Of a stretch of 64,000 bases of DNA, positions 1 through 64,000 are shown piece after piece. The stretch lies in the NCBI GenBank assembly GCA_963736455.1, contig CAVTON010000001.1, positions 778,270-842,269 of the forward strand. The letters run 5' to 3'. How positions within the stretch are numbered: position 1 is the first letter of the stretch; the number at the start of each line of letters is the position of its first letter. The translations under genes and the position numbers were made by a program. This DNA comes from an uncultured Acidobacteriota bacterium (GTDB lineage Bacteria > Acidobacteriota > Thermoanaerobaculia > UBA5066 > Gp7-AA6). Below the pieces are notes generated by a model. It did no database searches. It had not been told where the DNA came from and saw only the letters and a list, made by a program, of their open reading frames with translations.

Positions 1-230
1 TCGCGGCGATCGAACGCCACGGCCTCGCCGTCGAGCAGCAGCGTCCGATCCCGCAGGCTCGCGACCGCATCGGCGATGGCGCGAAAGGAGTCGGTCCGGT
101 CCCTGGCGTTGCGAGAGAGAAGCCGGACCCGCGCACCCTCCTTGTACGCGAGGATCCGGTAGCCGTCGTACTTCTCCTCGAAGACCCATCCCGGCCGGTC
201 GAACGGCTCGCCGACGAGCGTCGCGAGCAT
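1..230 (-). CDS. ATP-dependent DNA ligase, N-terminal fragment (gene continues beyond window start)
   Basis: Reverse complement from ATG (228-230) reads MLATLVGEPFDRPGWVFEEKYDGYRILAYKEGARVRLLSRNARDRTDSF...; KYDGYR is the ligase adenylation motif I (KxDG). There is no stop in the window, so it is absent from the ORF track. Confidence 0.55.
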   Translation of the reverse strand, partial: MLATLVGEPFDRPGWVFEEKYDGYRILAYKEGARVRLLSRNARDRTDSFRAIADAVASLRDRTLLLDGEAVAFDRR

Positions 231-357
231 TGGCCGCGCGCGAAACGGGATCCGGTCGCTCACGCGGCTGTCTCGCCGCGGCCTCTTTTTCGACGCCCGG
301 CCCCCGCGACGCTCGGCCCGGCCGCGGACGCGGCGTTTTCTCGCCGCGAGGGTCGTC

Positions 358-377
358 TACAATGGAACGAATTCATG
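358..377 (+). promoter_or_regulatory. Candidate -10 element (TACAAT, 358-363) about 11 nt upstream of the ATG at 375; a short-leader or leaderless start for the glycosylation operon
   Basis: TACAAT hexamer in an otherwise GC-rich 145-nt divergent intergenic region between the partial ligase (start 230, minus) and the DUF2298 gene (375, plus). This is sequence-only inference. Confidence 0.25.
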
Positions 378-2546
378 CGGGACATTCTGGCATGGGCCCT
401 CGCGACCGAGCTGATGGGCCTCGCCGTCCTGCCGCTGCTGCGCTCCTTCTTCGGCAACCGCCGCGACGCGGCGCTCCTGTCGCGGCCGGTGGGTCTCGCC
501 ATCGTCGCCTACGTCGGCTGGCTCCTCTCGATTCTGACCACGTTCGGCTTCCGCCGATTCACGATGATCGCGGCCCTCGGAGCCATCGCGGCCGTCGCGC
601 TCGCCGTGCGCCGGCGATCGGACCTGGATTCCGTCGCCCGGGCGCCGTGGTGGGGCCACGAGGAGAAACTCGGCGCGATCGTCTTCTGGTCGGCTTCGGC
701 GGTGTTTCTCCTCATCCGGGCGGCGGGTCCCGCGATCCTCGGCGCGGAGAAGTTCATGGATCTCGCCTTTCTCAACTCGCTGTCGCGCTACTCCACGATG
801 CCGCCCGCCGACCCGTGGATGGCGGGAAAGACCATCAACTACTACTACTGGGGATACCTGCTCGCCGCCGCGCAGGCGAAGCTCGCCGGCGTCGCGCCGC
901 TCATCGCCTACAACCTCGCCATCGCGACCTTCGCCGGCTCCTCGTTCGCGGCCGCGACGTGCCTCGGCTTGCGCCTCTCGCGCGGGCGCCTCGCGGTCGG
1001 CCTCGCGGCGGGCGGCGGCGCGGTGTTCGCCGGGAACGTGGCGGGGGCCTACGACGCCTGGTCGGCGCCCTTCGCGACCGATTTCGACTACTGGCACGCC
1101 TCGCGGGTCATCGGCCCCGAGAATTTCAAGACGATCAACGAGTTTCCTTTCTTCACGTTCTTCCACGCGGACCTGCATCCTCACCTCCTCGCATTTCCGT
1201 TCTTCATCGCGGCCTTCGCGGTGGCCCATCGTTGGGTCGAAGACGAGAACGCCCGCGGGCTCCGTGCGTGGCCCGGCCTCCTTCTCGTCGCGCTCGTGGC
1301 CGGGACGGCCCGCGCGGCGAACTTCTGGAACCTGCCGGCGATGGCGATTCTGCTCGCGGTCGGAGGCGCCTTCACCGCGACGCGCGGCGCCCGTCTTCCC
1401 TCGGTCCGCCAGGCGATCCTCGGCGGCCTCGCCGGCTTCGGGGTCTTCGTCGCCTCGCTGCTGCTCTTCTATCCCTACACGTCCTCCTTCGCCCTCGCCC
1501 AGCGCGGGCTCGGCCGCGCCACGATGTCCTCCGACATCCTCGAGTTTCTCGGCGTGTGGGGGATTCTCGTCGCCGTCTGCGCGGTCGGCCTCTGGCCATG
1601 GCTCTCGGAGGACTCCGAGCCGGCCCGCCGCCGGCGCAACTTCGGCCTCGCGGCGGCCGCGGCGGTCTCGGTCTTCGGCGCCCTCGCCCTCGGCAAGCCC
1701 GCTCTGTCGATCGTTCTCTTCCTCGCGCTGCTCGCGGCAAGGGCGGCCTGGCGCTCCCTTCGCTCCGCCGACGACGACGGGCCCGGGGTGTACGCCGCGT
1801 TTCTCGTGCTCCTCGGCCTCGGGATGATCGGCGGCTGCGAGCTCGTCTACTTCAAGGACACGTACGGCGAGAACCTTCAGCGGATGAACACGCTCTTCAA
1901 GTTCTACCTCCAGGCCTGGCCGCTCCTCGCGATCGGCGGCGCCGTCTTCGCGGCGCGGGCGTGGGATGCGGTCGGACGACGGAGCCGCGTCTTTCGAGCG
2001 GCCCTCGGCCTCTGCGCGCTGCTCGCGGCGCTCTGGCCCATCAACGTCACGGTCTCGCGCCTGCGACAGAGGGATGCCCTGTTTTCTCTCGACGCGCACG
2101 GACCGCTCGTGCGCCGGAACAAGGGGGACGCGGCCGTGATCGACTGGCTGCTGGCCAACGCCAAAGTCGGATCGGTGGTGCTCGAGGCATCGGGCGACCC
2201 GTACTCCGAATACGCTCGGATCTCGTCGCATACCGGGATCCCGACGGTTCTCGGCTGGGGAAACCACGAGGGTCTCTGGCGCTCGACCGCGACGGCCGAA
2301 GATCCGGAGGTCGCCGAGCGCGCCGCCCGCGTCCGGCTCTTCTACACGACGCCGGACGCGCGTGCCGCGTGGGAGATCCTCCAGAAGTACGGCGTGACCT
2401 ACGTGGTCCTCGGCGACATGGAGCGGAAGACCTACGGGTCGAATCCGGCCACCGCGGCGTTCCCGTTCCTGTACCCGGTCTTCGCATCCAACGGCACGGT
2501 GATCTTCTCGGTCTCGCAGCCCCGGCCGGCCGCGCCGGCGCGATGA
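375..2546 (+). CDS. DUF2298 / 'Chlor_Arch_YYY' (TIGR03662-like) polytopic membrane protein
   Basis: 723-aa ORF with many hydrophobic helices and the signature TINYYYWGYLLAAAQAKLAG, NEFPFFTFFHADLHPHLLAFPF and a C-terminal periplasmic-type segment (VLEASGDPYSEYARISSHTGIPTVLGWGNHE). It is paralogous to the middle domain of the 5610-10526 gene. Confidence 0.75.
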   Translation: MRDILAWALATELMGLAVLPLLRSFFGNRRDAALLSRPVGLAIVAYVGWLLSILTTFGFRRFTMIAALGAIAAVALAVRRRSDLDSVARAPWWGHEEKLGAIVFWSASAVFLLIRAAGPAILGAEKFMDLAFLNSLSRYSTMPPADPWMAGKTINYYYWGYLLAAAQAKLAGVAPLIAYNLAIATFAGSSFAAATCLGLRLSRGRLAVGLAAGGGAVFAGNVAGAYDAWSAPFATDFDYWHASRVIGPENFKTINEFPFFTFFHADLHPHLLAFPFFIAAFAVAHRWVEDENARGLRAWPGLLLVALVAGTARAANFWNLPAMAILLAVGGAFTATRGARLPSVRQAILGGLAGFGVFVASLLLFYPYTSSFALAQRGLGRATMSSDILEFLGVWGILVAVCAVGLWPWLSEDSEPARRRRNFGLAAAAAVSVFGALALGKPALSIVLFLALLAARAAWRSLRSADDDGPGVYAAFLVLLGLGMIGGCELVYFKDTYGENLQRMNTLFKFYLQAWPLLAIGGAVFAARAWDAVGRRSRVFRAALGLCALLAALWPINVTVSRLRQRDALFSLDAHGPLVRRNKGDAAVIDWLLANAKVGSVVLEASGDPYSEYARISSHTGIPTVLGWGNHEGLWRSTATAEDPEVAERAARVRLFYTTPDARAAWEILQKYGVTYVVLGDMERKTYGSNPATAAFPFLYPVFASNGTVIFSVSQPRPAAPAR

Positions 2547-3691
2547 AGATCCTGATGGCGGTCGACTATTACCGACCGCACGTCTCGGGCCTCACGATCT
2601 ACGTCGAACAGCTGGCCGAGGGACTCGCCCGGCGCGGGCACGCGGTGCGCGTCCTCGCCCATCGCCACCAGCCGGATCTGCCGCTCGAATCGGACGAGAA
2701 CGGGGTCCGCGTCGTCCGCGCCCCCGTGGCCGCGCGAATCGGCAAGGCGCTCGTCTCTCCCGCGATCCTCGCCCGGGCGCTGCGGGAGATCCCGCGAGCG
2801 GACGTGCTTCACCTGCATGCGCCGCTCGTCAACGCCGTGCCGCTGGCGTTTCTCGGCGCGACGCTCCGGGTGCCGATCGTCGTGACCTTTCACTGCGACC
2901 TGCAGTCGCCCCACGGCATCGGCCAGCGCTTCGTCGAGGTTGTGGCGCGGACCTCCCAGAACTTCGCCCTCGACCGCGCCGCGCGCGTCATCACGTACAC
3001 GGAGGACTATGCCCGGCATACCCGGCCGCTCGACGACCGTCTCGAGAAGGTCGGCTGGATCCTTCCCCCGGTCGCCGACCCGCCCGTGACCGGCCGGAGC
3101 GCCGGGGAGGTCCGCGAGCGTCTCGGCGTGCGCGGATCTCCGGTCCTGCTCTTTCTCGGCCGCTTCACCGAGGAGAAGGGCCTCCCCGTGCTCGTCCAGG
3201 CGTTCGATGCCGTGCGACGACGATTTCCGAACGCGGCGCTGCTGCTCGCCGGCGCGAAGAACGTGCCGGGCGAGTCGGTCCTCGAGAGGATCGGTTCGCG
3301 GCTCGACGACCCCGGGTCGGGCGTGGTCGCACCGGGCATCGTGCCGCCCGGAGAGATCGCGGATCTCTTCACCATTTCGGACGTTCTCGTCCTGCCCTCG
3401 ATCAACGCGACCGAGTCCTTCGGGCTGGTCCAGGTCGAGGCCATGCTGCGCGGAGTCCCGTCCGTGGCCTCGGACCTGCCCGGCGTGCGCCAACCGGTCC
3501 AACTGACCGGAATGGGCGAGATCGCGCCGATCGGGGACGCCGCCGGCCTCGCCCGGCAGATTCTTCGGGTGCTGGAGACGCCGGCGCGCTATCGCCGCCC
3601 GCGCGAACAGATCCGGGCGCTCTTCGAGCCGGAACGCACGCTGCGGGAGTACGAGGTCGAGTACGCGACGGCCATGAAGGGGCAACGGTGA
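2543..3691 (+). CDS. Glycosyltransferase family 4 (GT4, GT-B fold)
   Basis: The in-frame ATG at 2543 overlaps the upstream stop (ATGA). MKILMAVDYYRPHVSGLTIYVEQLAEGLARRGHAV... has the GT4 N-terminal signature, and the C-terminal part has the EX7E-like region (INATESFGLVQVEAMLRGVP). The 230-2542 part of the 1153-aa ORF is an out-of-frame artefact. Confidence 0.8.
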   Translation: MKILMAVDYYRPHVSGLTIYVEQLAEGLARRGHAVRVLAHRHQPDLPLESDENGVRVVRAPVAARIGKALVSPAILARALREIPRADVLHLHAPLVNAVPLAFLGATLRVPIVVTFHCDLQSPHGIGQRFVEVVARTSQNFALDRAARVITYTEDYARHTRPLDDRLEKVGWILPPVADPPVTGRSAGEVRERLGVRGSPVLLFLGRFTEEKGLPVLVQAFDAVRRRFPNAALLLAGAKNVPGESVLERIGSRLDDPGSGVVAPGIVPPGEIADLFTISDVLVLPSINATESFGLVQVEAMLRGVPSVASDLPGVRQPVQLTGMGEIAPIGDAAGLARQILRVLETPARYRRPREQIRALFEPERTLREYEVEYATAMKGQR

Positions 3692-4503
3692 GGCCACCCG
3701 TTCCCGTCGAGCGGATCCTTCGCAGCCACCTGCGGGAAATGCCCCTTCACCGCGTCCTCATGCGCACCATCGAGGCGCAGATCCTGTCTCAGACCGATTT
3801 CGCGAGGCCGATCCTCGACGTGGGCTGCGGCGACGGGCACTTCGGTTCGGTTCTCTTTCCCGAAGGAGCCGACGTGGGCCTCGATCCGGGCCTCGCCGAC
3901 CTTGCGGAAGCGCGGGATCGGCGCGTCTATCGCTTCACGACGGCGGCCGACTCCGGCGCGATGCCCTTTGCCGACGGCGCATTCGGGTCCGTCGTCTCCA
4001 ACTGCGTCTTCGAACACATCCCCGAGATCGAGAAGACGATCGCCGAGATCGGCCGCGTTCTGAGGCCGGGGGGCACGTTCGCGACGACCCTCATCGGACA
4101 GCACTTCCGGGACTTCCTGACCGACGCGCGGGCCTGGCGCCGTCTCGGACTCTCGGCAGCGCATCGCGCCTACGTGGACTGGTTCAATCACAAGTCGGTT
4201 CACTTCCACTTCGACCCGCCCGAAATCTGGCGCGCGCGGTTCGAAGCGGCGGGCCTGGAGGTCGTGCGCTGGCGGTACTACATGTCGCCCGACGCCATGC
4301 ATGCCTTCCACCGATACCACTACACGAGCCTTCCCCATCTGGTCGCGCGCAAGCTGACGGGCCGGTGGGTGCCGCTGCCCGGGCTGATGGACAACGCGTT
4401 CTGGATCCAACGCCTGCGGCGCTGGGTCGACGAACCCGAGCCGGAGGCCGGAGCCTGCATCGCGTTCGTGTGTAGGAGAATGCCCCAATCTCCTGTAAAA
4501 TGA
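3688..4503 (+). CDS. Class I SAM-dependent methyltransferase (Methyltransf_11-like)
   Basis: The GTG start overlaps the GT4 stop (GTGA). ILDVGCGDGHF (motif I), FGSVVSNCVFEHIPE and LRPGGTF motifs are present. Confidence 0.8.
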   Translation: MRPPVPVERILRSHLREMPLHRVLMRTIEAQILSQTDFARPILDVGCGDGHFGSVLFPEGADVGLDPGLADLAEARDRRVYRFTTAADSGAMPFADGAFGSVVSNCVFEHIPEIEKTIAEIGRVLRPGGTFATTLIGQHFRDFLTDARAWRRLGLSAAHRAYVDWFNHKSVHFHFDPPEIWRARFEAAGLEVVRWRYYMSPDAMHAFHRYHYTSLPHLVARKLTGRWVPLPGLMDNAFWIQRLRRWVDEPEPEAGACIAFVCRRMPQSPVK

Positions 4504-4535
4504 TCGGCTTAGGCTAGTTTTTCGTTGACGAAAAC

Positions 4536-5603
4536 ATGCGATTTTTGATCACCGGCGGAGCCGGTTTCATCGGCTCGAACGCCGCCCGGCGACTCCGTGC
4601 CGAGAAGCACGACGTCGTCGTGCTGGATAGCTTCATGCGCCCCGCTTCCGTCTTCAACCGAGCGTGGCTCGAGGCCCTCGACCCGAAGATCCGGTTGATC
4701 GAAGGCGACGTCCGCGACTCCGCCGCCCTCGCCCGCGTGCTCGCCGAACCCTTCGACGCCGTGCTCCACCTGGCGGGCCAGGTCGCCGTGACGACGTCGA
4801 TCGTGGATCCGGTCACCGACTGGGAGATCAATGCCCTCGGAACGTTCCGCCTGCTCGAGGCCCTGCGCCGGCGATACGCCGACGCCCCGGAGAAGGCGCC
4901 CCTCCTCCTGTATGCCTCGACCAACAAGGTCTACGGCCACCTCTCGATGGGAGAGGTCGTTCGGGAGGGCCGCTGGGACTTCCGCAGCCTGCCCCAGGGC
5001 GTCTCCGAGACCGAGCCGCTCTCCTTCGAGTCGCCGTACGGCTGCTCGAAAGGCGCGGCCGACCAGTACGTCATCGATTACCACCGCAGCTTCGGCCTTC
5101 CGACGGTCGCCCTGAGGCAGTCGTGCATCTACGGTCCCCGCCAGTTCGGCGAGGAAGACCAGGGCTGGGTCGCCTGGTTCGCGCTGGCCGCGGCGTTCGG
5201 CCTCCCGATCACGTTCTACGGCGACGGCCTGCAGGTGCGGGACCTTCTCTGGGTGGACGATCTCGTCGCGCTGTATCTCGCCGCGGCGGCCGACCCGCAG
5301 AAGGTCGCCGGCCGCGCCTACAACGTCGGAGGCGGACCGGCCTTTCGCCTGTCGCTCAAGGAGCTGATGGTCCTCCTCGAGAAGAAGCTCGGCAAGCCGA
5401 TCCCGATCGGATCGGCGCCGGCGCGGCTCGGAGACCAGCCCGTTTTCTACTGCAACGTGGATCGCGCCGCGCAGGACCTCGGCTGGCGTCCCCGCGTTTC
5501 GCCGGACGAGGGCGTCGACCGGCTGCTTTCCTGGATCGGCGGGAGCCGGGAGGAGATCGGCCGCTTCCTGACCCGCAAGGGCCTGAAGATCGCGGCCCCC
5601 TAG
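4536..5603 (+). CDS. NAD-dependent epimerase/dehydratase (extended SDR) family sugar-nucleotide enzyme
   Basis: MRFLITGGAGFIGSN Rossmann motif and YGCSKGAADQY (the catalytic YxxxK); 355 aa. Confidence 0.85.
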   Translation: MRFLITGGAGFIGSNAARRLRAEKHDVVVLDSFMRPASVFNRAWLEALDPKIRLIEGDVRDSAALARVLAEPFDAVLHLAGQVAVTTSIVDPVTDWEINALGTFRLLEALRRRYADAPEKAPLLLYASTNKVYGHLSMGEVVREGRWDFRSLPQGVSETEPLSFESPYGCSKGAADQYVIDYHRSFGLPTVALRQSCIYGPRQFGEEDQGWVAWFALAAAFGLPITFYGDGLQVRDLLWVDDLVALYLAAAADPQKVAGRAYNVGGGPAFRLSLKELMVLLEKKLGKPIPIGSAPARLGDQPVFYCNVDRAAQDLGWRPRVSPDEGVDRLLSWIGGSREEIGRFLTRKGLKIAAP

Positions 5604-5609
5604 CCTCCC

Positions 5610-8600
5610 GTGCCCAACCGCATGTCCCGCGATCGCGCCCGCGCGATCCTCTTCCTCCTGCTGGCGGCGGGAGCGGTCCTGCGGTTCCAGGGCCTGAACT
5701 GGGACGACGGCCACCATCTGCATCCGGACGAGCGCTTCATCTCGATGGTCGAGGAGAAGCTCGCGTTCCCGAAGTCCGCCGCCGAGTACTTCGACGCGAA
5801 GCGTTCGACGCTCGACCCTTACAACCGCGGCGAAGGATCCTTCGTCTACGGCACGCTGCCGATCGTGGTCGCGAAGGTCATCGCCCCGCTCTTCGGCCGC
5901 CGCGGCTACGACGGCACCTACCTGATCGGCCGGGGTCTGTCCGCGCTATTCGACCTCTTCACGGTCTGGCTCGTTTACCGGATGGCGCGCCGATTCGCGC
6001 ATCGCCGCGCCTCGCTCGTCGCGGCCGCCCTCTCGGCTTTCTGCGTGCTCGGGATTCAGCTGTCCCACTTCTGGGCCGTGGACACCTTCCTCACGACGTT
6101 CACCGCGGCCGCGCTGCTCGGCTCGGTGCGCATCGCCCAGAGAAAGGCGGGCTGGGGCGGCTGGGCCTTGACGGGCGCCGCGATCGGCCTGGCCGTGGCG
6201 TGCAAGATCACCGCGCTCGCCCTGCTGCTGCCGCTCGGCGTCGCGGCGCTCGCCGGCGCCCTCCGGGAGAAGGACGGCTTCGGCGCGGGGTTTCTCCGGG
6301 CCGTTCCCCGCGTTCTCCTGGCGCTCGGCGCCGCCGCCGCGACCATCCGCGTCTTCCTTCCGCACATCTTTCTCGGCCCGAGCCCCCTTTCGTTCCGGCT
6401 CGATCCCCGCTGGATCGAGGACCTGCGGCGGCTGAAGGCGCTGACGAGCTCGGTCGCGGGCTTCCCTCCGGCCCTCCAGTGGGCGGGCCGAACGGTGCTC
6501 TTTCCGATCGAGAACCTCGTGCTCTGGGGAGCGGGCGTCTTCTTCGGCGTCACGGCGCTCGTCGCCCTCGCGTGGGCCTCCGCGGCCGTCTGGCGCCGCC
6601 GCGCCTGGGATCTCGCGCCGCTGTGCGCCTACGTCCTCTTCCTCTTCGCGTACCACGGGCTCACTCTCGTCAAGTCGATCCGCTATCTCTACCCCGCCTA
6701 CCCCGCGCTCGCGGTCCTCGCCGGCGTCTTGCTGTCGCGGTGGATCGAGAGCGCGCGCCGGCCGCGCCTGGCGCGCGCGACGGCCCTCGCCGTCGTCGGC
6801 GGGACCGCCCTGTGGGCGTTCGCCTTCACCGCGATCTACCGCCGTCCCCAGTCGCGCGTCACCGCCACGCGCTGGATCTACGCCCACGTCCCTCCGCGGG
6901 AGCGCATCGTCAACGAGTCGTGGGACGACGGTCTTCCCCTGCCCATGCCGGGTTACGACCCGGGCGTCTACTCGGGACCGCCGCAGCTTCCCCTTTTCGA
7001 CCCCGACTCGCGGGAGAAAGCGGAGATCCTCGTCCGCAGCCTCGCCGAGACCGACTGGGTCGCCGTCACGTCCAACCGCGTCTACGCCAACGTGACGCGG
7101 GTGCCCGATGTTTTCCCCATGTCGATCGCCTACTACCGCGCGCTCTTCGACGGCAGCCTCGGGTTCGATCGCGCCGCGGATTTCACGTCGTATCCCTCGC
7201 TCGGACCGCTCCGCTTCCCGGACGATCGGGCCGAGGAGCAGTTCACCGTCTACGACCACCCGCGGGTCCTGCTGTTCCACAAGACGGCGCGCTTCTCGAA
7301 GGAGGCCGCCCGCCGGCTCCTGCTTTCGGCGATCCCTCGGACGCCGCCCACGATGAACGAATGGGAGAAGTGGCCGCGGTCCCTGCGGCGCGTCAGCGCG
7401 CCCGTGCGCCCCGATCACCGGCCCGAGGCCGAGTCTTCGGCGCCTTCGGTCGAGCCGGGCGAGACGGCCGGAAGCTCGCTCTACGCCGCCGCCGCCTGGT
7501 ACCTCGCCCTCGCGCTCGTTGGCCTCCTCGCGTGGCCGATCGTCTGGACGCTCTTTCCCCGCCTCGGGGACCGGGGCTTCGGGCTCTCGCGCCTCCTCGG
7601 GCTCGTCTTCACGACGTACGCGATGACCGTCGCCGTCACGTTCCATGCGCTCGGCAACGGGCGCCGCGCGGCGCTCGGGTGCCTCGCCGTGCTCGCGATC
7701 GTTTCCGCGTGGATCGGGCTGCGCGAGCGCTACGATCTCGCGCGCTTTCTGCGCGAGAACCGGCGCGCGCTCCTTCAGAGCGAGATCGTCTTCGCCGTCG
7801 GATTCCTGCTCTTCCTGGGACTCCGCGCGCTGAACCCCGAAATCTACTGGGGCGAAAAGCCCATGGACTTCTCGATCCTGAACATCCTCGTGCGGACGCG
7901 GTCGCTTCCCGCTTCCGACCCGTGGCTCGCCGGCGCGCCCCTCGGCTATTACACGTTTGGCCAGGAGATGGTCGTCTTCCTGACGTTCCTGACGAACCTG
8001 TCCACGCGATTCACGTTCAACCTCGCGTTCGGATTCCTCGGGGGAACGATTCTCCAGGGCGCGTATTCGCTGGCCCGCAACTGGGGAGGGCGCCTCCGCG
8101 CCGGGATCGCGGGCGCCGGCCTGACCCTGCTTCTCGGAAACCTCTCGGGCCTGCGCGAGTGGCTCATCCACAAGCGCGCGCTCGACTGGGACTACTTCTG
8201 GGCGACCTCGCGGGTCGTCAAGGACACGATCAACGAGTACCCCTTCTGGAGCCTGAGCTTCGCCGATTTGCACGCCCACGTTCTGGCGATCCCGATCTTT
8301 CTCGCCTTCGCCACCGCGGCGCTCCACCTGGTGCGCCTGCACATGGCGCCGGCGACGGGAACGCGCCCGCGGCTCGTGGCGGCGGCGCTGCTCGGCTTTC
8401 TCGGGGCGGCGCAGGCCCTGACCAACGCCTGGGACGTGCCTCTGCTGGCAGGCCTGCTCGCGGTCACGGCCCTCGCCGCGGCGCTGGCGGCGCAGCGTTT
8501 CACCGTCGCCGGCGTCGGCCGGGCGCTCGGCGCGCTCGCGATCTCCGCGGCGTCCGGGTACCTGCTCGCCCGGCCGCTGTGGGTCCGGGCCGGCGGGGCG

Positions 8601-10526
8601 CCGGGAATCGGCCGCAACCTCGAGCCGTCGGCGTCCGGGATCGACCAGGCGACGGTCTTCGGCCTGTTCTTCTTCCTCGCCCTGGCGTGGTGGCTGGCCG
8701 CCTCCTCCGAGAAGCTCGCGGCGCGCGGCCTGGGCCGCGGGCCCCGGTGGACGATCGGACTCGTCACGTCGGCCGCCCTCGCCGCACTGCTGTTCCTGCG
8801 CCCGAACGTCTTTCTCGGATGCGGCGTCGCGCTCTTCCTCGCCGCGTTCTTCCTGCTCGCCGAGGACCGCGACGATCGCCTCGCCCTCGGCTTCCTCGCG
8901 ACGGCCTTCTTCCTGGTTCTCTTCTGCCAGCGCCTCTACATCTACGACCGGATGAACACGTTCTTCAAGCTCTACCTCGAGGCCTGGCTTCTCTTCGCGA
9001 TCGGCACGGCCGTCCTCGTGTTCCGGCGCAACCGCCGCGGCATCCTGGACCGGTGGATCGTACCGGCGCGGGCGGCGGCGGTCCTGCTCGCCGCCGCGGC
9101 TCTCTTCACGAGCGCCACGGCCGGGCGAGCCGCCGTCAGCCGCCATTTCGCGCCGTACGGCGGACCGACGCTCGACGGCCTCCGTTATCTCGAGACGTTC
9201 CATCCCGGCGAGTCGCGCGCCGTGGCGTGGCTCCGGCGCAGCGTCGCCGGCACGCCGGTCATTCTCGAAGCGCAGGGTCCCTCCTACCAGGACTTCGCCC
9301 GCATCTCGATGCTGACGGGTCTGCCGACCGTCCTCGGATGGGACTACCACGTCAAGCAGCGCGGCAACGCCGAGTCCGAGATCGAGTCTCGCCGCCAGGC
9401 CGTCCGGGCCATGTACTCCGATCCGAACGCGGCCCGGATCGAGAGCCTCCTCGCGCGCTACCGCGTCGGCTACGTGTACGTCGGCTGGCTCGAGAAAAAG
9501 ACGTATCCGCCGGCCGGACTGCAGAAGTTCCGGACGGACCAGGAGCGATTCCAGAGCGTCTACGAGAACCCCGAGGCGCAGGTCTACCGCGTCGTCGGCG
9601 GACCGGCCCAGGACGTGCTCCTCCCGGCCAGGGAGGCGCTGCCGGAAACCTCGGCCGGCGCCCCCGCCCCGCCCGAGGACGAGCCCGAGGAGCGGCCCGC
9701 CATCCAGGCCGCCGCCGAGCCCGGCGCCGCGGCGTGGCCGAACCTGCACGAGCCTCGCGGCGCGGCCGTGGACGACCGCGGCCGGATCTGGATCGCGGAC
9801 TTCGGCCATTCGCGCCTGCGCGTCTTCGATCCCGATGGCGGCTTCCTCGGCGGATGGGGCGGCCGCGGCGCGGGCGAGTTCGGCTTCAAGGAGCTCTGCG
9901 GCGTCGCGATCCGGGGGGACGCGCTGTACGTCGCCGACACCTGGAACGGGCGCATCCAGGCCTTCACCGTCGAGGGGGTCCTGCGCGCCACGGCCGGCGA
10001 GCTCTACGGGCCCCGCGGAATCACGGTCGCCCCGGACGGCCGAGTCTGGGTCAGCGACACCGGCAACCACCGCGTGGTCTCCTTCGACGCGCTCCTCCAG
10101 GACCGGCACTCGTACGGACACAAGGGCGCCGGCCCGGGCGAATTCTCGAGCCCGACCGGCATCGCGGCCTCGCCATCCGGCGAGATCTACGTCGGAGACA
10201 CCGGGAATCGGAGGGTCCAGGTGCTCGGCGCGGACGGGACTCTCCGCGGCGCGTTCCCGTTCCCCGGTTGGGGCCCGAACGTCGAGCCGCACCTCGCGGT
10301 CGACGCGGACGGGACGCTGTGGGCCACGGACCCCGGAACGAACTCCGTCGTGGCGCTCGACTCCTCCGGCAAGCTCCTGCGCCGGATCGACGCCGACGCC
10401 GCCGGACAGAAGTTCTCGAATCCCACGGGTATCGCGATCGACAGGAAAAACCGTATCCTCTATGTCGTCAACTCCGGAAACGCTTCGGTTTCGAAGATTC
10501 CGCTCGGCGAGAGGAGGGCTTCTTGA
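5610..10526 (+). CDS. Giant 1638-aa membrane protein: N-terminal GT-C fold (PMT_2/GT39-like) glycosyltransferase module + DUF2298 'YYY' module + C-terminal NHL-repeat beta-propeller
   Basis: The N-terminus has a DE motif in the first loop (HLHPDERF) and PMT_2-like helices. The middle has LGYYTFGQEMVVF ... INEYPFWSLSFADLHAHVLAIPIF, paralogous to gene 375-2546. The C-terminus (about 9740-10520) has repeated NHL units (GRIWIADFGHSRLRVFDPDG; LYVADTWNGRIQAF; VWVSDTGNHRVVSF; IYVGDTGNRRVQVL). GTG start at 5610 (ATG alternative at 5622). Confidence 0.75.
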   Translation: MPNRMSRDRARAILFLLLAAGAVLRFQGLNWDDGHHLHPDERFISMVEEKLAFPKSAAEYFDAKRSTLDPYNRGEGSFVYGTLPIVVAKVIAPLFGRRGYDGTYLIGRGLSALFDLFTVWLVYRMARRFAHRRASLVAAALSAFCVLGIQLSHFWAVDTFLTTFTAAALLGSVRIAQRKAGWGGWALTGAAIGLAVACKITALALLLPLGVAALAGALREKDGFGAGFLRAVPRVLLALGAAAATIRVFLPHIFLGPSPLSFRLDPRWIEDLRRLKALTSSVAGFPPALQWAGRTVLFPIENLVLWGAGVFFGVTALVALAWASAAVWRRRAWDLAPLCAYVLFLFAYHGLTLVKSIRYLYPAYPALAVLAGVLLSRWIESARRPRLARATALAVVGGTALWAFAFTAIYRRPQSRVTATRWIYAHVPPRERIVNESWDDGLPLPMPGYDPGVYSGPPQLPLFDPDSREKAEILVRSLAETDWVAVTSNRVYANVTRVPDVFPMSIAYYRALFDGSLGFDRAADFTSYPSLGPLRFPDDRAEEQFTVYDHPRVLLFHKTARFSKEAARRLLLSAIPRTPPTMNEWEKWPRSLRRVSAPVRPDHRPEAESSAPSVEPGETAGSSLYAAAAWYLALALVGLLAWPIVWTLFPRLGDRGFGLSRLLGLVFTTYAMTVAVTFHALGNGRRAALGCLAVLAIVSAWIGLRERYDLARFLRENRRALLQSEIVFAVGFLLFLGLRALNPEIYWGEKPMDFSILNILVRTRSLPASDPWLAGAPLGYYTFGQEMVVFLTFLTNLSTRFTFNLAFGFLGGTILQGAYSLARNWGGRLRAGIAGAGLTLLLGNLSGLREWLIHKRALDWDYFWATSRVVKDTINEYPFWSLSFADLHAHVLAIPIFLAFATAALHLVRLHMAPATGTRPRLVAAALLGFLGAAQALTNAWDVPLLAGLLAVTALAAALAAQRFTVAGVGRALGALAISAASGYLLARPLWVRAGGAPGIGRNLEPSASGIDQATVFGLFFFLALAWWLAASSEKLAARGLGRGPRWTIGLVTSAALAALLFLRPNVFLGCGVALFLAAFFLLAEDRDDRLALGFLATAFFLVLFCQRLYIYDRMNTFFKLYLEAWLLFAIGTAVLVFRRNRRGILDRWIVPARAAAVLLAAAALFTSATAGRAAVSRHFAPYGGPTLDGLRYLETFHPGESRAVAWLRRSVAGTPVILEAQGPSYQDFARISMLTGLPTVLGWDYHVKQRGNAESEIESRRQAVRAMYSDPNAARIESLLARYRVGYVYVGWLEKKTYPPAGLQKFRTDQERFQSVYENPEAQVYRVVGGPAQDVLLPAREALPETSAGAPAPPEDEPEERPAIQAAAEPGAAAWPNLHEPRGAAVDDRGRIWIADFGHSRLRVFDPDGGFLGGWGGRGAGEFGFKELCGVAIRGDALYVADTWNGRIQAFTVEGVLRATAGELYGPRGITVAPDGRVWVSDTGNHRVVSFDALLQDRHSYGHKGAGPGEFSSPTGIAASPSGEIYVGDTGNRRVQVLGADGTLRGAFPFPGWGPNVEPHLAVDADGTLWATDPGTNSVVALDSSGKLLRRIDADAAGQKFSNPTGIAIDRKNRILYVVNSGNASVSKIPLGERRAS

Positions 10527-13216
10527 GCGAACCCGCGGCGGCGGCCTCGGACCCTGCACGGCTGTCGGCCCGGGTCCTCCTGTTCATCGCGACGCTGGCC
10601 GTCGCCGCCGCCCTCACGCGCTTCTGGGCGCTCGGGGACCGGCCGCTTCACCACGACGAGTCGATCCATGCCTACCAGTCGTACACGCTCTCGAAGGGCG
10701 GCGACTGGCGCTACGACCCGGCCTACCACGGTCCGTTCCTCTACTACCTCAACGCCCTCGTCTACAAGATTGCGGGCGCCTCGAACGTCACGGCGAGAAC
10801 GATGCCGGCCATCTTCGGCCTGATCCTGATCGCGTTCGCGTGGCCCCTGAGGCGGTGGATCGGGAACGGCGCGGCGGCCGTCTATGCCGTCTTCGTCCTG
10901 CTCTCGCCCCACTTTGCCTACTTCTCGCGCTTCATCCGGGAGGACCTCTATTCGCTCGTGTTCACTCTCGGCACGATCGTCGCCTTCCAGCGGTTCCTCG
11001 AAACGGACCGCTCGAAGTGGCTGATGCTCTCGGCCACGGCGTTCGCGTTCGCCGGCGTGACCAAGGAGAACGCCTACATGACGGGCGTTCTCTTCGTCGT
11101 CTACGGCGTGTGGTGCGCCCTCCGCGGCGCGGGCACCGCGGAAGGACCCCGCCCGGGCCAGGCCGTGGGACGGGCGCTATCGTGGGTGCTGGAGCGGATC
11201 GTCCCGATTCTTTCGGCGGCGCTGCTCTTCCTGGTCATCTGGGCTGGCATGTACTCGGCCTTCGGGAAGTACCCGGGCGACTGGCTCGCGATTCCGAAGG
11301 CGATCAAGTACTGGATGGGCCAGCACTCGATCGCCCGGATCCCCGGTCCCTGGTACTACTACTTCCCGCAGCTCTTCTTCTACGACACGGCGATCGTCTT
11401 CGCCGCCCTCTTCGCATTCTCGCGGCGCCAGTGGAAGACGGATCCGTTCCTGCGCGTGCTCGCGCGCTCGGCGGGGCCGATCGTCGCGTACCTCGTCCTG
11501 CGCCGGTTCGTTCCGGTGTTCGCGCCCCGTGCGATGGTCTGGATTGCGGTCATCGTCGTCGCCACCCTGATCCTGACACTGCGGCGCCCGAGCGCCGAGC
11601 CCGGCGGCCTGACGCCCTTCGTGCAGTTCATCGCCTTCTGGACCGTGGGCTCGCTCGCGATCTATGGCTGGGCCCGCGAGAAGGTGCCCTGGCTCACGGT
11701 CCACCCGCTGCTTCCCCTGACCATGCTCGCCGGGCTCGGCGTCGTCCGGCTCTGGTCGCAGCGCCGGCGCGCCTGGGCCGCGATCGCCCTCGCCGTCACC
11801 ATGCTCTTCGCCGTGGTCAACACGCGCGGGGCGTATCTGGCCTGCTTCCGGTACGGCGCGCACGACGTCGAGAAAGAGCCCGGGCACGCCGAGCTGCTCG
11901 CCTACGTTCAGACGACGAGGGACCTCGTCCGCGCGCTCCGGTCGGTCGAGATCGCGAAGGCGCGCATCCCCGCCGGTCAGCCGGTCGTGACCGTCGTCGG
12001 CGAGGCCGTGTGGCCGCTGACCTGGTACCTGAGGGACGACAACGTCACGTGGGCCTCGCGCATCGATCAGGCCTCGACACCCGTCATCATCGCCGACTGG
12101 GACCCGGAAGGGACGCTCGAAAAGCAGCTCGCGCCCAAGTACGACGCCAAACGGGTGCCGATCCGAGCCTGGTGGTTCCCGGACCCGCTCAAGGAGGGAA
12201 ACCTCGAGCGCCCCACGGTCGGCGACTGGCTGAGGCTATGGTGGGACCACCAGATCTGGGGAACGATCGGTTCCCAGGACGCGACGTTCTTCGTCCGCAA
12301 GGACCTCGCGGGCTCGGGTCCTCTCGAGCCGCTCCAGTTGACCGTGCAGGACACGTCCTCGCGCGACTACCCGGGCGAGGCGACGGAGCTGCCCGCGCCG
12401 CGTTCGATCGGGGTGGCGGGCAACGGACCGGCCCAGTTCGCGGAGCCGCGCGGCGTGGCGACGGACCCGAGCGGCAACGTCTACGTCGCCGACACGAAGA
12501 ACAGCCGCATCGAAGTCCTGGACGCCGCCGGCAACTTCCTGCGCGCGTTCGGGACGAAGGGCCCCGGTGACGGCCAGCTGAACGAGCCGTGCGGCGTCGC
12601 CGTCGGCCCCAATGGCGACGTCTACGTGGCCGACACGTGGAACCATCGCGTCGCGCGCTTCGGACCGGACGGGCAGTGGCGGGGCGCATGGGTCGATCCC
12701 GAGCGGGGCTTCTTCGGCCCGCGCGGCCTCACGCTCTCCGGCGGCTCGCTCTACGTCTCGGACACCGGAAACAAACGCATCGTCCGCTTCGACACCGCGA
12801 CGGGATCGGTGACCGGCCGCTGGGGCGGCGCCGGCTCCGGGCCGAGCCAGTTCGTCGAGCCCGTCGGTCTCGCGGCGGACCCGTCCGGCCGCATCTACGT
12901 CGCCGACACCGGAAACCACCGGATCCAGGTCTTCGACGCGGACGGCAAGTTCCTTCGCCAGTTCCCGGTCTTCGGCTGGAAAGACTTCTACACCGAGCCG
13001 TACCTCACGATCGGGCCATCCGACGCCGTGTTCGCGACCGACTCCTGGAAGGGGCGGATCGCGCAGTACGACGCGTCGGGGGCGCTCGTCCGCTCCTACA
13101 AGGCGGACGGACTGAAGCGTCCGACCGGGATCACGCGGGACGCCTTCGGACACGTGATCGTCACCGACCGCGACATGAACCGCGTCTTCATCTGGCCGAT
13201 CGACGCGTTTCGCTAA
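10523..13216 (+). CDS. TIGR03663-like GT-C fold (PMT_2 family) membrane glycosyltransferase fused to a C-terminal six-bladed NHL-repeat domain
   Basis: The only start downstream of the in-frame stop (TGA 9832-9834) is TTG at 10523, preceded by GGAGG and overlapping the upstream stop (TTGA). HHDESIHAYQSYTLSKGGDWRYDPAYHGPFLYY has the GT-C DE motif. From about 12440 there are NHL repeats (NVYVADTKNSRIEVLD; VYVADTWNHRVARF; LYVSDTGNKRIVRF; IYVADTGNHRIQVF). The upstream part of the 2850-aa ORF (4664-10522) is an alternative-frame artefact. Confidence 0.75.
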   Translation: MSEPAAAASDPARLSARVLLFIATLAVAAALTRFWALGDRPLHHDESIHAYQSYTLSKGGDWRYDPAYHGPFLYYLNALVYKIAGASNVTARTMPAIFGLILIAFAWPLRRWIGNGAAAVYAVFVLLSPHFAYFSRFIREDLYSLVFTLGTIVAFQRFLETDRSKWLMLSATAFAFAGVTKENAYMTGVLFVVYGVWCALRGAGTAEGPRPGQAVGRALSWVLERIVPILSAALLFLVIWAGMYSAFGKYPGDWLAIPKAIKYWMGQHSIARIPGPWYYYFPQLFFYDTAIVFAALFAFSRRQWKTDPFLRVLARSAGPIVAYLVLRRFVPVFAPRAMVWIAVIVVATLILTLRRPSAEPGGLTPFVQFIAFWTVGSLAIYGWAREKVPWLTVHPLLPLTMLAGLGVVRLWSQRRRAWAAIALAVTMLFAVVNTRGAYLACFRYGAHDVEKEPGHAELLAYVQTTRDLVRALRSVEIAKARIPAGQPVVTVVGEAVWPLTWYLRDDNVTWASRIDQASTPVIIADWDPEGTLEKQLAPKYDAKRVPIRAWWFPDPLKEGNLERPTVGDWLRLWWDHQIWGTIGSQDATFFVRKDLAGSGPLEPLQLTVQDTSSRDYPGEATELPAPRSIGVAGNGPAQFAEPRGVATDPSGNVYVADTKNSRIEVLDAAGNFLRAFGTKGPGDGQLNEPCGVAVGPNGDVYVADTWNHRVARFGPDGQWRGAWVDPERGFFGPRGLTLSGGSLYVSDTGNKRIVRFDTATGSVTGRWGGAGSGPSQFVEPVGLAADPSGRIYVADTGNHRIQVFDADGKFLRQFPVFGWKDFYTEPYLTIGPSDAVFATDSWKGRIAQYDASGALVRSYKADGLKRPTGITRDAFGHVIVTDRDMNRVFIWPIDAFR

Positions 13217-13223
13217 AGGCGCG

Positions 13224-15458
13224 ATGTCGAGCGTCCGCCGTTCCGACCCTGCCGCCGTAGATCCGCACCACTGGGCGTTGCTCGCCGCGACCGCGCTCCT
13301 CGCGTCCGTCGGTCCGGCGATCGTGGTCGCGGACCGCTGGTTCTCCCGGCGCAACACCGTCACGTTCCTGACCGCATTCGCGGATCGCTTCCCGTGGCTC
13401 GCCGACATCAACCTCCCTGTCTACGCGGCCGTCTTCGCGGCGGCGTTCGTGATTCTCGTCGCGCTGGCGGGACTTCGCCCTTCGGCGGGCCTTTCCGCCT
13501 GGAGGAACCGGATCGCCTTCGCCGAACGGCCGCGGCGCCCGAGTGCCCGCGGCCGCCAGCGGTCGCTGGCGACCTGGGTGGCCCTGTGCGGAGGAGCGGC
13601 AGCCACGCTGCTCTTCGCCCGCGTCGTGGTCGCGGGACGGATCCCCGGTCCGGGTCTCCTCACGGCGCTCGCGGCCCTCGGATTCGGCATGCTGCTGCGC
13701 GAGGTCTCGCTCGGCGCCCTCCGCCGTTTGTGGAACCGCAAGCGCGCCAATGTCGTCTCCATCGTCGCCGCCCACGTCACCACCATCCTCGCCTTCGCGA
13801 GCGTCCACACGTATCACCGCTTCGAGCGGCCGCTGATCGCCCTCGCCGTCCTGGCCGCCGCGAATCTCGCGGCACGCTGGAAGAAGACGGGACCCATCCC
13901 GCTGCTCGTTCTGGCCGCCGTCGTCCTCTATCTGTGGCGAATCGATTCCTGGTGGTTTGCGCTCGTGGGCGACGAGTACCGCAACTTCGACATCGCCTCG
14001 CTGATCCTGAAGCAGCACGACCGCGCCTACGTGCTTTCGCACCTCTTCCAGCTCGAAGGCGGACTCGAAGGCCTCGACCCCTACGCCTGTTCCCTCGTGC
14101 AGGCGGCCTCGATGCGACTGCTCGGCGTCAACAGCTTCGGCTGGAGGTTCAGCAGCCTCTACTGCGCGGCCCTGGCGCTGCCTTTCTTCTTCCGCTTCCT
14201 GCGGACCTTTCTCTCGCGGCGCGCGACGCTCGCGACGACCGTCGTGATGGCCGCGTCGCACTACATCATCGCCTTCGGCAAGATCGGCTACGACAAGTTC
14301 CAGGCGTATCTCGCCATGGCAATGCTCCTCGCCGCGGCGGCGTGCGCCGTGCGGACGCGCCGCATGATCGCCTTCGTGGGACTGGGATTCTCGGCGGCCC
14401 TCTGCTTCTACGTCTATCCCGCGGCGCTCTACGTCCTCCCGCTGCCCGCCTTTCTCCTGCTTCTCTACGTCCCCCCGAAGAGCCGCGCGGCGCTGGCCCG
14501 ATGGGGGATGGCGGGCCTCGTCTGCGCGCTGACGATCTTCCCTCTCCCCTTCCAGCCGACCTATTTCCCCGGCAAGAGGCCCGGCACCGTCTACTACAAC
14601 CCCGAGCTCATGAGCTCGACGAGCCGGCTCGTCCGCCATTTCTGGTCGAACGGCGTCTACGCCGCCTATTCGCCGGTCCTCCTCGGCTCCGAGGACCACT
14701 TCGTCACCAGCTCCTACCTCGACCCGCTGGCGGGGGCCCTCTTTCTCGTCGGAATCGCCTCGGCGCTCTGGCTCGTCCGGCGGGACCGCTTCGTCGCGTT
14801 TCTCGTCGTCAGCCTCGGATTCCTGCTGCTGCTCGGCGGCACGACGCACGACCGCGAATACCCGCCCACGACGCGTTTCTTCCTGCTGGTGCCCCTCTTC
14901 TGCATGATCGCGACCGCCGGGCTGTGGCGCCTCTTCGGACTGGCCGGCGAGAGCCGCTTCTCGACTCGGGCGCCCCGCGTCGCCCTGGCCGTGGTCCTTC
15001 TCGCCATCGTGACCCTCAACGTCGTCCAGGCCCATGTCGTGTCGGTCCGGCGCAGCGACGGCTACCAGGTCCTCGATCCCCTCGTGGTCCGTCTCGCGAC
15101 GCGCGCCGAAACCCTGCCTCCGGGACAACGGCCCCGGCTCGTCATGCTGGCGCCGGCCGCCACCGACGGCGACGGCATCGTCGTGATGCTCGGCGTCTAC
15201 GATCTGAAGGAGTCGGCCAGGCGGTTCGCGACCGTCGGGCTCGGCGCCGATGACTCGGGATTCCCCGAGCCGGCTCTCCTTTCGGAGCGGGACGCGGCGA
15301 TCTTCGTGGCTCCGCAGGTCCCCGCGCGGGCCCGGGCGCGCCTCGAGGGCGCGCTCGGTGCGGCCGGACGGGTCCCCTGCGCCGTGCGCACGACGACGGG
15401 CCAGGAGCGCTTCCGGCTCTGGACGTTTCCGGGCACGCCTTCGCTCTGCGCGGACTGA
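13224..15458 (+). CDS. Polytopic membrane protein, probable GT-C fold glycosyltransferase (ArnT/PMT_2-like)
   Basis: 744 aa with more than 10 predicted TM helices and an early-loop VGDEYRNF motif; last gene of the plus-strand island, 8 nt after the previous stop. Family assignment is by motif resemblance only. Confidence 0.55.
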   Translation: MSSVRRSDPAAVDPHHWALLAATALLASVGPAIVVADRWFSRRNTVTFLTAFADRFPWLADINLPVYAAVFAAAFVILVALAGLRPSAGLSAWRNRIAFAERPRRPSARGRQRSLATWVALCGGAAATLLFARVVVAGRIPGPGLLTALAALGFGMLLREVSLGALRRLWNRKRANVVSIVAAHVTTILAFASVHTYHRFERPLIALAVLAAANLAARWKKTGPIPLLVLAAVVLYLWRIDSWWFALVGDEYRNFDIASLILKQHDRAYVLSHLFQLEGGLEGLDPYACSLVQAASMRLLGVNSFGWRFSSLYCAALALPFFFRFLRTFLSRRATLATTVVMAASHYIIAFGKIGYDKFQAYLAMAMLLAAAACAVRTRRMIAFVGLGFSAALCFYVYPAALYVLPLPAFLLLLYVPPKSRAALARWGMAGLVCALTIFPLPFQPTYFPGKRPGTVYYNPELMSSTSRLVRHFWSNGVYAAYSPVLLGSEDHFVTSSYLDPLAGALFLVGIASALWLVRRDRFVAFLVVSLGFLLLLGGTTHDREYPPTTRFFLLVPLFCMIATAGLWRLFGLAGESRFSTRAPRVALAVVLLAIVTLNVVQAHVVSVRRSDGYQVLDPLVVRLATRAETLPPGQRPRLVMLAPAATDGDGIVVMLGVYDLKESARRFATVGLGADDSGFPEPALLSERDAAIFVAPQVPARARARLEGALGAAGRVPCAVRTTTGQERFRLWTFPGTPSLCAD

Positions 15459-15495
15459 CGCGCCGCCCGGGCCGGCTCCGCCCTTGCCGGGAGCG

Positions 15496-16065
15496 CTACA
15501 GGAACTTCAGCGTGCGAACGTGAATGTGACCGTCGCCGCCGGCCGGATTCCCGATCTCGACGCGGACCTTCTGGACAGGACCGGAGAGTCCCGGGAATTC
15601 GAGCTTGACGGTCGGATCCGGAGGCAGCGCGTGAAAGACCTGCGAGAAGGTCTTTTCCCCTCCCGCCGCAAGCGTCACCACGCACCTCAGGTCGATGTCC
15701 ATCGTGGCGGTCGTCACCTCGATGCCCTTGAGCATCCGGGGCTTCGAAAAAGTGAAAACGTACACGGCCGGATTGGCCTTCGTCGTGCGGGCGAGAGTGT
15801 CCAGCTTGTCGTCGAACAGATCCTGGACGCGCCCGATGTCGAGCGCGGAGTGCTCGACGGTCACGCTCTGACCGTCGATGTCCATGACGTCGCGGACCAT
15901 GCCCGCCGGGCTCCCTTCCCCGGATGCCGTAGGCACGGGGGCCGGAGCGGCCGAGGAGGCCGGCGCCGCGGACTCGCCCTTGCGACATCCCGGAAGGCTC
16001 AGCGCCAGTGCGACAACCGTCAGAGCGCCGCGCGCGAGCACACCGGTGCGGGTGTTCATCCTCAA
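15496..16065 (-). CDS. Lipoprotein, hypothetical
   Basis: Signal peptide with lipobox (ALALSLPGC); 189 aa; no recognisable domain. Confidence 0.55.
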   Translation of the reverse strand: MRMNTRTGVLARGALTVVALALSLPGCRKGESAAPASSAAPAPVPTASGEGSPAGMVRDVMDIDGQSVTVEHSALDIGRVQDLFDDKLDTLARTTKANPAVYVFTFSKPRMLKGIEVTTATMDIDLRCVVTLAAGGEKTFSQVFHALPPDPTVKLEFPGLSGPVQKVRVEIGNPAGGDGHIHVRTLKFL

Positions 16066-16210
16066 CTCCTTACGTATTGTCCATCTCGGGACCCTATTCT
16101 AGCCGACCCGCGAAGGACCGGATTTCGCTCGGAGAGCCCGAGGCAGCCGACGTGAGGCTCCGGAGCTGACTTCCGCGCCGCGCCGGAGCCGCACGGCAAC
16201 CCAGACGAAA

Positions 16211-16232
16211 CGGCCGGCCCGAAGGCCGGCCG
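16211..16232 (-). terminator. GC-rich hairpin terminator downstream of the SLH-like gene 16255-17037
   Basis: CGGCCGGCC-CGAA-GGCCGGCCG perfect stem-loop; on the minus strand it is followed by GTTTCGTCT. The 29-nt element gaaacggccggcccgaaggccggccgcga is repeated at 17105-17133. Confidence 0.5.
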
Positions 16233-16254
16233 CGAGGTGGGTCGGGAAATCCGA

Positions 16255-17037
16255 TCAGTCCGGCCAGTAGAGCCCGAGCGCCTTGGCGAGAAAGATCGCC
16301 ATCTGCCGGCGATTGACGGGGTTGTCCGGACAGTAGTTCCCGCCGCCGCAGCCGCCCGTGATTCCCGAGGCGGCGAGCGCCTCGATGTACTGGTACCCGA
16401 AGTCGGTCGTCGGCACGTCGCCGAACGTCGGCGTGGCCGGCGCCGGGCTGACGACGGTGTGCCACCAGACCTCGACGGAGCCGAAGTTGACGGAGCCGTC
16501 CACCGGCGCGCCGTCCTGCTCGTAGACGTCGAGCTGGAGGCTCGTGGCCGCGTTCGTCAAGAGCTGGTATCCCAGGGTGCTCGGGCTGTAATCCATGGCG
16601 CAGGGCGTGGTCGGGCCATGGGCGGAACTGACGAAGTCCTCGACCGTCACGTACGTCGAGCCGTCGGCCGGCTGGAAGTAGACCGCCACGCCGAGGTTCG
16701 CCCCCGCCTGATCGCAGGAACCCAGGCCGATCTGATCGATGACGGCGCCCGCAGGAAGAATGAGCGGCGCCGTGTTGTCGGCCGGGATCGCCAGGTCATA
16801 GCGAAAGAACGTATCCACATCCGAGGAGTAGCCCACTCCCGAGTCGATCGGGACAAAGCCGACGGACGAGACGGTCGACACGTTGGTCGTTCCGCCGAAC
16901 CCCGCAGGGCCCGCCGCCCTCGCACTCGGCTTTTGACGGACGCCGATCCGGCTGTGGACATGGGTCCGATGAGAGGCGCCGAGAGCGACGCCCGAGAGCA
17001 GAAGGGAGACCCCGACCGCCAGAATCTTTTTGGACAC
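16255..17037 (-). CDS. Secreted protein with C-terminal SLH-like (S-layer homology-like) domain
   Basis: Signal peptide. The C-terminus TPTFGDVPTTDFGYQYIEALAASGITGGCGGGNYCPDNPVNRRQMAIFLAKALGL fits the SLH pattern (F-DV...I..L...GI..G...P...VTR.Q.A.FL). It is a paralog of 17158-17955. Confidence 0.6.
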   Translation of the reverse strand: MSKKILAVGVSLLLSGVALGASHRTHVHSRIGVRQKPSARAAGPAGFGGTTNVSTVSSVGFVPIDSGVGYSSDVDTFFRYDLAIPADNTAPLILPAGAVIDQIGLGSCDQAGANLGVAVYFQPADGSTYVTVEDFVSSAHGPTTPCAMDYSPSTLGYQLLTNAATSLQLDVYEQDGAPVDGSVNFGSVEVWWHTVVSPAPATPTFGDVPTTDFGYQYIEALAASGITGGCGGGNYCPDNPVNRRQMAIFLAKALGLYWPD

Positions 17038-17109
17038 GAGTACCTCCTTGATGCACCGGATTCTATGCCCGGAGGCACTCTCCCTTCGACGGACAGGCTG
17101 AAAATGAAA

Positions 17110-17131
17110 CGGCCGGCCCGAAGGCCGGCCG
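17110..17131 (-). terminator. GC-rich hairpin terminator downstream of the SLH-like gene 17158-17955
   Basis: Identical CGGCCGGCCCGAAGGCCGGCCG hairpin, followed on the minus strand by GTTTCATTTTCAG (T-rich). Confidence 0.55.
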
Positions 17132-17157
17132 CGAAAGAATCGATTAGTGGATTTCGC

Positions 17158-17955
17158 CTACTCCCACTGGAGGCCGAGGGCCTTCGCCAGAAACACCGCC
17201 ATCTGACGCCGGGTCAGCGTCGCATCGGGGCAGTAGTTGCCGCCGCCGCATCCCGCCGTGATCCCGGAGCTGACCAGGGCTTCGATGTACTGGAAGCCCG
17301 GATCCGTCGTCGGGACGTCGCCAAAGGTGGGCGTCATGGGCGCCGGGCTGACTTGCAGAACGTAGTGGATGATGGCCCCGGCAATCCCCGTCGAGCCGTC
17401 GATGTCGGGAACGAAGACCACCAGGACGAACTGATTGTTGTTATTGTCGACCGTGAAGGGCGTGGTCAGCGAGGCCGAAAATCCGCCGCATCCGCCGCTG
17501 CCGGAGCTGGACACGGAGGTGATCAGCGTGGCGCCCGTTCCGTCCCAGCTCGTCGAGACGAGGTTCATGATGACGTCGTCGGTGGCGTTGGTGTCGCAGG
17601 CGTCGAGCTCTACACTCGTGATCGACGCGCCGGAGGGCAAGTGAGGCGAGGCGACGAAAGCGCTTCCTGCATTCGCCGTGGGATACCGGGCGTAAATGAG
17701 CCCAACCTGGGAGAGGTCGCTGTAGGTCGTGTCCGTATTGGCCGGGGAGAATTCGGTGGAGGACACCCGATAGAAGCTCGTATAGGTGGTGCCGTAAGTC
17801 TGGGGAAGTCTCGGAGGGGCGGCGATCGACGGAGCGGACGGTTGAGCCAGAATGGTCGGCGCACCCGCCGCGAGATTCTGTCCCTGGAGGCCCGAGACCG
17901 CAAGAAGCGACAGAAAGGCCGAAGCGAAGACAGCCCTCTTCACGGATATCGACAT
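17158..17955 (-). CDS. Secreted protein with C-terminal SLH-like domain (paralog of 16255-17037)
   Basis: Signal peptide; C-terminal 55 aa nearly identical to the neighbouring paralog (MTPTFGDVPTTDPGFQYIEALVSSGITAGCGGGNYCPDATLTRRQMAVFLAKALGL); AAGGAG-like RBS (aaggagaaaaaagatg). Confidence 0.6.
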   Translation of the reverse strand: MSISVKRAVFASAFLSLLAVSGLQGQNLAAGAPTILAQPSAPSIAAPPRLPQTYGTTYTSFYRVSSTEFSPANTDTTYSDLSQVGLIYARYPTANAGSAFVASPHLPSGASITSVELDACDTNATDDVIMNLVSTSWDGTGATLITSVSSSGSGGCGGFSASLTTPFTVDNNNNQFVLVVFVPDIDGSTGIAGAIIHYVLQVSPAPMTPTFGDVPTTDPGFQYIEALVSSGITAGCGGGNYCPDATLTRRQMAVFLAKALGLQWE

Positions 17956-18036
17956 CTTTTTTCTCCTTGTGATTCGCTCGATTCTAGCATCCGCGACGCG
18001 TGACGAGCGTCACACGCGGACCGCGCCCGCTGCCGG

Positions 18037-19395
18037 TCAGCTCCGGAACACCTTCTCCTCGGTCCCGTCCAGCCAGCGATCCACGAGCTCGACGCCCTGC
18101 ATGAGCGAGTGATCCTGGTTGCCGATCTCGTACTTCCACGAGCCGAAGCGGCCTCGCGAGAAGATCCCGCGAGGCTCGAGATAGGCGTGGATCGTCTCGA
18201 GCGCCGGATTCCGATCGACCGACGGGATCGGGTACGAGTGGCCGGCGTGGATGAGAAAGACCGTCTCGATCAGCGGAAGATCGGACGCTTGAAGGATTCC
18301 CTCGGCGACGAGGCCGTCCACGACGGCCTGGCCGAAGTCGCCCTCGGGCAGCGGCTTGAACTTCGAGTAGGACGTTTCGGTCAGGACCGAGAAGTACTTC
18401 GACGTGTCGCCGCCCGGAACGATCTCGGGAGAGTAGTTGGACAGGTACGTCATCCGGTAGAACGGCGTCTTCGGGTTCGGAAAGTAGATCCAGTTCTTGT
18501 CCGACGGCGAGGGGCGGCGCAGGCCGACGCCGGCCGAGAACAGCCGGTTGAAGAGGAGCGACTGCGCCGCCGCCCGGACCTTCGCCGGCGCGTGCGTCAG
18601 GCGCGCGACGAACGCGTCCAGGGGAATCGTCGTCAGCAACCGGTCGTAAGAGCGCGTCGTTCCGTCGGTGAACGCGATCTCGCGCTTCTCCTCGTCCACT
18701 GAGATCGCGCGCTTGTGGAAACGGATGCGGTCGTCGCCGAGAAACGGCACGACTCCCTTCCAGAGCCCGAGCGTTCCGCCGTGGAGGGGGTAGCCGAACT
18801 TCGCGTTGGGACCCCAGTCGGTCGTCTTCGGCACGACCGTCGTCTCGATCGCCTTGCGCCAGTCGACGACCGACACGCGCTCGGCGATCCAGTAGTAGCC
18901 CATCTCCTTCAGGGGCGTCGCCCAGACCTTGAAGTTGTAGGGGTTCATGAAGTGCTTCGCGACGCCCGATCCGAACTTCGCGAGGACCCACTCCTCGAAG
19001 TTGCGAAAGGCGCGGTCCTTGTCGATCGTCTGCGACTCGACGAGGCCGATCAGGCACTCGAGCATCGCTTTCTCGGGCAGCGACGAAAGGTGGTTCTGAA
19101 ACGGATACCGGACGTACTTGTCCTCGAACTTGATCCAGCTCTCGCGGTCGATCCAGCGAATCTGATCGCCGAGGACCTTCCCGAGGAAATCGTTGAAGTA
19201 CTTGTACCCCGAAAAGATGATGTGGCCCGACACGTCCCACGTCCATCCCTTCGGGTCCTTGAAGCTCGTGGCGAGGCCGCCGACCTGTCCCGACCTCTCG
19301 AAGATCTCGAAAGCGTCCTCGCCGCGCTCGCGGAGCCGGTACGCGGCGCCGAGGCCCGTCGGGCCCGCGCCGAGAATGACGATGCCGCCGCTCAC
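18037..19395 (-). CDS. glf: UDP-galactopyranose mutase, eukaryote-type (UDP-Galp to UDP-Galf)
   Basis: ILGAGPTGLGAAYRL FAD motif; GHIIFSGYKYFNDFL; YPFQNHLSSLP; FEEWVLAKFGSGVAKHFMNPYNFKVWA; C-terminal SRGRFGSWKYEIGNQDHSLMQGVELVD. These closely track the fungal/kinetoplastid-type UGM signature blocks. Confidence 0.85.
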   Translation of the reverse strand: MSGGIVILGAGPTGLGAAYRLRERGEDAFEIFERSGQVGGLATSFKDPKGWTWDVSGHIIFSGYKYFNDFLGKVLGDQIRWIDRESWIKFEDKYVRYPFQNHLSSLPEKAMLECLIGLVESQTIDKDRAFRNFEEWVLAKFGSGVAKHFMNPYNFKVWATPLKEMGYYWIAERVSVVDWRKAIETTVVPKTTDWGPNAKFGYPLHGGTLGLWKGVVPFLGDDRIRFHKRAISVDEEKREIAFTDGTTRSYDRLLTTIPLDAFVARLTHAPAKVRAAAQSLLFNRLFSAGVGLRRPSPSDKNWIYFPNPKTPFYRMTYLSNYSPEIVPGGDTSKYFSVLTETSYSKFKPLPEGDFGQAVVDGLVAEGILQASDLPLIETVFLIHAGHSYPIPSVDRNPALETIHAYLEPRGIFSRGRFGSWKYEIGNQDHSLMQGVELVDRWLDGTEEKVFRS

Positions 19396-20195
19396 TGGGC
19401 GGCCCGTCCCTTGGCGACGAGCCGCCGGAGCTGCTCGGCCTGCTTCATCTCGGCCCGGAGCTCGAAGAGGTAGCGGATCACGCGTGCGATCGTGCCCAGC
19501 ATCTTGAACGGACGATGGATGGACTGCCCGGCCTCGCGCGGGAAGTGCCGCACCACGACCTCGGTCACCTTCCAGCCGGCGATCCGGCAGCGCACGAAGA
19601 TCTCGTCGCCGACGAAGTTGATCCGGTGCTTGATCTCGATGCGGCGCGCGACGTCCCGCCGGAAGGCCCGGCAGCCGGCGTTGATGTCGTGGAGCGGCGA
19701 GCCCAGGATCCAGTGCGACAGGACGCGAAGGCCGCGCGAGAGGATGAGCCGTCCGAGCGGGTCGTGCCGGACCTTCTTCCAGCAGAAGACGACGTCGGCG
19801 CCGCGGTCGATCGCGTCGAGAAAGAGCGGCGCGTCGGCCATCGTGTGCTGGCCGTCGCCGTCGACGACCATCACGACCTCGCCCGGCACGTTCTGCAGCG
19901 CCGTCTCGGTCGCCACCGCGTAGCCCTTGTTGCCGTCGTGGTGGACGACGGAAACGCGCGGATCCTTCTTCGCGAGCTCTTCGGCGATCTCCCCCGTCCG
20001 GTCCCGGCTGCCGTCGTTGACGACGACGACGTGCCAGGTGAGGTCGGGGATCGCGGAGAGCGACGCGACGGCTTCGGCGACCGTCTTCGCGATCAGCTCT
20101 TCTTCGTTGTAGGCCAGGAACCCGACTCCGAAGCGCACCTTCGGCTCCGGCCGAGGGGGCGTCTGGACGCCCCCGACTTCGCGATCAGCGGCCAT
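19392..20195 (-). CDS. GT2 polyprenyl-phosphate sugar synthase (DPM1/GtrB-like)
   Basis: FLAYNEEELI ... VVVVNDGSRDRTGEIAEEL ... VVDGDGQH: canonical GT2 DXD region of dolichol/bactoprenol-phosphate hexose synthases. The stop overlaps the glf start by 4 nt. Confidence 0.8.
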   Translation of the reverse strand: MAADREVGGVQTPPRPEPKVRFGVGFLAYNEEELIAKTVAEAVASLSAIPDLTWHVVVVNDGSRDRTGEIAEELAKKDPRVSVVHHDGNKGYAVATETALQNVPGEVVMVVDGDGQHTMADAPLFLDAIDRGADVVFCWKKVRHDPLGRLILSRGLRVLSHWILGSPLHDINAGCRAFRRDVARRIEIKHRINFVGDEIFVRCRIAGWKVTEVVVRHFPREAGQSIHRPFKMLGTIARVIRYLFELRAEMKQAEQLRRLVAKGRAAQ

Positions 20196-21129
20196 AGATG
20201 ATCCATCCTGCAGTTGCCACCCAGCCCATCACGATGACCAGGAGCCACGGATCGTCCACGAGGAGGGCCTGGGTGGGGCTGCCCCCTCCGCCGCGGCGGT
20301 ACACGAGGTGAACGTAGCGCGCGAGGCCAAGAACGACGAACGGGATCGTCGCCGCGAGCGTCTGGCCGCGATAGCGCGCGACCGTCTCCGGGATGACGCT
20401 GTACGCGCTGTACGCCGACGCCGTCGCCAGGCCCGTGACGATGAAGAGATAGTCGAGCCCCTCGGCGCCGTAGGAGGCGAGTGCCGGCCGGTGCTCGGAG
20501 GAGGTCCGGTGGCCGGCGTGATGGAACTCCCACTGCCGCTTTCCGGCGACGAGGAAGAGCGCGAGCAGGTAGGCGCAGACGATCAGGAAGAGCGACGGGA
20601 AGACTTCCGCCAGCGCCGCCCCGGCGAGGGCGCGCAGCGGCATCCCCGCCGCGACGATCAGCGCCTCGAGGAAGGGAATGCCCTTGAGGACGAAGGAATA
20701 CGCGAGCATGAGCGCGGCGTACGCGGCGCACCACCGGCCGAACGCCGGCCGGAGGAGGAACGCAGCCCCGAGGCCTCCGACCTCGAGGACGACTGCACCC
20801 GCCACCGCGGCCGGGACGGACAATCGGCCGGACGCGAGCGGCCGGTGGCGCTTCTCGGGATGCGCGCGGTCGCGGTCGCGGTCCATGACGTCGTTGACGA
20901 GGTAGATGCCGCTCGCGATCGCGCTGAAGGCCGCGAATCCCGCCGCGGCGAGCACCCACCCTTCGGCCGCCTTGAGCGCTCCGCCGAAGAGAAACGGCAG
21001 CGGCAGGACGAGATTCTTGATCCACTGCTTCGGCCTCGCCGCCGCCGCGAGCGCGAGCAGAGATCGATCGGCGTGCGACCCTTCGGCCGGCACGACGCGA
21101 CCGGACGATGTCGCTGCCATTTCTCTCAT
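20185..21129 (-). CDS. UbiA-family prenyl-phosphate phosphoribosyltransferase (decaprenyl-phosphate 5-phosphoribosyltransferase/DPPR synthase-like)
   Basis: PKQWIKNLVLPLPFLFGG and YLVNDVMDRDRDRAHPEKRHRPLASGRLS (NDxxDxxxD followed by HP.KR.RP.A.G) match the Rv3806c-type DPPR synthase signature rather than UbiA/MenA/DGGGPS. 8-9 TM helices. The stop overlaps the GT2 start by 11 nt. Confidence 0.75.
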   Translation of the reverse strand: MREMAATSSGRVVPAEGSHADRSLLALAAAARPKQWIKNLVLPLPFLFGGALKAAEGWVLAAAGFAAFSAIASGIYLVNDVMDRDRDRAHPEKRHRPLASGRLSVPAAVAGAVVLEVGGLGAAFLLRPAFGRWCAAYAALMLAYSFVLKGIPFLEALIVAAGMPLRALAGAALAEVFPSLFLIVCAYLLALFLVAGKRQWEFHHAGHRTSSEHRPALASYGAEGLDYLFIVTGLATASAYSAYSVIPETVARYRGQTLAATIPFVVLGLARYVHLVYRRGGGGSPTQALLVDDPWLLVIVMGWVATAGWIIYGR

Positions 21130-21204
21130 TTTAAACGATTAACCCTCGATTGTCTCCTCGCCGCTGTAGGATTCTCGGCGGCTGAGCCGATAAGGAGTCC
21201 TCCC

Positions 21205-22527
21205 ATGCCGGAGCAGTACGTCGCCCGCGTCGTCGACCTGACGGATCCCGCCGCCCAGCGCATCCAGAACATGTCGATCGACGAGGCGCGCGCGCGCGTG
21301 GCGCGCGGCGATCCCGGGAGCGTGCGCGAGATCGACGGCTCGTTCTCACTCGTCGCCCGCGTCGGGCGCCGCGTCCGCCTCGCGCGATCGCTCGATCGGC
21401 CCCTGCGGTACTTCCTCGCCAAGGAAGCCGCCGGTCCGGCGCTCGTCGTCTCGGACCGCATCGACGCCATCCACGCCTTTCTCGAGAAGGAAGGCCTGGC
21501 CGCCCAATTCCATCCGAGCTACACGCGCATGGTGCCCGCGCACTACGTGGTAGATCTCGAGCTGATCGGCTGCCCCGACCCGTCACCGACGTACGAGCGC
21601 TACTTCACGCCGGCGCGCGCGGCGTTCTCCGCCGATCCCGCGGCGATCGGATCGGCGTACGTCGGAGCGCTGTGCGGGGAGATCGCGGGCTGGATCGAGA
21701 GGGTGCCCGCGCGCGACCCGATCGGAGTCGCCTTCTCCGGCGGGATCGACAGCGGCGCCGTGTTTCTCGCCGCCTGCCACGTCCTGCGCCGGCGGGGGGC
21801 CGACCTCGGCCGCCTGAAAGCGTTCACGCTCTCCGCCGGCGGAGGCGAGGACCTCGTGCAGGCCCGGACCTTCCTCGAGAGGCTCGGGCTCGGACTCTTT
21901 CTCGAGCCGATCGAGGTCGCGCCGGATGCCCTCGACCCGCTCGAGGCGGTTCGCGTCGTCGAGGACTACAAGCCGCTCGACGTCGAGTCGGCGACGATGG
22001 CGCTCGCGCTCTGCCGCGGAATTCGCGAGCGGTACCCGCAATGGCGCTTCCTCCTCGACGGCGACGGCGGCGATGAGAACCTGAAGGACTACCCGATCGA
22101 GGAGAACGCCGAGCTCACGATCCGGAGCGTGGTGAACAATCCCCTGCTCTACCAGGAGGGCTGGGGCGTCGGCCGGATGAAGCACTCCCTGACGTACTCG
22201 GGTGGCCAGAGCCGCTCGTACAGCCGCACCTACGCGCCTCTCCGGCGGTGCGGCTTCGAGGGGTTCAGCCCCTTCACGCGGCCGTCGGTCATCGAGATCG
22301 CCGAGGCCATCCCGTTTTCCGAGATGGCGGCCGGCGACACGGCCCGGCTCTATGCGATCAAGGGCGAGGTCGTCGCGCGGGGCATCGCGGAGATCACGGG
22401 CTTCGAGATGCCGGTGTTTCCGAAGCGCCGCTTCCAGCACGGCGCCGTCGGCGCTCACGCGGCCTCGCGCTTCGCGCCCTTCGGCGAGGCCGCCTACCGG
22501 TCGCACCTGCTCGCGCGCTACGCGTGA
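21205..22527 (+). CDS. Asparagine synthetase B-like ATP-dependent amidotransferase/amide synthetase (PP-loop; degenerate N-terminal domain without catalytic Cys)
   Basis: AAGGAG RBS 8 nt upstream of the ATG at 21205. VAFSGGIDSGAV PP-loop (SGGxDS). The N-terminal remnant DGSFSLVARVGRRVRLARSLDRPLRYF resembles the AsnB DGMFAF..ARDRFGIKPLYY block. It begins MPEQ... with no Cys2, as in beta-lactam-synthetase-type AsnB homologs. The upstream part of the 739-aa ORF is an artefact. Confidence 0.75.
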   Translation: MPEQYVARVVDLTDPAAQRIQNMSIDEARARVARGDPGSVREIDGSFSLVARVGRRVRLARSLDRPLRYFLAKEAAGPALVVSDRIDAIHAFLEKEGLAAQFHPSYTRMVPAHYVVDLELIGCPDPSPTYERYFTPARAAFSADPAAIGSAYVGALCGEIAGWIERVPARDPIGVAFSGGIDSGAVFLAACHVLRRRGADLGRLKAFTLSAGGGEDLVQARTFLERLGLGLFLEPIEVAPDALDPLEAVRVVEDYKPLDVESATMALALCRGIRERYPQWRFLLDGDGGDENLKDYPIEENAELTIRSVVNNPLLYQEGWGVGRMKHSLTYSGGQSRSYSRTYAPLRRCGFEGFSPFTRPSVIEIAEAIPFSEMAAGDTARLYAIKGEVVARGIAEITGFEMPVFPKRRFQHGAVGAHAASRFAPFGEAAYRSHLLARYA

Positions 22528-22534
22528 CCCCGTC

Positions 22535-23497
22535 TTGAGCTCCGCCTACCCGGCCGGGGACGCCGCGCGCGATCGGTGGATCCTGGAACGGCGGCCGCTC
22601 CGAAACGTTCGCGATCCGCGGCGCGCCTACGCCGCGCACTTCGAGCTCGAAGCGGCGGAAGCCGGCGAGGCGGTGCCGGTCGCCACGATCTTCCTGACGA
22701 ATCGCGAGTGCCCGTGGCGCTGCCTGATGTGCGACCTCTGGAAGAACACGCTGACCGGGACCGTGCCCTCCGGCGCGATCGCGGAACAGATCCGGGTCGC
22801 CCTGGCCGGACTCCCCGCGGCCCGCCGCGTCAAGCTCTACAACGCCGGGAGCTTCTTCGATCCGAAGGCGATTCCTCCCGGCGACCTCGACGAGATCGCG
22901 TCGCTCGTGAGCCCCTTCGAGCGCGTGGTCGTCGAGGCGCATCCGGCCCTCGTCGGCGAGTCCTGCCGGCGCTTCCACGACCTCGTCGGCCGGCGCCTCG
23001 AGGTCGCGATGGGGCTCGAGACGATCCATCCGGACGTCCTGCCGAGGCTGAACAAGCGGATGCCTCTCGACCGTTTCGCCGGGGCGGCGGCCTTTCTCCG
23101 CGACGCGGGAATCGCCCTGCGCGTCTTCGTCCTCGCGGGGCTTCCGTTCGTCGGCGAGGCCGAAGGCCTCGACGCCACGAAGCGGTCGATCTCCTGGGCC
23201 TTCGACCACGGCGCATCGTCGGTCGCCGTCATCCCCACGCGTTCGGGAAACGGCTCGCTCGAGGCACTCGCGGCGGCAGGAGACTTCGCCGAGCCCCGGC
23301 TTTCGGTGCTCGAGGACGCCGTGGATTTCGGCATCGGCCTCGGGCGGGGCCGCGTCTTCGCGGATCTCTGGGACCTCGGGCGGTTTCGCCGGTGCGGCGC
23401 CTGCTTCGAGACTCGCGCCGCGCGGCTGGCCGAGTCGAACCTCCGCCAGCGCGTCTCGGCCCGGGTCGCCTGTTCGGAGTGCGGAGGGCGGGCGTGA
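22535..23497 (+). CDS. Radical SAM enzyme
   Basis: CPWRCLMC (CxxxCxxC) cluster about 40 aa from the N-terminus; TTG start at 22535, 8 nt after the upstream stop; the stop overlaps the next gene's GTG. Confidence 0.7.
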   Translation: MSSAYPAGDAARDRWILERRPLRNVRDPRRAYAAHFELEAAEAGEAVPVATIFLTNRECPWRCLMCDLWKNTLTGTVPSGAIAEQIRVALAGLPAARRVKLYNAGSFFDPKAIPPGDLDEIASLVSPFERVVVEAHPALVGESCRRFHDLVGRRLEVAMGLETIHPDVLPRLNKRMPLDRFAGAAAFLRDAGIALRVFVLAGLPFVGEAEGLDATKRSISWAFDHGASSVAVIPTRSGNGSLEALAAAGDFAEPRLSVLEDAVDFGIGLGRGRVFADLWDLGRFRRCGACFETRAARLAESNLRQRVSARVACSECGGRA

Positions 23498-25062
23498 CGC
23501 ATCCCGTCGACGTCGCGGTGATCGGCTCCGGCTTCTCCGGCTCGCTCCTGGCCCTGATCGCGCGGCGTCTCGGGCGATCCGTCGTCCTCCTCGAGCGCGG
23601 CCGGCATCCGCGCTTTGCGATCGGAGAGTCGTCGTCGCCGCTGGCGAACCTGCTGCTCGAGGAGCTTGCGCGGCGGTACGACCTGCCGCGGGTGCGGCCG
23701 CTCTCCGCCTGGGGACCGTGGCGCCGCGCGTACCCCGAGGTCGGCTGCGGCCTGAAGCGCGGCTTCACCTTCTACGCGCACGAGGCGGGGCGGCCCCTTG
23801 CGGCCGATCCCGGCCGCCGCGACCAGCTCCTCGTGGCCGCGAGCCCGCACGACGAGGTCGCCGACACGCACTGGTATCGCCCCGACCTCGACCGCTTTCT
23901 CGCCCGGGAGGCCGAGAACGCCGGCGCGGAATACGTCGACGAGGCGGAGGCCGCCGTGGTTTCGCATGGACCGCACGGCTTCGTCCTGGCCGCATCGAGG
24001 CACGGCCGGCGTCGCGAATACCGCGCCCGTTTCGTCGTGGACGCGACCGGCCCGAACGGATTCCTCCAGCGCGCGTTGGGGCTCCCCGCTTCCTCGTTCG
24101 CGGCCATGCCCGCGACCGAGGGCCTGTGGGCGCACTTCACGGGAGTGGGACGGCTCGACGAGACGGCTCCCTCGCCTTGCCCCGACCGACCGCCCTATCC
24201 GATCGACGACGCCGCGGTCCATCACGTGTTCGCCGGCGGCTGGATCTGGGTCCTGCGCTTTGCGAATGGCGTCACGAGCGCCGGGGTCGCCGCCGAGCCG
24301 GCGCTCGGAAACGAGCTGCGGCTGTCCGACGGTGCGCCCGCGTGGGATCGCCTCCTCGAACGCCTCCCCACCGTCCGCGCCCAGTTTTCGGAGGCTCGGC
24401 CGGCCACCTCCTTCGTTCACCGCTCCGGCCTTCCCTTCCGCAGCGACGCGGCGGCCGGACCGGCCTGGGCCCTGATGCCCTCGGCGGCAGCCTTCGTCGA
24501 TCCGCTCCTCTCGACCGGGTTCCCGCTGACGCTTCTCGGCATCGAGCGCCTCGCCGCGGCCCTGGAAACGGAGTGGGGCCGGCCCGGCTTCGCGGCGAGA
24601 CTGCGCGAGCACGAGCGCCTCACCCTCTTCGAGGCGGACACGGCCGCCCTTCTCGTCGGGGCCCTGTACGCGACGTTTTCCGATTTCCCCGTCTTCGCCG
24701 CGCTCACGATGCTGTACTTCGCGGCCGCGAGCTACGCCGAAGCGGCGCGGCGGCTCAAGCGGCCGCAGCTTTCGGGCTCGTTTCTGTCGGGAGACCATCC
24801 CATCTTCGGGCCGGCATTGAAGGCCTGCTGCTCCACCGCCCTCGAGCGCGATGGCCGCCGCCGGGACGAGCTCCTCGCGATGGTCCGGCGGGCGATCGAA
24901 CCGCTCGACGTGATCGGGCTCTCCGACACGAGCCGGCGCAACTGGTACCCCGTCCTCGCGGAGGACCTGATCGCTTCGCGGGAGAAGCTCGGGGCCAGCC
25001 GGGAGGAGATCGAGGTCCTCCTGGAATCCCTGGCCGCCGCGCCCTCAGTGCATGGAATGTGA
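23494..25062 (+). CDS. FAD-dependent oxidoreductase, flavin-dependent halogenase / geranylgeranyl-reductase-like fold
   Basis: GGAGGG RBS, GTG start (GTGA overlap). VAVIGSGFSGSLLA dinucleotide-binding motif; FAIGESS; HVFAGGWIWVLRF resembles the WxWxIP block of flavin-dependent halogenases; 522 aa. Confidence 0.7.
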   Translation: MTHPVDVAVIGSGFSGSLLALIARRLGRSVVLLERGRHPRFAIGESSSPLANLLLEELARRYDLPRVRPLSAWGPWRRAYPEVGCGLKRGFTFYAHEAGRPLAADPGRRDQLLVAASPHDEVADTHWYRPDLDRFLAREAENAGAEYVDEAEAAVVSHGPHGFVLAASRHGRRREYRARFVVDATGPNGFLQRALGLPASSFAAMPATEGLWAHFTGVGRLDETAPSPCPDRPPYPIDDAAVHHVFAGGWIWVLRFANGVTSAGVAAEPALGNELRLSDGAPAWDRLLERLPTVRAQFSEARPATSFVHRSGLPFRSDAAAGPAWALMPSAAAFVDPLLSTGFPLTLLGIERLAAALETEWGRPGFAARLREHERLTLFEADTAALLVGALYATFSDFPVFAALTMLYFAAASYAEAARRLKRPQLSGSFLSGDHPIFGPALKACCSTALERDGRRRDELLAMVRRAIEPLDVIGLSDTSRRNWYPVLAEDLIASREKLGASREEIEVLLESLAAAPSVHGM

Positions 25063-26271
25063 GCCCATGCTCGAGAGCTCGAACGCGATCCTCATGAAGA
25101 CGTGGAAGGAGACCGGGTTTCGCGAGTAGACCGGGTCGAGCCGGTCCGTGAACCGGTAGAGCGTCACGTCGGCGCCGAGTCCCGTCGAGAGAAATGAGAC
25201 CACCGGGAAATTCCGCGCGTAGCCGAGCGTGGCGGCATCGACGCGAGTCCGGTCCGGCGGAACGCCCGGCGGCGGCTGGCTCTTGTGCACGAGCACGAAG
25301 AGGTCTCGATCGACCGCCTCGAGACGGCCGTAGATCGTGTTCCAGTGCCCGAACACCCAGTTCCACTCGAGGAGCGTCCCCCACGCGACCTCGCCGCTCT
25401 CCTCGTTGCGCCCCGTGATGAGCGATACGGCGAGCGACCCGTCCGGCAGGACCGTCTCGTAGGCGATCATTCCCGTCAGCCGGGTGAGGTCACCGGGCTC
25501 CGCCGCTTCCGGGTTGGTGAGATGTCCCCCCGAGACCTGCACCGTCCAGCCTTCCAACGGAGTCACCGTCAGCCGCCCCGAGAACGAATCGATCGCTCCC
25601 GCCTGGATGTTCCAGCGGTTCTCGTCGGGCTCGGCGCCGTGAAAGGCCGACCCCTCGAGGACCACGCTCCCCGAGGTCAGGCCGAGCGTCAGCACGTCGT
25701 AGGAGATGTGGGTCGAATCCTGGTTGTGATGCGAAAGAGGGGCCGTGGGATTCTCGAGGGCCGATGCGCGGTGAACGAACGCCGGGGGACCGAGCGCCGG
25801 CTCGCCGACGGCCGCGGCATAGAACGAAAGGCTCGTGTCGCGCGAGAGCTGCTTCTCCCAGGAGCCGGCGATCTGCGCGAAGAAGTCGTGGGGATGCTGC
25901 ACGTCCACGAGAAGCACGCCCTGGTTGGTCTCCCCGGTCTGGAAGAGCTCCGGGCTGCCGGGCGACGGGATCGTCGCCGGCTCGAGCGACAGCGTTCCGA
26001 GCAGGGTGAGCTTTCCGCCGAGAAACGAGCGCATCGCCATGCCCATGAAGTGGTTCTGCGACTCGAGCGCGTGGCCGCCGGAGGGCCCGCCCTGGTCGTC
26101 GTAGTTCACGAACATCCAGCCGTGGACCATCGTCATCCAGTGGTCCATCGCGGGCATGTCCTTCATGGCCTTCATCGGATCTGCGGGCGGCAGGCTCCCG
26201 CCCTCCTGCGCGTGGGCGCACATGACGAGGCCGAAACAGAAAACGAAAGCCATCGGGATTCGAACCGGCAT
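25045..26271 (-). CDS. Secreted hypothetical protein with Met/His-rich N-terminal motif
   Basis: Signal peptide (FVFCFGLVMCAHA), then PMKAMKDMPAMDHWMTMVHGWM (Met/His-rich, copper-site-like); no recognisable domain; 408 aa. Confidence 0.5.
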   Translation of the reverse strand: MPVRIPMAFVFCFGLVMCAHAQEGGSLPPADPMKAMKDMPAMDHWMTMVHGWMFVNYDDQGGPSGGHALESQNHFMGMAMRSFLGGKLTLLGTLSLEPATIPSPGSPELFQTGETNQGVLLVDVQHPHDFFAQIAGSWEKQLSRDTSLSFYAAAVGEPALGPPAFVHRASALENPTAPLSHHNQDSTHISYDVLTLGLTSGSVVLEGSAFHGAEPDENRWNIQAGAIDSFSGRLTVTPLEGWTVQVSGGHLTNPEAAEPGDLTRLTGMIAYETVLPDGSLAVSLITGRNEESGEVAWGTLLEWNWVFGHWNTIYGRLEAVDRDLFVLVHKSQPPPGVPPDRTRVDAATLGYARNFPVVSFLSTGLGADVTLYRFTDRLDPVYSRNPVSFHVFMRIAFELSSMGSHSMH

Positions 26272-26328
26272 TCCCTCTCCCCGTTGCCGGGCGGCGCCCG
26301 GCTGTCGCGAGACGAAAGCTCGCGCGGG

Positions 26329-26676
26329 TCAGAGGCGCCGGGCAGAGAGAACGGGAGGGCCGCCGAGGCTTCGCGCCTCCGTTCGGGCCGCCGGAGACTC
26401 GGGGAAAACAGCGAGGAGGACGGCGGCCCCGGAATGGCCGGCGAGGGGGGCCGCGATGGGCGCGCGAGTCGAATCGGTGACCGCGGGCGCGGCCGGGGCC
26501 GGCCGGGCGAGCGTGCCGTCACAGCCGCAGCAGGGCCCCGGCGCGAGCACCGGGATCGTGGCCGCATCGGACGACAGGGCGCAGCACGTCGGGCACAGCG
26601 CGGCAAGCGGCGCGGCGGCGAGGCCGAGGCCGAAGAGGACGGCGAGGACGAGGCGACGCGCGCGGTGAGAGATCAT
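26329..26676 (-). CDS. Small Cys-rich secreted protein, hypothetical
   Basis: 115 aa; signal peptide then CPTCC...PGPCCGCDG cysteine clusters; located 57 nt upstream of the Met-rich protein gene. It could be a GC-rich spurious ORF. Confidence 0.3.
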   Translation of the reverse strand: MISHRARRLVLAVLFGLGLAAAPLAALCPTCCALSSDAATIPVLAPGPCCGCDGTLARPAPAAPAVTDSTRAPIAAPLAGHSGAAVLLAVFPESPAARTEARSLGGPPVLSARRL

Positions 26677-26728
26677 CGGACCCCCCCGAGAACTCCGCCT
26701 CGGGAACGCGCATTCCCGACCGCGTGCA

Positions 26729-27604
26729 TCACTCTCCCCGCGTGAGCCGGCGATAGGTCCGCAGGTGCCGCAGCGCCTCCGCGGGCCGGCCCAGACGCTC
26801 GGCCAGAGCGGCCGCGTTGAAGTGCGCGTCGGCGTTGTCCGGATCGAGACGCACCGCGTGCTGGTATTCGAGCAGCGCCTCGGGCAGGCGGCGCAGGTCT
26901 TCGAGCGCGACGCCCAGGTTGAACGCCGCGGTCGCGTCCTCGGGCCGCAGCTCCAGCGCGCGGCGATAGAGGGGCTCGGCCGCCGCCGGCTCGCCCGACT
27001 CGTGCAGCAGCCGGCCGAGGTTCACGAGGGCATCGGTGTGATCGGGATCGAGCTCGAGCGCTCGCGCGTAGGCATCGCGGGCCTCGGCCGGGGAGGCCGG
27101 CTCGAGCTCGCAGGCCCATTCGTACCAGTCGTCGGCCGAGAGCTCCCCCGGGTCTTCCCGCGCCTCGCGAAGCGCCCGGCGTACCACGGGAGAGTTCTCC
27201 TGCGCGTCCGCGGCGCCGAAGTCGAAGAGGATCTGACCCGACTCCGGCTGCCAGCGCCGCGAGCCCTCCTCGACGACGATCCGGCTGCCCTCGGCGGCGA
27301 TCCGCACTCCCGTCAGCGGCCGGTTGGCCGGCATCTGCGCGCGCAGGCGTCGCAGGGCCCGTCGGATCCGTCGGTGAGGAACGCCCGCCTCGACGAGGCC
27401 TCCGGCCGTCCGCAGAAAGACCAGATCCTGGAACGAGAAGCGCCACCGGCGCCCGGCACCGCGCTCGGGAGAAAGGAATCCCGCGCGGACGTAGCCGCGC
27501 ACCCTCGAGTCCGGAACGGCGAGGAGCTTCGCGACTTCCCGGGTGGAGTAGCCCTTCAAGCCAATCTCAGGATACCCGAGATTGGCCCGTCGGGCGGCGG
27601 TCAA
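26729..27604 (-). CDS. MerR-family HTH domain + TPR-repeat protein
   Basis: N-terminal YSTREVAKLLAVPDSRVRGYVRAGFLSPER...WRFSFQDLVFLR fits the MerR HTH; the C-terminal half has TPR-like repeats (AYARALELDPDHTDALVNLGRLL...). Its ATG overlaps the Ku stop by 4 nt. Confidence 0.6.
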   Translation of the reverse strand: MTAARRANLGYPEIGLKGYSTREVAKLLAVPDSRVRGYVRAGFLSPERGAGRRWRFSFQDLVFLRTAGGLVEAGVPHRRIRRALRRLRAQMPANRPLTGVRIAAEGSRIVVEEGSRRWQPESGQILFDFGAADAQENSPVVRRALREAREDPGELSADDWYEWACELEPASPAEARDAYARALELDPDHTDALVNLGRLLHESGEPAAAEPLYRRALELRPEDATAAFNLGVALEDLRRLPEALLEYQHAVRLDPDNADAHFNAAALAERLGRPAEALRHLRTYRRLTRGE

Positions 27605-28494
27605 GCCTTGCGCGCCGACTCGCTTCTCATCTGCGCGACCCGGGCGGGCGCGCGCCTGGCAGGCTTGCGGGAAGACTCTCCGGCGGAGGCCGGCTTCGCC
27701 GAAGGAGCGGCCGCGGCCTCGGGCTTCTTCGCGAGGCTCGCCTTGAGGGCCTCCATCAGGTCGATGATCTGGCCGCCGCCCGCCTCGGGCGGGGCAATCG
27801 AAATGTCCTCGCCCTCGACCTTCTTCTGGATGAGCCCGAGAATCCGCTTCTTGACGTCGTCCTCGTAGGTCTCCGGCTTGAAGGCGTCCGTCGCGCGCTG
27901 GTCCACGAGCAGCTTGGCGAGGTCGAGCTCTTTCGCGCTGACCTCGGCCGATTCGACCGGGACGTCGGCGAACGATCGGACCTCGTCGGCGTAGTAGAGC
28001 TGCTGCATCACGATACCGCCGTCGAGCGGGCGCAGGAGAACGAGGTACTGCTTCCCGCGCGCCGCGTAGCGCGCCAGCGCGACTCGCCCGGTCTCCTGCA
28101 TCACCTTCGACAGCAGCGCGTACGCCTTGGCGCCGCCCTTGTCGGGGCCGACGTAGTAGGTGCGGTCGAAGTAGACCGGATCGACCTTCGCGATCGGGAC
28201 GAACTCGACGACCTCGATCGACTGTGTCGATTGCTCCTCGAGCGCCTTGAGCTCCTCGGGAGTGAAGGTGACGTAGCGGTCCTTCGAGAACTCGTAGCCC
28301 TTGACCATCTGGTCGCGGGGGACGACTTCGCCGTCCTTCGTGCAGAGATACTGCTGCTTCAGCCGCGCCCCGTCCTTACCGTGCAGCATGTTGAAGGAAA
28401 TGGCGGCCGACGCGTCCGCGGCCGCGTAGAGCTTGATCGGGATCGAGACCAGCCCGAAAGAGATCGTTCCCGCCGCTATAGGCCTTGCGCTCAT
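27601..28494 (-). CDS. ku: Ku protein (NHEJ DNA end-binding)
   Basis: MSARPIAAGTISFGLVSIPIKLYAA... is the canonical bacterial Ku N-terminus, with a Lys/Ala-rich C-terminal tail; 297 aa. The upstream 2.5 kb of the 1143-aa ORF is antisense to ligD and is an artefact. Confidence 0.9.
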   Translation of the reverse strand: MSARPIAAGTISFGLVSIPIKLYAAADASAAISFNMLHGKDGARLKQQYLCTKDGEVVPRDQMVKGYEFSKDRYVTFTPEELKALEEQSTQSIEVVEFVPIAKVDPVYFDRTYYVGPDKGGAKAYALLSKVMQETGRVALARYAARGKQYLVLLRPLDGGIVMQQLYYADEVRSFADVPVESAEVSAKELDLAKLLVDQRATDAFKPETYEDDVKKRILGLIQKKVEGEDISIAPPEAGGGQIIDLMEALKASLAKKPEAAAAPSAKPASAGESSRKPARRAPARVAQMRSESARKA

Positions 28495-28518
28495 AGGTTT
28501 AGGACCGACAAGGTTAAC

Positions 28519-31071
28519 ATGGCCCGGGGTCCGCCGAAGTTGTCGCTCGAAAAATACCGTCAGAAGCGCTCCGCCGATTCGACGCCCGAGCCCTTCGGGC
28601 GCGCCGGCCCGGGGCGTCCGCATCTCTTCGTGGTTCAGAAACATGCGGCCACGCGCCTGCACTACGACTTCCGCCTGGAGTGGGACGGGGTCCTGAAGTC
28701 CTGGGCCGTTCCCCAGGGCCCCTCGCCCGACCCCGCCGAGAAGAGGCTCGCGGTCGAGGTCGAGGACCATCCGGTCGAGTACGCCGATTTCGAAGGCGTC
28801 ATCCCCGAGGGCAACTACGGCGCCGGCGAGGTCATCGTCTGGGACCAGGGACGCTGGACGCCGCTCGCCGACCTCGACGAAGGGATGAAGAAGGGAAAGC
28901 TCCTCTTCGAGCTGTCCGGCTACAAGCTCCGCGGCCGCTGGACGCTCGTCCGCATGAAGACGAAGGGCAAGACCACGGGCAAAGAGTGGCTGCTGATCAA
29001 GGAGCGCGACGGGTTCGTGCGAAAGGGTCCGGAGGCGGCCTATCCGCAGGAGTCGATCTTCTCGGGACGCACGGTCGAGGACCTGGCCTCGGGCTCGAGC
29101 CGCGCGGCGGAGATTCGCGAGGAGCTCGTCCGGCTGGGGGCGCCCCGGCGCGAGGTGAGAATTCGGGACGTCAAGCTGATGCTCGCCGAGACCCGCGAGG
29201 CGGCGTTCACGCGGCCGGGCTGGATCTGGGAGCTCAAGTACGACGGCTATCGCCTCCTCGCCGGCCGCGAGGACGGGAAGCCGGCGCTGCGCTACCGCCA
29301 CGGCATGGACTCGACCGGGACGTTTCCCGAAATCGCCCGCGCGGTCGCGGCGCTTCCCTCCGAGAGCTTCATCCTCGACGGCGAGGTCGTGGTCCTCGAT
29401 GCGAAGTCTCAGCCGCGCTTCGGCCTGCTCCAGAAACGCGCGCTCCTTCAGCGCCGGCCCGACATCGATCGGGCCGCGGTCGAGCTTCCGGCCACGCTCT
29501 TCGCCTTCGACCTGCTCGCCTTCGAAGGCTTCGACCTGCGCCCGCTCCCGCTCGTTCAGCGCAAGGCGCTGCTTCGAAAGCTGCTGCCTCGCGCCGGTCC
29601 CGTGCGCTTTGCGGACGACGTCGCCGAGCGGGGCGACGATCTGCTCGCGGCCGCCGGCGAGCTCCACCTCGAAGGAGTCGTCGGCAAGAAGGCCGACTCG
29701 CCGTACCGGGGGGCGCGCTCCGGAGACTGGGTCAAGGTGAGGCTCGACCGGACCGGCGACTTCGCCGTCGTGGGCTACACGAAGCCGGATGGGGCGCGGT
29801 CCGGTTTCGGAGCGCTCCACCTCGCCTCGTGGCAGGACGGAGGCCTCGTCTATGCCGGCCGCGTCGGGACGGGCTTTTCCGAGAAACAGCTCGCCGAGCT
29901 CCACGGGCGCCTCTCGAAGAAAGCGCGTTCGTCTCCCGGATTCGGCGGCGCGGTTCCGACGGGGCGCGGCCACGTCTGGGTCGAGCCCGAGCTCGTCGTC
30001 GAGGTCAGGTTCAAGGAGCGGACGACCGACGGCCTCCTGCGCCACCCCGCGTTCCTGCGGGTCCGCGACGACAAGCCGATCGACGAGTGCGTTCGCGAGG
30101 ACGATCCGGGCGCCGGCGAGCCCGACGCCGCTCCGCCGGCCTCGGAGGCCGCCGCGCCGGCCCCGATCGAGCCCGAGGAGAAGACCGTTCCGTTTTCCAA
30201 CCTCACGAAGGTCTTCTGGCCCGACGAGGGATACACCAAGGGCGATCTGATCGACTACTACCGCGCGATCTCGCCGTGGCTCCTCCCCTACCTGAGGGAC
30301 CGCCCGCTCGTGATGACCCGTTACCCCGACGGCATCGCCGGAAAGTCGTTCTTCCAGAAGGACGCCCCGCACTTCGCGCCCGACTGGATCCGTCTCGAGC
30401 GCATCTGGAGCGAGCACGCCGAGCGCGAGATCGATTACTTCGTCTGCGACGACGTCGAGACCCTTCTCTACGTGGCGAACCTCGGGTCGATTCCCCTGCA
30501 CGTCTGGGCGAGCCGCGTGGCGTCGCCCGAGCGCCCCGACTGGTGCATCCTCGACCTCGATCCGAAGGGGGCGCCGTTCTCGCACGTCGTCGAGATCGCG
30601 AACGCGATTCACGTCCTCTGCGACGAGATCGGCCTTCCGAACTTCATCAAGACGAGCGGCGCCACGGGCCTTCACGTCCTGCTGCCCCTCGGCGGCCAGT
30701 GCACGCACGCCGAATCCCGGACGCTCGGCGAGATCCTCGCCCGCGCGATCGAGCAGGATCACGGGAAGGTCGCGACGACCGCGCGCATGCTCGGTTCGCG
30801 GGGCGGGAAGGTCTACGTCGACTATCTTCAGAACGGCCACGGCAAGACCATCGCCGGTCCGTTCTCGGCCCGGCCCGTTCCGGGCGCGACCTGCTCCGCG
30901 CCGCTCCGGTGGACCGAGGTCAACGCCAGGCTCGATCCGAGGAACTACACGATCAAGACCCTTCCGGCGCGCATGAAGCGCGCGAAGAACGACCCCCTGG
31001 CCCCGGTCCTCACGCTCAAACCGGACATCCACTCCGCCCTCGCGCGGCTGACGGAACGCCTCAGGAACTGA
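28519..31071 (+). CDS. ligD: Multidomain ATP-dependent DNA ligase LigD (phosphoesterase-ligase-polymerase order)
   Basis: N-terminal PE domain (FVVQKHAATRLHYDFRLE), ligase domain with motif I WIWELKYDGYRLLA, and a C-terminal primase-polymerase domain (LLPYLRDRPLVMTRYPDGI...SIPLHVW); 850 aa; ATG at 28519. Confidence 0.9.
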   Translation: MARGPPKLSLEKYRQKRSADSTPEPFGRAGPGRPHLFVVQKHAATRLHYDFRLEWDGVLKSWAVPQGPSPDPAEKRLAVEVEDHPVEYADFEGVIPEGNYGAGEVIVWDQGRWTPLADLDEGMKKGKLLFELSGYKLRGRWTLVRMKTKGKTTGKEWLLIKERDGFVRKGPEAAYPQESIFSGRTVEDLASGSSRAAEIREELVRLGAPRREVRIRDVKLMLAETREAAFTRPGWIWELKYDGYRLLAGREDGKPALRYRHGMDSTGTFPEIARAVAALPSESFILDGEVVVLDAKSQPRFGLLQKRALLQRRPDIDRAAVELPATLFAFDLLAFEGFDLRPLPLVQRKALLRKLLPRAGPVRFADDVAERGDDLLAAAGELHLEGVVGKKADSPYRGARSGDWVKVRLDRTGDFAVVGYTKPDGARSGFGALHLASWQDGGLVYAGRVGTGFSEKQLAELHGRLSKKARSSPGFGGAVPTGRGHVWVEPELVVEVRFKERTTDGLLRHPAFLRVRDDKPIDECVREDDPGAGEPDAAPPASEAAAPAPIEPEEKTVPFSNLTKVFWPDEGYTKGDLIDYYRAISPWLLPYLRDRPLVMTRYPDGIAGKSFFQKDAPHFAPDWIRLERIWSEHAEREIDYFVCDDVETLLYVANLGSIPLHVWASRVASPERPDWCILDLDPKGAPFSHVVEIANAIHVLCDEIGLPNFIKTSGATGLHVLLPLGGQCTHAESRTLGEILARAIEQDHGKVATTARMLGSRGGKVYVDYLQNGHGKTIAGPFSARPVPGATCSAPLRWTEVNARLDPRNYTIKTLPARMKRAKNDPLAPVLTLKPDIHSALARLTERLRN

Positions 31072-31771
31072 GGGCCGGTCCGAAGGACTTCAGAAACTCC
31101 GCGGCCAGGCGCGGCCCCGAGCCCGCGTCCTCGTGCTTGAAGAAGACGTACGCGTCGGACCAGGGCTGTGCGCGCACCCTCGCGGCCCACTCCGCGACCG
31201 CCGCGTCGTCGTAGTCCTGCCGGCGAAGGCGCAGGTATCCCCAGGGCGCCGTCGTCACGAGCGGCGTCGCGAGCTCCTCGTCCTCCGCCACGCACAGCGC
31301 CGCTCCGCGCGACCGCAGAGCCTCGAAGACGTCGTCCTCGAACCAGGAGGCGTGGCGGAACTCGAAGGCGGCGCGCCGGCCCTCCGGGATCGTCTCGAGA
31401 AACGCCTCGAGACGCGGGAGGTCCTTCTTGAGGTTCGGCGGCAGCTGGAAGAGCGCCGGACCGAGCCGGTCGCCGAGCGTGGAGGCGACGCCGAAGAAGT
31501 ACTCGACCTCCGAGCCGGCGTCTTTCAGCCGCTTGAAGTGCGTGATTCGCTGGGAGGCCTTCAGCACGAACCGAAAATCCGGGGAGACCTCCGCGGCCCA
31601 GCTCTCGAGCAGTGCGGGCTTCGGCATGCGATAGAAGGTGTTGTTGATCTCGACGGCGGGAAGCCGCTCGGCGTACCAGGCGAGCATCCGGTCCGCGGCC
31701 AGGTCCTCCGGATAGAAGCTCCCCTTCCACTCCTTGTAGCTGAAGCCGCTCGTCCCGGCGAGGACGCGCAT
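31061..31771 (-). CDS. DUF72 family protein
   Basis: MRVLAGTSGFSYKEWKGSFYP...FEFRHASWF is typical DUF72; 236 aa. Confidence 0.8.
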   Translation of the reverse strand: MRVLAGTSGFSYKEWKGSFYPEDLAADRMLAWYAERLPAVEINNTFYRMPKPALLESWAAEVSPDFRFVLKASQRITHFKRLKDAGSEVEYFFGVASTLGDRLGPALFQLPPNLKKDLPRLEAFLETIPEGRRAAFEFRHASWFEDDVFEALRSRGAALCVAEDEELATPLVTTAPWGYLRLRRQDYDDAAVAEWAARVRAQPWSDAYVFFKHEDAGSGPRLAAEFLKSFGPALSS

Positions 31772-31797
31772 GGGGAAACTCTATACTCTCCCGCTCC

Positions 31798-33312
31798 ATG
31801 TCCACGCCTCGTTTCGATCCGCGGCGCCGCCGCGTCGTGACGCTCGCGCTCATGCTCGTCACGGCTCTGGCGTCGTTCGAGTCGACGGTCGTCTCGACCG
31901 CGATGCCGACGATCATCGGAGACCTCGGCGGCCTGCCCCTCTACTCGTGGGTCTTCTCGATCTACCTCCTCGCGGCGACCGTCATGATGCCGATCTACGG
32001 GCGGCTCGCCGACATCTACGGACGGCGCCGAATCCTGCTGACCGCGATCTCGGTGTTCCTCTCCGGAGCGGTCGCGTGCAGCCTGGCGCGGTCGATGCCG
32101 CAGCTCATCGCGGCGCGCGGCCTTCAGGGCCTCGGAGCCGCGGGCCTCGTGCCGATCGCGCTGACGGTCTCGGGCGACCTCTTCTCGCTCGAGCAGCGCG
32201 CGAGAGTGCAGGGCCTGTTTTCGAGCGTCTGGGGCACCGCGAGCCTGATCGGGCCGCTGCTCGGCGCCTGGATGACGATGTCCTTCGGCTGGCGCTCGAT
32301 CTTTCGGATCAACATTCCGCTCGGCATCGTCGCGTTCATCCTGGTCGCGACGCAGATGATCGAGTCGCGCGATCGGCGCGGCGATCCGCTCGACCTGGCC
32401 GGCGCGGCGAGCCTCGCGGTCGGCGTGACGGCGCTGCTCTTCGCGGTGCTGCACCGGCCGGCCGGCGCGAAGGCGAGCCTGGCGCTGCGACTCGGACTGC
32501 TCGTTCTCGCGGCGGCCTCCCTGACCCTCTTCGCCCGGCTCCAGCTCCGGCGGCACCACCCCCTGATCCCTCCGCGGCTCTTCGCGCGGCTGGAGACGGC
32601 GGCGCCCTACCTCGGCGGCGTCCTGCTCGGGACCACGATCTTCGGCGTGGATACGTTCGTCCCGCTGTTCGTCCAGGGCGCGCGGGGAGGAACGGCCGGA
32701 GCCGCCGGCGCGGTCGTCACGCCTCTCGTCTTCTTCTGGGCGACCTCGGCGACGCTCGCGGCGCGCCTGATCGTGCGTTTCGGCTTCCGGAAAACGGCCC
32801 GCCTCGGTGCGATCCTGATCTTCGCCGGGCTCCTCTGGCTCGTGGCGGCGGCCTACCTCAACGCTTCCGTGCCCTGGATCTCGGCGGCGTGCGCGGTCGT
32901 CGGCGCCGGCCTCGGCCCTTCCTCGATGTCGCAGGTCCTGGGCATCCAGGCCGTCGTGGACGAGAGGGAGCGGGGCGTGGCGACGAGCCTCGTCCCGTTT
33001 TTCCGGGCGGTCGGCGGATCGATCGGCGTCGGCGCGCTCGGTGGACTGCTCGCCGCGGGCCTCGACCGGCGGCTCGGCCCCGCGGCGGAAACGGCGGGCC
33101 GGTTTCTCGCGACGGGCGAGAGCGGCGGCACGGGCGGAGCGATGGCGCCGGCGATGTTTCGGACGGCGATCGAGGGATCGCTCATCCCGGTCTTCGCGAT
33201 CCTCGCGGCGCTCGCGGTCGTCAACTTTCTCGCGGCGAGCCGGTTCCCCGAGCGCGAGGTCGCCGCGGGAGAGGTCGTGGTTCGACGCGATGTACCGCTT
33301 TCCTTCGATTGA
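31798..33312 (+). CDS. MFS transporter, DHA2 (EmrB/QacA-like, 14-TMS) family
   Basis: TALASFESTVVSTAMPTI, GRLADIYGRRRIL and RGLQGLGAAG motifs; 504 aa. Confidence 0.85.
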   Translation: MSTPRFDPRRRRVVTLALMLVTALASFESTVVSTAMPTIIGDLGGLPLYSWVFSIYLLAATVMMPIYGRLADIYGRRRILLTAISVFLSGAVACSLARSMPQLIAARGLQGLGAAGLVPIALTVSGDLFSLEQRARVQGLFSSVWGTASLIGPLLGAWMTMSFGWRSIFRINIPLGIVAFILVATQMIESRDRRGDPLDLAGAASLAVGVTALLFAVLHRPAGAKASLALRLGLLVLAAASLTLFARLQLRRHHPLIPPRLFARLETAAPYLGGVLLGTTIFGVDTFVPLFVQGARGGTAGAAGAVVTPLVFFWATSATLAARLIVRFGFRKTARLGAILIFAGLLWLVAAAYLNASVPWISAACAVVGAGLGPSSMSQVLGIQAVVDERERGVATSLVPFFRAVGGSIGVGALGGLLAAGLDRRLGPAAETAGRFLATGESGGTGGAMAPAMFRTAIEGSLIPVFAILAALAVVNFLAASRFPEREVAAGEVVVRRDVPLSFD

Positions 33313-34219
33313 GCTCGGCGTAACCGTAGACGAGGGCAAGACTCCTCCATGGGCGCCAGCGCGCGGCGAACCGCCGCATCGCCTCTTCCTTCGCCTTCTC
33401 TCTCCGGCCGAGCAGGCCCTGCGCGAGATACTTGACGACGCCGAGGTCGCCCGCGGGAAAGATGTCGGCTCGGCCGAGGCCTCGCAGCAGTGCGATCTCC
33501 GCGGTCCAGCGTCCGACGCCGTGAAATTCCGTCAGCCTTTCGATCGCGGTCTCGTCGTCGTGGATCTCCAGGTCGGCCTCGTCGAGCGCGCCGCGGTCGA
33601 ACGCTTCCGCCAGCCCCAGGATCGCCTTCGCCTTGGTATCGGAGAGGCGGAAACGCCGCATCGTCCGTACCGTCTCGGCGGAAAGGGCGCCCGGACGCGG
33701 GAAGGCGAAGTACGTCACGCCGCCGAAACGCGCACGCCGGCCGAACGTCTCGGCGAGGTCGCGCCGGATGTCGTACGCGAAGAGCAGATTGACCTGCTGG
33801 GCGAGGATCGCGGTGACGAGGGCCTCCCACAGCGACGGCACGCCGGCGGCCCTCAACCCTCGGAAGTCTCGGATGGCGGCGCCGATGACGCCGTCGCCCG
33901 CGAAGGCGCGATAAAAGGGGCGGACCGGCTGCGCCGCGCCCAGGGCTCGCCCCACGATCCGATCCGCCGCCGCGCGCGCCCCGGGAGAGCCCGCCTCGCG
34001 TCCCGAAAGGCCGATCGCGAGGACCGCGCGGTCCGGCGAGCCGCTTTGCGTCACTTCGAGCAGGACGCCGCTTCGCCCGACGGGCAGAAAGCGCCGGTAG
34101 GTCGTCCCGTCGAAACGATCCACGACCTCGGGAAACCGCGCGTAGCGCTCGGCCGTCAACGGGAGCGAATAGGGCCGCTCGGGAACCAGGCGTCGAACGA
34201 TGATTCGCTCGCGCGCCAT
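33221..34219 (-). CDS. alkA: DNA-3-methyladenine glycosylase II / HhH-GPD family (AlkA-like)
   Basis: HhH-GPD region LTEFHGVGRWTAEIALLRGLGRADIFPAGDLGV with a catalytic Asp; the 3' end overlaps the MFS gene by 92 nt (convergent), so the true stop may be earlier. Confidence 0.7.
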   Translation of the reverse strand: MARERIIVRRLVPERPYSLPLTAERYARFPEVVDRFDGTTYRRFLPVGRSGVLLEVTQSGSPDRAVLAIGLSGREAGSPGARAAADRIVGRALGAAQPVRPFYRAFAGDGVIGAAIRDFRGLRAAGVPSLWEALVTAILAQQVNLLFAYDIRRDLAETFGRRARFGGVTYFAFPRPGALSAETVRTMRRFRLSDTKAKAILGLAEAFDRGALDEADLEIHDDETAIERLTEFHGVGRWTAEIALLRGLGRADIFPAGDLGVVKYLAQGLLGRREKAKEEAMRRFAARWRPWRSLALVYGYAELNRRKAVHRVEPRPLPRRPRARGTGSPRES

Positions 34220-34305
34220 GCGTTCATCCTATCGCCGCCTCCCCGAACGCACTAAGCTCCGCTCCGAGGTCCCGAACGGCTCGTGTCCGTCGGGAGAAGC
34301 GCCGA

Positions 34306-34724
34306 TGAACTTTGCGCGTCTGTTGCTCGCCGCGGGTGCCGCCGACGTCGTGTACTTCGCACTCGGCTTCGCCTTTTTCGGCGTGGGACCCCTGCGCCAC
34401 GAGTTCGCCCGTTATCCCGCCGTCTATCGGCCCCAGGAGTCGATGAAGGGCGTGATGCCGGTGGGAATGGCCGGCATGGCCCTCGCGATGCTGGCCCTCG
34501 CGACCCTGTTCGCGATGATGGATCCCGGGAGGTCCGGATTCGCCGCGGGGGCGCGCTTCGGCGCGCTCGTGGGCGTCTTCTCGGTTTGCGCCTTCGTCGT
34601 GCACAACCACGTCAACCTCAACATCGGATGGCGGCTCACGCTGGGACAGGCGGTGGCCTACTTCGTGGAGTGGACGGCGGTCGGCATCACGATCGGCCTC
34701 GTCTATCGGCCGGCGAAGGGATAG
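34306..34724 (+). CDS. Small hypothetical membrane protein
   Basis: Probable start MNFARLLLAAG... inside the 174-aa ORF; 3-4 hydrophobic helices; no recognisable domain. Confidence 0.4.
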
Positions 34725-34757
34725 GCTCCCCGCCATACCGATGCGAAGGAGGCAGGG

Positions 34758-35120
34758 ATGCGTTTCCTCGTCCGGCTCCTCATCAATGCCGCGGCGCTCT
34801 GGGTCGCCGTCCGGATCATCCCCGGGATCAGCTACACCTCGGCCGACTGGGTTCCCTTTTTCGCCGTCGCCCTCCTCTTCGGCGTCGTCAACGCCTTCAT
34901 CCGCCCGGTCGTCAAGCTCCTCTCGCTTCCCCTCATCATCCTGACGCTCGGGCTCTTCGCCCTCGTCGTCAACGGCCTGATGCTGCTGCTGACGAGCCGG
35001 CTCTCCGAGGCCCTCGGCCTCCACTTCCACGTCGAAGGGTGCGGGACCGCGATCCTCGGCGCCCTCGTCGTCTCGATCGTCAGCGCGCTGCTGTCGATGT
35101 TCCTGGCGGAACCCGATTAA
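34758..35120 (+). CDS. PF04020-like (phage holin family IV / DUF360) small membrane protein
   Basis: 120 aa with 3-4 TM helices; LINAAALWVAVRIIPGI...FIRPVVKLLSLPLIILTLGLFALVVNGLML is typical of this family. Confidence 0.5.
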   Translation: MRFLVRLLINAAALWVAVRIIPGISYTSADWVPFFAVALLFGVVNAFIRPVVKLLSLPLIILTLGLFALVVNGLMLLLTSRLSEALGLHFHVEGCGTAILGALVVSIVSALLSMFLAEPD

Positions 35121-35253
35121 ACGTCGCCTCTCGGACTTCGAGCGGGCCGCTGCGCGGCCCGACCGAAGAGAGAGGGGACGTCGCGATGGGTCCACCTCCC
35201 GGGAAGTATCGCGGGTCCTTCGGACTTTCCTCGCTCACGCTTCCCGCCGCGAA

Positions 35254-36768
35254 CTAGCGGGTGATTTCCTCTCGCCGAATCGGAAGCCGGCCGCTGAGCT
35301 TCGCCAGTCTCCTCAACCGCTCCGCGAGCTCCGGGCGCCAGGCATCCGCGGGCGCTCGCCAACCCCAGTTGCCGGCGGGCTCGGAAGGCGTGTTCATGCG
35401 CGCCTCGCTGCCGAGGCCGAGCACGTCCTGGAGGGGCACGACCGCGCGGTCGGCGACCGAGCCGTAGGCGGCGCGAATGAGCGTCCATTCGATTTCGCGC
35501 CCATCGCCGCCGAGGTAGTCGAAGACGCGCTCCCGCTCCTCGGGTTTCAGGGCGGCATACCAGCCGCGCGCGGTGTCGTTGTCGTGCGTCCCCGTGTAGA
35601 CGACGCCATTCGGGACGTGGCGATGCGGCAGATATTCGCTGTCGGATCCGTAGAAGGCGAACTGCAGGACCTTCATCCCGGGAAAGCCCAGCTCGTCGAG
35701 CAGCGTCCGCACCGCGGGCGTGATGTCTCCCAGATCCTCGGCGAGAATCGGGAGGGGACCGAGGGCGGCGCGCGCCGCGTCGAAGAGACGCCGCCCCGGC
35801 CCCGGGACCCAGCGGCCTCCGAGCGCCGTCTTCTCGACCGCGGGGATCGACCAGTACGACTCGAAGGCGCGGAAGTGGTCGATGCGCAGCAGGTCGCAGG
35901 ACGCGAGGCACGAGCGGATGCGCGCGATCCACCAGGCGTAGCCTTCGTCCTCCAGACGGTCCCAGCGATAGAGGGGATTGCCCCAGAGCTGACCGGTCGT
36001 GCTGAAGTAGTCGGGAGGCACGCCGGCGACGTCGGTCGGACGCCCGGTTCCGTCGAGCTGGAAGAGGTCCTGGTTGCCCCAGACGTCCGCGCTGTCGTGG
36101 GCCACGTAGATGGGGATGTCTCCGATGAGCGCGATGCCGCGCCCGTGCGCCTCGCCGCGGAGGCTCTCCCACTGACGACGAAAGAGAAACTGCACGTAGC
36201 GGTGAAAGGCCATCTCGTCGGCGAGCTCCGCGTCGGCCGCCGCGAGCGCGTCCCGATCGCGGAACGCGAGATCCGGCCCCCAGTCGGTCCACGGACGCCC
36301 GCCCAGGCGCGCCTTGAGCGCGGCGAACCGCACCCAGTCCTCGAGCCAGGGCTTCTGCGCGGCGCCGCGCACGAACGCCAGGAGCTCCTCGCGCAGCGGC
36401 GATGAGCCGGCGGTCCCGGAGAAGCGCGTCCAGGATTCGCGCAGCAGCCGCTCCTTCCAGCCGCGGGCCGCGGAAAAGTCCACGCGCCCCCCCGCCCACG
36501 GCGCTTCGGCGAGGGCGCCGGAGGCGAGCAGGTCCTCCTCGACCAGGCGCTCGGGCGAGATCAGCAGCGGGTTGCCGGCAAACGCCGAGGCGCTCGTGTA
36601 GGGCGAGTGGCCGGCGCCCGTCGGACCGAGCGGGAGCACCTGCCACAGCGTCTGCCCCGCGGATTCGGCCCAGGCGAGGAAGCGCGCCGCGGAGGGGCCG
36701 AGATCGCCGACCGGCAAAGGTCCGGGCAGCGACGTCGGATGGAGGAGGATCCCGGCGCAGCGCGTCAT
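35254..36768 (-). CDS. malQ: 4-alpha-glucanotransferase (amylomaltase, GH77)
   Basis: GILLHPTSLPG ... LRIDHFRAF ... GTHDNDT signature blocks; 504 aa. Confidence 0.9.
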   Translation of the reverse strand: MTRCAGILLHPTSLPGPLPVGDLGPSAARFLAWAESAGQTLWQVLPLGPTGAGHSPYTSASAFAGNPLLISPERLVEEDLLASGALAEAPWAGGRVDFSAARGWKERLLRESWTRFSGTAGSSPLREELLAFVRGAAQKPWLEDWVRFAALKARLGGRPWTDWGPDLAFRDRDALAAADAELADEMAFHRYVQFLFRRQWESLRGEAHGRGIALIGDIPIYVAHDSADVWGNQDLFQLDGTGRPTDVAGVPPDYFSTTGQLWGNPLYRWDRLEDEGYAWWIARIRSCLASCDLLRIDHFRAFESYWSIPAVEKTALGGRWVPGPGRRLFDAARAALGPLPILAEDLGDITPAVRTLLDELGFPGMKVLQFAFYGSDSEYLPHRHVPNGVVYTGTHDNDTARGWYAALKPEERERVFDYLGGDGREIEWTLIRAAYGSVADRAVVPLQDVLGLGSEARMNTPSEPAGNWGWRAPADAWRPELAERLRRLAKLSGRLPIRREEITR

Positions 36769-36799
36769 GCTCGGCGAGCGCCGGAGGGCGCTGGCGCGG

Positions 36800-39343
36800 C
36801 TAGCCCGAGGACGTGTATCGCTTCGCTTCCCGGCTCCGGTCGCCCCACCACAGCATCATCCCCGTCTCGTTCGGGTGCGCCAGGGCCGCATGGAACGGGC
36901 GCACGCGCAGAGTGTAGCCGAGCCCTTCGCCCGAGGGCTTGCGGTGGGTGAGTCGAAAGACCCCGAGCTCGCCCTCGCGTCCGACGGGATCGAGCCTGAC
37001 CGGGCCGCCCGATTCGAGAGTCCCGTCGGCCTCGATCGGTCCCTCGAAGATCTCGACCGAGACGTCGCCGGAATCCAGCGGCCCGAGCGAGAGCCGCGCC
37101 TCGATCTCGAACGCCGCTGCCGGAGGGAGCGTCGCCGGGTCCGGCTCGATCGAGACGCCTTCGAAGCGGACGCCCGGCCAGGCGGCCCGGACGCGCCCCT
37201 TCCAGGCGACCAGCCGCTTCAGAGGCTCTCGTCCGACCTCCTTCATGGCGCGGCGGTGGAACGCGCCCGGCACGTAGCACTGCTCGAGATATTCCGAGAG
37301 CATCCGATCGGACGAGAAGGCCCGGGCCACCTTCGAGGCCGCTGCGATCATGCGGTCGATCCACCTCTGCGGCAGCCCCGAGGCGTCGCGATCGAAGAAC
37401 ATCGGGAGGACCCGCTTCTCGAGCACGTCGTACAGCGCCTGGGCGACGTCCTCGTCGCTCGCCTGATCCTTCGCCTCGCCGATGACGAAGCCGGCCTCGT
37501 CGTGCGGCGCCTCGTCCCACCAGCCGTCCAGGACCGAGAGATTCAGGGCGCCGTTCATCGCCGCCTTCATGCCGGAGGTGCCGGAGGCCTCGCGGGGGCG
37601 CTCGGGCGTGTTCAACCAGACGTCGCATCCGGCGACGAGCAGGCGCGCGAGCGCCATGTCGTAGTCGGGCAGGAACACGACCCGGCTCTTCAGCTCCGGA
37701 CGCTCGGCCGCCCGCGCCACCGTGCGCAGGAACTCCTTTCCCGCTTCGTCGCGCGGGTGGGCCTTGCCCGCGAAGAGGATCTGGACGGGCCGCCCGATCT
37801 GGTGGAGCAGGTACTCGAGACGCTTCGGCTCCCGGAAGAGGAGCGTGGCGCGCTTGTACGTGGCGAAGCGGCGCGCGAATCCGATGGTCAGCGCCCGCGG
37901 ATCGAGGAGTCCCGACGCCTCGGCGACCTCCTCCTCGTGGGCGCCGAGCCGCCGCTTCTCCTCCGCCAGCTTCTGCCGGCACGCCGCGACCAGACGGCCG
38001 CGCTGCTCCTCGTGGGCGTGCCAGAGCGCCCCCCGGTCGACGTCCTCGGGCTTGTCGAGAACGCCGGTCGCGGCGATCTCCGGCGCCGTCCACGTCGCTC
38101 CGTGGACGCCGTTGGTGATCGGCCGGATCGGCACCTCCGAGAGCGGCAGGTCGGGCATGACGCCGCGCCAGAGCCGGCGCGAGACGCCGGCGTGCAGCCG
38201 GGAGACGGCGTTCTGATGCGTCGAGAGCCGCATCGCGAGCACCGCCATGGAAAAGAGATCGCGCGACTGGTCGCCGACCTCGCGGCCGAGGTCGAAGAAC
38301 TCGTCGAACGAGATGGCGAGCTCGTTGACGTAGCCGCCGAAGTACTTCCACAGCAGCTCGGGCGTGAACACGTCGATGCCCGCCGGGACCGGCGTGTGCG
38401 TCGTGAAGATGTTCCCGGTCGTGGCGGCCTCCCGCGCCTCGGCAAACGAGAGGTGCTCCTCCTGGACGAGATGACGAATCTTCTCGAGCGAGACGAAGGC
38501 GGCGTGTCCCTCGTTGATGTGGCGGATCGTCGGCCAGATGCCGACTTTCTCGAGGGCGCGCGAGCCCCCGATGCCGAGGACGATCTCCTGCTGCAGGCGT
38601 GTCTCGTGGCCGCCTCCATAGAGACGCGCCGTGATCTCCCGGTCGGGGGGCTCGTTCTCGGGAAGATTCGAGTCGAGGAGGAGGAGCGGGACGCGGCCGA
38701 CCCGCGCCATGCGCACGAGCAGCTGAACGTTCCGGCCGGCCAGATCCACGGAGACGACCGGGGGACTCCCGTCCGGCGTCTCGGCGATCGAAAGAGGCAG
38801 ATCGTCGGGCTCCAGGATCGGGTACGCCTCGTTCTGCATCCCGTCGGCGTCCACGACCTGCCGGAAATATCCCTCGCGGTAGAAGATGCCGACGCCGCAG
38901 AGCGGCACGCCGATGTCGCTCGAGGACTTCAGGTGGTCGCCGGCGAGAACGCCCAGTCCCCCGGCGTAGATCGGCAGAATCTCGGTCAGGCCGAACTCGG
39001 CGGAGAAGTAGGCGATCCGCTCCCCCCGCGCGACCAGCTCCCGCGCCGCCGGATGCCTCGGCTCGGCCAGGTCCTCCTCGGTCAGCCGCCGCGTCGTCGC
39101 CAGGAGGTCCTCCTGGTACCGGGGGTCCTCGGCCGCCCGCCGGAGCCGTTCGGCCGGCGCTTCCCGGAAGAGGCGGACCGGATTTCCGCCGGAGCGCTTC
39201 CAGGCCTCCGGGTCGAGCATCTCGAAGAGCGCCCTCAGCTCCGGCCGCCACGTCCAACGGAGGTCGTGAGAGAGGGCGAAGAGGGGAAGGAGCTTTTCGG
39301 GAACGCCGGAAACCCGAAAGGCCTTTTCGAGAACGGGTGTCAA
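36800..39343 (-). CDS. glgP: Alpha-glucan phosphorylase (GT35, DUF3417-type N-terminus)
   Basis: YFSAEFGL...LPIYAGGLGVLAGDH and the PLP site EASGTSGMKAAMNGALNLS; 847 aa. Confidence 0.9.
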   Translation of the reverse strand: MTPVLEKAFRVSGVPEKLLPLFALSHDLRWTWRPELRALFEMLDPEAWKRSGGNPVRLFREAPAERLRRAAEDPRYQEDLLATTRRLTEEDLAEPRHPAARELVARGERIAYFSAEFGLTEILPIYAGGLGVLAGDHLKSSSDIGVPLCGVGIFYREGYFRQVVDADGMQNEAYPILEPDDLPLSIAETPDGSPPVVSVDLAGRNVQLLVRMARVGRVPLLLLDSNLPENEPPDREITARLYGGGHETRLQQEIVLGIGGSRALEKVGIWPTIRHINEGHAAFVSLEKIRHLVQEEHLSFAEAREAATTGNIFTTHTPVPAGIDVFTPELLWKYFGGYVNELAISFDEFFDLGREVGDQSRDLFSMAVLAMRLSTHQNAVSRLHAGVSRRLWRGVMPDLPLSEVPIRPITNGVHGATWTAPEIAATGVLDKPEDVDRGALWHAHEEQRGRLVAACRQKLAEEKRRLGAHEEEVAEASGLLDPRALTIGFARRFATYKRATLLFREPKRLEYLLHQIGRPVQILFAGKAHPRDEAGKEFLRTVARAAERPELKSRVVFLPDYDMALARLLVAGCDVWLNTPERPREASGTSGMKAAMNGALNLSVLDGWWDEAPHDEAGFVIGEAKDQASDEDVAQALYDVLEKRVLPMFFDRDASGLPQRWIDRMIAAASKVARAFSSDRMLSEYLEQCYVPGAFHRRAMKEVGREPLKRLVAWKGRVRAAWPGVRFEGVSIEPDPATLPPAAAFEIEARLSLGPLDSGDVSVEIFEGPIEADGTLESGGPVRLDPVGREGELGVFRLTHRKPSGEGLGYTLRVRPFHAALAHPNETGMMLWWGDRSREAKRYTSSG

Positions 39344-39392
39344 CTCGCCGGCTAGTGTAGCAGAGGCGAAACGAGCGCTAAGCCTCGATGGG

Positions 39393-41906
39393 TCAGTGGT
39401 CTGCGCGCGGTTCTGATTCCGGACCTTCGGTCACTTTGACGTCGAGCTTCCGGCCGAGCGAGAGAAACTTCCGGACCCACCTGGCGGCATCCTCGAAGCC
39501 CGAGGCGGCCTCCCGTCTGCGGGCGGCGAGCAGACCGCGCGAGAGCTGGTAGTAGGCATTCTGGACCTGCCAGAAATCCACTTCGAAGGGAAGCTGCCGG
39601 GCCAGATCCACGACCGCCTCGAGCTCCTCCAAGCGACCGAGCTCCGACGGGCTCGACCGCAGGCCCTCGGCCAGCCTCTCGAGGGCGAGCTCGACGGCGC
39701 GGCCGAGACCGTCCTCGTGCAGGGTGACACCCACTTCTCGCGCCTCGTCGAGCACCGCCGACCACCGGGAAGGATCCGGCACTTCGGCCTCGAGCGTCCG
39801 CCGGAGACTCGTATTGAGCGCGAGCTCGGCGGCCATCCGGAACCCGCGCGGCGAAGCGATGCCGTGGCTCGACAGGAAGCGCATGAGCGGAGCGTGCTCC
39901 TCGTAGATCTGCCGATACGCGGCGTCGGCCTCCTCGAGGACGGAGCGAAGGATGAAGGCGACGACCCGCTGCTGCTCGTCGCGGAAGAGAAGCCGCAGCG
40001 TGTAGGTTCCCGACCCGAAGACGCGATCCACCGTGCGAAGCGTCTCCGTCAGGTCGGCCTGACGGAACGGCTCTTCGATCGCCGCCGTGAGCCGTTCGTA
40101 CTCTGCCGCGCCGGGAAAATGGATCGCGCCGCCCGACAGGTTGTGGTCTCCGAGGTGCAGGACGCCATAGGCGATCTCCTCCGACTCCCCCGTGATCGCC
40201 GACTTCACGCGGGCGCGGCCCCGAGAGAGCCGGGCCCTCCCGCTCGAGAACAGCCGCGCGTCCAGCCGCTCCACGTCGTAGCAGTAGATCCGCGCGCTCT
40301 CGCCGTAATCGGAAAAGAGCGAGTTGACGCCGTAATGCGCCCCCACCTTCACGAGCGAAACGACCGCGGGCCGGACCGATTCCTCGTAGATGCGGCGGCC
40401 GTCGCCGGCCGCGGCGTCGTTGCTCTTCGCCTTCTCGAGGAGCGCGAGAAACGGCTCCTCCAGGCCGGGCCCGAAGAGCTCCCCCGAAAGCTGAAGCACT
40501 CGCCCGGCGTACTGGACCACCTGGCGCGCCTCGATTCCGCCGAGGTCGTCGAAAAACCAGCCGCAGCTCGTGTACATGAGCTGCGCGTGCCGCTGGAGCT
40601 CGAGGAGTCTCAGGGCCTCGATCCGCTCGGGGTCGCTCAAGGAGCGGGCGGCCTCGGCCGCGAGGAAGCGCTGCACGGATACGGGGCTGCGATCGAGCAG
40701 CACGTCGATGTAACCGTCGCGCGCCCGCCACGGATCGGCGAGCAGGGCGCCCGCCTTCGCCTCCCACAGCGGCGCCAGCGTGTCGCGGAGGGCGTCGAGG
40801 GCCGCTCGCAGGGGAGCGCGCCAGGCCTGCGACCAGCCGGGGTGGGCGCCCGTCTGACAGCCGCAGTCGCCCCTCCAGCGCTCGATCCCATGGGCGCAGC
40901 TCCACGACGTGTTCTCCACGATCGCGGCCTCGTGGGTCGGGGGATGTTTCTCGAGATACTCGCCGTAGTTCGTCAGCGTCGCCAGCTGCCGGGCCTCGAG
41001 CGTGTGCAGGGCGTAGGCGAGCGCCATGTCGCCGTGCCGGTGATGATGGCCATACGTCTCGCCGTCGGTCGCGATGTGCACGAGCTGGGGCCGGGCGGAG
41101 CCCTCGGCATACGCGCCGGCGAGCCGCTCGGCGAACCGCTCGCCCGCCGAGAGGAGTCGGTCGAACGCGACGGCGCGGGAGATCGGCCCGTCGTAGAAGA
41201 AGACGGCGAGCGAAGCCCCCGAGGGCAGCGACACGCGGTACGGCATCGTCGGGTCCACGCGATCCGGCGCGACGTCGCTCCACTTGGTCTCTCCGAGGGC
41301 GCGCACGCGGCCCGCCTGGTGCGGAGCGAGGATCGTGAAGGCGATCCCCTCCGCCGCGAGGGCCTCGAGCGTGGGCAGGTCCACCGCCGTCTCCGGCAGC
41401 CACATGCCCTCGGGCCGGCGCCCGAACCGGTGCGCGAACTCCCGCGCCCCCCAAATGACCTGCGTGCGCCGGTCGCGCGCGTTCGCGAGCGGCAGGATCA
41501 CGTGGTTGTAGGCCTGGGCGAGCGCCGATCCGTGGCCCCCGAAGCGGCGCACGCTCTCGGAGTCCGCCGCGAGGAGCGCCCGATAGACCTCGGGCTCCTT
41601 TTCCTCGAGCCACGACAGGAGCGTCGGGCCGAAATTGAAGCTCATCGAGGAGTAGTTGTTGACGATCTCGACGATCCGGTTCTCGCCATCGAGAATGCGG
41701 GCGTTGGCGTTCGGCGCGTAGCACTCGGCCGCGATCCGCGCGTTCCAATCGTGGTACGGGTATGCGCTGGGCTGGCCCTCGATCGACTCGAGCCACGGGT
41801 TCTCGCGCGGGGGCTGATAGAAATGGCCGTGGATGCAGACGTAGCGGACGTTTCGAGCGGCGCTCGACGCGTCCACGGAAGGAACGGAAGGTCGCGCCTC
41901 GGTCAT
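39393..41906 (-). CDS. Glycoside hydrolase family 57 protein with DUF3536 C-terminal region
   Basis: YVCIHGHFYQPPRENPW and HIATDGETYGHHH are GH57 catalytic-region hallmarks; 837 aa; ATG at 41906 overlaps the glgB stop by 4 nt. The upstream 2.1 kb of the 1557-aa ORF is an artefact. Confidence 0.85.
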   Translation of the reverse strand: MTEARPSVPSVDASSAARNVRYVCIHGHFYQPPRENPWLESIEGQPSAYPYHDWNARIAAECYAPNANARILDGENRIVEIVNNYSSMSFNFGPTLLSWLEEKEPEVYRALLAADSESVRRFGGHGSALAQAYNHVILPLANARDRRTQVIWGAREFAHRFGRRPEGMWLPETAVDLPTLEALAAEGIAFTILAPHQAGRVRALGETKWSDVAPDRVDPTMPYRVSLPSGASLAVFFYDGPISRAVAFDRLLSAGERFAERLAGAYAEGSARPQLVHIATDGETYGHHHRHGDMALAYALHTLEARQLATLTNYGEYLEKHPPTHEAAIVENTSWSCAHGIERWRGDCGCQTGAHPGWSQAWRAPLRAALDALRDTLAPLWEAKAGALLADPWRARDGYIDVLLDRSPVSVQRFLAAEAARSLSDPERIEALRLLELQRHAQLMYTSCGWFFDDLGGIEARQVVQYAGRVLQLSGELFGPGLEEPFLALLEKAKSNDAAAGDGRRIYEESVRPAVVSLVKVGAHYGVNSLFSDYGESARIYCYDVERLDARLFSSGRARLSRGRARVKSAITGESEEIAYGVLHLGDHNLSGGAIHFPGAAEYERLTAAIEEPFRQADLTETLRTVDRVFGSGTYTLRLLFRDEQQRVVAFILRSVLEEADAAYRQIYEEHAPLMRFLSSHGIASPRGFRMAAELALNTSLRRTLEAEVPDPSRWSAVLDEAREVGVTLHEDGLGRAVELALERLAEGLRSSPSELGRLEELEAVVDLARQLPFEVDFWQVQNAYYQLSRGLLAARRREAASGFEDAARWVRKFLSLGRKLDVKVTEGPESEPRADH

Positions 41907-44287
41907 TCTTCCGGTGAGAGCGCTTCCGGCAGGAGCCCCGCCGCCGCCGAGGCCGCGGCGGCCTCCGCAATCGGGCTCTCCTCGCCGGGCTTCAGGAAGA
42001 CGGCTCCGAGCGGCGGCAGCGTCAGCGAGAGGCTGTGCGAACGGCCGTGCGAGGGGACGGGCAGCGCGACCGCGCGGCCCCGGTTGCCCATGCCGCTGCC
42101 GCCGTAGACCTCCGCGTCGCTGTTGAGGATCTCGAGCCAGTCGCCCGCAAAATCCACACCGATCAGGTAGCCCGGGCGCGGAACGGGCGTGAAGTTGAAC
42201 ACGGCGGCAATCCGTTCGCGCGGGCCGCGGCCCCGGCGCTCGAGCGAAACCACGCTGTGATCGGCATCGTGGCAGTCGATCCACTCGAACCCGCGCGGGT
42301 CGAAGTCGAGAGCGTGGAGCGCCGGCTCGGCGGCATAGAGGCGGTTCAGATCGCGCACCCAGAGCTCGAGGCCCGCGTGCCGCGGCTCTCCGAGCAGGCT
42401 CCAGTCGAGGCTCGCGTCGTGGTTCCATTCGTTGCGCTGCCCGAACTCGCCTCCCATGAAGAGAAGCTTCTTGCCGGCCTCCGCCCACATGTAGGCGTAG
42501 AGAAGCCGCAGATTGGCGAACTTCTGCCAGTCGTCGCCCGGCATCTTCGAAAGGAGAGAGCGCTTCAGGTGCACGACCTCGTCGTGCGAGAGGGGCAGCA
42601 CGAAGTTCTCCGAGTACTGGTACATCCGCCGGAAGGTCAGCTCGTTGTGGTGGAACTTCCGGTGGATGGGGTCGAGCTCCATGTAGTCGAGCGTGTCGTT
42701 CATCCAGCCGAGGTCCCACTTCATGTCGAATCCGAGGCCGCCGACGTACGTGGGGCGCGACACCATCGGCCAGGCCGTCGACTCCTCGGCGATCATCAGG
42801 GTGTCGGGGTGACGCTCGCGCACCTCGTCGTTCAGGCGCCGCAGGAGCGAGATCGCCTCGAGGTTCTCCCAGCCGCCGTACCGATTGGGAATCCACTCCC
42901 CCGCCCTGCGCGAATAGTCGAGGTGCAGCATCGAGGCCACGGCGTCCACGCGGAGCCCGTCGGCGTGGTAGACCTCGAGCCAGTAGAGCGCCGACGAGAG
43001 CAGGAAGCTGCGCACCTCGTTGCGCCCGTAGTTGAAGATGCAGCTCGACCAGTCGGGGTGGTAGCCCTGGCGCCAGTCGGCATGCTCGTAGAGATGCGTG
43101 CCGTCGAAATACACCAGGCCGTGCTCGTCGGAGGGAAAGTGCGACGGCACCCAGTCGAGGATCACCCCGAGCCCGGCCTGGTGGAGCGTGTCCACGAGGT
43201 ACATGAAGTCCTGCGGAGTGCCGAAGCGGCCGGTCGGGGCGAAGAAGCCGGTGACCTGGTACCCCCAGGAGCCTGTGAACGGGTGCTCCATCACCGGGAG
43301 AAGCTCGACGTGCGTGAAGCCGAGGTCGAGCGCGTGCTGCGCCAGCGAGCGCGCCGCCTCCCGGTAGGTCAGCGAGCGATTGGCCTCCTCGGGAACGCGG
43401 CGCCAGGATCCGAGGTGCACCTCGTAGATCGAGATCGGCGCCGAGGGCGACTGTCTCGTGGCGCGGGCCGCGGTCCACTTCTCGTCGCGCCAGCGGTACC
43501 CGAGGTCCCAGACGAGCGAGCCCGTCCGCGGAGGCGTCTCCTGCCGCACGGCGTAGGGGTCCGCCTTGTCGACGCGGTACGCGTTCTCGCGCGAGGCGAT
43601 CCGGTACTTGTAGATCGCGCCGCGCTCGACACCCGGAACGAAGGCCTCCCAGATTCCGGAATTGCCGATCGCCTCCAGGGGATGGCGCGCCGCGTCCCAG
43701 CCGTTGAAATCGCCGACGACCGAGATGCTCGCGGCATTCGGCGCGAAGACGGCGAAAGAGGTCCCGGCGACTCCGTCCACGACGCGGAGGTGCGATCCCA
43801 GCCGTTCCCATAGACGGAGGTGCGTACCTTCGTTGAAGAGATGGAGATCCTCGGGAGTGAGCAGTGAGGCGTCGTAACGGGGAGCGCCGGCGTGCGCGAC
43901 CGAACCCTGTCGTCGTCTCTCGGCCAGATCGCCCTCCGTGTCGTCCGGCAGTGTACCGCGGCCATCGGGGATAATGCGCCGCCATGGACGGAACGGCGCT
44001 CGTCGTGTGCGACGGCCTCTTCGCGACCGCCAATGCGAAGACGGCGCACGGCCTCGTGCGCGGCACGGAGCGCTACCGCGTCGTCGGCGTCGTGGACGCG
44101 CCGTCGGCGGGACGGGATGCGGGCGAGGTGCTCGACGGCGTGAAGCGGGGCATTCCGGCCTTCGCCTCGATCGCCGACGCGCTGCGCGCGCTGCCCGGGA
44201 AGCCCGACTTCTGCGTCGTCGGCGTCGCGACCTCGGGCGGCCGCCTGACGCCGGGTCTGCGCGGCCTGATGGCCGAGGCGATCGCAT
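41903..44287 (-). CDS. glgB: 1,4-alpha-glucan branching enzyme (GH13, CBM48 N-terminus); start codon uncertain
   Basis: From about 43890 downward it reads TPEDLHLFNEGTHLRLWERLGSHL...FAVFAPNAASISVVGDFNGWD (CBM48), followed by the GH13 core. The first 130 aa of the ORF are Arg-rich junk overlapping the DUF1611 gene. No ATG/GTG/TTG lies near the homology-predicted N-terminus (CTG at 43925-43927, ATT/ATC at 43970-43975), so the true 5' end is probably about 43900-43930. Confidence 0.8.
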   Translation of the reverse strand: MRSPRPSGRADPASGGRPRSRRRRRRSRASRAARAARRRSRRRPECPASRRRAPRPHPVPPTARPRRRRRGSAPCRARGRAPSSHWRSRRGRRTRRAPFRPWRRIIPDGRGTLPDDTEGDLAERRRQGSVAHAGAPRYDASLLTPEDLHLFNEGTHLRLWERLGSHLRVVDGVAGTSFAVFAPNAASISVVGDFNGWDAARHPLEAIGNSGIWEAFVPGVERGAIYKYRIASRENAYRVDKADPYAVRQETPPRTGSLVWDLGYRWRDEKWTAARATRQSPSAPISIYEVHLGSWRRVPEEANRSLTYREAARSLAQHALDLGFTHVELLPVMEHPFTGSWGYQVTGFFAPTGRFGTPQDFMYLVDTLHQAGLGVILDWVPSHFPSDEHGLVYFDGTHLYEHADWRQGYHPDWSSCIFNYGRNEVRSFLLSSALYWLEVYHADGLRVDAVASMLHLDYSRRAGEWIPNRYGGWENLEAISLLRRLNDEVRERHPDTLMIAEESTAWPMVSRPTYVGGLGFDMKWDLGWMNDTLDYMELDPIHRKFHHNELTFRRMYQYSENFVLPLSHDEVVHLKRSLLSKMPGDDWQKFANLRLLYAYMWAEAGKKLLFMGGEFGQRNEWNHDASLDWSLLGEPRHAGLELWVRDLNRLYAAEPALHALDFDPRGFEWIDCHDADHSVVSLERRGRGPRERIAAVFNFTPVPRPGYLIGVDFAGDWLEILNSDAEVYGGSGMGNRGRAVALPVPSHGRSHSLSLTLPPLGAVFLKPGEESPIAEAAAASAAAGLLPEALSPEE

Positions 44288-45057
44288 CGGGAATGTCGCT
44301 CGTCAACGGCCTTCACGAGTTCCTCTCCGACGATCCGGCGCTCGCCGCCGAGGCCCTGCGCCGGGGAGTCACGATCCGAGACGTCCGCAAGACGCCGCCG
44401 CGCGCGGCGCTCCACTTCTGGAGCGGCGAGATCCTCACCGTGGAGGCGCCCCGCGTCGCCGTGCTCGGCACCGACTGCGCCCTCGGCAAGCGCACGACCG
44501 CGCGCTTTCTCCTGGAGGCCTGCCGCGCGGTCGGCCTGTCGACCGAGCTGATCTACACGGGTCAGACCGGCTGGATGCAGGGGGCGCCGTTCGGCTTCAT
44601 CCTCGATTCGGTTCCGAACGACTTCGTGTCGGGAGAGCTCGAGCACGCGATCGTGTCGTGCTGGAAGGAGCGCCGGCCCGAGCTCATTCTCATCGAAGGA
44701 CAGTCGGCGCTGCGCAACCCGTCGGGGCCGTGCGGATCCGAGATGATTCTCTCCGGCCGCGCCGCCGGCGTCATCCTCCAGCACGCCCCCGGCCGGACGT
44801 TCTACGAAGGCCTCGAAGAGTTCGGCCTCCGCATTCCGCCGGTCTCCGAAGAGATCGACCTGATCCGGCGGCTCGGCGCCCGGACGCTCGCCGTGACGCT
44901 CAACGGCGAGGGCATGACGCCCGAGGACCTGCGAAACGAGCAGCAACGGCTGCGCTGGAAGCTCGGAATTCCGGTCGTCCGGCCGCTCGAGGACGGGGTC
45001 GGCGAGCTGCTTCCGGCCGTCCGAGAATTTCTTGCGAGCGAGGCGAAGGCCTCGTGA
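43984..45057 (+). CDS. DUF1611 domain protein (P-loop-like, partner of dipeptide epimerases)
   Basis: MDGTALVVCDGLFATANAKTAHGLVRGTERYRVVGVVD is the typical DUF1611 N-terminus; 357 aa. Confidence 0.75.
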   Translation: MDGTALVVCDGLFATANAKTAHGLVRGTERYRVVGVVDAPSAGRDAGEVLDGVKRGIPAFASIADALRALPGKPDFCVVGVATSGGRLTPGLRGLMAEAIASGMSLVNGLHEFLSDDPALAAEALRRGVTIRDVRKTPPRAALHFWSGEILTVEAPRVAVLGTDCALGKRTTARFLLEACRAVGLSTELIYTGQTGWMQGAPFGFILDSVPNDFVSGELEHAIVSCWKERRPELILIEGQSALRNPSGPCGSEMILSGRAAGVILQHAPGRTFYEGLEEFGLRIPPVSEEIDLIRRLGARTLAVTLNGEGMTPEDLRNEQQRLRWKLGIPVVRPLEDGVGELLPAVREFLASEAKAS

Positions 45058-46136
45058 AGATCGTCCGCGCCACGAGCCGGCTCGAGGAGTTTCCGCTCAC
45101 GCGCCCCTACGCGATCGCCGGACAGCCGCCCCTCGCGTCGGTCGGCAACGTCTTCGTCCGGATCGAGACGGACTCGGGCCTCGTCGGTCTCGGCGCCGGC
45201 TCGCCCGGGGAGCACGTCACGGGCGAGAACCTGGAGACCTGCCGCGCCGCGCTCTCGGACGGCCGCCTCGACTGGCTCGTCGGCCGCGACGCCCGCGGGT
45301 TTCGCGCGCTTTGCCGCGAGGCGGCCGGACGCACGCCCGGCGCGCCCGCGGCCCGCGCCGCCGTGGACATCGCGCTCCACGACCTCGCCGCCCGCCACCT
45401 CGACCTGCCGCTCGCCGACCTGCTCGGGAGAGCCCACGAGGCGATGCCGACCTCCATCACGATCGGCATCAAGCCGGTCGCGGAAACCCTCGCCGAAGCC
45501 GACGAGTACCTCGGCCGCGGATTCCGCGTCCTGAAGGTGAAGATCGGAGACGCGCTGGACGCCGACATCGAGCGGCTGACGAAGCTGCGCGAGCGAGCCG
45601 GTGCGGGCCCCGCGATCCGCGTGGACGCCAACGTCGGCTACACGATCGAGGAGACCGCCCGCTTCTTCGAACGAACCTCGTCGCTTTCGATCGAGCTCGT
45701 GGAGCAGCCCGTGCCGCGCGAGGCGTTCGAGCAGATCCGGACGCTGACCCCGCGGCGGCGCGCCCGGATCGCCGCCGACGAGAGCCTCCACGACGAGCGG
45801 GACGCGCTGGCGCTCGCCTCGCCGCCCGGCGAACCGGCGTGCGGGATCTACAACATCAAGCTCATGAAGTGCGGCGGCGTCCGGCCGGCGATGCGCATCG
45901 CCGCGATCGCCGAGACCGCGGGCGTCTCCCTGATGTGGGGCTGCATGGACGAGAGCCGCGTTTCGATCGCGGCGGCGCTCCACGCCGCCTTCGCCTCCCC
46001 CGCCACGCGGTTCCTCGACCTCGACGGCTCGCTCGATCTCGCCCGCGACCTCGCGACCGGAGGCTTCACGCTCGAAGACGGCGTGATGCGCACGACCGAG
46101 GCGCCGGGACTGGGGGTCCGGGAGGTCGAATCGTGA
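45054..46136 (+). CDS. Enolase-superfamily dipeptide epimerase (L-Ala-D/L-Glu epimerase-like)
   Basis: GTG start overlapping the DUF1611 stop (GTGA). Metal-ligand blocks IRVDANVGYT ... ELVEQP ... IAADES ... IKLMKCGG (the catalytic Lys); 360 aa. Confidence 0.8.
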   Translation: MKIVRATSRLEEFPLTRPYAIAGQPPLASVGNVFVRIETDSGLVGLGAGSPGEHVTGENLETCRAALSDGRLDWLVGRDARGFRALCREAAGRTPGAPAARAAVDIALHDLAARHLDLPLADLLGRAHEAMPTSITIGIKPVAETLAEADEYLGRGFRVLKVKIGDALDADIERLTKLRERAGAGPAIRVDANVGYTIEETARFFERTSSLSIELVEQPVPREAFEQIRTLTPRRRARIAADESLHDERDALALASPPGEPACGIYNIKLMKCGGVRPAMRIAAIAETAGVSLMWGCMDESRVSIAAALHAAFASPATRFLDLDGSLDLARDLATGGFTLEDGVMRTTEAPGLGVREVES

Positions 46137-46266
46137 CGTCCGGGAAATCCAGGGCGCGGCCGCGGCGTTTCGAATACACTCCGTCGGTCTTGCCGGAGAC
46201 TGCGGACTGATCAATACCAAGCTCGCGAACCGCTACGAGATCCTCGGGGAGCTCGGGCGCGGTGGA

Positions 46267-49200
46267 ATGGGCGTCGTCTACCGCGCCCGCGATCCGCTGC
46301 TGAATCGGGAGGTGGCGGTCAAGCTGATTCCCTCGGCGGACCTGACCCCCGAGCTCGAGGAGCGGTTTCAGCGCGAGGCGCAGCTGGTCGCGCAGATGGA
46401 CCATCCCTCGATCGTTCCGATCTACGACCTCGGACGTCACGAGGGCTCCCTCTTCTTCGTCATGCCGGTGGCGAGCGGCACCAACCTGCTGCGCCTGATC
46501 CGGGACCAGTCCCTGCACCTCGGCGAGGTCGTCGACCTCGGCATTCAGGCCGCCGAAGCGCTCGACTACAGCCACTCGCGGGGCGTCGTGCACCGCGACA
46601 TCAAGCCCGCCAACATCATGGTCACCCGCGACGACGGTGCGAGCGTGCGGGTCCGCGTCATGGATTTCGGCCTCGCCCACTCCTCGACGGAGTCGCGGCT
46701 GACAAAAACGGGCACGCTCGTCGGAACGGTCGCGTACCTTTCGCCGGAGCAGGTCGCCTCGAGGGCCTTCGACGGCCGCTCCGACATCTACTCGCTCGGC
46801 GTCGTGCTCTACGAGTGCCTCATCGGCGAGCCGCCGTTCACCGGCGAGGTGCAATCCATCCTGTACCGCATCGTCCACGAGATTCCTCAGCCGCCGCGGG
46901 CCCTCGGGGCCGAGATCCGGGAGGAGCTGCAGGACATCATCCTGCGCTGCCTGGAAAAGGATGCCGCCCGGCGGCCGCAGAAGGCGGGCCAGGTCGCCGA
47001 CGCCCTGAGGCGCCACAAGTCGAGCCTCGCGACGGACGAGTTCCGGATGTCGGTCGCCCTCTCCGCGAGCCGGACGATCTCGCGGCCGGCCCTCTCGCTG
47101 TTCATCGGGCGCGAGAAGGAGTTCGCGGAGCTGCAGCGCCGCCTGAACGCCGCCCTGTCGGGCGACTGTCAGTTCGCCGTGGTGGCGGGAGAACCGGGAA
47201 TCGGGAAGACGCGCCTCCTCGAGGAGCTCAAGAACCTCGCGCAGGCGCGCAAGATACGCGTTCTCTACGGGAGGTTCGTCGAGCAGGACCGGTCCTTCTC
47301 GTATCAGGGATTCTCCGAGATCATCCAGGATTACTTCCGCTCGCGCGACGCGAACTCGCCGGGAGAGCGGCCCGACTTCTCGGATCTCGCCGCCGACCTG
47401 ATCGCTCTGTTCCCGCAGCTCTCCGAGGTCTCCGAATTGCGCGCCGCCGTCGGCGGCGACTCGCGAATCGCGGTGCCCGCCGCCGAGCGGAAGGTCGAGG
47501 ATCGCATCCAGATCTTCGAGCTGCTCGCCCGGACGATGGCGCGCATCGCTGGCGGCAAGCCCCTCGTCCTCATCCTCGAGAATCTCCACGGGGCCGAGAT
47601 TTCGATCGAGGCCCTGCAGTACGTCGTCCGCCGGCTCGGGCCCACGCCGACGCTGATCGTCGGCAGCTATCGCCAGACCGAAACGGATCGCCGGCACCCG
47701 TTGACGAAGATGCTCGACTCCTTCGTCGACGATCCCCGTTTCGTCTCCCTGACGCTTCCGCCCTTCTCGCCGTCGGAGCATCGGGCCCTGGTCGAGTCGC
47801 TCGTCGGCGCCCCGAGGGTCTCGGACGAGCTGGCTCTCAGGCTGCGCGACGCGACCGAGGGGAATCCCTTCTTCACGAAGGAGCTCATCCGCTCCCTCGT
47901 CGAGTCGGGAGGCATCGCGCGCGACGACACCGGCGGCTGGAGCTTCTCGAAGGAGGCGGAGATCTCGGCCGACGCCCTGCCGGCGACGATCCAGCAGGCC
48001 GTCGAGAAGCGCGTCGAGCGGCTGCCGGAAGAGCTGCGCGACCTTCTCTCGATTGCCTCCGTCCTGGGGAAGTCGTTCGACTCCCGCGACCTCGAGACCA
48101 TGGCCGAAGGAGCGAAGGGAATCGAGGACTCGATCGACCGGCTGATTCTCGAGGGCATCCTGGAGGAGGACCGCGAATCCCGCGGCGACCGGCTGACGTT
48201 CGCCAGCGGCATCGTCCGCGACGTTCTCTACGGAGCCCTCTCGCGCCGGCGGCGGAGGTCCCTCCATCGCAAGTACGCCGAGCTCATCGAGCAGCGCTCG
48301 GCCGGCCGGCTCGAGCGCGTCTACCCGGAGCTCGTCCACCACTACTGGCAGGGCGACGTGCCGGAGAAGACCGTCGACTACGCGTTGAAGCTCGCGCGGA
48401 AGTCGCTCGACACCTTCAACCCGGAAGACGCGATCCGCGTCGCGAAGATCGCGCTCGAATTCCTCGAGGACGAGGACTGGTCGGGGGACGCGTCCCTCGA
48501 GGGCGAGGCGCGCCTGATGCACGCCCAGGGCCTGCGCATGACCGGAAACGTCGACGGCGCCCTGCGCGAGGCGGAGGCCGCCGCGAAGGTGTTCGACGCG
48601 GCCAGACAGCCGGCCCGATCGGTCGCGGCCACCCTGTTCGCCGCCGAGGCCGCGTGGCAGGCGCGCCGGATCGACGACGCCCGGCGCTGGGTCGAGCGGG
48701 GGATCGACGCCGCTCGCTCGGCGAATGAAAACGGCGCCCTCGTCAAGCTGCTGTCTCTCGGGGCGACCGTCGCGAACCTTCGCGGCGAGCACGCGCGAGC
48801 GACGGCGTACCAGGCCGAGATGGGAGCCCTGGCGCCCGGAGAGCCGTCGCCCGGCGAGGAGGAGATTCCGCGCGGCGGCACGCTCATCGTGGCCATGCCG
48901 AGCCCCGTGGCCGCGACCGAGCCGGCGATCTACGACACGACCGAGGAGCACGAAGTCCTCGCCAACGTCTTCGAGACCCTGGTCACCGTCGACCCCCAGG
49001 GAAACCTGGCCCCCCAGCTCTGCGAGCGCTGGACCATGCTGAACGGCGGCGGCGCGATGGAGCTTCACCTGAGGCGAGGCGTTCTCTTCTCGGACGGATC
49101 CGTGCTGAACGCGGCCGCCGCAAAGTCCGCCCTCGAGCGCTCGATCCGGCTGTCGCGCGAAGTCCTGCCGGCCGCGTTCACCGCCGTCGAGGGGGTGGGC

Positions 49201-51885
49201 GACTTTCTCGACGGAAAGGCTCCGGCCGTTTCCGGGATCGAAGCGGCCTCCGACGACGTGCTCCGCATCCGGCTCGTCCATCCCGTACCGATTCTGCCGT
49301 CCCTGCTGACGGACGGCCGCACCGCGATCGCGGCGGCCGGAGCGGGAGGTCCGGGCCCGCCGCTCGGAACGGGCCCCTTCCAGCTCGCCTCGCATTCGCC
49401 CGAGGCGACCGTGCTCGAGCGCAACCCGCGGTACTGGAAACCTCCCGGACCGCCGCTCGACCGCATCGAGTTTCGAGCTTCCATGTCGCCGGCCGAGATC
49501 GCCGAGGGAATCCGGACGGGGCGGATCGACGTCGCCCGCGACCTGCTCCCCCAGGATCTCGAAAGCCTCCTGCGGGAGCCTCGCCTGAGGGGCGGCCTGG
49601 TGGAGACGATCAAGAAGAACGCGTACTTCGCGGTCTTTCACCAGGCGGGCGTGGCGGGCTCGAATCCCGCCCTGCGGGCGGCCCTCGCGGGACTCGCGCG
49701 GACACAGGATTTCGTCTGGGGCGCTCTCGGACGCTTCGCGCTGCCCGCGACGGGCGTCATTCCGCCCGGGATCCTCGGCCATGACCCCGGCCGCCGCCAA
49801 CCTCACCTCCCGCGCGAGAAGGCGCTCGAGATGATTCGCTCGGCGGGCTTCGCGGGACCCGTGCGTTTGCGAGCGGTGATCCATCCCATCCTGCAGAACC
49901 AGTACGCGGCCCTCACGCAGGCGCTCCTGCGCCTGTGGTCCGACGTGGGCGTCGAGGTCGAGGTGGCGACGACGGCCATGCCCGCCTACCTCGACGCCTG
50001 GAACGCCGCCTCGGGCGTCGACCTGCTCATCGGACGCTGGATCGCCGACTACGACGACCCGGACAACTTCACGCACAACCTCTTCCATTCGGTCAACGGC
50101 CGGCTGCGGACATACTTCTCCTCTCCGGAGATGGACCAGCTGCTCGAAGAAGCCCGCGCCGAGCCTCGGTCCGCCGCGCGCGAGACCCTGTACCGGAGAA
50201 TCGAGCACAGCCTTCTCGATCCGGGAATCCTCATCCCTCTCTTCCACGACGTCGCCTACCGCATCGCGAGCCCGGCCGTCCGAGGAATTCAGCTGCACAC
50301 GACCGCGCCCTACGTCAACTACGCCGAACTCGGGAAGGCCTCGGCGGCGCCCGCGGCGGAAGCGCCGGAACACGGGATCGGGGGCGGGGTCCTGCACGTC
50401 CCGATCCAGGGGGTCGTCCGCAGCCTCGACATCTCGTTGACGAGCACCGTCGAGCAGGCCGACGTTCTGCCGAGCATCTTCGAGACGCTGACCTGGGCCA
50501 TCGAAGGAACCCGCATCGTGCCCTGGCTCGCCTCGGAGGTCCTCATGGAGAACGGAGGCTCGCGCTTCCGGATCCGCCTCCAGTCGGGTGTGCGATTCCA
50601 TGACGGGCGCCGGCTCACGGCTCGCGATGTCCGCCACTCCTGGGAGCGCCTGCTCCTGAGTCCGGCGAGCGAGAGCCGCTACGTCCTCTCGGTCATCCGG
50701 GGCGCCGGGCGCCTCCTCGACGCAACGGCCTCGGACCTCGCCGGGTTCCACATCCTGTCGCCGACGGAATTCGTGGTGGATCTCGACAACCCGGTCCCCT
50801 TCTTCCCGGCGATGATCTCGTACGCCGCCACGGCCATCGTTCCGGAAGGAACCGCGGCGATCGGCCCGAGCGTCCGCGAGGGCGCCATCGGCACCGGCGC
50901 CTTCCGAGTCGTCAGCTTCGAGCCGGGCCGGCGCCTCGAGCTCGAGCGCAACCCCCATTACTGGCGCGCCGACCGCCCGCGCGCCGACGGCGTAGTCTTC
51001 CACCTCGGTCTGCCGCCCGAAGAGGTTCGCAACGAGTTCCTGGCCGGCCGGCTCTCGATCGCGCGCGACCTGCTTCCGGCCGACGCGGAGGCCTTTCGTC
51101 ACGATCCGCGGTTCGCTTCCGGCTATCGCGAGAGCCCTCGCCTCACGACGTACATCGTGACGTTCAGCACCCGCCGCGGTCCGCTGCGCGACGCCGAGGC
51201 ACGCCGCGGCGTGCTTCGAGCGCTCAAGACGGCCGGGCTCGTGCGCCGCACCCTCGGACGCCTGGCGATCCCGGCGCACGGCCTGATTCCGCCGGGCCTT
51301 CTCGGCTACTCGGCCAGCCCGCCGGATTCCGGCCGGCGCGCGGCCGGCGACTCGTCCCCCTCGGACAGCTCGGTCGAGGCCACGGTCTCGCGCGAGACCG
51401 TCGACCTGGCGGCCGCGGTGCACCCGATCTTCTTCGGCGAGTTCGCGAATTACTTCAAGGAGCTCAATGAGGCGTTCCGGGAGATCGGCTATCGCCTCCG
51501 GCCGGCCAACCAGACCATGGCCGAATACCTCAAGCTCTCCGATGCGGGTGATGCGGACGTCGACGTCGGCCGCTGGACGGCGGACTACCCGGATACGGAC
51601 ACGTTCGCGTTCGGCTGCCTCCACACCTCGTCGGGGGCGTACCGGAATTACCTCGGGTCACCGGAGCTCGATCGCCTCGCGGAACGGGGGCGCGTCGAGA
51701 TCGACCCGCGCGTGCGGCACTCGGTGTACCGGCAGGTCGAGGAGCTGATCGCGCGGGACGCTCTCATGCTGCCGCTCTTCCACGATCAGGTCTATTGCTT
51801 CGCTCGGCCCGAGCTCCAGGGCCTGACCACGATCGGCCAGTCGAACGCCGTCATCCCCTACGAAGACCTCTGGATCCGGCGCTGA
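46267..51885 (+). CDS. Multidomain Ser/Thr protein kinase - STAND/AAA ATPase - TPR-like region - 2x SBP_bac_5 (OppA/DppA-like solute-binding) domains (1872 aa; true start probably about 60 nt upstream)
   Basis: Kinase: GRGGMGVVYRARD...AVKLI...HRDIKPANIMV...DFGLA...GTVAYLSPE. Walker A: VVAGEPGIGKTRLLEEL. SBP5 #1 from about 48875 (GGTLIVAMPS...MELHLRRGVLFSDGSVLNAAAAKSALERSI). SBP5 #2 from about 50383 (FRIRLQSGVRFHDGRRLTARDVRHSWERLL). The upstream in-frame sequence INTKLANRYEILGELGR (46210-46266) continues the kinase N-terminus but contains no ATG/GTG/TTG (only CTG at 46207). Confidence 0.8.
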   Translation: MGVVYRARDPLLNREVAVKLIPSADLTPELEERFQREAQLVAQMDHPSIVPIYDLGRHEGSLFFVMPVASGTNLLRLIRDQSLHLGEVVDLGIQAAEALDYSHSRGVVHRDIKPANIMVTRDDGASVRVRVMDFGLAHSSTESRLTKTGTLVGTVAYLSPEQVASRAFDGRSDIYSLGVVLYECLIGEPPFTGEVQSILYRIVHEIPQPPRALGAEIREELQDIILRCLEKDAARRPQKAGQVADALRRHKSSLATDEFRMSVALSASRTISRPALSLFIGREKEFAELQRRLNAALSGDCQFAVVAGEPGIGKTRLLEELKNLAQARKIRVLYGRFVEQDRSFSYQGFSEIIQDYFRSRDANSPGERPDFSDLAADLIALFPQLSEVSELRAAVGGDSRIAVPAAERKVEDRIQIFELLARTMARIAGGKPLVLILENLHGAEISIEALQYVVRRLGPTPTLIVGSYRQTETDRRHPLTKMLDSFVDDPRFVSLTLPPFSPSEHRALVESLVGAPRVSDELALRLRDATEGNPFFTKELIRSLVESGGIARDDTGGWSFSKEAEISADALPATIQQAVEKRVERLPEELRDLLSIASVLGKSFDSRDLETMAEGAKGIEDSIDRLILEGILEEDRESRGDRLTFASGIVRDVLYGALSRRRRRSLHRKYAELIEQRSAGRLERVYPELVHHYWQGDVPEKTVDYALKLARKSLDTFNPEDAIRVAKIALEFLEDEDWSGDASLEGEARLMHAQGLRMTGNVDGALREAEAAAKVFDAARQPARSVAATLFAAEAAWQARRIDDARRWVERGIDAARSANENGALVKLLSLGATVANLRGEHARATAYQAEMGALAPGEPSPGEEEIPRGGTLIVAMPSPVAATEPAIYDTTEEHEVLANVFETLVTVDPQGNLAPQLCERWTMLNGGGAMELHLRRGVLFSDGSVLNAAAAKSALERSIRLSREVLPAAFTAVEGVGDFLDGKAPAVSGIEAASDDVLRIRLVHPVPILPSLLTDGRTAIAAAGAGGPGPPLGTGPFQLASHSPEATVLERNPRYWKPPGPPLDRIEFRASMSPAEIAEGIRTGRIDVARDLLPQDLESLLREPRLRGGLVETIKKNAYFAVFHQAGVAGSNPALRAALAGLARTQDFVWGALGRFALPATGVIPPGILGHDPGRRQPHLPREKALEMIRSAGFAGPVRLRAVIHPILQNQYAALTQALLRLWSDVGVEVEVATTAMPAYLDAWNAASGVDLLIGRWIADYDDPDNFTHNLFHSVNGRLRTYFSSPEMDQLLEEARAEPRSAARETLYRRIEHSLLDPGILIPLFHDVAYRIASPAVRGIQLHTTAPYVNYAELGKASAAPAAEAPEHGIGGGVLHVPIQGVVRSLDISLTSTVEQADVLPSIFETLTWAIEGTRIVPWLASEVLMENGGSRFRIRLQSGVRFHDGRRLTARDVRHSWERLLLSPASESRYVLSVIRGAGRLLDATASDLAGFHILSPTEFVVDLDNPVPFFPAMISYAATAIVPEGTAAIGPSVREGAIGTGAFRVVSFEPGRRLELERNPHYWRADRPRADGVVFHLGLPPEEVRNEFLAGRLSIARDLLPADAEAFRHDPRFASGYRESPRLTTYIVTFSTRRGPLRDAEARRGVLRALKTAGLVRRTLGRLAIPAHGLIPPGLLGYSASPPDSGRRAAGDSSPSDSSVEATVSRETVDLAAAVHPIFFGEFANYFKELNEAFREIGYRLRPANQTMAEYLKLSDAGDADVDVGRWTADYPDTDTFAFGCLHTSSGAYRNYLGSPELDRLAERGRVEIDPRVRHSVYRQVEELIARDALMLPLFHDQVYCFARPELQGLTTIGQSNAVIPYEDLWIRR

Positions 51886-51897
51886 GAGGCGGCGAGG

Positions 51898-54471
51898 CTA
51901 GTCCGGAGAGGTCCCGCTCCGGATCCGCAGCGATCCCTCCTCGACCCAGTGGGCGAGCACTCGGCGGATGCGGTAGGAGTCGCTCGCCACGACCGCCTCG
52001 CAATCGACCGGGGTCGCGCCCTGGCTCACCCGCTCCCAGAGCGCCTGCAGAACGCTGCCGTCCTTCTCGCCGGGGAACGGAGTGGCCGCAACCCCCGTCC
52101 GCTCCAGCCGGACCGCGTCGGGCACCAGCACGGCGGCCTCCTGGAATTCGTCGTACCGGCGCATCGCCTCGAGGGTGAGCGGAAGAACCTCGCGGACCGC
52201 TTCCGCCGACGGGGGCGGCTCGCCTTTGACGAAGCTGAACTGGCCCGGAACGGGTTTTTCGAAGAGCTGGTAGAAGGCGTTTTCGCCCTGCAGGTGTCCG
52301 CGGCGGATGTCTGTCAGCTTTCCTCCGCGCAGTGCGATGCGGGCGAAGACGTCGCCGCCTTTCGGCCCTCGCAGCGTCAACGACCCGGAGGCGGAAGACT
52401 CGGCCAGGCTCTGCAGCAACGCGGGCAGGCCGAACACCTCGAGATCGCCCTGGAGGCTCGCGGCGGAGGCTTCGGGCGCTCCCGGAGCGGCCGGGACGGT
52501 CTCGGCGGCGGCGGGCTCCGCGGGCTTTGGCCGATCGAACCCCGAGAGCGCTTTCTTTGCGGCGCGTCCCGCGTCCTGCGCGCCGAACCGCGAGGCCATT
52601 TCCTCGAGCGCACGGCGGACGGAGGGCGCCGGCGTGCTCGCCAGCGCTTCTACGATGCGCACCAGGTTCTGATCGTTCTGCCGCAGCGTCATGCCGAGAA
52701 GCTTGAACGGGAGATTCGCCTTCAGGAGCGCGAGCAGCTGGTCGACGGTCTCGGTGTCCTCCGACATGTCCTGCCCGCCGAGCTCGGAGAGCCGCGCGAC
52801 CGTGTCCCCGAGCTGGGGCTGCTTGCGCCCGGCGTGGTCGATGAGCGCCCGGCGGGCTCGCGGGGCGGGAAGCTTGCCGAGCGTCGCGGCGACCCGGTCG
52901 AGCAGGGCCCGCAGGTCCTTGGCCTCGTACGGCGCGCCCTCGGGCTCGGCGAGCATGCCCTCGAGCTCGAAGAGCATCTGGGTCAGACCCTGCTCGGCGC
53001 GTTCGTCCTTGTACTGGGCGAGGGTCGCAACGGCTTCCTTGACCAGGACGAGGGGCAGGCCGAGCTGCGCGTGGCGCAGGACCACGTCGCTCTCTTCCTC
53101 GAAAGAGGCCTCGGGACTCTTCGGGATGCGGCGCAGGAGGTAAACGAGGTTGCGGCGGTAGAACCACTCCTCGTCGTCGACGGCCCGGGAAGGAACCCGG
53201 CTCAGCTCATGGTAGGCGGTCGCGCGGGCCGCCGCACCGTGGACCTCGAGCAACGCGAGGATCAGCCGGCGGCGGTCGCGCTTCTGCTCGCGGCGCAGCT
53301 CCTCGAGCAGGCCCTCCGGGCGAAAGGCGGTGAAGAACTGGAGGACCTTGCGCAGCAGCGAGTGCTGCTCCGGTTTCTCGGTGAACTTGCGCAGCTGCTC
53401 GCCGTCGAGCGTGTCTCCGAGCCGCCGGCGGACCAGCTCGACCGTTCCCGCATCCACCTTCTTCTCCGACGTCAGCCGGTCGGCGAGCTCGAGCATCGAG
53501 ACGGCCTGGGGGAGCGAGCCTTCGTTGAAGCGATCGATGCCCGCCCGGACCATCTCCTGGAAGCGCTTCCCGGCCTCGACGGGATCCTCGGCGTCGGCGA
53601 TGATGCGCCGCATCGCGCCGAGCGCCCCGGACTCGGGGACGGATGGCGCGCCCGCGGCGGAGGGCAAGGCCGGCATCACCCAGCCCGGGAGGGTCTGCGA
53701 GAGCGCCCGGAAGATGCTGTCGGTTCCCGCCTCGAGGCCCATCTGCTTCAGACGCGCGAGGTGCGCTTCGAGCTCCCCGGCCGAATGCGCGCTGCGTGCC
53801 GCGAAGGCCAGGGCCTCGCTCGCGCCGGGAGCGAGGGGGACGGGCGCGCCCGCGGGGACGACCGAGCCGAGCGCGGAGGCCGGAGCCGCCGCTCCCCCGG
53901 CCGGCCTCGCGAGGCCGCCCTGCGCCTCCAGGCGCTCCAGCACCAGGGAAAAGCGATGCAGCGTGTCGGCCTGCGTCTCTGCCGAGCCGGACGGCGCGGC
54001 GGAGCCCGCCGCGGCGGCGGAGGCGCTCGAGCGAGGCCCGCTGCCTTCGGTCGGCGCCTGTCGAAAGATGTTCTGAGCCTGGGAGATCGATGCCGGAGCT
54101 TCTCCGAGCCGCCCGAGGTTCTCGAGAAGCATCGCCCGGTCCTCCGCCGGGCACAACTGGAGGATCAGCGGACGCAGACCCGCCAGATAGGCCTCCAGGG
54201 GCTCGCGGGGCACGAGCCGGAACTCCGCCATCATCTGGATCTTCTTGAGCGTGTGGAACAGGTAGTCGGACACCGGAACGGCCGCGGCGCTGCCCCTCCG
54301 ATACTGCGCGCCCGTCCACGCCCGGATCGCGTCGGCGACGACGTCGGGCGGATATTTCATGAGCAGCTGCACCGAGTCCGCCACGATCAGGGGCGCGACC
54401 GCATCGGACAGGTACTGCTGCAGCTCGATCAGAGCCTCCTGCAGCTCCGGATTGGGCGGCTGGGCCGACAA
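51898..54471 (-). CDS. Large hypothetical protein with C-terminal DUF4388-like domain
   Basis: 857 aa; low-complexity Ala/Pro-rich middle; C-terminus GDLEVFGLPALLQSLAESSASGSLTLRGPKGGDVFARIALRGGKLTDI...GENAFYQLFEKPVPGQFSF matches the DUF4388 pattern. Confidence 0.5.
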   Translation of the reverse strand: MSAQPPNPELQEALIELQQYLSDAVAPLIVADSVQLLMKYPPDVVADAIRAWTGAQYRRGSAAAVPVSDYLFHTLKKIQMMAEFRLVPREPLEAYLAGLRPLILQLCPAEDRAMLLENLGRLGEAPASISQAQNIFRQAPTEGSGPRSSASAAAAGSAAPSGSAETQADTLHRFSLVLERLEAQGGLARPAGGAAAPASALGSVVPAGAPVPLAPGASEALAFAARSAHSAGELEAHLARLKQMGLEAGTDSIFRALSQTLPGWVMPALPSAAGAPSVPESGALGAMRRIIADAEDPVEAGKRFQEMVRAGIDRFNEGSLPQAVSMLELADRLTSEKKVDAGTVELVRRRLGDTLDGEQLRKFTEKPEQHSLLRKVLQFFTAFRPEGLLEELRREQKRDRRRLILALLEVHGAAARATAYHELSRVPSRAVDDEEWFYRRNLVYLLRRIPKSPEASFEEESDVVLRHAQLGLPLVLVKEAVATLAQYKDERAEQGLTQMLFELEGMLAEPEGAPYEAKDLRALLDRVAATLGKLPAPRARRALIDHAGRKQPQLGDTVARLSELGGQDMSEDTETVDQLLALLKANLPFKLLGMTLRQNDQNLVRIVEALASTPAPSVRRALEEMASRFGAQDAGRAAKKALSGFDRPKPAEPAAAETVPAAPGAPEASAASLQGDLEVFGLPALLQSLAESSASGSLTLRGPKGGDVFARIALRGGKLTDIRRGHLQGENAFYQLFEKPVPGQFSFVKGEPPPSAEAVREVLPLTLEAMRRYDEFQEAAVLVPDAVRLERTGVAATPFPGEKDGSVLQALWERVSQGATPVDCEAVVASDSYRIRRVLAHWVEEGSLRIRSGTSPD

Positions 54472-54567
54472 GCTCTCTCCGTGTCTCTTCTTAGTCTAAC
54501 TCAAAGAGAGCGAAGAAGATAGACGTCGAACCGGAAATCGAAGCCGGACGCAGCGGCCCGCGGAAGT

Positions 54568-55650
54568 CTAGGCCGGCGAGATGGTCAGATCGCCGCTCGA
54601 GGTGCGGACCCGAATGTGCGCGCCCCCCGAGCCGCGCCGGTATCCGACGACGCGATCGGAATGGCTGATCTCCGTTCCGTCGGAAAACCGCACGTCCATG
54701 TCTCCGCTGGACTGGTCGGCATCCACGTCGAAGCTCATCCCCTCCGGCAGGCGCAGCGAGACGTCGCCGCTCGAGGTCCGAATCCGCGCATCGCGCAGCC
54801 CGGTGCCGGCGGCCTCGAAGGTCACATCGCCGGAGCTGGCCCGCGCCGAGAACTCCTGGAGGTCGGCGTCCGTCAGGCGGATGTCCCCCGAGGTGGAGTC
54901 GAACTCCGCGCGGCGGGCCTTGACCGAGCGCAGCCCGACGTCGCCGGAGTTCGTGTGAAAGGAGAGGGAGTCGCCCTCGAAGCCCTCGAGATCGCAGTCG
55001 CCGCTCGAAAAATCGGACGACCAGCTCCCCTTGATGTCGCGGGCGCGGATGTCGCCGGAAGAGCCCTCGAGGGTCAGCTTCCCGTCGAGGCGGCGCAGGC
55101 GCAGGTCCGCGCTCGACACCCGGAAGGCGAGCTCGCCCCGAATCCCGTCCGCGTCCACACGTCCCACGAGATTCGCAAAGGCGGCCGAGACGCTCGCCGC
55201 CGGAACGCGCACGTCCAGGTCCGCGTAGACCGAGGACCCGCGGCCGCGATTGATCCGCACGCGGTGTCCGTCGTACTCGTAGGATTCCGAGCTCGACCAT
55301 CCGAAGAAGCCGTCGTCGTCCCCGCGCTCCCGATAGCGGAACGTCGAGATCCTGTCGTACGGATACCGGACACGCAGGGTCGCCTCGCCGTTTCCTCCGC
55401 TCACGCGCTCGAGCCGGACGGCGTCGGCGAGCTCCGCGGTGTCGGCATGGACCGTGGCCACGATCTCGATCGCGGAACCCGTCCCCGCCGTGATCCGCAT
55501 CGTTCCGAGCAGATTCTCGACCGCGAAACGGGAGGCGTCGGCCCCGGTCAGCTCGGCGCGGACGGTCCGGACCGTTTCCGCCCGAACCGGAGGAGCGGAA
55601 GCCAGCAGCGCACCCAGGGCGAGGACCGACGACAGCACCGATACACGCAT
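54568..55650 (-). CDS. DUF4097-family secreted beta-rich protein (putative adhesin-like)
   Basis: Signal peptide; repeated SSGDI/SGDV beta-strand units (SSGDIRARDIKG, TSGDIRLTDADL, SSGDVSLRLPEG, SSGDLTISPA) typical of DUF4097/DUF4098. Confidence 0.6.
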   Translation of the reverse strand: MRVSVLSSVLALGALLASAPPVRAETVRTVRAELTGADASRFAVENLLGTMRITAGTGSAIEIVATVHADTAELADAVRLERVSGGNGEATLRVRYPYDRISTFRYRERGDDDGFFGWSSSESYEYDGHRVRINRGRGSSVYADLDVRVPAASVSAAFANLVGRVDADGIRGELAFRVSSADLRLRRLDGKLTLEGSSGDIRARDIKGSWSSDFSSGDCDLEGFEGDSLSFHTNSGDVGLRSVKARRAEFDSTSGDIRLTDADLQEFSARASSGDVTFEAAGTGLRDARIRTSSGDVSLRLPEGMSFDVDADQSSGDMDVRFSDGTEISHSDRVVGYRRGSGGAHIRVRTSSGDLTISPA

Positions 55651-55784
55651 GAATCCTCCGGGGCGCCCGGGTCGGGGCGCCGTAATTCCGGTTACGCCCC
55701 ATGGGGAGAAAGGTTCCCGGATTTCTGGCGATCGGAGCCATCCGGGAAACCTTTCGGGCGGGCATGCGTACCTGAGACCGAAAG

Positions 55785-55816
55785 GCTAAAAAATTCGCAC
55801 ATGCTAATTTTTTAGC
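55785..55816. promoter_or_regulatory. AT-rich dyad (candidate BlaI-family operator) upstream of blaI
   Basis: GCTAAAAAATT-cgcacatgct-AATTTTTTAGC: 11-bp perfect inverted arms around a CATG-centred core, 29 nt upstream of the blaI ATG, in a genome that is about 70% GC. Confidence 0.45.
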
Positions 55817-55844
55817 AGTAAGCTTTGGACGGAGGGCCCGCCGG

Positions 55845-56237
55845 ATGGCCGCGAAAAAGCCCGTCTCCAACTTCTCGCGCCGGGAACGCCAGATCATGGA
55901 AGTGCTCTACCGCGACCGCCAGGCCACGGCGGGCGAGGTGCTCGAACGCCTTCCGGATCCCCCGGGTTACTCGGCCGTCCGCGCCCTGCTCCGCATCCTC
56001 GAGAACAAGGGGCACGTCCGCCACCAGATCGACGGAAACCGGTACGTCTACGAGCCGCGCCTGACCCGCGAGCGCGCGGGACGGCCCGCCCTCGCGGGCG
56101 TGATCGAAACGTTCTTCGACGGCTCGACCGAAAAGGCCGTGGCCGCCCTGCTCGACCTTTCCCGCGCCGACCTCTCGGAAGCCGACTTCGACCGCCTGTC
56201 CGATCTGATCGAACGGGCTCGACTGGAGGGACGCTGA
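55845..56237 (+). CDS. blaI: BlaI/MecI/CopY-family transcriptional repressor
   Basis: SRRERQIMEVLYRDRQATAGEVLERLPDPPGYSAVRALLRILENKGHVRHQIDGNRYVYEP winged-helix penicillinase-repressor signature; 130 aa; GGAGGG RBS. Confidence 0.85.
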   Translation: MAAKKPVSNFSRRERQIMEVLYRDRQATAGEVLERLPDPPGYSAVRALLRILENKGHVRHQIDGNRYVYEPRLTRERAGRPALAGVIETFFDGSTEKAVAALLDLSRADLSEADFDRLSDLIERARLEGR

Positions 56238-56238
56238 C

Positions 56239-58602
56239 ATGGACCTGCTCACCTCGCTGACTTCGATCTCGGCCGGCATCGCGGTCCGGGCAACCATCCT
56301 GTTCGCGGCGACGGCGGCCGCGCTTTTCGTCCTGAGGCGGGCGAGCGCCGCGACCCGGCATCGGGTCGCCACCCTGGGGCTCGCCGCCGGCCTCCTCCTG
56401 CCCCTGCTCTCGCTCGCGCTGCCCCGCATCCCGGTCGGGCTGCTCTCGCGCTTTGGGTCAGACGGCGCCGCCTCCTCGCCGGGCCGCGGGCTCTGGCTCG
56501 TCGCCTTCTGGACGGTGGGCACCCTCGTCGTCGGCGCGCGCGTCGCGGTGGGATGGTCCCGTGTGCGCCGCCTCGCCCGGGACGCCTCGACCCTGACGGA
56601 CGCGGAGTGGATCGCCGAGAGAGACGAGGCTTCCCGCCGTCTCGCCGTCCCCCGGCCGGTCGCGCTGAAGGAGAGCGAAGACGTTCCGGTCGCCATCACG
56701 TCCGGCTGGCGCCGTCCGCTGCTCCTCGTGGGCCGGGCCGCGCGCGACTGGGCGGTCGAGCGCCGCCGCGTCGTGCTTCTGCACGAGCTCGCTCACGTCA
56801 AGCGCGCCGACTGGCCCGCGCTCCTTCTCACCGAGGCCGCGGTGGCGCTCTACTGGTTCCATCCCCTCGCGCTCTGGCTCGGCCGGCGCGTGCGCAGGGA
56901 GGCGGAGCAGGCCTGCGACGAGATGGTGATCGCGGCGGGAACGAAGCCCTCGGTCTACGCCGGGCACCTGCTCGGGATCTTCCGCTCCGTCGGCGCCCCG
57001 CATCCGGCGGTGCCCGCGCTCGCCATCGCCCGTCCTCATCATTTCGAGGCACGCCTGCGCGCGATCCTCGACCCGGCGGCGCCGGGCGGCAAGGGCATGA
57101 ACGCGATGGGACGCCTCGCCGTCGCCGGACTGGCGGCGGCGAGCGCCGCCGTCCTGGCCTTCGAGCCGCCGCCGCCGCACCCCGTGAGTCTCCGGTCCGC
57201 GAGCTGTGTCCTGGCCGCGTCCGGAGCGGGAGCGCCTGCGGGTTCCGATGACGTCCCGTGCCGCAAGAAACACGAGACCCGGATCGAGAGCGTGGCGGTC
57301 CAGACCCGCGAGCATCGGATCGAGATCCGGCGGACGGCCACGCAGGAGCGCACGCAGATCGACGAGCGCACCGTCACCGACGAATCGCAGGCGCCGGCGC
57401 TTCCGGAACCGGGCGCGAGCTTCCCCGCAATCTGGCGGGTGGACGCGGGCTCGGCGCCCCGGTCCGACATGGGATTCGTGAAGGCTTCCAACTCGCGCAA
57501 GACCCCCCGCGACGGGAGCGACTGGTACGGGCGGGGCATGGACCTCCACAACGGCGGCCACTACGAGAAGGCGATCGAAGCCTTCGAGAAGGCGATCGAG
57601 GACGGCTATCGCGAGGACGCGGCGAGCTACAACATCGCGTGCGGCTATGCCCTTCTCGGAGACAAGGACAAGGCGTTCGAGTGGCTGCACAAGGCGATGG
57701 ATGAAGGCTTCGACCTCGCGTCCTACCTCAGGAGTGACGACGACCTCGAGGACCTCCACGGCGACCCGCGCTGGGCCGAGATCAAGGCCGCGGCGCGCGA
57801 TCAGAAGTCGAGCGAGGCGCAGGCCGAGGCGCGCCGCGCCTCGACGCGGTACGAGCACCTCGTCGCGCGCAATCCCGAGAGCGGCGAGCCGTACTTCGAC
57901 ATGGGGCGCGAGCTCCTTCGCGCGGACGTCTACGACCTCGCGGCCAGGGCCTATGAGGCCTCGGCCGCGCACGGCTATCGCGTCTCGACCTCCCTCTACA
58001 ACGAAGCGTGCGCCCGATCGCTCGCCGGCCAGAAGGCCGAGGCCCTCGATCTGCTCCGGAAGGCGCTCGACGCCGGATTCGATCAGCCCGACCTCTTCGA
58101 CAAGGACGACGACCTCGACAACGTGCGTAGCGACCCGCATTTCGCGGCGCTCGCCGCCGAAGCGGAGGAGCTCTCTCTTCCCGGCTACGGCGTCGGACCC
58201 TGGAACTGGAACTCCCGTTCGAACCGCGCGAAGTGGCGTGACGCCGCGAAGCGCTTCCTCGCGTACGCCGACAAGCATCCGCAGTCCGGGCGCGCCTGGT
58301 ACAACGCCGGATTCTCCCTGCTCGCCGGCGACCGCGCCGACGAGGCCGCGGCGCCGTTCCGGAAGGCCCTGGATCTCGGCTACCGCAAGGACACGACGAT
58401 GTACAACCTCGCCTGCACGTACGCGCGGCTCGATCAGAAGGACCAGGCTTTCGACTGGCTCTTCAAGGCCCTCGACGCCGGCTTCGACGAGCAGTGGACA
58501 CTGCGGCACGACGACGACCTCGACAATCTGCGAGGCGACAGCCGGTACCGCAAGGCGGTCGAGATCGCGCGGGCGCGGGACCGGCAGGCCGAAAAGGACT
58601 AG
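56239..58602 (+). CDS. BlaR1/MecR1-like M56-peptidase signal transducer with non-canonical C-terminal repeat sensor domain
   Basis: Starts 2 nt after the blaI stop. 4 N-terminal TM helices, M56 zinc motif VLLHELAHVKRAD and downstream EQACDE. The C-terminal about 360 aa consist of three ~100-aa TPR-like repeats (…YNIACGYALLGDKDKAFEWLHKAMDEGFD…DDDLEDLHGDPRW / …YNEACARSLAGQKAEALDLLRKALDAGFD…DDDLDNVRSDPHF / …YNLACTYARLDQKDQAFDWLFKALDAGFD…DDDLDNLRGDSRY) in place of a penicillin-binding domain. Confidence 0.8.
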   Translation: MDLLTSLTSISAGIAVRATILFAATAAALFVLRRASAATRHRVATLGLAAGLLLPLLSLALPRIPVGLLSRFGSDGAASSPGRGLWLVAFWTVGTLVVGARVAVGWSRVRRLARDASTLTDAEWIAERDEASRRLAVPRPVALKESEDVPVAITSGWRRPLLLVGRAARDWAVERRRVVLLHELAHVKRADWPALLLTEAAVALYWFHPLALWLGRRVRREAEQACDEMVIAAGTKPSVYAGHLLGIFRSVGAPHPAVPALAIARPHHFEARLRAILDPAAPGGKGMNAMGRLAVAGLAAASAAVLAFEPPPPHPVSLRSASCVLAASGAGAPAGSDDVPCRKKHETRIESVAVQTREHRIEIRRTATQERTQIDERTVTDESQAPALPEPGASFPAIWRVDAGSAPRSDMGFVKASNSRKTPRDGSDWYGRGMDLHNGGHYEKAIEAFEKAIEDGYREDAASYNIACGYALLGDKDKAFEWLHKAMDEGFDLASYLRSDDDLEDLHGDPRWAEIKAAARDQKSSEAQAEARRASTRYEHLVARNPESGEPYFDMGRELLRADVYDLAARAYEASAAHGYRVSTSLYNEACARSLAGQKAEALDLLRKALDAGFDQPDLFDKDDDLDNVRSDPHFAALAAEAEELSLPGYGVGPWNWNSRSNRAKWRDAAKRFLAYADKHPQSGRAWYNAGFSLLAGDRADEAAAPFRKALDLGYRKDTTMYNLACTYARLDQKDQAFDWLFKALDAGFDEQWTLRHDDDLDNLRGDSRYRKAVEIARARDRQAEKD

Positions 58603-59267
58603 GAGCGAGGAACTCCGGGCGGAACGCCCGGCGGCTTCCCTGACGCGAGGCGCTCGAGATCCTTCGGCTCGTCGAGATCCGCCAGCCGGTCGGCGGGCCA
58701 CGAAACGGTCCGGGCGTGGCCGCGGCGGCGCCGGATGATCTCGCGGCCCGGTTCGTCGCCCTCGGCGATCTCCGCAAATAGCGGGCGCGCATAGAGCGTC
58801 GGCGGCGCCGCGACGCCGCCGTAGTCGGAGAGGACGAGTGGGGCGCCGGTTTCCCGGTGAAGGGCGGCGACGGCTCCGATCATCTCGGCCGTCACGTACG
58901 GCATGTCCGCAAGAATCACCACGGCGGCGCCGGCCTCATCCGGGACCGCCGCGATTCCGGCACGAAAGGACGAAGCCTGACCGCTCGCGTGCTGCGCATG
59001 GAAGAGCGGCCGGAAGGGGACGCCGTCCAGCGCCCGTCGGACGCGCTCCGCTTCGTGCCCGAGGACGACGATCACGGGGTCGAGCCCGGCATCGGCCGCC
59101 GCTCGCGCCGCCCGCGCCACGAGGGTTTCTCCATCGACGCGCAGGAGCAGCTTGTTGACGCCCATTCGCGTCGAGGAGCCCGCGGCGAGGACGACCGCGG
59201 CGATGCCGTACTCCCCGGCCTCAGGCGGCATGGGAATCAACGTACACCGGCCGTCCCGGAGGGTCAA
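58599..59267 (-). CDS. MobA-like NTP transferase domain protein (molybdenum cofactor cytidylyl/guanylyltransferase-like)
   Basis: AAVVLAAGSSTRMGVNKLL nucleotide-binding motif; the start may be at the internal Met (59231); convergent 4-nt overlap with the blaR1-like stop. Confidence 0.6.
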   Translation of the reverse strand: MTLRDGRCTLIPMPPEAGEYGIAAVVLAAGSSTRMGVNKLLLRVDGETLVARAARAAADAGLDPVIVVLGHEAERVRRALDGVPFRPLFHAQHASGQASSFRAGIAAVPDEAGAAVVILADMPYVTAEMIGAVAALHRETGAPLVLSDYGGVAAPPTLYARPLFAEIAEGDEPGREIIRRRRGHARTVSWPADRLADLDEPKDLERLASGKPPGVPPGVPRS

Positions 59268-59305
59268 CGCGCCGGCCGATTTCTGCCGTGCCGTAAGATT
59301 TCGGA

Positions 59306-60421
59306 ATGCCCGACACCGAGATCGCGGTCATCGGGGCGGGCGTCGTCGGCCTCGCGGTGGCGGCCCGTCTCGCTGCCGAGCATCCCGGGCTGATTGTTCT
59401 CGAACGCAATCCCCGGCACGGGATGGAGACGTCGAGCCGCAACAGCCAGGTCATCCACGCGGGTATCTACTATCCGGCCGGATCGCTCAAGGCCCGTTTC
59501 TGCGTCGAAGGCCGCGAGCGCGTCTACGAACTCTGCCGCCGCCACGACATCCCGCACGCGAAGCTCGGCAAGATCATCACCGCGTCGGTTCCCGAGGAGC
59601 TTCCGGCGCTGGATGCGATCGAGGCGGCCGCACAACAGAACGGCGTCGTGCTCCAGCGACTGTCGGCAACGGAGGCGCGCGCCCTCGAGCCGAACATGCG
59701 GACGGCCGGCGCGCTGCTGTCGCCCGAGTCGGGCATCGTGGATGCGCACGGCCTCATGGATGCGCTGCTCGCGCGGGCGGCGGCGGGCGGCGCGATCTTC
59801 CAGCCCCGCGCGCCGGTCGTGAACGTCGAGCGCGTTTCCGATGGATACCGGATCACCGTCGGCGGCGCGTCGGGAACGGAATCGTTCACCGCCGAGCGCG
59901 TCGTCAACGCCGCGGGGCTCGAGGCCGACTCGATCGCCGCCCTCGCGGGGATCGACGTCGACGCGGCCGGCTACCGCCAGCATCTCTGCAAGGGCAGCTA
60001 CTTCTCGGCCGCGCCGCGATGCGCCAGGCTCGTCTCGCGCCTGGTCTATCCCGTTCCCGCGCGCGAGAGCCTGGGCGTCCACGTGGTCCTCGACACGGGG
60101 GGCCGGATGCGCTTCGGGCCGGACGCGGAGTTCCTGGCGGATCGCCGCTACGACTATCGCGTGGATCCGTCGAGGCGCACGGCGTTCGCCGAGGCGGCCC
60201 GGCGCCTCCTGCCAAGCATCCGCGACGAAGACCTCGAGCCCGACATCAGCGGGATCCGACCGAAGCTGCAGGTCCGGGGCGGCCCGTTCCGCGACTTCGT
60301 CGTCGCCGAGGAGTCGGCGCGTGGGCTACCCGGTTTCTACGATCTCATCGGCATCGAATCGCCCGGCCTGACCGCCGCTCCGGCGATCGCCGAAGAGATC
60401 GCGCGCCTGATCCGGGGTTAG
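59306..60421 (+). CDS. lhgO: L-2-hydroxyglutarate oxidase/dehydrogenase-like FAD-dependent oxidoreductase
   Basis: IAVIGAGVVGLAVAARL ... VLERNPRHGMETSSRNSQVIHAGIYYPAGSLKA is characteristic of LhgO/YgaF; 371 aa. Confidence 0.75.
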   Translation: MPDTEIAVIGAGVVGLAVAARLAAEHPGLIVLERNPRHGMETSSRNSQVIHAGIYYPAGSLKARFCVEGRERVYELCRRHDIPHAKLGKIITASVPEELPALDAIEAAAQQNGVVLQRLSATEARALEPNMRTAGALLSPESGIVDAHGLMDALLARAAAGGAIFQPRAPVVNVERVSDGYRITVGGASGTESFTAERVVNAAGLEADSIAALAGIDVDAAGYRQHLCKGSYFSAAPRCARLVSRLVYPVPARESLGVHVVLDTGGRMRFGPDAEFLADRRYDYRVDPSRRTAFAEAARRLLPSIRDEDLEPDISGIRPKLQVRGGPFRDFVVAEESARGLPGFYDLIGIESPGLTAAPAIAEEIARLIRG

Positions 60422-60799
60422 AAGGGGGCCCTCACGCGTGCCCTGTCCCGCGGGAGAGGGGGTAACAGAGCTCGTCACGCCCATCTCTCCAACCGCTCGC
60501 GGCGTGAGAAGTCACCCGAGCGAAGCGAAGGTGGAGGCTCACGCCGCGGGAGCCGCAGCGTACCCCGGTTTCTACGATCTCATCGGCATCGAATCGCCCG
60601 GCCTGACCGCCGCTCCGGCGATCGCCGAAGAGATCGCGCGCCTGATCCGCGGTTAGAAGAGGGGCCCCTCACCCCTGCCCTCTCCCGCCGGGAGAGGGGG
60701 TGAGAGCTCGTCACGCCCACCTCTCCAAACAGCTCGCGGCGTGAGAAGTCACCCGAGCGAAGCGAAGGTGGAGGCTCACGCCGCGGGAGCCGCAGCGTA
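60332..60799. repeat. Tandem direct duplication, 2 x about 235 bp (about 93% identical), containing the last about 27 codons of lhgO plus about 150 bp of structured downstream sequence; a third partial copy of the cgagcgaagcgaagg core is at about 60865
   Basis: 60332-60566 and 60567-60799 align base-for-base, for example ggtttctacgatctcatcggcatcgaatcgcccggcctgaccgccgctccggcgatcgccgaagagatcgcgcgcctgatcc(g/c)gggttagaag. Each copy carries a 10-bp perfect hairpin gcggcgtgag-N27-ctcacgccgc. The ORF 60438-60656 is the duplicated lhgO tail. Confidence 0.7.
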
Positions 60800-60912
60800 G
60801 CGAGGGGTCAGGCGTCCGGTCGAGCCCGCATCCGGGCGAGCCGGACGCCGGTGCGCCCCAAAGGGGCGCAGACCCCGAGCGAAGCGAAGGCGACGGCAGC
60901 GGCGGCGACGGC

Positions 60913-62262
60913 CTAGAAATCGATCGAAGCCTGCGCCCCGAGCACGAGAGCGTTCGGGATCTGGCCCGTGGCGGCGGGCCGGATGACCCACTGGACGTCG
61001 GGCTGGAAACGGAACCAGCGGGTGATCTCGACACCGTAGTTCCACTCGAGCACGAGCTCGAACGTCTGGCCGGATACGGTGCGGTCGACCCATGTCGCGG
61101 CGAAGCCCTGCGTGTCGTAGGGACGGCACGCGAGCAGGCCGTTGGCCACCAGGCCGCCGAATGCCGCGACGTCGTTGACCGTCCCCGATCCCTGCGCCCA
61201 GCTCACTCCCCCGAGAACGGTGACGCCGGCCGGGACCTCGGCGACGCCGCGGCCCCGCGGCATGCTCTCGGTCAACGCCTGGTCCAGGAGGACGTACGCG
61301 CCGCCCTTCGCATCGCCGCGGCCGGCGATCGAGCGCATGAACGCCGCCGGCGCGCCCGAGGAGAGCGGCGGAGCCCGAGTCGGCGCCGCGGAAGAAAGCG
61401 GCGCGGATGCCGCCTCGTCCTGCGTCTGATACCACCCGCCGAGCTTGTAGTGCCCGGGCAGACCCGGCGCGTCGCCGCCGCGCACGTACCAGATCTCGCC
61501 GACGATCGCGGTGCCGGTCGAGCCGGCCGTGGACCAGTCGAAGCCGTGCGTGTCGGACAGCGTCGGGTTGACCTCGAAGGCGCCGACCTGCGCGAGAAGC
61601 TCGGGACGCGGTTTCCAGCGCACGCGACCCGCCCAGGCGGGCACGGGGAAGTACGGCATGTTGAGGTTCTGGGCGATTCCGCCCGGGTAGCCGCAGAAGC
61701 CGTTGTTCATGAACACGCAGTAGAGAGGCGACGTGGCGAAATCGCTCGCCGGGTACCGTCCCGCGACGACGTCCCACGCGCCTCCGGCGAACGACTGCTC
61801 GAGCGTGAGCTCGGTCAGGCGATAGGTCTCGGTGGGCCCGTAGATCTGCTGAACGGTGAAGATGTTTCCGATGTACGACTGCGACAGGCTGGTGCCGTCG
61901 CGGTTGGTGAAGATGAAATGGAGGCTGCCCCCCTTCCATGAAACGAGCCTCTGGAAATCGAGGTCGATCGAGAGATTGAGACTGTCGGTGTAGGTGAAGC
62001 CCTGCCGCTGCCCGCCGACCGGATTGCCCGCGAGGTTCGTCCAGTATTCGAAGGCGATCCTGACGCCGCTCTCCGCGAGCCGGGTCCGCGCCCCGCCCCA
62101 GTCGCCCGTCAGCTCGGTCTCGTTGGCGAGCTTCCGGAGATTCTGGGCGGCGAGGGGAATCGCCAGGAAGAACAGGGGCGCAAACGCCGCCAGCCGCGCC
62201 AGGCTCTGGCTCGCCCCGGGCCGGCATTCGGCGGTCATGCGCGGCTTCATTATCGCGCGCAC
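60913..62262 (-). CDS. Carbohydrate-selective porin, OprB family
   Basis: Signal peptide (FAPLFFLAIPLAAQ), then the OprB-like N-terminal block LTGDWGGARTRLAESGVRIAFEYWTNLAGNPVGG and a beta-barrel terminal Phe (SIDF). Confidence 0.7.
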   Translation of the reverse strand: MRAIMKPRMTAECRPGASQSLARLAAFAPLFFLAIPLAAQNLRKLANETELTGDWGGARTRLAESGVRIAFEYWTNLAGNPVGGQRQGFTYTDSLNLSIDLDFQRLVSWKGGSLHFIFTNRDGTSLSQSYIGNIFTVQQIYGPTETYRLTELTLEQSFAGGAWDVVAGRYPASDFATSPLYCVFMNNGFCGYPGGIAQNLNMPYFPVPAWAGRVRWKPRPELLAQVGAFEVNPTLSDTHGFDWSTAGSTGTAIVGEIWYVRGGDAPGLPGHYKLGGWYQTQDEAASAPLSSAAPTRAPPLSSGAPAAFMRSIAGRGDAKGGAYVLLDQALTESMPRGRGVAEVPAGVTVLGGVSWAQGSGTVNDVAAFGGLVANGLLACRPYDTQGFAATWVDRTVSGQTFELVLEWNYGVEITRWFRFQPDVQWVIRPAATGQIPNALVLGAQASIDF

Positions 62263-62318
62263 CGTCCTCGCAAGAGACGGACGGCGCGTTCCTCGATATG
62301 CTCCGGGCGAGGGACTCC

Positions 62319-64000
62319 ATGAATCGACGCACGTTCGTCAAGCGCATCGGCGCACTGCCCCTCCTCTCGAGGCTGGGATGGCTCGCTGCGGTTCCGGGGC
62401 GCGGCGCGGGTGCGGTGCCCTTCCGCCGGGTCCGGCCCTCCGACCCGGGCTGGCCTTCTGCCGAGAAGTGGGCTCGCCTCAAGGACCAGGTCGGAGGCCG
62501 CCTGATTGCGGTGACCTCTCCGCTCGAGCCATGCACGCGCGCCCCCGGAAGCGCCGCGTGCGCCTCGCGCCTGGAGGAAATGAAGAATCCGTACTTCATC
62601 GGCGATCAGGCCGGGGGCACGCAGCTCTCCGGATGGCTCGGCGCGTGGACGTCCTCGCCGAGCGCATACGCGGTCGAAGCCCGCCGGACCGAGGACGTCG
62701 TCGCGGCGGTCAACTTCGCCCGCGAAAACCGCCTGCGTCTCGTCGTGAAGGGCGCCGGCCACAGCTATCTCGGCACGTCGAATGCGCCGGACTCGCTCCT
62801 CGTCTGGACGCACGACATGCGCGCGATCCGGCTCCACGAGGCGTTCGTGCCGGAGGGCTGCCGGACGCCGCCCGTGCCGGCGGTCACGATCGAGCCCGGC
62901 GCGCGCTGGATCGAGGCCTACGACGCCGTCACGACGAAGGGAGGCCGCTACGTTCAGGGGGGCGGCTGCTGCACCGTCGGCGTCGTCGGCCTGCTTTCCG
63001 GCGGAGGCTTCGGCAGTTTCTCGAAGTTCTACGGAATGGCCGCCGCATACCTGCTCGAGGCCGAGATCGTCACCGCCGACGGCCGCACCCTGATCGCCAA
63101 CGCCTGCTCCCAGCCCGATCTCTTCTGGTCTCTGAAGGGCGGCGGAGGGGGAACGTTCGGCATCGTCACCCGGGTGACGCTCGCGACCCATGCCCTGCCT
63201 GAGACCTTCGGGGCCGTCAGCGGAAAGGTCAAGGCCGCGTCGGATGCGGCGTATCGCCGGCTCGTTCTCGAATTCATGCGCTTCTACGAGAAGTCGCTCT
63301 TCAATCCGCACTGGGGCGAGCAGGCGACCTTTGGTCCGGACAATACGCTCGGGATCCACGTGCTGGCCGCGGGATTGAGCGACGACGCCGCGGAGGCGAC
63401 CTGGAAGCCTCTCCGCGAATTCCTGGCGGCATCGCCGGCCGACTTTCAGATCGTCGAACCGATTCGGGTGGGCACGACCGCCGCCCGAAACTGGTGGGAC
63501 TACGAGTGGCGCCGCCAGCACTCTCCGGACGCGATGATGGCGGATCCGCGGCCGGGTGCTCCGGCTTCGAACGTCTGGTGGTCCGACAACTCCGGCGAGG
63601 CCGACGCGTTCCTGTACGGCTACGAGTCGCTGTGGCTGCCCGCACCCCTCCTTCGAAACCCGGAGCGGCTCGCCAGCGCGATCTACGACGCTTCGCGGCA
63701 CTTCGAGGTCCAGCTTCACTTCAACAAGGGGCTCGGCGGGGCGCCGGCCGAGCGGGTCGCCGCGGCCCGCGAAACGGCGACCAATCCCGCCGTTCTCGAC
63801 GCCTTTGCCCTCGCCATCATCGCGACCGGCGTTTCCCACAGAAATCCCGGCATCGCGGGCCACGAGCCGGACATCACTCGGGGCAAAGCCGACGCGGCCG
63901 CGATCACGGCGGCGGCCGACGCGCTGCGCGCGATCGTTCCGGACGCCGGCTCCTACGCGAACGAGAGCAACTACTTCGACGGCGCCTTCCAGAAGTCCTA
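62319..64000 (+). CDS. FAD-linked oxidase (FAD_binding_4/PCMH, BBE-like) with Tat signal peptide; 3' end beyond the window
   Basis: ATG at 62319: MNRRTFVKRIGALPLLSRLGWLAAVPG (twin-Arg motif) ... VVKGAGHSYLG ... GGGCCTVGVVGLLSGGGFGSFSKFYGMAAAYLLEAEIVTADG (FAD-binding PCMH). No stop before the window end, so it is absent from the ORF track. The overlapping track ORFs 61994-63202(+) and 62250-63863(-) are artefacts. Confidence 0.7.
   Translation, partial: MNRRTFVKRIGALPLLSRLGWLAAVPGRGAGAVPFRRVRPSDPGWPSAEKWARLKDQVGGRLIAVTSPLEPCTRAPGSAACASRLEEMKNPYFIGDQAGGTQLSGWLGAWTSSPSAYAVEARRTEDVVAAVNFARENRLRLVVKGAGHSYLGTSNAPDSLLVWTHDMRAIRLHEAFVPEGCRTPPVPAVTIEPGARWIEAYDAVTTKGGRYVQGGGCCTVGVVGLLSGGGFGSFSKFYGMAAAYLLEAEIVTADGRTLIANACSQPDLFWSLKGGGGGTFGIVTRVTLATHALPETFGAVSGKVKAASDAAYRRLVLEFMRFYEKSLFNPHWGEQATFGPDNTLGIHVLAAGLSDDAAEATWKPLREFLAASPADFQIVEPIRVGTTAARNWWDYEWRRQHSPDAMMADPRPGAPASNVWWSDNSGEADAFLYGYESLWLPAPLLRNPERLASAIYDASRHFEVQLHFNKGLGGAPAERVAAARETATNPAVLDAFALAIIATGVSHRNPGIAGHEPDITRGKADAAAITAAADALRAIVPDAGSYANESNYFDGAFQKS

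Follow-up and report, generated by a model that had tools for sequence, protein, structure and literature searches.

The minus strand at positions 18037-21129 of the stretch of DNA analysed here (64,000 nucleotides in full, hereafter the window), from the metagenome-assembled genome of an uncultured soil Thermoanaerobaculia (Acidobacteriota), encodes a UbiA-family homologue, a family 2 glycosyltransferase (GT2) and a eukaryote-class UDP-galactopyranose mutase (UGM). A sequence-only reading had taken this trio for an arabinogalactan-like pathway, and the question raised by the locus is whether that is so, or whether these enzymes would supply other sugars for another purpose.

Structure and conservation of the locus

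The three genes are genuine and closely packed (Table 1), and their coordinates had been given exactly; the UbiA-family reading frame overlaps that of the GT2 by 11 nt (20185-20195), the GT2 frame overlaps that of the UGM by 4 nt (19392-19395, GTGA), and GC3 values of 0.88-0.93 across the trio give a coding signature that fits a genome of 70% GC. In 80 of 80 loci from related species the genes recur in identical order, all on one strand, wherever the contig extends far enough, which is an association far beyond chance. Apart from the trio, only GT-C families are conserved across the loci, and no further Leloir glycosyltransferase is conserved near the trio.

Table 1. Features of the trio and its neighbourhood (positions within the window)
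Feature	Position	Strand	Details
chlor_Arch_YYY / DUF2298 polytopic membrane protein	375..2546	+	DUF2298 1.2e-96; TIGR03662 501 bits
Extended SDR nucleotide-sugar epimerase/dehydratase (GalE/RmlB-like)	4536..5603	+	Epimerase PF01370 2.8e-52
Fusion of PMT_2-type GT-C, chlor_Arch_YYY (DUF2298) and NHL propeller	5610..10526	+	1638 aa; PMT_2 7.7e-15, DUF2298 4e-80, NHL 1.8e-35
TIGR03663/Agl23-family GT-C-type membrane protein (PMT_2) with C-terminal NHL beta-propeller (GTC897)	10523..13216	+	PMT_2 8e-13, NHL 1e-44
PMT_2-type GT-C membrane protein	13224..15458	+	744 aa; PMT_2 1.9e-6; 11 predicted TM segments
Secreted SLH-domain protein, paralogue of the next	16255..17037	-	SLH 6.4e-7
Secreted Ser/Thr-rich protein with single C-terminal SLH domain	17158..17955	-	SLH PF00395 1.3e-7
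Eukaryote-class UDP-galactopyranose mutase homologue	18037..19395	-	452 aa, GTG start
Soluble GT2 of polyprenyl-phosphate glycosyltransferase type (Pren-P GT; DPM1/GtrB/ArnC-like)	19392..20195	-	267 aa, ATG start
UbiA-family polyprenyl-phosphate 5-phosphoribosyltransferase homologue (PPPRS/DPPRS-like)	20185..21129	-	314 aa, ATG start, ~6-9 TM helices

GT-C enzymes had been placed near the trio and do flank the operon. GTC897 scores 323.5 bits with TIGR03663 (cut-off 126), and almost every related locus with sufficient flanking sequence has a homologue of it in convergent orientation to the trio. The 1638-aa fusion (TIGR03662, 444 bits, above cut-off) is kept beside the trio in relatives, and the 744-aa protein has homologues in a subset of these loci. 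We predict that GTC897 is a user, possibly a flippase, of lipid-linked donors. The SDR protein, which matches the RmlB (2e-47) and GalE (6e-39) models under their cut-offs, could serve either in UDP-Gal supply or in epimerisation of a lipid-linked pentose.

Downstream of the UGM gene, after a gap of 81 bp with no terminator-like site within it, lies the gene for the Ser/Thr-rich SLH protein, which is possibly co-transcribed with the trio and is followed by a strong hairpin (17132-17109); a terminator hairpin of the same sequence follows its paralogue (16228-16211). This SLH protein, which is confined to closer relatives, might speculatively be considered a glycosylation acceptor. The earlier description of an organism with SLH proteins and a porin is borne out by the two SLH proteins (16255-17955) and by an OprB-type porin (60913-62262).

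The UbiA-family protein

Membership of the UbiA family (PF01040, 1.1e-22) and a public annotation as '4-hydroxybenzoate polyprenyltransferase' would suggest a conventional aromatic or lipid prenyltransferase of the quinone, heme O or ether-lipid kind, with no role in sugar metabolism, and scores under the curated NCBIfam cut-offs for DPPRS (182 against 234, and 180 against 207) point the same way. We consider this very improbable, since the top three NCBIfam matches are all decaprenyl-P phosphoribosyltransferase models (1.8e-53 for the best, 6.1e-53 for another), while the named quinone, heme O and DGGGP models reach only 1e-6 or weaker and the best other UbiA-family model 3e-12. The HAD-UbiA model PRK08238 also matches (8.6e-47), and the one strong match in the PDB is Rv3806c (8j8j, 2.9e-34, 37% identity). 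The genes of the operon and their neighbours are, moreover, all related to glycosylation. Model scores thus group the protein with the phosphoribosyltransferases and away from the quinone and heme O enzymes; a position among the latter had been named beforehand as one that would speak against the assignment.

The motif of decaprenyl-phosphate 5-phosphoribosyltransferase (NDxxDxxxD-HP.KR.RP) is present as described, in a form identical to that of Rv3806c (N79-D80-x-x-D83-x-x-x-D87-x-x-H90-P91-x-K93-R94-x-R96-P97). Nine of the 12 residues of the Rv3806c PRPP site are kept (R32, K38, Y76, N79, D83, K93, R96, Y144 and K149), and the kept positions include the phosphoribose-specific K28 and Y70 of Rv3806c; the Rv3806c equivalents of K38 and Y76 bind ribose 5-phosphate, and prenyltransferases do not conserve them. 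M141 and M163 deviate from this site, with Rv3806c Q135, which contacts ribose O3, replaced by an invariant Met and Y157 also by Met. Judged by sequence, the protein is a member of the phosphoribosyltransferase group, and not a quinone, heme O or DGGGP enzyme.

The mutase

Assignment of the 452-aa protein to the fungal/kinetoplastid type was correct, its closest PDB matches being the enzymes of Trypanosoma cruzi (TcUGM; 1.6e-95, 41.7% identity) and Aspergillus fumigatus (AfUGM; 5e-94), with the bacterial type absent among its PDB matches. Loss of flavin- or UDP-binding residues would have counted against it, and all those named are intact. Each of ten named TcUGM residues is kept (TcUGM numbering in brackets): G57 (G61), H58 (H62), R173 (R176), N197 (N201), Y304 (Y317), R314 (R327), Y388 (Y395), R416 (R423), Y422 (Y429) and N426 (N433). 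Compared with the eukaryotic UGMs (T. cruzi, A. fumigatus, Leishmania; PDB 4dsg, 3uka), the protein shares ~42% identity and all catalytic and UDP-Gal-binding residues, including the Asn of the 200s flap and, as Q100, the eukaryote-specific uracil-binding Gln, but it is bacterial, has 452 residues and lacks some of the eukaryotic insertions.

It is one member of an extensive prokaryotic radiation of ~450-aa proteins, which the first reading had not noticed and none of which is annotated as a UGM, but only as protoporphyrinogen or FAD oxidoreductases. Of its homologues, L084 adjoins a GlfT2-like glycosyltransferase and P0265 carries a fused NDP-sugar epimerase, so that the bacterial members of the eukaryote class look like real UGMs.

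The glycosyltransferase and its sugar

The GT2 (PF00535, 1.9e-28) had been described as DPM1/GtrB-like, and its best profile and PDB matches are of the ArnC/GtrB/DPMS type. Its full-length NCBIfam matches are to Pren-P GTs only (Dol-P-hexose transferase at 9e-23, PgfS, ArnC, AglJ and PpgS), and its best matches in the PDB are ArnC (5.5e-15), PfDPMS (3e-14) and GtrB, with GlfT2 absent among the PDB hits. The DxDxQ hallmark is present (D112-G-D114-G-Q116), and eight of nine residues compared with ArnC are kept, among them, as ArnC equivalents, D61, N89, R149, R220 and S225, with R128 replaced by K140. No TM segment is predicted. We propose that this is a candidate polyprenyl-P-hexose (Galf) synthase, for which sequence suggests the type of reaction and gene context only the sugar.

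Adjacency alone does not fix the nucleotide sugar, and UDP-Galf could be used by a Galf transferase encoded at another genomic locus. The operon might then join separate steps, with polyprenyl-P-mannose or -glucose of the usual kind as the GT2 product, and with the UGM feeding a distant cytoplasmic Leloir galactofuranosyltransferase. Most homologues of the eukaryote-class UGM do reside in ordinary GT4/GT2 polysaccharide clusters, the GlfT2-like neighbour mentioned above would fit such an arrangement, and the best family match of the GT2 is a haloarchaeal Dol-P-hexose (Glc/Gal) transferase, albeit at 80 bits against an equivalog cut-off of 375. We nonetheless regard this arrangement as doubtful, because the 80 related genomes conserve no other Leloir enzyme near the trio, and because adjacency of a GT2 and a mutase recurs in unrelated lineages.

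An unexpected observation was that related small GT2s of other phyla adjoin either mutase class, eukaryote or classic bacterial. Small Pren-P-GT-like GT2s lie beside eukaryote-class UGMs in L086, L089, L091, L093 and L095-L097, and in another 12 loci beside classic Glf (PF03275); in two syntenic Cytophagales loci (L097 and L098) the GT2s are 74% identical and the mutases of different classes. Mutase-linked GT2s account for 18 of 26 scorable loci in one clade and none of 20 outside it (Fisher p = 6e-7); no mutase is nearby in 29 of 39 scorable GT2 loci of a metagenome sample. Polytopic membrane proteins, some of them PMT_2 (GT-C family), flank the mutase-linked GT2s, and in one locus (L124) a fusion of GT2 and PMT_2-like (GT-C-like) domains lies next to Glf, which again argues against separate steps. 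This combination of either UGM class with membrane-protein flanks and a fusion points, through gene context, to an undescribed polyprenyl-P-galactofuranose synthase. In a neighbour-joining tree, however, the window GT2 forms a long branch that falls outside the main clade of mutase-linked GT2s, which makes orthology to that clade uncertain and favours the separation of steps.

Is this an arabinogalactan pathway?

If the first reading were right, the UbiA enzyme would start a decaprenyl-P-arabinose-type route, and the UGM and GT2 would build a galactofuranan, as in Corynebacterineae. The cluster Rv3806c-Rv3809c of M. tuberculosis likewise unites ubiA, a GT2 (glfT2) and glf, and counts in its favour. 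Against the mycobacterial DPA/arabinogalactan genes (Rv3806c UbiA, Rv3807c, GlfT2, Glf, DprE1/E2, Emb/Aft), the window shares a DPPRS homologue of 37% identity with both the NDxxDxxxD and HPxKRxRP motifs, encoded together with a UGM and a GT2, and GT-C end users close by. However, its UGM belongs to the eukaryote class and not to that of the mycobacterial enzyme, its GT2 of 267 aa is a Pren-P GT and not a processive GlfT2, and its GT-C enzymes are of Agl23/PMT_2/YYY and not Emb/Aft types. DprE1 and DprE2, for which a genome-wide search had been suggested, a DPPR phosphatase, a GlfT1/GlfT2-type galactan polymerase and an Emb/Aft-type enzyme are all absent from the 64-kb window, where the sole FAD_binding_4 protein (62265-63998) is of BBE/VAO type; nor are DprE1, DprE2 or a PAP2 phosphatase conserved in the 80 relatives. 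With no DprE1/E2, Rv3807c or Emb/Aft at this locus, nothing indicates arabinose, and where pentofuranose systems lack DprE1/E2, the sugar delivered is ribose or xylose. An arabinogalactan pathway is therefore unlikely; the three enzyme assignments stand, but the pathway named for them lacks its partners in the window.

The trio had also been said to supply the donor types used by GT-C enzymes. GT-C enzymes use sugars linked to lipid phosphate; UDP-Galf is not a GT-C donor, and the UGM could be connected with the GT-C proteins only by way of the GT2.

Proposed pathway

We put at roughly 70% the probability that the trio supplies lipid-linked ribose and galactofuranose donors for extracytoplasmic or cell-surface glycosylation by membrane enzymes; the best reading of the operon products would be polyprenyl-P-ribofuranose(-5-P) and polyprenyl-P-hexose. 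First, as homology and active site suggest, the UbiA-family enzyme would transfer 5-phosphoribose from PRPP to polyprenyl phosphate, the reaction of Rv3806c and Citrobacter ORF15, and dephosphorylation of the resulting polyprenyl-P-ribofuranose-5-P would yield a lipid-linked pentofuranose. Second, the UGM, with its catalytic residues kept, would convert UDP-galactopyranose to UDP-galactofuranose. Third, the small soluble GT2 would transfer a sugar from its UDP form to polyprenyl phosphate; because the conserved module has no other Leloir-type transferase, we propose UDP-Galf as its donor and polyprenyl-P-Galf as its product. Fourth, the convergent GT-C proteins (Agl23-like/PMT_2, YYY and NHL fusions) would, to judge from the conserved neighbourhood, take up these lipid-linked sugars on the outer side of the inner membrane and transfer them to an acceptor, for which the SLH-domain surface proteins encoded nearby are one possibility. 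A phosphatase, a lipid-pentose epimerase and a recognisable small flippase are neither present in the 64-kb window nor conserved in relatives.

Comparison with known systems

In Haloarcula hispanica, Agl22 is a Dol-P-hexose synthase and Agl23 a flippase-associated GT-C-like protein, and the pairing of TIGR03662 and TIGR03663 genes has been described for archaea and Chloroflexi. The window resembles this arrangement in the best family match of its GT2, far under the equivalog cut-off though this is, and in having TIGR03662 (YYY) proteins beside GTC897; it differs in its bacterial host, its NHL propeller fusions and the linked UGM and PPPRS. In the GtrA/GtrB/GtrX and Pgf (Streptococcus mutans PgfS/PgfM1/PgfE/PgfM2) systems, a DxDxQ Pren-P GT similarly makes a lipid-P-sugar for a GT-C enzyme, and the Pgf cluster includes an epimerase and has surface proteins as its targets. 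However, the window GT2, like PpgS, Ppm1 and human DPM1, is without a TM anchor, the locus has no GtrA-like flippase, and the proposed sugar is a furanose.

The combination had been thought unusual outside the Actinobacteria, a view that looks overstated, for phosphoribosyl-lipid synthases are already known elsewhere. In the three-component pentofuranose system of Citrobacter youngae O1/O2, ORF15 is a PPPRS-PRP, ORF14 a MATE flippase and ORF12 a GT-C enzyme of GT136 (Kelly et al. 2024, PMC11127046). Both have a phosphoribosyl-lipid synthase of the UbiA family, a homologue of Rv3806c, that is coupled genetically to GT-C enzymes carrying additional periplasmic binding domains. A GalE-like SDR is an optional part of the cluster, and the sugar is added outside the cytoplasm, as is predicted for the window. 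The window locus lacks the fused HAD phosphatase domain and the MATE flippase, and its GT-C proteins belong to the Agl23/PMT_2/YYY families and not GT136, but its operon adds a Pren-P GT and a UGM, which predict a further lipid-linked donor, a hexose. The system is best explained as a doubled form of three-component extracytoplasmic glycosylation, a variant of a known scheme rather than an arabinogalactan pathway.

Gene content and conservation of the operon

The three minus-strand genes that encode a UbiA-family protein, a GT2 glycosyltransferase and a UDP-galactopyranose mutase (UGM) are real, and the sequence-only reading named their enzymes correctly but gave them the wrong pathway label. 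Our preferred reading, which we hold with a probability of about 0.7, is that the trio supplies donors to GT-C enzymes for glycosylation outside the cytoplasm, namely a pentofuranosyl lipid derived from phosphoribose and a hexosyl lipid. The window has a GC-content of about 70%, and the three ORFs have GC3 values of 0.88-0.93, the strong third-position bias of real genes; the overlaps of 11 nt and 4 nt, from which a single operon had been proposed, are present exactly as claimed. The operon starts with the UbiA gene, since the gene 5' of it (21205-22527, plus strand) is divergent and has a good ribosome-binding site. Frame-specific GC3 and the ribosome-binding site favour this plus-strand gene over a 114-aa minus-strand ORF (21126-21470) that shares 4 nt with the start of the UbiA gene, and we dismissed that ORF as its shadow. 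At the other end, there is no terminator-like site between the UGM gene and the next gene, which encodes an SLH-domain protein, and a strong hairpin comes only after that gene, so that it may be co-transcribed with the trio.

A scan of species-representative genomes with a UGM alignment returned 80 loci, all of the Thermoanaerobaculia lineage; the scan matched peptide patterns specific to this clade and is therefore silent on wider distribution. The order UbiA-GT2-UGM, on one strand, is kept in all 80 wherever the contig extends far enough. When all ORFs of these loci were clustered, the trio proved to have GT-C membrane proteins as its sole conserved companions, most loci having two of them; neither another Leloir glycosyltransferase nor a phosphatase, an epimerase or a small flippase is conserved across the set. 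Among the matches listed, homologues of the UGM and UbiA proteins are at least 64% identical and belong to the same clade (Thermoanaerobaculia/Acidobacteriota MAGs); the public labels of the close ones (70-97% identity) are 'FAD-dependent oxidoreductase', 'protoporphyrinogen oxidase', 'UbiA prenyltransferase family' and '4-hydroxybenzoate polyprenyltransferase'.

Gene neighbourhood

A set of GT-C and associated genes occupies the beginning of the window, including GTC1638 and GTC897, two large membrane proteins with NHL domains (see table). The OprB-family porin and the SLH-domain proteins bear out the description of a porin- and SLH-bearing organism. An identical GC-rich hairpin, CGGCCTTCGGGCCGGCCG, comes after each of the two SLH genes (16228-16211 and 17132-17109); both genes are present only in closer relatives, and their products are possible acceptors of the glycosylation system. 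Two conserved proteins of 189 aa and 408 aa lie close to glycosylation genes in related loci. Divergent from the UbiA gene is a tight set of amidotransferase, radical SAM and FAD enzyme genes, found together in approximately 27 closer Thermoanaerobaculia loci only. The rest of the window contains Ku/LigD, glycogen genes, a giant kinase, the porin and other genes unrelated to the glycosylation system.

Features of the window relevant to the operon and its surroundings
Feature	Position	Strand	Remarks
chlor_Arch_YYY/DUF2298 protein	375-2546		TIGR03662, 501 bits (cut-off 300)
Methyltransferase	within 375-15458
GalE/RmlB-like SDR	within 375-15458
GTC1638, PMT_2 + YYY + NHL fusion	5610-10526	plus	1638 aa; TIGR03662, 444 bits (cut-off 300)
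GTC897, membrane domain + NHL propeller	10523-13216	plus	897 aa; TIGR03663 'flippase activity-associated protein Agl23', 323.5 bits (cut-off 126)
PMT_2 protein	within 375-15458		744 aa
Lipoprotein-like protein	15496-16065	minus	189 aa; no family match; conserved in many related loci
Small secreted Ser/Thr-rich SLH proteins, paralogous pair	16255-17037, 17158-17955	minus	single C-terminal SLH-like domain each
UGM	18037-19395	minus	452 aa ORF
GT2	19392-20195	minus	267 aa ORF
UbiA-family protein	20185-21129	minus	314 aa ORF
Asparagine-synthase-like amidotransferase, RaSEA-like radical SAM, QhpG/halogenase-like FAD enzyme	21205-25062	plus	440, 320 and 522 aa
Secreted protein	25045-26271	minus	408 aa; no family match; conserved in many related loci
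Ku and multidomain LigD	27601-31071	minus (Ku), plus (LigD)	divergent non-homologous end-joining pair
Ser/Thr kinase domain + AAA_16 ATPase + two SBP_bac_5 domains	46267-51885	plus	1872 aa
OprB-family carbohydrate porin and adjoining BBE/VAO-type flavin oxidase	60913-63998		oxidase runs past window end

The UbiA-family protein

The UbiA-family protein, which matches Pfam UbiA, had been assigned to the decaprenyl-phosphate 5-phosphoribosyltransferase (DPPRS) type rather than to the quinone or ether-lipid prenyltransferases, and the profile scores agree: NCBIfam models for decaprenyl-phosphate phosphoribosyltransferase match best (1.8e-53, 6.1e-53 and 6.4e-41), followed by PRK08238, of the HAD-UbiA fusion type (8.6e-47), while quinone, heme O, chlorophyll and DGGGP models all score 3e-12 or weaker. 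The protein does not, therefore, fall within the quinone or heme O prenyltransferases by these scores. Among solved structures the only strong match is Rv3806c of M. tuberculosis (8j8j; 2.9e-34, 37% identity), with chlorophyll synthase at 7e-4. Its scores lie below the curated equivalog cut-offs of NCBIfam (181.9 bits against 234, 179.8 against 207 and 140.7 against 474), and so it is a divergent relative rather than an annotated equivalog.

The PRPP- and Mg-binding residues of Rv3806c have been shown by Gao et al. 2024 (PMC10994848), and we mapped twelve positions of this site (R22, K28, Y70, N73, D77, K87, R90, Q135, Y138, K143, Y157 and K208) onto the protein. Nine are kept (R32, K38, Y76, N79, D83, K93, R96, Y144 and K149), including K38 and Y76, the equivalents of two Rv3806c residues that bind the 5-phosphate of ribose and that ordinary prenyltransferases do not conserve (PMC10994848). 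The differences are Q135, which contacts ribose O3 in Rv3806c (PMC10994848) and is replaced by M141, a methionine invariant in the clade; Y157, replaced by M163; and K208, replaced by P215 with R214 adjacent. Judging from these alignments, this divergent DPPRS relative is predicted to form polyprenyl-P-ribose-5-P from PRPP.

The mutase and its family

The 452-aa flavoprotein matches only generic families in Pfam (Amino_oxidase, NAD_binding_8) and has no match to PF03275, the family of the classic Glf. Its best structural matches are the UGMs of T. cruzi (1.6e-95, 41.7% identity) and A. fumigatus (5e-94), with no bacterial UGM among PDB matches at E<=1e-3, and the eukaryotic (fungal/kinetoplastid) type proposed earlier is thereby upheld. 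All the catalytic and substrate-binding residues named for the T. cruzi enzyme (G61, H62, R176, N201, Y317, R327, Y395, R423, Y429 and N433; PMC4192007) are conserved, as G57, H58, R173, N197, Y304, R314, Y388, R416, Y422 and N426, so that there is no loss of flavin- or UDP-binding residues among those named. The uracil-binding glutamine, described as absent from bacterial UGMs (review PMC3624792), is present as Q100.

In the literature that we searched the two classes of UGM are treated as 'eukaryotic' and 'prokaryotic' (PMC3624792), and searches for bacterial members of the eukaryotic class returned nothing relevant. Nevertheless, this class is not a bacterial oddity. An exhaustive HMMER search of 1.84 billion cluster representatives gave 985 clusters at E<=1e-30, and about 40 proteins of roughly 450 aa, with 38-48% identity, outscore the solved eukaryotic UGMs against the window protein. 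Names were found for few of the representatives; named members come from Actinomycetota MAGs and Paenibacillus, and include a fusion with an NDP-sugar epimerase (P0265, 798 aa) and a tandem double UGM from the eukaryote Carpediemonas membranifera (P0241, 1551 aa). Every named homologue that we saw carried an oxidoreductase or protoporphyrinogen oxidase label. The homologues occur in bacterial glycan clusters: at one locus (L084, 2563-5786) a 48%-identical UGM gene overlaps that of an ABC-transporter ATPase and converges on a gene for a GlfT2-like galactofuranosyltransferase (PF17994), an arrangement that looks like a bacterial galactan-type ABC-dependent pathway. This GlfT2-like neighbour, the P0265 fusion and the replacement by classic Glf described below lend indirect support to a predicted UDP-Galp/UDP-Galf interconversion.

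The GT2 protein

The third enzyme was described as a DPM1/GtrB-like polyprenyl-P-sugar synthase, and the comparisons concur. It has a GT-A GT2 domain (PF00535, 1.9e-28), and its full-length NCBIfam matches are exclusively polyprenyl-phosphate glycosyltransferases (Pren-P GTs): the haloarchaeal Dol-P-hexose transferase, PgfS, ArnC, AglJ and PpgS. Matches in PDB are ArnC, PfDPMS and GtrB, with GlfT2 absent among them. The DxDxQ motif, a hallmark of the Pren-P GT group (PMC10821137), is present as D112-G-D114-G-Q116, aligned to 100-DADLQ-104 of ArnC. Equivalents of ArnC D48, N77, D100, D102, Q104, R137, R205 and S210 are all kept, those of the acceptor-phosphate and UDP sites being D61, N89, R149, R220 and S225, and ArnC R128 is conservatively replaced by K140. 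No transmembrane segment is predicted in the protein, and membrane anchoring by such helices is thus without support; soluble Pren-P GTs exist, such as PpgS, Ppm1 and human DPM1.

The arabinogalactan reading

An arabinogalactan-like pathway would be expected to leave other traces, and these are lacking: no DprE1, DprE2, DPPR phosphatase, GlfT1/GlfT2 or Emb/Aft was found in the 64 kb window, nor was any conserved in the 80 related loci. PAP2 and HAD phosphatases, and GtrA, MATE and SMR flippases, are likewise absent from the window. Its only FAD_binding_4 protein (62265-63998) was considered as a DprE1 and rejected, being of the BBE/VAO type and not DprE1-like. With DprE1/E2 not found, arabinose is not predicted.

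Coupling of GT2 and mutase genes

The sequence-only reading had also offered UDP-Galf as a donor for GT-C enzymes, but these require lipid-phosphate donors. As the GT2 is the sole enzyme of the conserved module that could consume UDP-Galf, we looked for coupling of such proteins to mutases elsewhere. One locus (L086) has a 249-aa GT2, with ArnC as its best family match, whose gene shares 4 nt with that of a eukaryote-class UGM of 44% identity. Another (L089) groups a UGM with a radical SAM gene, a 232-aa GT2 and, in convergent orientation, a PMT_2 GT-C; this GT2 is 30% identical to that of the window (E 1e-26), has a DSDGQ motif and best matches ArnC, GtrB and DPMS.

A metagenome scan seeded with the GT2s of coupled loci produced a separate set of 80 loci, in which the GT2 adjoins a eukaryote-class UGM in five cases and a classic Glf (PF03275) in 12, mostly within 100 bp. 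Two Cytophagales loci, L097 and L098, share one gene order (polytopic protein, acyltransferase, GT2, mutase, large secreted protein, MBOAT) and their GT2s are 74% identical, yet the mutase is eukaryote-class in one (L097, 8836-10227) and a classic Glf in the other (L098, 4702-5805). Such a clear instance of non-orthologous displacement argues that both mutase classes fill one and the same role, on which the GT2 relies. L097 also encodes a 675-aa fusion of an SDR epimerase/dehydratase and a GT2 (2022-4049).

In a neighbour-joining tree, mutase-linked GT2s are concentrated in one clade, where they make up 18 of 26 scorable loci; a second large clade has none among its 20 (Fisher p = 6e-7). GT-C proteins are too divergent for tblastn, which, queried with those of the window, detected none in the metagenome loci; GT-C-like neighbours were sought instead by TM count, Pfam and phmmer. 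Polytopic membrane proteins flank almost every mutase-linked GT2, and some of them can be recognised as PMT_2. At L124 (6826-9057) a single 743-aa protein combines a GT2 domain of Pren-P-GT-like type with a 10-TM domain; the latter is homologous both to the polytopic neighbours of other Glf-GT2 pairs (phmmer 1e-42) and to a protein of PMT_2 type (1.9e-13). Taken together, these observations suggest a widespread system of Glf/UGM, Pren-P GT and GT-C with polyprenyl-P-Galf as its lipid intermediate.

Adjacency alone cannot prove the donor specificity of a GT2, and most sampled Pren-P GTs have no mutase nearby. The window GT2 forms a long branch that falls outside the main clade of mutase-linked GT2s, of whose members it is only a possible orthologue. 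We therefore propose only tentatively, from gene context, that the window GT2 and the small mutase-linked GT2s of Cytophagales and other lineages are polyprenyl-phosphate galactofuranose synthases; that the sugar moved by the window enzyme is Galf we consider slightly less probable than an even chance.

A proposed mechanism and its implications

In the model that we propose, the UbiA-family enzyme would supply the phosphoribose-derived pentofuranosyl lipid, while a UGM of either class and the GT2 would together make polyprenyl-P-Galf. This lipid-linked hexofuranose would serve GT-C enzymes as the donor in extracytoplasmic galactofuranosylation. To be complete, the scheme would further need a phosphatase, a flippase and an acceptor. 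In Thermoanaerobaculia the genes of this Galf-lipid system would share their operon with that of a phosphoribosyl-lipid synthase. A full-text literature search for lipid-linked Galf under its obvious compound names returned no paper, and such a donor would be one not described before.

If correct, the model would add a lipid-monophosphate route for extracytoplasmic Galf, beside the cytoplasmic UDP-Galf transferases. Bacteria would turn out to be a large reservoir of the 'eukaryotic' UGM class, labelled only as oxidoreductases or protoporphyrinogen oxidases, which would bear on genome annotation and on the origin of the eukaryotic enzyme. It would also provide a first handle on the envelope glycans of Thermoanaerobaculia, a soil lineage of Acidobacteriota represented here by uncultured MAGs only. 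Humans lack galactofuranose and pentofuranoses, which are frequent in the surface antigens of microbes, and the way these sugars reach the surface therefore matters for vaccines and drug targets.

Comparison with known systems

Agl22 of Haloarcula hispanica is reportedly a Dol-P-hexose synthase. The title of Lu 2020, as cited in PMC11182771, links Agl22 and Agl23 of this species to how lipid-linked intermediates are made and used; Agl23 is a putative flippase for Glc-/Gal-P-dolichol, and in vitro the purified protein can flip a lipid-linked oligosaccharide (PMC11182771).

Kelly et al. 2024 (PMC11127046) described a widespread three-component system, composed of a polyprenyl phosphoribose synthase of the UbiA family, a flippase and a GT-C, which adds ribofuranose outside the cytoplasm, or xylofuranose or arabinofuranose if an SDR epimerase or DprE1/E2 is present (PMC11127046). 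A DPPRS homologue outside the Actinobacteria, which the sequence-only reading thought unusual, is therefore not so in itself. On our preferred reading the trio is a variation on these systems, and, should the model hold, their principle would extend to Galf, beyond hexopyranoses and pentofuranoses. The window locus differs from them in having neither a fused phosphatase nor a MATE flippase and in using Agl23/PMT_2/YYY GT-C proteins, but the main difference is that its operon also carries a Pren-P GT and a UGM.

Follow-up and report, generated by a model that had tools for sequence, protein, structure and literature searches.

Closest described systems

PltM is the phloroglucinol halogenase of Pseudomonas protegens and CtcP is the chlortetracycline 7-halogenase. 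E4 and E5 are two poorly understood genes of enediyne antibiotic pathways; in the usual view the pair acts on a small molecule derived from a polyketide and is not itself a substrate that becomes modified. The enediyne cassette reportedly makes iodinated polyene and polyyne intermediates (Gui et al., Nat Chem Biol, 2024). The substrates of PltM and CtcP are free small molecules (PMC6424973, PMC12400496). In PltM the catalytic lysine is K87, and the K87A protein is inactive (PMC6424973); and the equivalent lysine of CtcP is K98 (PMC12400496).

Organization of the locus

The locus described here (termed the triad) consists of three co-directional genes on the + strand at positions 21205–25062 of the window, i.e. 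the entire 64-kb stretch of DNA that was analysed (Table 1). Both third-position GC periodicity and the open reading frame lists support the three genes. The gene 2 product is 100% identical to a public gene call of the same length (P0001), and the protein lengths of the triad recur in homologues.

Table 1. Positions of the triad genes and of the adjoining spacer
Feature	Position	Strand	Remarks
Spacer	21130–21204		AT-richer, 75 nt; common to the triad and the divergent UbiA gene
Gene 1, AsnB-like	21205–22527	+	ATG start, AAGGAG 8 nt upstream, 440 aa
Gene 2, radical SAM	22535–23497	+	TTG start, 320 aa
Gene 3, halogenase-type flavoprotein	23494–25062	+	GTG start, 522 aa

A preliminary description of this DNA spoke of tightly coupled genes with an 8-nt gap, a GTGA overlap and a 75-nt divergent spacer. 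The sequence bears out the coupling, the spacer and the overlap (between genes 2 and 3); genes 1 and 2 are separated by 7 rather than 8 nt (22528–22534). Taken together, the three genes make up a single operon with translational coupling. The divergent UbiA gene starts at 21129. The spacer contains the ribosome-binding site (21192–21197) and presumably carries the triad promoter. A consensus scan of positions 20900–25400 shows a single sigma-70-like site, on the minus strand (21156–21128), and no terminator. The spacer has no Rfam match.

The three proteins

Family matches and motifs agree with the three enzyme classes first assigned. Gene 1 matches Asn_synthase (PF00733) at residues 166–304 only. 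The protein begins with MPEQY and thus has no Cys2, as had been claimed. Its class is confirmed: gene 1 is predicted to encode an ATP-dependent (PP-loop) amide-bond synthetase of the AsnB/beta-lactam-synthetase fold, with a truncated N-terminal Ntn domain and without the glutaminase Cys. The PP-loop and the acidic motif are intact in the family, and the closest fold is that of beta-lactam synthetase. The region at residues 297–345 is strongly conserved (QEGWGVG.KHSLTYSGG.SRSY.RTYAP) and is of low confidence in the structural model (pLDDT <50 over 295–304 and 312–334).

Gene 2 displays an intact radical SAM motif, CPWRCLMC (CxxxCxxC), and a C-terminal motif, C287-x2-C290 ... C313-x2-C316. Its only NCBIfam matches are TIGR01210 (RaSEA; 74.7 bits, cutoff 212) and TIGR01212 (MnmL; 16 bits, cutoff 180). 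The best Foldseek matches are to Elp3, with a TM-score of only ~0.5. By its sequence, gene 2 is assigned to a distinct radical SAM subfamily near RaSEA, Elp3 and YtqA.

Gene 3 encodes a FAD protein with Trp_halogenase, DAO and geranylgeranyl (GG) reductase-type matches. The best NCBIfam match is QhpG (73.6 bits, cutoff 240), and there are weaker matches to the GoxB and LodB maturases. Against PDB, the family profile aligns over ~405 residues with PltM (6bzt, E = 4.7e-69) and with CtcP (7xgb, E = 4.2e-63). G11-x-G13-x-x-G16 is invariant, as is K88 of the segment CGLKRGF, which aligns with ACGIK87LGF of PltM. The segment GWIWVLRF aligns with the WxWxIP motif (GWLWVIPF in PltM); both Trp residues are invariant and IP is replaced by LR. 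By profile, gene 3 resolves clearly as a predicted flavin-dependent halogenase of the PltM/CtcP clade. With WxWxLR in place of WxWxIP, halogenation is not proven over other flavin chemistry. Gene 3 had been called halogenase/GG-reductase-like. The first part holds, and assignment as a geranylgeranyl reductase is rejected, as the GG-reductase models are far below cutoff and the PltM/CtcP match is strong. No flavin reductase gene is adjacent to the triad in the window or in related loci with annotated neighbours.

Conservation and distribution

In 69 of 74 testable loci, each set drawn from different species, the AsnB-like gene directly precedes the radical SAM gene, and in 69 of 74 the flavoprotein gene directly follows the radical SAM gene. 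Such an arrangement is far beyond chance, and in related genomes the triad is strongly syntenic. It is retained as a unit across four phyla: Acidobacteriota, Verrucomicrobiota, Planctomycetota and Armatimonadota. Planctomycetota loci show no halogenase gene nearby. All three proteins display 55–65% identity across phyla; the flanking genes are otherwise unrelated among loci. The pI is near-neutral or acidic for all three families (medians 6.3–6.5).

The preliminary description could match the triad to no characterised pathway, and this stands: NCBIfam, Pfam, PADLOC and Rfam gave no such match reaching cutoff, models of cofactor and tRNA pathways included. There was no defence-system match, no tRNA-pathway partner gene was found beside the triad, and no description of it turned up in the literature searched. 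A precursor peptide of the RODEO type had also been considered; no conserved small open reading frame is present within 700 bp of either end in the ~65 loci that have all three genes.

Enediyne E4/E5-like neighbours

In other lineages the triad is linked to a gene pair consisting of FG2, a CRTAC1/UnbV-like exported beta-propeller protein, and an RnfD/UnbU-like membrane protein (RnfD-like). Of 80 genome loci, 37 have the pair within ~5 kb of the triad; at least four architectures occur, and two Planctomycetota loci display a co-directional FG2–RnfD-like–AsnB–radical SAM operon. The reciprocal test took metagenome loci centred on the RnfD-like gene: of the 37 with sufficient flanking sequence, 8 have triad genes directly downstream. 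FG2 is similar to Streptomyces E4 (27% identity, 592 aa, E = 1e-48). The RnfD-like protein aligns with E5 (hhalign probability 98%), and the motifs RHxxNPSN and MITDPxTT are common to both. JGI annotates these proteins as “enediyne biosynthesis protein E5”, and one locus (L084) shows the canonical cassette order E3-E4-E5-PKSE-TE. A distant radical SAM relative (38% identity) is likewise encoded directly upstream of an FG-GAP/ASPIC gene.

The hosts of the triad-linked pair are Terriglobia-type Acidobacteriota and Planctomycetota. The pair is absent from the window, and from ±8 kb around the triad in Thermoanaerobaculia, Blastocatellia, Verrucomicrobiota and Armatimonadota loci. The earlier reading missed this link, which lies outside the window. 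If the enediyne intermediates are indeed iodinated, both systems join E4/E5-type proteins to halogen chemistry.

Proposed function and alternatives

We give about an even chance to the reading that the triad encodes a pathway complete in itself, for making or tailoring a small, electron-rich metabolite with a carboxylate group, and is neither a lipid-linked-sugar accessory nor a peptide-maturation cluster. All chemical steps that follow are those we infer from superfamily membership. The radical SAM enzyme would use a 5′-deoxyadenosyl radical for C-H abstraction on the substrate, leading to rearrangement, a C-C or C-N bond change, or cleavage. The Cys-less AsnB-like enzyme would adenylate a carboxylate via its PP-loop and couple it to a nitrogen that is not from glutamine, i.e. 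free ammonia or an amine; with an internal amine the outcome would instead be a lactam, the type of product formed by beta-lactam synthetase and the carbapenam synthetase CarA. The PltM/CtcP-type enzyme would form hypohalous acid from FADH2, O2 and halide, and Lys88 may steer this acid towards halogenation of an activated carbon. The introduced halogen could be retained in the product, or be cryptic and act as a leaving group. That the operon is joined to E4/E5 homologues in two of its host groups suggests that the product may be passed to or from a membrane or periplasmic oxidative step, as in enediyne core formation.

In favour of this reading are the operon structure, the intact motifs, the retention of the unit across phyla and the link to E4/E5 homologues. 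Pointers to a small-molecule substrate are the pI values, the substrates of PltM and CtcP, the beta-lactam-synthetase-like fold and the lack of a precursor open reading frame near the triad. What counts against it is that the nearest sequence relatives of gene 2 (RaSEA, YtqA/MnmL, Elp3) act on tRNA, together with WxWxLR, the missing flavin reductase, the absence of the E4/E5-like pair from the window and in several lineages, and the lack of a nearby halogenase in Planctomycetota loci. The level of identity across phyla is also unusually high for a secondary-metabolic pathway and is equally compatible with a macromolecular or housekeeping substrate.

It is rather unlikely that the triad is instead a protein-maturation system, acting post-translationally on a protein prior to its export so as to create a cofactor or cross-link from the protein itself. 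The model here is quinohemoprotein amine dehydrogenase, whose maturation depends on the radical SAM protein QhpD and the flavoprotein QhpG. One candidate target is the CRTAC1/UnbV-like beta-propeller of other lineages, in which an isopeptide or lactam bond would be the work of the AsnB-like enzyme; Cys-less AsnB homologues form such bonds in lasso peptides. The QhpG, GoxB and LodB matches of gene 3 favour this, as do the high conservation of all partners across phyla at a similar rate and the repeated adjacency of the triad to exported FG-GAP/ASPIC proteins. However, the PltM/CtcP match is far stronger than that to QhpG, the halogenase lysine is conserved, PltM, CtcP and the E4/E5 homologues point to small molecules, and in the window, as in four of the lineages, the triad has no linked beta-propeller gene. 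QhpD/QhpG and the triad both have radical SAM and flavoprotein genes together, with an exported partner nearby in some lineages, but gene 2 lacks a SPASM domain, and neither a gene for a QhpC-like small subunit nor one for a protease accompanies the triad.

Nucleoside or tRNA modification is improbable. The radical SAM enzyme would act on a modified base, as RaSEA, MnmL/YtqA and Elp3 do, the PP-loop enzyme would amidate a carboxylated nucleoside, and the flavoprotein would oxidise or halogenate the nucleoside. The NCBIfam and Foldseek matches of gene 2 point this way, PP-loop ATPases often act on tRNA, the very slow evolution of the triad fits a macromolecular substrate, and the C-terminal 4-Cys motif is a possible zinc ribbon. 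Against this, the gene 2 scores are far below both cutoffs, and no ArcS, TGT or QueC/D/E-type gene is among the annotated neighbours or recurs across loci. The pI medians are atypical of RNA-binding enzymes, a core tRNA modification would not be expected to be confined to a few mainly soil-associated phyla, and tRNA chemistry is difficult to square with the link to exported and membrane E4/E5 homologues.

The divergent operon had been named DPPRS/GT2/UGM. Its UbiA protein is DPPRS-like, as named, but below the NCBIfam cutoffs (182 bits, cutoffs 207–234); the third protein matches Amino_oxidase/PRK07208-type flavoproteins, and the UGM family is absent among its matches. It is very improbable that the triad tailors a lipid-linked sugar of this operon, as once suggested, although the spacer is common to both, the window's left flank is an envelope-glycosylation island with GT-C enzymes, and the UbiA/GT2/flavoprotein operon adjoins the triad in 8 of 83 related loci (L002–L004, L006–L008, L017, L083). 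These loci are all from the closest Thermoanaerobaculia relatives (68–90% identity) and thus count as one evolutionary event, so that such a role is not supported. In the other ~70 loci the triad is in unrelated contexts without UbiA or GT2, and in the same genomes the rate of evolution differs between the UbiA/GT2/flavoprotein proteins (78–97% identity) and the triad (68–79%). Synteny already disfavours this reading.

Least probable, and already disfavoured, is a RiPP cluster, lasso-like or other, in which the AsnB-like enzyme would act as macrolactam cyclase and the products of genes 2 and 3 would tailor the peptide. In its favour, Cys-less AsnB homologues serve as lasso cyclases, radical SAM maturases and peptide halogenases are known, and in one Verrucomicrobiota locus (L023) the radical SAM gene is preceded upstream by a transglutaminase-like gene. 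Against it, there is no conserved small open reading frame, RRE/PqqD or leader peptidase genes are not recurrent, the cross-phylum identity is far above that of usual RiPP enzymes, and gene 3 is closest to small-molecule halogenases.

Comparison with known systems

Gene 1 is shorter than beta-lactam synthetase, CarA and AsnB (~500–550 aa), and so is its N-domain. Its sequence similarity to AsnB is limited to ~130 residues (E = 1e-4), E348 of AsnB is Asp in gene 1, and a sequence search with gene 1 detects neither beta-lactam synthetase nor CarA. Clavam or carbapenem genes are absent near the triad.

Gene 2 has the canonical CxxxCxxC partial-barrel core in common with RaSEA, YtqA, MnmL and Elp3. 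It scores one third of the RaSEA family cutoff and has neither an ArcS partner nor an acetyltransferase domain. It is bacterial, confined to a few mainly soil-associated phyla, and has elements of its own, the N-terminal YP..RDRWIL.RRP.R and the C-terminal 4-Cys motif.

Gene 3 and PltM/CtcP have in common full-length FAD-domain homology, GxGxxG, HPRFxxGE, the catalytic lysine, the WxW of WxWxIP and an extra helical C-terminal region. In the alignment, the substrate-contact Glu49 of PltM corresponds to an invariant Leu50, and the last ~110 residues are not alignable. The predicted halogenase lies in a radical SAM/AsnB-like operon without an adjacent flavin reductase gene, and not in a polyketide or pyoluteorin cluster.

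The FG2/RnfD-like pair displays the gene order, tight coupling and full-length homology of enediyne E4/E5. It is not accompanied by PKSE, thioesterase or DUF1702 (E3) genes, whose place is occupied by the AsnB-like, radical SAM and flavin-halogenase genes. A second FG-GAP/ASPIC paralogue often follows the pair and a TPR-FG-GAP protein often precedes it. The enediyne cassette is hosted by actinomycetes, the triad-linked pair by Acidobacteriota and Planctomycetota.

Organization of the locus

The triad lies in a window of about 70% G+C and is formed by three plus-strand genes, the limits of which were set by third-position GC periodicity and ORF lists. The three-gene operon of the preliminary description is confirmed, and so are the GTGA overlap at the second junction and the 75-nt spacer between the triad and the divergent UbiA gene; the first junction, given there as 8 nt, is a gap of 7 nt. 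The spacer includes an AAGGAG ribosome-binding site. Inside the unit there are no terminator-like sites and no Rfam elements, and the whole window displays no known RNA element and no tRNA gene.

Features of the triad region and of comparable loci (positions are those of the window unless another locus is named)
Feature	Position	Strand	Remarks
AsnB-like gene 1	21205-22527	+	440 aa
Radical SAM gene 2	22535-23497	+	320 aa, TTG start; protein same as that of the public gene call (P0001)
Halogenase-type gene 3	23494-25062	+	522 aa, GTG start
Divergent UbiA/GT2/flavoprotein operon	18037-21129	-	3 proteins
Glycosyltransferase and SLH-domain island	2543-17955		
Gene convergent with gene 3	25045-26271	-	408 aa, signal peptide
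MerR-HTH/TPR regulator gene	26729-27604	-	
Ku	27601-28770	-	
LigD	~28519-31071	+	multidomain
RRXRR/HNH endonuclease gene	L009:9297-10334		locus of a relative
TPR-FG-GAP/ASPIC, FG2, RnfD/UnbU-like, FG1	L016:10513-15035, L167, L088-L165		conserved Acidobacteria operon; first protein ~1,100-1,300 aa
Plasmid relative of gene 2	L166, pFRL3 406401-407516		Streptomyces sp. FR1

The 3′ end of gene 3 is overlapped by 18 nt by the convergent gene. Its product has no Pfam or NCBIfam match and is conserved in close relatives only (48%-93% identity). Ku and LigD, which are divergent from one another and represent a non-homologous end-joining pair, are found beside the regulator gene. This arrangement (positions 26729-31071) recurs in a relative (locus L083).

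On the other side, the divergent operon encodes a UbiA protein, a GT2 that is similar to polyprenyl-phosphate-hexose synthases, and a flavoprotein. The UbiA protein is DPPRS-like, as had been proposed, and it scores below the NCBIfam cutoff. The protein previously termed UGM is an amine-oxidase-like flavoprotein of the PRK07208 type, with no UGM family among its matches. In this window the operon is part of a larger island for envelope glycosylation, which includes GT-C enzymes. Positions 2543-17955 encode a GT4, a methyltransferase and an NAD epimerase/dehydratase, as well as three GT-C/PMT_2 membrane proteins of very large size that carry fused NHL beta-propellers and, in one case, also DUF2298; two tandem SLH-domain proteins follow. 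Such a gene content points to polyprenyl-phosphate sugars as donors for glycosylation of the S-layer or envelope. In Thermoanaerobaculia relatives the three proteins of the divergent operon are 78%-97% identical, compared with 68%-79% for the adjacent triad, and this envelope operon is under unusually strong constraint.

The divergent operon adjoins the triad only in the closest Thermoanaerobaculia relatives. Thus the triad is an autonomous unit that merely abuts the envelope-glycosylation island, and a functional link between the two operons was rejected on synteny.

The AsnB-like protein

The PF00733 match of gene 1 is confined to residues 166-304, and the N-terminal domain is of ~150 residues. 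The protein begins with MPEQYVARV, and its homologues start M..YxERxVDL. As the sequence begins MPEQY, it is without the glutaminase cysteine; the N-terminal nucleophile of class II glutaminases is absent, just as had been noted from the sequence. The PP-loop (S178-G-G-I-D-S183) is invariant and displays the SGGxDS pattern. An acidic motif, D285-G-D-G-G-D-E291, is also invariant and aligns with 346-SGEGSDE-352 of E. coli AsnB. Scores against TIGR01536 (38.6 bits; curated equivalog cutoff 267) and NF006949 (21 bits; cutoff 499) are below the cutoffs, and the gene 1 sequence profile does not detect beta-lactam synthetase or CarA even at E-values up to 10.

The radical SAM protein

The radical SAM class assigned earlier to gene 2 holds in the HMM classification; no family is reached at its cutoff, and the nearest is RaSEA (TIGR01210). 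The cluster motif C59-x3-C63-x2-C66 (CxxxCxxC) is invariant, and there is a C-terminal motif, C287-x2-C290...C313-x2-C316. NCBIfam matches are limited to RaSEA and YtqA/MnmL; the TIGR01210 score is 74.7 bits (cutoff 212.15) and covers residues 47-260 only. The sequence detects no PDB relative, and Foldseek shows a resemblance to the radical SAM domain of Elp3 with a TM of ~0.5. Because the family matches are all below cutoff, no PDB relative is found and the Elp3 likeness is at this level, the protein is assigned to a distinct subfamily. At 50% identity, 546 clusters score E = 1e-30 or less to this subfamily.

Both the radical SAM and the AsnB-like proteins represent distinct, very slowly evolving subfamilies that have no close relative with a solved structure. 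Homologues of each are found in at least 7,900 clusters (90% identity) in public metagenomes, where the third protein of the triad likewise represents thousands of clusters, and among the matches listed the closest named homologues of both are from Thermoanaerobaculia (Acidobacteriota). The plasmid collection yielded no AsnB-like homologue and a single relative of the radical SAM protein (L166, 30% identity over 200 aa). The cluster around L166 carries P450, serine hydroxymethyltransferase, GT9, carbamoyltransferase and heptose-nucleotide genes, and probably serves the synthesis of an unrelated sugar or nucleoside natural product.

The halogenase-type flavoprotein

Gene 3 is ambiguous by Pfam and NCBIfam, with QhpG, geranylgeranyl (GG) reductase and halogenase matches that are all below cutoff. 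The ambiguity is settled by the family profile, which matches PltM (E-value = 4.7e-69) and CtcP (E-value = 4.2e-63) over ~405 aligned residues. Glycines G11, G13 and G16 of the FAD-binding GxGxxG motif are invariant. So is K88 (CGLKRGF), which aligns with K87 of PltM (ACGIKLGF). K87 is the catalytic lysine of PltM and the K87A mutant is inactive (PMC6424973); the equivalent residue in CtcP is K98 (PMC12400496). The segment GWIWVLRF aligns with the WxWxIP motif (W250-I-W252-V-L-R); both tryptophans are invariant and IP is replaced by LR. Gene 3 is thus predicted to encode a halogenase-type enzyme of the PltM/CtcP clade, whose substrates are free small molecules of the phenolic or polyketide type. 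No flavin reductase gene adjoins the triad in the window or in loci with annotated neighbours.

Of the two identities offered in the preliminary description (halogenase or GG-reductase-like), the first is retained. Geranylgeranyl reductase was rejected, with 61.3 bits against a TIGR02032 cutoff of 158.8 and PDB matches to such reductases in the N-terminal Rossmann region only. QhpG (73.6; cutoff 240) was set aside in preference to the PltM/CtcP clade, and scores against GoxB (36.5) and LodB (22) compare with cutoffs of 400 for each.

Distribution and conservation of the triad

When one genome per GTDB species was scanned, the triad was detected in several hundred bacterial species of four phyla, with at least 559 matches confirmed among the 600 stretches listed. 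The best 80 of these were examined closely. They include Acidobacteriota (Thermoanaerobaculia, Blastocatellia, Terriglobia-type Acidobacteriaceae, Bryobacterales and Holophagales), Verrucomicrobiota, Planctomycetota and Armatimonadota, phyla that are common in soil. All three proteins show 55%-65% identity between phyla.

Co-occurrence in related genomes had been named as a check on the triad, and the genes are syntenic: in 69 of 74 testable loci the radical SAM gene directly follows the AsnB-like gene, and in 69 of 74 it is directly followed by the halogenase gene. The triad is almost always intact in the best 80 loci. Exceptions are some loci of Verrucomicrobiota, in which the AsnB-like gene is displaced, or absent from the vicinity, Planctomycetota loci with no halogenase gene nearby, and a few loci with unrelated genes inserted inside the triad. 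The inserts, which were considered as accessory enzymes, encode an RRXRR/HNH endonuclease or an ECF sigma factor, or are open reading frames without annotation. At locus L009 the endonuclease gene separates the halogenase gene from the radical SAM gene; the triad there is otherwise intact, and the gene is a mobile-element insertion in the operon.

An E4/E5-like gene pair close to the triad in related loci

Clustering of neighbouring open reading frames shows that the triad is followed by FG-GAP/ASPIC and RnfD-like genes in ~35-39 Acidobacteriaceae loci. Targeted tblastn searches define FG2, a specific beta-propeller subfamily, which is followed by an overlapping RnfD-like gene. Singulisphaera and Acidobacteria FG2 sequences are 61%-70% identical, whereas the paralogue FG1 has only ~30% identity to FG2. 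The RnfD-like protein is 59%-63% identical between phyla and has no obvious SGAT flavinylation motif.

Of the 80 loci, 37 have the pair within ~5 kb of the triad. It has at least four architectures, two of them convergent and downstream (one with FG1 and one without it), one upstream and one a co-directional operon. The last, with the order FG2, RnfD-like, AsnB-like and radical SAM gene, is found in both Planctomycetota loci. A domain-fusion search yielded a further adjacency. P0354 (896 aa, from the representative library) is called as a single protein in which a distant relative of the radical SAM protein (38% identity) runs into an FG-GAP/ASPIC sequence. Since the second part has its own signal-peptide-like start (MFTKRKPLNLLARLLVIALFGC), P0354 probably reflects read-through across two neighbouring genes; a true fusion was not accepted, and it was counted for adjacency only.

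A reciprocal test took 80 metagenome loci with the RnfD-like gene at their centre. FG2 is always upstream wherever the flank allows, and the two genes overlap by a few bases. Where the flank is at least 4 kb (37 loci), triad genes are directly downstream in 8; the triad is upstream in one further locus and the halogenase gene alone is upstream in three. In loci L125, L130 and L153 a 49%-identical halogenase homologue directly precedes the FG2/RnfD-like pair; no AsnB-like or radical SAM gene is detected over a further 6 kb upstream, where a TPR-FG-GAP protein is found instead.

Many of the RnfD-like proteins are named "enediyne biosynthesis protein E5" by JGI. They match the E5 (UnbU) gene of Streptomyces enediyne cassettes, which adjoins a "CRTAC1 family protein" (E4, UnbV). 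Homology is full length for both proteins: FG2 and E4 show 27% identity (E-value = 1e-48), and the RnfD-like protein and E5 (hhalign 98%) have RHxxNPSN and MITDPxTT motifs in common. The 64-kb window has no FG-GAP/ASPIC match, and no PKS, thioesterase or RnfD/UnbU-type domain is present in the 27 window proteins scanned with Pfam.

Proposed function

What we observe is limited to the enzyme classes and their motifs, the structure of the operon and the gene neighbourhoods; from these we infer a substrate, a sequence of steps and a product. A self-contained small-molecule pathway takes about half of our confidence. The radical SAM enzyme would start the transformation. ATP-dependent amide or lactam formation would draw nitrogen from a source other than glutamine, and Lys88 may steer an electrophilic halogenation, possibly a cryptic one. 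In several lineages an E4/E5-type step, in the membrane or periplasm, would be linked to this pathway.

Maturation of an exported protein is the strongest of the other explanations, and is unlikely; the triad operon includes no qhpC-, lodA- or goxA-like target gene. Nucleoside or tRNA modification, to which the RaSEA likeness might point, is quite improbable. No tRNA-pathway partner recurs among the triad neighbours and the pI values of the triad proteins are near neutral. ArcS, TGT and Que-type genes are absent from the Pfam-annotated neighbours, and none recurs in neighbour clustering at 81 loci. Modification of the neighbouring lipid-linked sugar, an early suggestion, is very improbable, as the UbiA/GT2 operon is adjacent in the closest Thermoanaerobaculia relatives only.

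A RODEO-style check for a precursor peptide had also been suggested. Six-frame open reading frames of 20-110 aa within 700 bp of the triad ends were clustered from ~65 full-triad loci; none is conserved, and only shadow frames of the neighbouring FG-GAP gene recur. No transglutaminase or PqqD-like neighbour recurs across loci. With no conserved small open reading frame at its flanks, the triad has hardly any prospect of being a RiPP cluster. A defence system was also considered and rejected, with no PADLOC match for the triad. The probability not taken by the small-molecule pathway and these four alternatives is left to something not yet conceived.

A broader proposal is more tentative than the small-molecule pathway itself. 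The triad and the CRTAC1/UnbV-like and RnfD/UnbU-like pair (Acidobacteriota, Planctomycetota) might represent a widespread PKS-independent pathway. In it, an oxidative step of the E4/E5 type, at the membrane or in the periplasm, would be supplied by radical SAM chemistry, by amide formation that uses ATP and by a flavin-dependent halogenation that may be cryptic. This could give a novel class of halogenated or highly unsaturated metabolite from abundant soil bacteria, and the pathway may be an evolutionary relative, even the source, of the least understood enediyne warhead enzymes.

The superfamily of each enzyme is known; their conserved association, its wide occurrence in soil phyla and the link to E4/E5 homologues are found in none of the family libraries and nowhere in the literature searched. 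Full-text searches found no paper that describes the triad, and the literature searched holds no description of a pathway for this unit, which is widespread in phyla common in soil. If gene 3 encodes an active halogenase, the triad may be among the more widespread flavin-dependent halogenase systems in soil and could bear on the producers of natural organohalogens there. The link to E4/E5 homologues provides a less complex system, free of PKS, for establishing the role of two long-enigmatic proteins, and some of the hosts are culturable, e.g. Singulisphaera, Acidobacterium and Alloacidobacterium.

Comparison with known systems

The radical SAM protein has the same CxxxCxxC cluster motif as RaSEA, but it scores below the RaSEA cutoff, and the triad hosts are bacterial, with no ArcS partner or archaeosine/preQ0 context. 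Gene 1 shares with beta-lactam synthetase and carbapenam synthetase the AsnB two-domain fold without a glutaminase nucleophile. Unlike lasso-peptide cyclase (C protein) systems, the triad has no conserved precursor at its flanks and no recurrent leader peptidase (B) or RRE neighbour.

The enediyne cassette of PKSE, E10, E3, E4 and E5 reportedly leads to iodinated heptaene and tetrayne intermediates, which are said to reflect cryptic halogenation and then oxidative desaturation. Compared with a canonical cassette (L084), the genes annotated at the pair loci of relatives include no PKSE, thioesterase or DUF1702 (E3), but the order of FG2 and the RnfD-like gene is the same as that of E4 and E5.

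What the first reader, a model, noticed from the sequence alone, without database searches (positions are those of the whole stretch)
46267..51885. 1872-aa Ser/Thr kinase fused to a STAND/AAA ATPase, a TPR-like region and two tandem SBP_bac_5 (OppA/DppA-type) solute-binding domains, with no evident transmembrane segment
The kinase-AAA-TPR arrangement resembles PknK/MalT-like STAND regulators, but the usual C-terminal HTH is replaced by two roughly 500-aa periplasmic-type oligopeptide/nickel-binding-protein folds. Both retain the RF/KFHDG...DV..S.ER block. With no signal peptide or TM helix, these would be cytoplasmic ligand sensors (peptide or opine-like?) gating a kinase. I am not aware of a characterised example of this fusion.
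Basis: partly seen in the sequence, partly recalled or inferred. Interest (0 to 1): 0.65.

Follow-up and report, generated by a model that had tools for sequence, protein, structure and literature searches.

The report
Cytoplasmic kinase with two OppA-like sensors
This is one intact gene for a large cytoplasmic signalling protein (a Ser/Thr kinase, an ATP-driven switch, and two peptide-transporter-type binding domains) from a large, unstudied protein family of soil Acidobacteriota, and the binding domains most likely sense a small molecule inside the cell.

Summary
One uninterrupted coding ORF encodes a Hanks-type Ser/Thr kinase, an AAA_16 STAND nucleotide-binding oligomerisation domain (NOD) with arm, a TPR-like helical repeat, and two complete SBP_bac_5 (OppA/MppA-like) domains. 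It has no signal peptide and no transmembrane helix.

Three corrections:
- The real start is almost certainly CTG 46207, giving 1892 aa.
- Only the second SBP keeps the exact FHDG...DV..S.ER block.
- PknK-type kinases have no C-terminal HTH, so the SBPs are an addition, not a replacement.

The protein is not a one-off. Hundreds of full-length relatives exist, including 635 50%-identity clusters at E<1e-30 and 295 loci in GTDB species genomes. All named sources are Acidobacteriota, mostly Thermoanaerobaculia. Copies often sit in tandem, and all are auto-annotated "ABC transporter substrate-binding protein". I found no paper describing the fusion.

Best reading (inferred, not shown): a ligand-gated STAND kinase. 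Ligand capture by the cytoplasmic SBP pair releases the NOD, the protein oligomerises, and the kinase trans-autophosphorylates. The ligand is unknown; a peptide-like molecule is the leading guess. The link to the adjacent DUF1611/epimerase genes is weak, and an anti-phage role is unlikely.

Verdict: a new variant of a known kind, of moderate interest.

The parts
46195..46199 (+). Shine-Dalgarno-like GGAGA, 7 nt upstream of the proposed start
   Evidence: Sequence read directly. Similar GGAG motifs sit upstream of the equivalent codon in orthologues.
46207..46209 (+). Proposed CTG start codon; the protein is then 1892 aa
   Evidence: There is no ATG/GTG/TTG between the upstream stop (46084-86) and the ATG at 46267. 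Homologues begin M/V/L-I-x-T-K-L-A-N-RYE at exactly this codon. Over 85 gene copies this codon is ATG 24, TTG 19, CTG 18, GTG 17.
46207..47061 (+). Hanks-type Ser/Thr kinase domain, residues 1-285 (Gly loop 17-22, K39, HRD 129-131, DFG 153-155, activation-loop T166/T168/T170, SPE 179-181)
   Evidence: Pfam Pkinase E 1e-46. K39, HRD and DFG are conserved in 45-46 of 46 diverse representatives. Activation-loop threonines are invariant in 66 close sequences. Foldseek best hits are PknB, Stk1 and PknA.
47101..47658 (+). STAND NOD P-loop NTPase (AAA_16), residues 299-484; Walker A GEPGIGKT 328-335, Walker B LVLILEN 453-459
   Evidence: Pfam AAA_16 E 1e-20. Walker A G/G/GK is conserved in 45-46 of 46; Walker B is hhhhE[D/N] with E in 42 of 46.
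47659..48276 (+). Helical and winged-helix 'arm' region of the STAND core, residues 485-690
   Evidence: AF2 secondary structure shows helices plus beta-hairpins at 570-580 and 652-665. The whole model (residues 1-890) aligns to the PH0952 STAND (6mfv) over 652 columns; the tool does not give the query range, so attribution to this region is inferred.
48277..48846 (+). TPR-like helical-repeat domain, residues 691-880
   Evidence: AF2 predicts nine antiparallel helices at pLDDT 86-96. Pfam hits are sub-threshold only: TPR_MalT E 0.005, TPR_16 E 0.007.
48874..50331 (+). SBP_bac_5 domain 1, residues 890-1375; WxADY Asp is D1281 (nt 50047-50049)
   Evidence: Pfam SBP_bac_5. PDB phmmer gives 8upi 3e-30, with OppA and MppA over query 6-483. 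AF2 pLDDT is about 85 and Foldseek returns full-length SBPs.
50332..50379 (+). Ala/Pro-rich disordered linker between the two SBP domains
   Evidence: AF2 pLDDT is below 50 for model residues 478-507.
50380..51882 (+). SBP_bac_5 domain 2, residues 1392-1892; exact FHDG..DV..S.ER block 1464-1481; WxADY Asp is D1793 (nt 51583-51585)
   Evidence: PDB phmmer gives 8upi 2e-34, OppA 4e-23 and MppA 7e-23. D1793 aligns to OppA D419. It is 32% identical to SBP1.
51307..51393 (+). Ser/Thr-rich disordered insertion inside SBP2, residues 1701-1729
   Evidence: AF2 pLDDT is below 50 at model residues 817-845. SDSSVEATVSRETV is conserved in close homologues but not in distant ones.
43984..45057 (+). Upstream co-directional gene: DUF1611 (DgcN-like) protein
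   Evidence: Pfam DUF1611_N and DUF1611. NCBIfam DgcN scores 116 bits, below its 480-bit cutoff.
45054..46136 (+). Upstream co-directional gene: enolase-superfamily racemase/epimerase (MR_MLE). Its GTG overlaps the DUF1611 stop (GTGA), and it ends 70 bp before the kinase start.
   Evidence: Pfam MR_MLE_N and MR_MLE_C. Best NCBIfam hits are L-Ala-D/L-Glu epimerase and DgcA, both below cutoff. Overlap read directly.

Best explanation
The gene encodes a soluble, cytoplasmic, ligand-gated STAND Ser/Thr kinase.

Shown:
- The protein has an N-terminal catalytically competent Hanks kinase (the effector), a MalT/PH0952-type NOD with arm, a short TPR-like repeat, and a C-terminal tandem of two complete cluster-C solute-binding (Venus-flytrap) domains.
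- The two SBP domains arose by internal duplication.
- There is no export signal.

Inferred:
- At rest the NOD holds ADP, and the C-terminal module keeps it closed.
- A small cytoplasmic ligand is captured in one or both SBP clefts. A peptide or amino-acid-derived molecule with a free amino group is the leading guess, because both domains keep the Asp that binds the peptide alpha-amino group in OppA.
- Flytrap closure is transmitted through the TPR-like coupler and arm.
- The NOD exchanges ADP for ATP and multimerises, which brings kinase domains together. They trans-autophosphorylate on the conserved activation-loop threonines and then phosphorylate unidentified targets.
- The family's many paralogues, which diverge mainly in the C-terminal half, would give Thermoanaerobaculia a set of such sensors with different ligand specificities.
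For: Architecture and integrity:
- The domain order is established.
- More than 100 colinear full-length homologues exist.

Active kinase:
- K39, HRD and DFG are conserved in 45-46 of 46 diverse representatives.
- Activation-loop T166/T168/T170 are invariant in 66 close sequences.

Functional P-loop switch:
- Walker A is conserved in 45-46 of 46, and the Walker B glutamate is present in 42 of 46.
- The fold matches the PH0952 STAND-TPR structure over 652 columns.
- STAND kinases such as PknK are placed in the MalT subfamily, whose activation is inducer-dependent multimerisation (PMC4381067; PMC6468293).

Cytoplasmic location:
- No hydrophobic segment exceeds 1.30.
- The N-terminus is the kinase itself.

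SBPs look ligand-competent:
- Both are full three-subdomain folds.
- The OppA D419 equivalent is kept in the window protein in both domains, and in 36 of 46 (SBP1) and 35 of 46 (SBP2) diverse relatives.

Sensor-like evolution:
- Over 64 gene copies, kinase, NOD and arm are 82-84% identical to the window protein.
- TPR-like, SBP1 and SBP2 are 66-67% identical.

Precedents:
- SgrR/DsvR is an HTH plus cytoplasmic SBP_bac5 sensor (PMC13060122).
- In the PknG-GlnX-GlnH system a solute-binding protein controls a TPR-bearing Ser/Thr kinase in trans (PMC8546545).
Against: - No experiment or covariation test links SBP occupancy to kinase activity. The ligand and the substrates are unknown.
- The relative orientation of the two SBPs and their contact with the TPR/NOD are not predicted with confidence (pTM 0.52 in both models).
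- The OppA-type Asp is absent in about 22-24% of diverse relatives.
- OppA R413 and H371, which hold the peptide carboxylate, are not conserved. A classical oligopeptide is therefore not assured.
- Walker B is E-N rather than the usual D-D/E.
- In MalT-type STANDs the helical-repeat domain is itself the inducer-binding sensor, so the TPR-like region could be the sensor here and the SBPs could do something else.
- There is no conserved partner gene across paralogues.
Confidence: 0.6

Rival explanations
1. Specific-pathway version: the protein senses a D-amino-acid-containing dipeptide or murein-derived peptide, or D-Glu or N-acetyl-Glu. It would regulate, or be co-regulated with, the adjacent DUF1611 (DgcN-like) and MR_MLE (L-Ala-D/L-Glu-epimerase or DgcA-like) genes.
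For: - In the window the three genes are co-directional, with a GTGA overlap, then a 70-bp gap with no terminator-like site on the coding strand.
- The DUF1611 and MR_MLE pair lies upstream of the orthologous kinase in about 20 loci.
- The murein-peptide binder MppA is among the best PDB matches of both SBPs.
Against: - In most relatives an ~800-aa HerA-like gene on the opposite strand separates MR_MLE from the kinase, so there is no conserved operon.
- The same synteny block also keeps glycogen genes, PatA_N, DUF4097 and BlaR. Adjacency therefore reflects recent common ancestry, not selection for linkage.
- More distant paralogues sit in unrelated contexts.
- NCBIfam scores for DgcN, DgcA and the epimerase are far below their cutoffs.
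Confidence: 0.12
2. Conflict or immunity reading: an NLR/Avs-like STAND in which the SBP pair recognises a phage-derived peptide or protein. The kinase (and SIR2 in rare relatives) would be the abortive-infection effector.
For: - The layout is the tripartite effector, NOD, sensor arrangement.
- The kinase domain hits PADLOC kinase models: PD-T4-6 1e-88, mad6 9e-75.
- Four relatives have an N-terminal SIR2_2 domain.
- In relatives a HerA-like neighbour hits mad8 (1e-12) and HerA models.
- Copies are tandemly amplified and the C-terminal half evolves faster.
Against: - PADLOC hits cover only the generic kinase domain. Nothing matches the NOD or the sensor.
- The locus is syntenic across MAGs from 55% to 93% identity, amid housekeeping genes for glycogen metabolism.
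- The SIR2 variants also lie next to trp and che genes, not defence islands.
- The family appears confined to one phylum, with no sign of mobility.
- The HerA-like gene is absent from the window.
Confidence: 0.08
3. The SBP domains are not small-molecule sensors. They would be structural oligomerisation or scaffold modules, or docking sites that grip peptide termini or loops of protein substrates, while the TPR-like domain does the sensing as in MalT and PH0952.
For: - In MalT-type STANDs the helical-repeat domain binds the inducer (PMC4381067, PMC6468293).
- The OppA carboxylate-binding residues are not kept, and the Asp is lost in about a quarter of relatives.
- SBP2 carries a conserved Ser/Thr-rich disordered insertion that could be a phospho-regulatory element.
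Against: - Both domains keep the complete two-lobe-plus-hinge fold over about 500 residues each across more than 100 divergent clusters. That is costly to maintain for a mere scaffold.
- The TPR-like part, at about 190 residues, looks shorter than I recall typical MalT-type sensor domains to be (recalled, not measured here).
- Single-SBP forms of 1350-1390 aa exist, as expected for a modular sensor.
Confidence: 0.15
4. Artefact: an assembly chimera or an undetected frameshift has joined a kinase gene to one or two transporter SBP genes.
For: The closest genome locus, L007, does contain frameshifts in the NOD/arm region.
Against: - The window ORF is uninterrupted with uniform GC3.
- The same 1870-1930-aa arrangement is found in hundreds of independent assemblies from NCBI, ENA, JGI and Logan.
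- There is no signal peptide, lipobox or start context at the SBP junctions.
Confidence: 0.01

Closest known systems
PknK of Mycobacterium tuberculosis (STAND-type Ser/Thr kinase, MalT subfamily)
   Same: N-terminal Hanks kinase followed by an AAA_16 NOD and a helical-repeat region. Soluble and cytoplasmic. Classed as a STAND alongside MalT (PMC4381067).
   Different: To my knowledge PknK ends after the helical repeats and has no SBP domains (recalled, not tested here). No direct sequence comparison with PknK was made.
MalT (E. coli) and PH0952 (Pyrococcus horikoshii, PDB 6mfv) STAND ATPases
   Same: The NOD, arm and helical-repeat organisation is shared. The Foldseek match to 6mfv spans 652 columns at E 2e-12. 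The expected mechanism is an inducer-triggered ADP-to-ATP switch and multimerisation.
   Different: The effector is a kinase at the N-terminus, not a C-terminal DNA-binding domain. About 1000 extra residues of SBP folds follow the repeats. Sequence similarity is too low for phmmer against the PDB. Walker B is E-N.
SgrR and DsvR transcription factors (HTH plus cytoplasmic SBP_bac_5 domain)
   Same: A periplasmic-type family-5 solute-binding fold is used inside the cytoplasm as the input domain of a regulator (PMC13060122). There is a weak NCBIfam SgrR hit to SBP2.
   Different: The output is a kinase reached through a STAND switch, not an HTH. There are two SBPs in tandem. No SgrR_N domain is present.
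PknG-GlnX-GlnH system of Actinobacteria
   Same: A solute-binding protein reports nutrient (amino acid) availability to a TPR-bearing Ser/Thr kinase (PMC8546545).
   Different: GlnH is a separate extracytoplasmic SBP that signals through the membrane protein GlnX. Here the SBPs are family 5, fused in cis, and cytoplasmic. PknG is not described as having a NOD.
OppA, MppA, DppA and other cluster-C ABC-transporter binding proteins (e.g. PDB 8upi, 1b05, 3o9p)
   Same: Full-length fold match for both domains (TM 0.75-0.84 to the target). The W-x-A-D-Y Asp equivalent to OppA D419 is conserved.
   Different: There is no signal peptide or lipobox and no adjacent ABC permease or ATPase genes. Identity is only 20-22%. 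OppA R413 and H371 are not conserved. SBP2 has a Ser-rich insertion.

Membership tests
Hanks-type (eukaryotic-like) Ser/Thr protein kinases | Gly-rich loop, VAIK lysine, HRD catalytic loop, DFG motif, activation loop and APE-like motif | tested here: met
   GRGGMG 17-22 is complete only with the CTG-start extension. K39, H129-R-D131 and D153-F-G155 are conserved in 45-46 of 46 representatives, and SPE is at 179-181.
STAND NTPases (MalT clade, AAA_16) | P-loop NTPase with Walker A GxxxxGK[T/S] and Walker B hhhhD[D/E] | tested here: inconclusive
   Walker A GEPGIGKT is intact, with G/G/GK conserved in 45-46 of 46. Walker B reads LVLILEN: Glu is present in 42 of 46, and the second position is D in 21 and N in 13 of 46. 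This is a variant, and its hydrolytic competence is unknown.
STAND NTPases (MalT clade, AAA_16) | NOD followed by winged-helix/arm and a C-terminal sensor; tripartite effector, NOD, sensor layout | tested here: met
   Pfam AAA_16 at E 1e-20. AF2 predicts helices and hairpins over 485-690 and repeats over 691-880. The 6mfv alignment spans 652 columns.
STAND NTPases (MalT clade, AAA_16) | Inducer-dependent ADP/ATP exchange and multimerisation | not testable with these tools
   Needs biochemistry (SEC-MALS or cryo-EM with and without ligand and nucleotide).
Cluster-C solute-binding proteins (Pfam SBP_bac_5) as a fold | Bilobed, three-subdomain Venus-flytrap fold of about 500 residues | tested here: met
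   Both domains qualify: Pfam E 1e-96 for two stretches, PDB phmmer full-length alignments, and Foldseek TMt 0.75-0.84.
ABC-transporter substrate-binding proteins (functional class) | Export signal (Sec/Tat signal peptide or lipobox) placing the protein outside the cytoplasm | tested here: not met
   The N-terminus is a kinase. There is no hydrophobic segment above 1.30, and the junctions have no signal-like sequence.
ABC-transporter substrate-binding proteins (functional class) | Genomic association with cognate ABC permease and ATPase genes | tested here: not met
   No ABC transporter genes flank the gene in the window or in related loci.
Oligopeptide/dipeptide-binding subgroup (OppA, DppA, MppA) | Asp that salt-bridges the ligand's alpha-amino group (OppA D419), plus basic residues for the carboxylate (OppA R413, H371) | tested here: inconclusive
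   The Asp is kept as D1281 and D1793, in 36 and 35 of 46 relatives. R413 aligns to Val and H371 to Phe in SBP2. The OppA residue roles are recalled from the literature, not re-derived here.
SgrR-family regulators | N-terminal winged-helix DNA-binding domain (SgrR_N) fused to SBP_bac_5 | tested here: not met
   No HTH or SgrR_N hit in Pfam. Only a 19.8-bit NCBIfam SgrR hit within SBP2.
Antiviral STAND (Avs/NLR-like) defence systems | Match to defence-system NOD or sensor models, and location in variable defence islands | tested here: not met
   PADLOC hits are limited to residues 1-290, the kinase. The locus sits in a conserved syntenic housekeeping context.

The most novel reading that the evidence does not exclude
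The tandem OppA-like module is a pattern-recognition device of an NLR-like conflict system. Cytoplasmic Venus-flytrap domains would capture a phage- or competitor-derived peptide, and the STAND core would then assemble a kinase (or, in rare relatives, SIR2 plus kinase) effector hub. That would be a new sensor class for bacterial innate immunity. The less exotic but still new alternative, a lineage-specific array of intracellular peptide- or metabolite-gated STAND kinases, is the best explanation above.
Probability: 0.08. Interest if true: 0.8.

Novelty: new variant of a known kind. Interest (0 to 1): 0.5.

Why it matters
STAND-type Ser/Thr kinases such as PknK are widespread, yet what switches them on is largely unknown. 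This family attaches the best-understood ligand-binding fold in bacteria, the OppA-type Venus flytrap, directly to such a kinase.

That makes the input experimentally accessible. Isolated SBP domains can be screened for ligands, and the full-length protein can be tested for ligand-induced oligomerisation and autophosphorylation.

The family is large, with hundreds of 50%-identity clusters and two or three copies per genome. It is confined, as far as seen here, to poorly studied soil Acidobacteriota (Thermoanaerobaculia, and at least one Vicinamibacteria hit). It probably forms a substantial part of how these organisms read their internal nutrient state.

There is also an annotation problem. 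These proteins are currently named "ABC transporter substrate-binding protein", which would inflate transporter counts in metagenome surveys.

Tried and rejected
- **Frameshift or chimera.** Rejected: the ORF is continuous and hundreds of colinear homologues exist.
- **TM helix or signal peptide.** None found by hydropathy.
- **Operon with DUF1611 and MR_MLE.** Synteny was examined in 78 loci. The pair is conserved only within the orthologue block and is usually separated from the kinase by an opposite-strand gene, so it was not adopted as the main explanation.
- **Recurrent neighbours of distant paralogues.** Neighbour clustering plus Pfam gave DUF502, FG-GAP, seryl-tRNA synthetase, DUF885 and a TonB-type receptor. 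There is no coherent theme beyond occasional peptide-metabolism genes.
- **Defence system.** PADLOC matches only the kinase domain, and the SIR2-fused relatives are not in defence islands.
- **Sequence search of the NOD-TPR region against the PDB.** No hit at E<=1. Only fold comparison found PH0952.
- **Taxonomy of distant cluster representatives.** The listing of cluster members gave no organism names. Taxonomy came instead.
- **Promoter, terminator and Rfam scans around the gene.** Nothing informative.
- **Literature searches for the fusion.** I tried SBP_bac_5 with Pkinase; Thermoanaerobaculia with protein kinase; Hanks-type with solute-binding; and OppA-like cytoplasmic sensor kinase. No description was found.
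- **Ligand identity from pocket residues.** This could not be settled.
Full report

The window is about 70% G+C, so long spurious ORFs occur in every frame. The + strand ORF 46267..51885 nevertheless carries the coding signature of this genome, with GC1/GC2/GC3 of 0.71/0.48/0.89. It translates without interruption to 1872 aa.

Pfam finds four things:
- Pkinase, E 1e-46
- AAA_16, E 1e-20
- SBP_bac_5, E 1e-96, in two stretches
- no other significant domain

Each C-terminal half of about 500 residues aligns nearly end to end with solved cluster-C binding proteins. The matches are 8upi, 5u4o, OppA and MppA, at E 1e-22 to 1e-34.

The highest 19-residue Kyte-Doolittle mean is 1.30, and it lies inside the kinase fold, so there is no transmembrane helix or signal peptide.

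**2.

*Start codon.*
- The ATG at 46267 lies inside the glycine-rich loop, and the Pfam match begins at profile position 13.
- The frame stays open upstream to 46087 and encodes ...GLINTKLANRYEILGELGRGG-M. This stretch contains no ATG, GTG or TTG.
- Homologues begin M/V/L-I-x-T-K-L-A-N-R-Y-E, which corresponds exactly to CTG 46207.
- Across 85 gene copies in fetched loci this codon is ATG 24, TTG 19, CTG 18 and GTG 17.
- In the window's orthologue group CTG is the rule, and several copies have no canonical in-frame start upstream. A GGAG-type motif sits 7-10 nt before the codon.
- The protein is therefore most likely 1892 aa, initiated at CTG. All residue numbers below use this numbering.

*Quoted motif.* SBP2 has the exact VRFHDG...DVRHSWER block. 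SBP1 has only LFSDG...AAKSALER.

*TPR-like region.*
- By sequence it is below threshold (TPR_MalT E 0.005).
- The AF2 model predicts nine antiparallel helices for residues about 691-880 at pLDDT 86-96.
- The whole model's Foldseek match to the PH0952 STAND-with-TPR structure, 6mfv, spans 652 columns at E 2e-12. The tool does not report which query residues align, so placing the match on the NOD-arm-repeat block is my reading.
- phmmer of that block against the PDB found nothing.

**3. Anatomy**

| Residues | Region | Key features |
|---|---|---|
| 1-285 | Hanks kinase | K39, HRD 129-131, DFG 153-155 |
| 299-484 | NOD | Walker A GEPGIGKT, Walker B LVLILEN |
| 485-690 | Arm and winged-helix region | helices plus beta-hairpins |
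| 691-880 | TPR-like repeats | nine helices |
| 890-1375 | SBP1 | WxADY Asp D1281 |
| 1376-1391 | Linker | Ala/Pro-rich, disordered |
| 1392-1892 | SBP2 | WxADY Asp D1793 |

- K39, HRD and DFG are conserved in 45-46 of 46 diverse family representatives. Activation-loop T166, T168 and T170 are invariant in 66 close sequences.
- Walker A glycines and lysine are conserved in 45-46 of 46. The Walker B glutamate is present in 42 of 46.
- The AF2 model of residues 885-1892 has mean pLDDT 83. It shows two well-folded domains joined by a disordered linker, but pTM is 0.52, so their mutual orientation is not defined.
- Foldseek against the PDB returns full-length peptide, murein-peptide, nickel and opine binders, with TM normalised to the target of 0.75-0.84.
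- SBP1 and SBP2 are 32% identical to each other (E 2e-77), against about 20-22% to any solved SBP. They therefore arose by internal duplication.
- Forms of 1350-1390 aa with a single SBP exist, usually SBP2-like.
- Both domains keep the W-x-A-D-Y aspartate that aligns with OppA D419, the residue I recall as binding the peptide alpha-amino group. It is present in 36 of 46 (SBP1) and 35 of 46 (SBP2) diverse relatives. OppA R413 and H371 are not conserved.
- SBP2 contains a disordered Ser/Thr-rich insertion at 1701-1729, where SBP1 has a helix.

**4. Relatives**

- *Main protein search.* All 120 best hits were colinear, 67-86% identical, carried the same Pfam set, and were named "ABC transporter substrate-binding protein". 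Every hit with an organism name came from Thermoanaerobaculia or Acidobacteriota MAGs.
- *HMMER scan of 1.84 billion cluster representatives, using the double-SBP region.* It found 635 clusters at E<1e-30. More than 60 of the best 150 were proteins of 1800-1960 aa with the match at about 890-1890.
- *GTDB species-genome scan.* It found 295 relatives. All 72 listed loci are Acidobacteriota or Thermoanaerobaculia MAGs, and the closest is 93% identical.
- *Search from a distant member.* It added a Vicinamibacteria hit.
- *Variants.* Rare forms carry an N-terminal SIR2_2 domain (P0164, P0248, P0275, P0276). About 2150-aa forms carry extra kinase-like hits.
- *Copy number.* Genomes hold several copies, with two or three in tandem at the orthologous locus and others elsewhere.

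**5. Context**

The orthologous locus reads as follows:
- GlgP, GH57 and GlgB, leftward
- DUF1611 and MR_MLE, rightward
- usually an ~800-aa HerA-like gene, leftward
- one to three kinase-SBP genes, rightward
- PatA_N and DUF4097, leftward
- BlaI and BlaR, rightward

In the window the HerA-like gene is absent. DUF1611 and MR_MLE overlap by GTGA and then lie 70 bp upstream of the kinase. No terminator-like site on the coding strand, no promoter and no RNA family was detected there.

The entire block is conserved among close genomes, including unrelated genes, and distant paralogues sit in unrelated neighbourhoods. One of these lies next to OPT, an amino-acid permease, DUF885 and an M2 peptidase. 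Adjacency is therefore weak evidence for a functional link.

**6. How it most likely works**

The layout of effector, NOD-arm, repeats and C-terminal input is that of STAND ATPases. In those proteins an inducer bound by the sensor relieves autoinhibition, ADP is exchanged for ATP, and the protein multimerises (PMC4381067; PMC6468293). PknK is cited there as the kinase example.

I infer the following steps:
1. The tandem SBP module is the input.
2. Flytrap closure on a cytoplasmic ligand is relayed through the TPR-like coupler.
3. Multimerisation brings the kinase domains together for trans-autophosphorylation on the conserved activation-loop threonines.

Support:
- All catalytic and P-loop residues are intact.
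- Both SBPs keep the complete fold across a very divergent family.
- Divergence follows a sensor-like pattern. Kinase, NOD and arm are 82-84% identical to the window protein, against 66-67% for TPR-like, SBP1 and SBP2, as means over 64 gene copies.
- There are two precedents. SgrR/DsvR uses a cytoplasmic SBP_bac5 as a regulator input (PMC13060122). In PknG-GlnX-GlnH a solute-binding protein controls a TPR-bearing kinase in trans (PMC8546545).

What is shown is the architecture, its integrity, its cytoplasmic location, its conservation and its distribution. What is inferred is the gating, the ligand class and the oligomerisation. I put this explanation at about 0.6.

**7. Rivals**

| Rival | Probability | Main reason for the weighting |
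|---|---|---|
| Dedicated sensor of the DUF1611/epimerase pathway (D-amino-acid dipeptides or murein peptides) | 0.12 | Linkage is not conserved as an operon |
| NLR/Avs-like defence | 0.08 | Only generic kinase hits in PADLOC, a stable housekeeping locus, and SIR2 variants not in defence islands |
| SBPs as scaffold or substrate-docking modules, with the TPR as sensor | 0.15 | Not excluded |
| Assembly artefact | 0.01 | Refuted by the colinear homologues |

**8. Novelty**

No paper describing this fusion was found. Each component and the STAND-kinase logic are known, and a cytoplasmic SBP_bac_5 sensor has a precedent.

I therefore classify the finding as a new variant of a known kind. It is a member of a large, uncharacterised, mis-annotated Acidobacteriota family. 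Interest is moderate at 0.5, because the family offers a tractable system for asking what activates STAND kinases.

Noticed in passing
window 46195-46269; loci L001, L007, L017, L032, L033 and others: A conserved non-canonical CTG start. The codon equivalent to 46207 is CTG in 18 of 85 gene copies, and in most of the window's orthologue group. Several copies have no canonical in-frame start upstream, and a GGAG-like motif lies 7-10 nt before the codon. Gene callers therefore truncate many family members to 'MGVVYRARD...'.
   Followed up: partly
window 51307-51393 (protein residues 1701-1729): A Ser/Thr-rich insertion inside SBP2 (SASPPDSGRRAAGDSSPSDSSVEATVSRE), predicted disordered by AF2. It sits where SBP1 has a helix. 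SDSSVEATVSRETV is conserved among close homologues only. It may be a phospho-regulatory element.
   Followed up: partly
window 43984-46136: A DUF1611 (DgcN-like) gene and an enolase-superfamily racemase/epimerase gene are translationally coupled by a GTGA overlap at 45054-45057. The best NCBIfam hits (L-Ala-D/L-Glu epimerase, DgcA, DgcN) are all well below cutoff, so their substrate is uncertain.
   Followed up: partly
L001 7612-10002 (-), L003 7560-9962 (-), L008 4867-7395 (-); absent from the window between 46136 and 46207: Most relatives have an ~800-aa HerA-like ATPase gene (PADLOC mad8 1e-12, HerA 1e-8) on the opposite strand between the epimerase and the kinase. The window, L014 and L021 lack it, which points to a lineage-specific deletion or insertion.
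   Followed up: partly
L003, L009, L014, L017, L019, L021, L028, L032, L036 (two copies); L018 (three copies): The kinase-SBP gene is tandemly duplicated or triplicated at the orthologous locus in many MAGs. The second copy is about 79% (N-terminal half) and 65% (SBP half) identical to the window protein. The window has a single copy, followed 12 bp later by the convergent PatA_N gene.
   Followed up: yes
P0164, P0248, P0275, P0276; loci L079, L080: Rare relatives of about 2180 aa carry an N-terminal SIR2_2 domain ahead of the kinase, NOD and two SBPs. Their neighbourhoods are housekeeping (trp operon, cheB/R/D, amino-acid permease), not defence islands. Forms of about 2150 aa with extra ABC1/APH-like kinase hits also exist (P0277-P0282).
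   Followed up: partly
L007 7346-13024: The closest genome locus (93% identical; MAG CAVTYD010000002.1) has several frameshifts and two in-frame stops in the NOD/arm region. These are either sequencing or assembly indel errors or a pseudogene.
   Followed up: no
window 35254-43798 (- strand): A glycogen/alpha-glucan gene cluster lies divergently upstream and is syntenic in relatives. It comprises GH77 4-alpha-glucanotransferase, a GlgP-like phosphorylase with DUF3417, GH57 with DUF3536, and a GlgB-like branching enzyme.
   Followed up: no
window 51898-58602: The downstream conserved neighbours are an 857-aa PatA_N/DUF4388 protein (convergent), a DUF4097 'toastrack' protein, and a BlaR1-type M56 peptidase with TPRs, which relatives pair with a BlaI-like repressor. 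The PatA_N gene follows the kinase in 21 loci and could be a partner or substrate.
   Followed up: partly
window 3-15458: Two large DUF2298 membrane proteins (one fused to PMT_2 and NHL repeats, 1640 aa), another PMT_2-type glycosyltransferase and an NAD-dependent epimerase/dehydratase. This looks like a glycosylation or envelope gene cluster.
   Followed up: no
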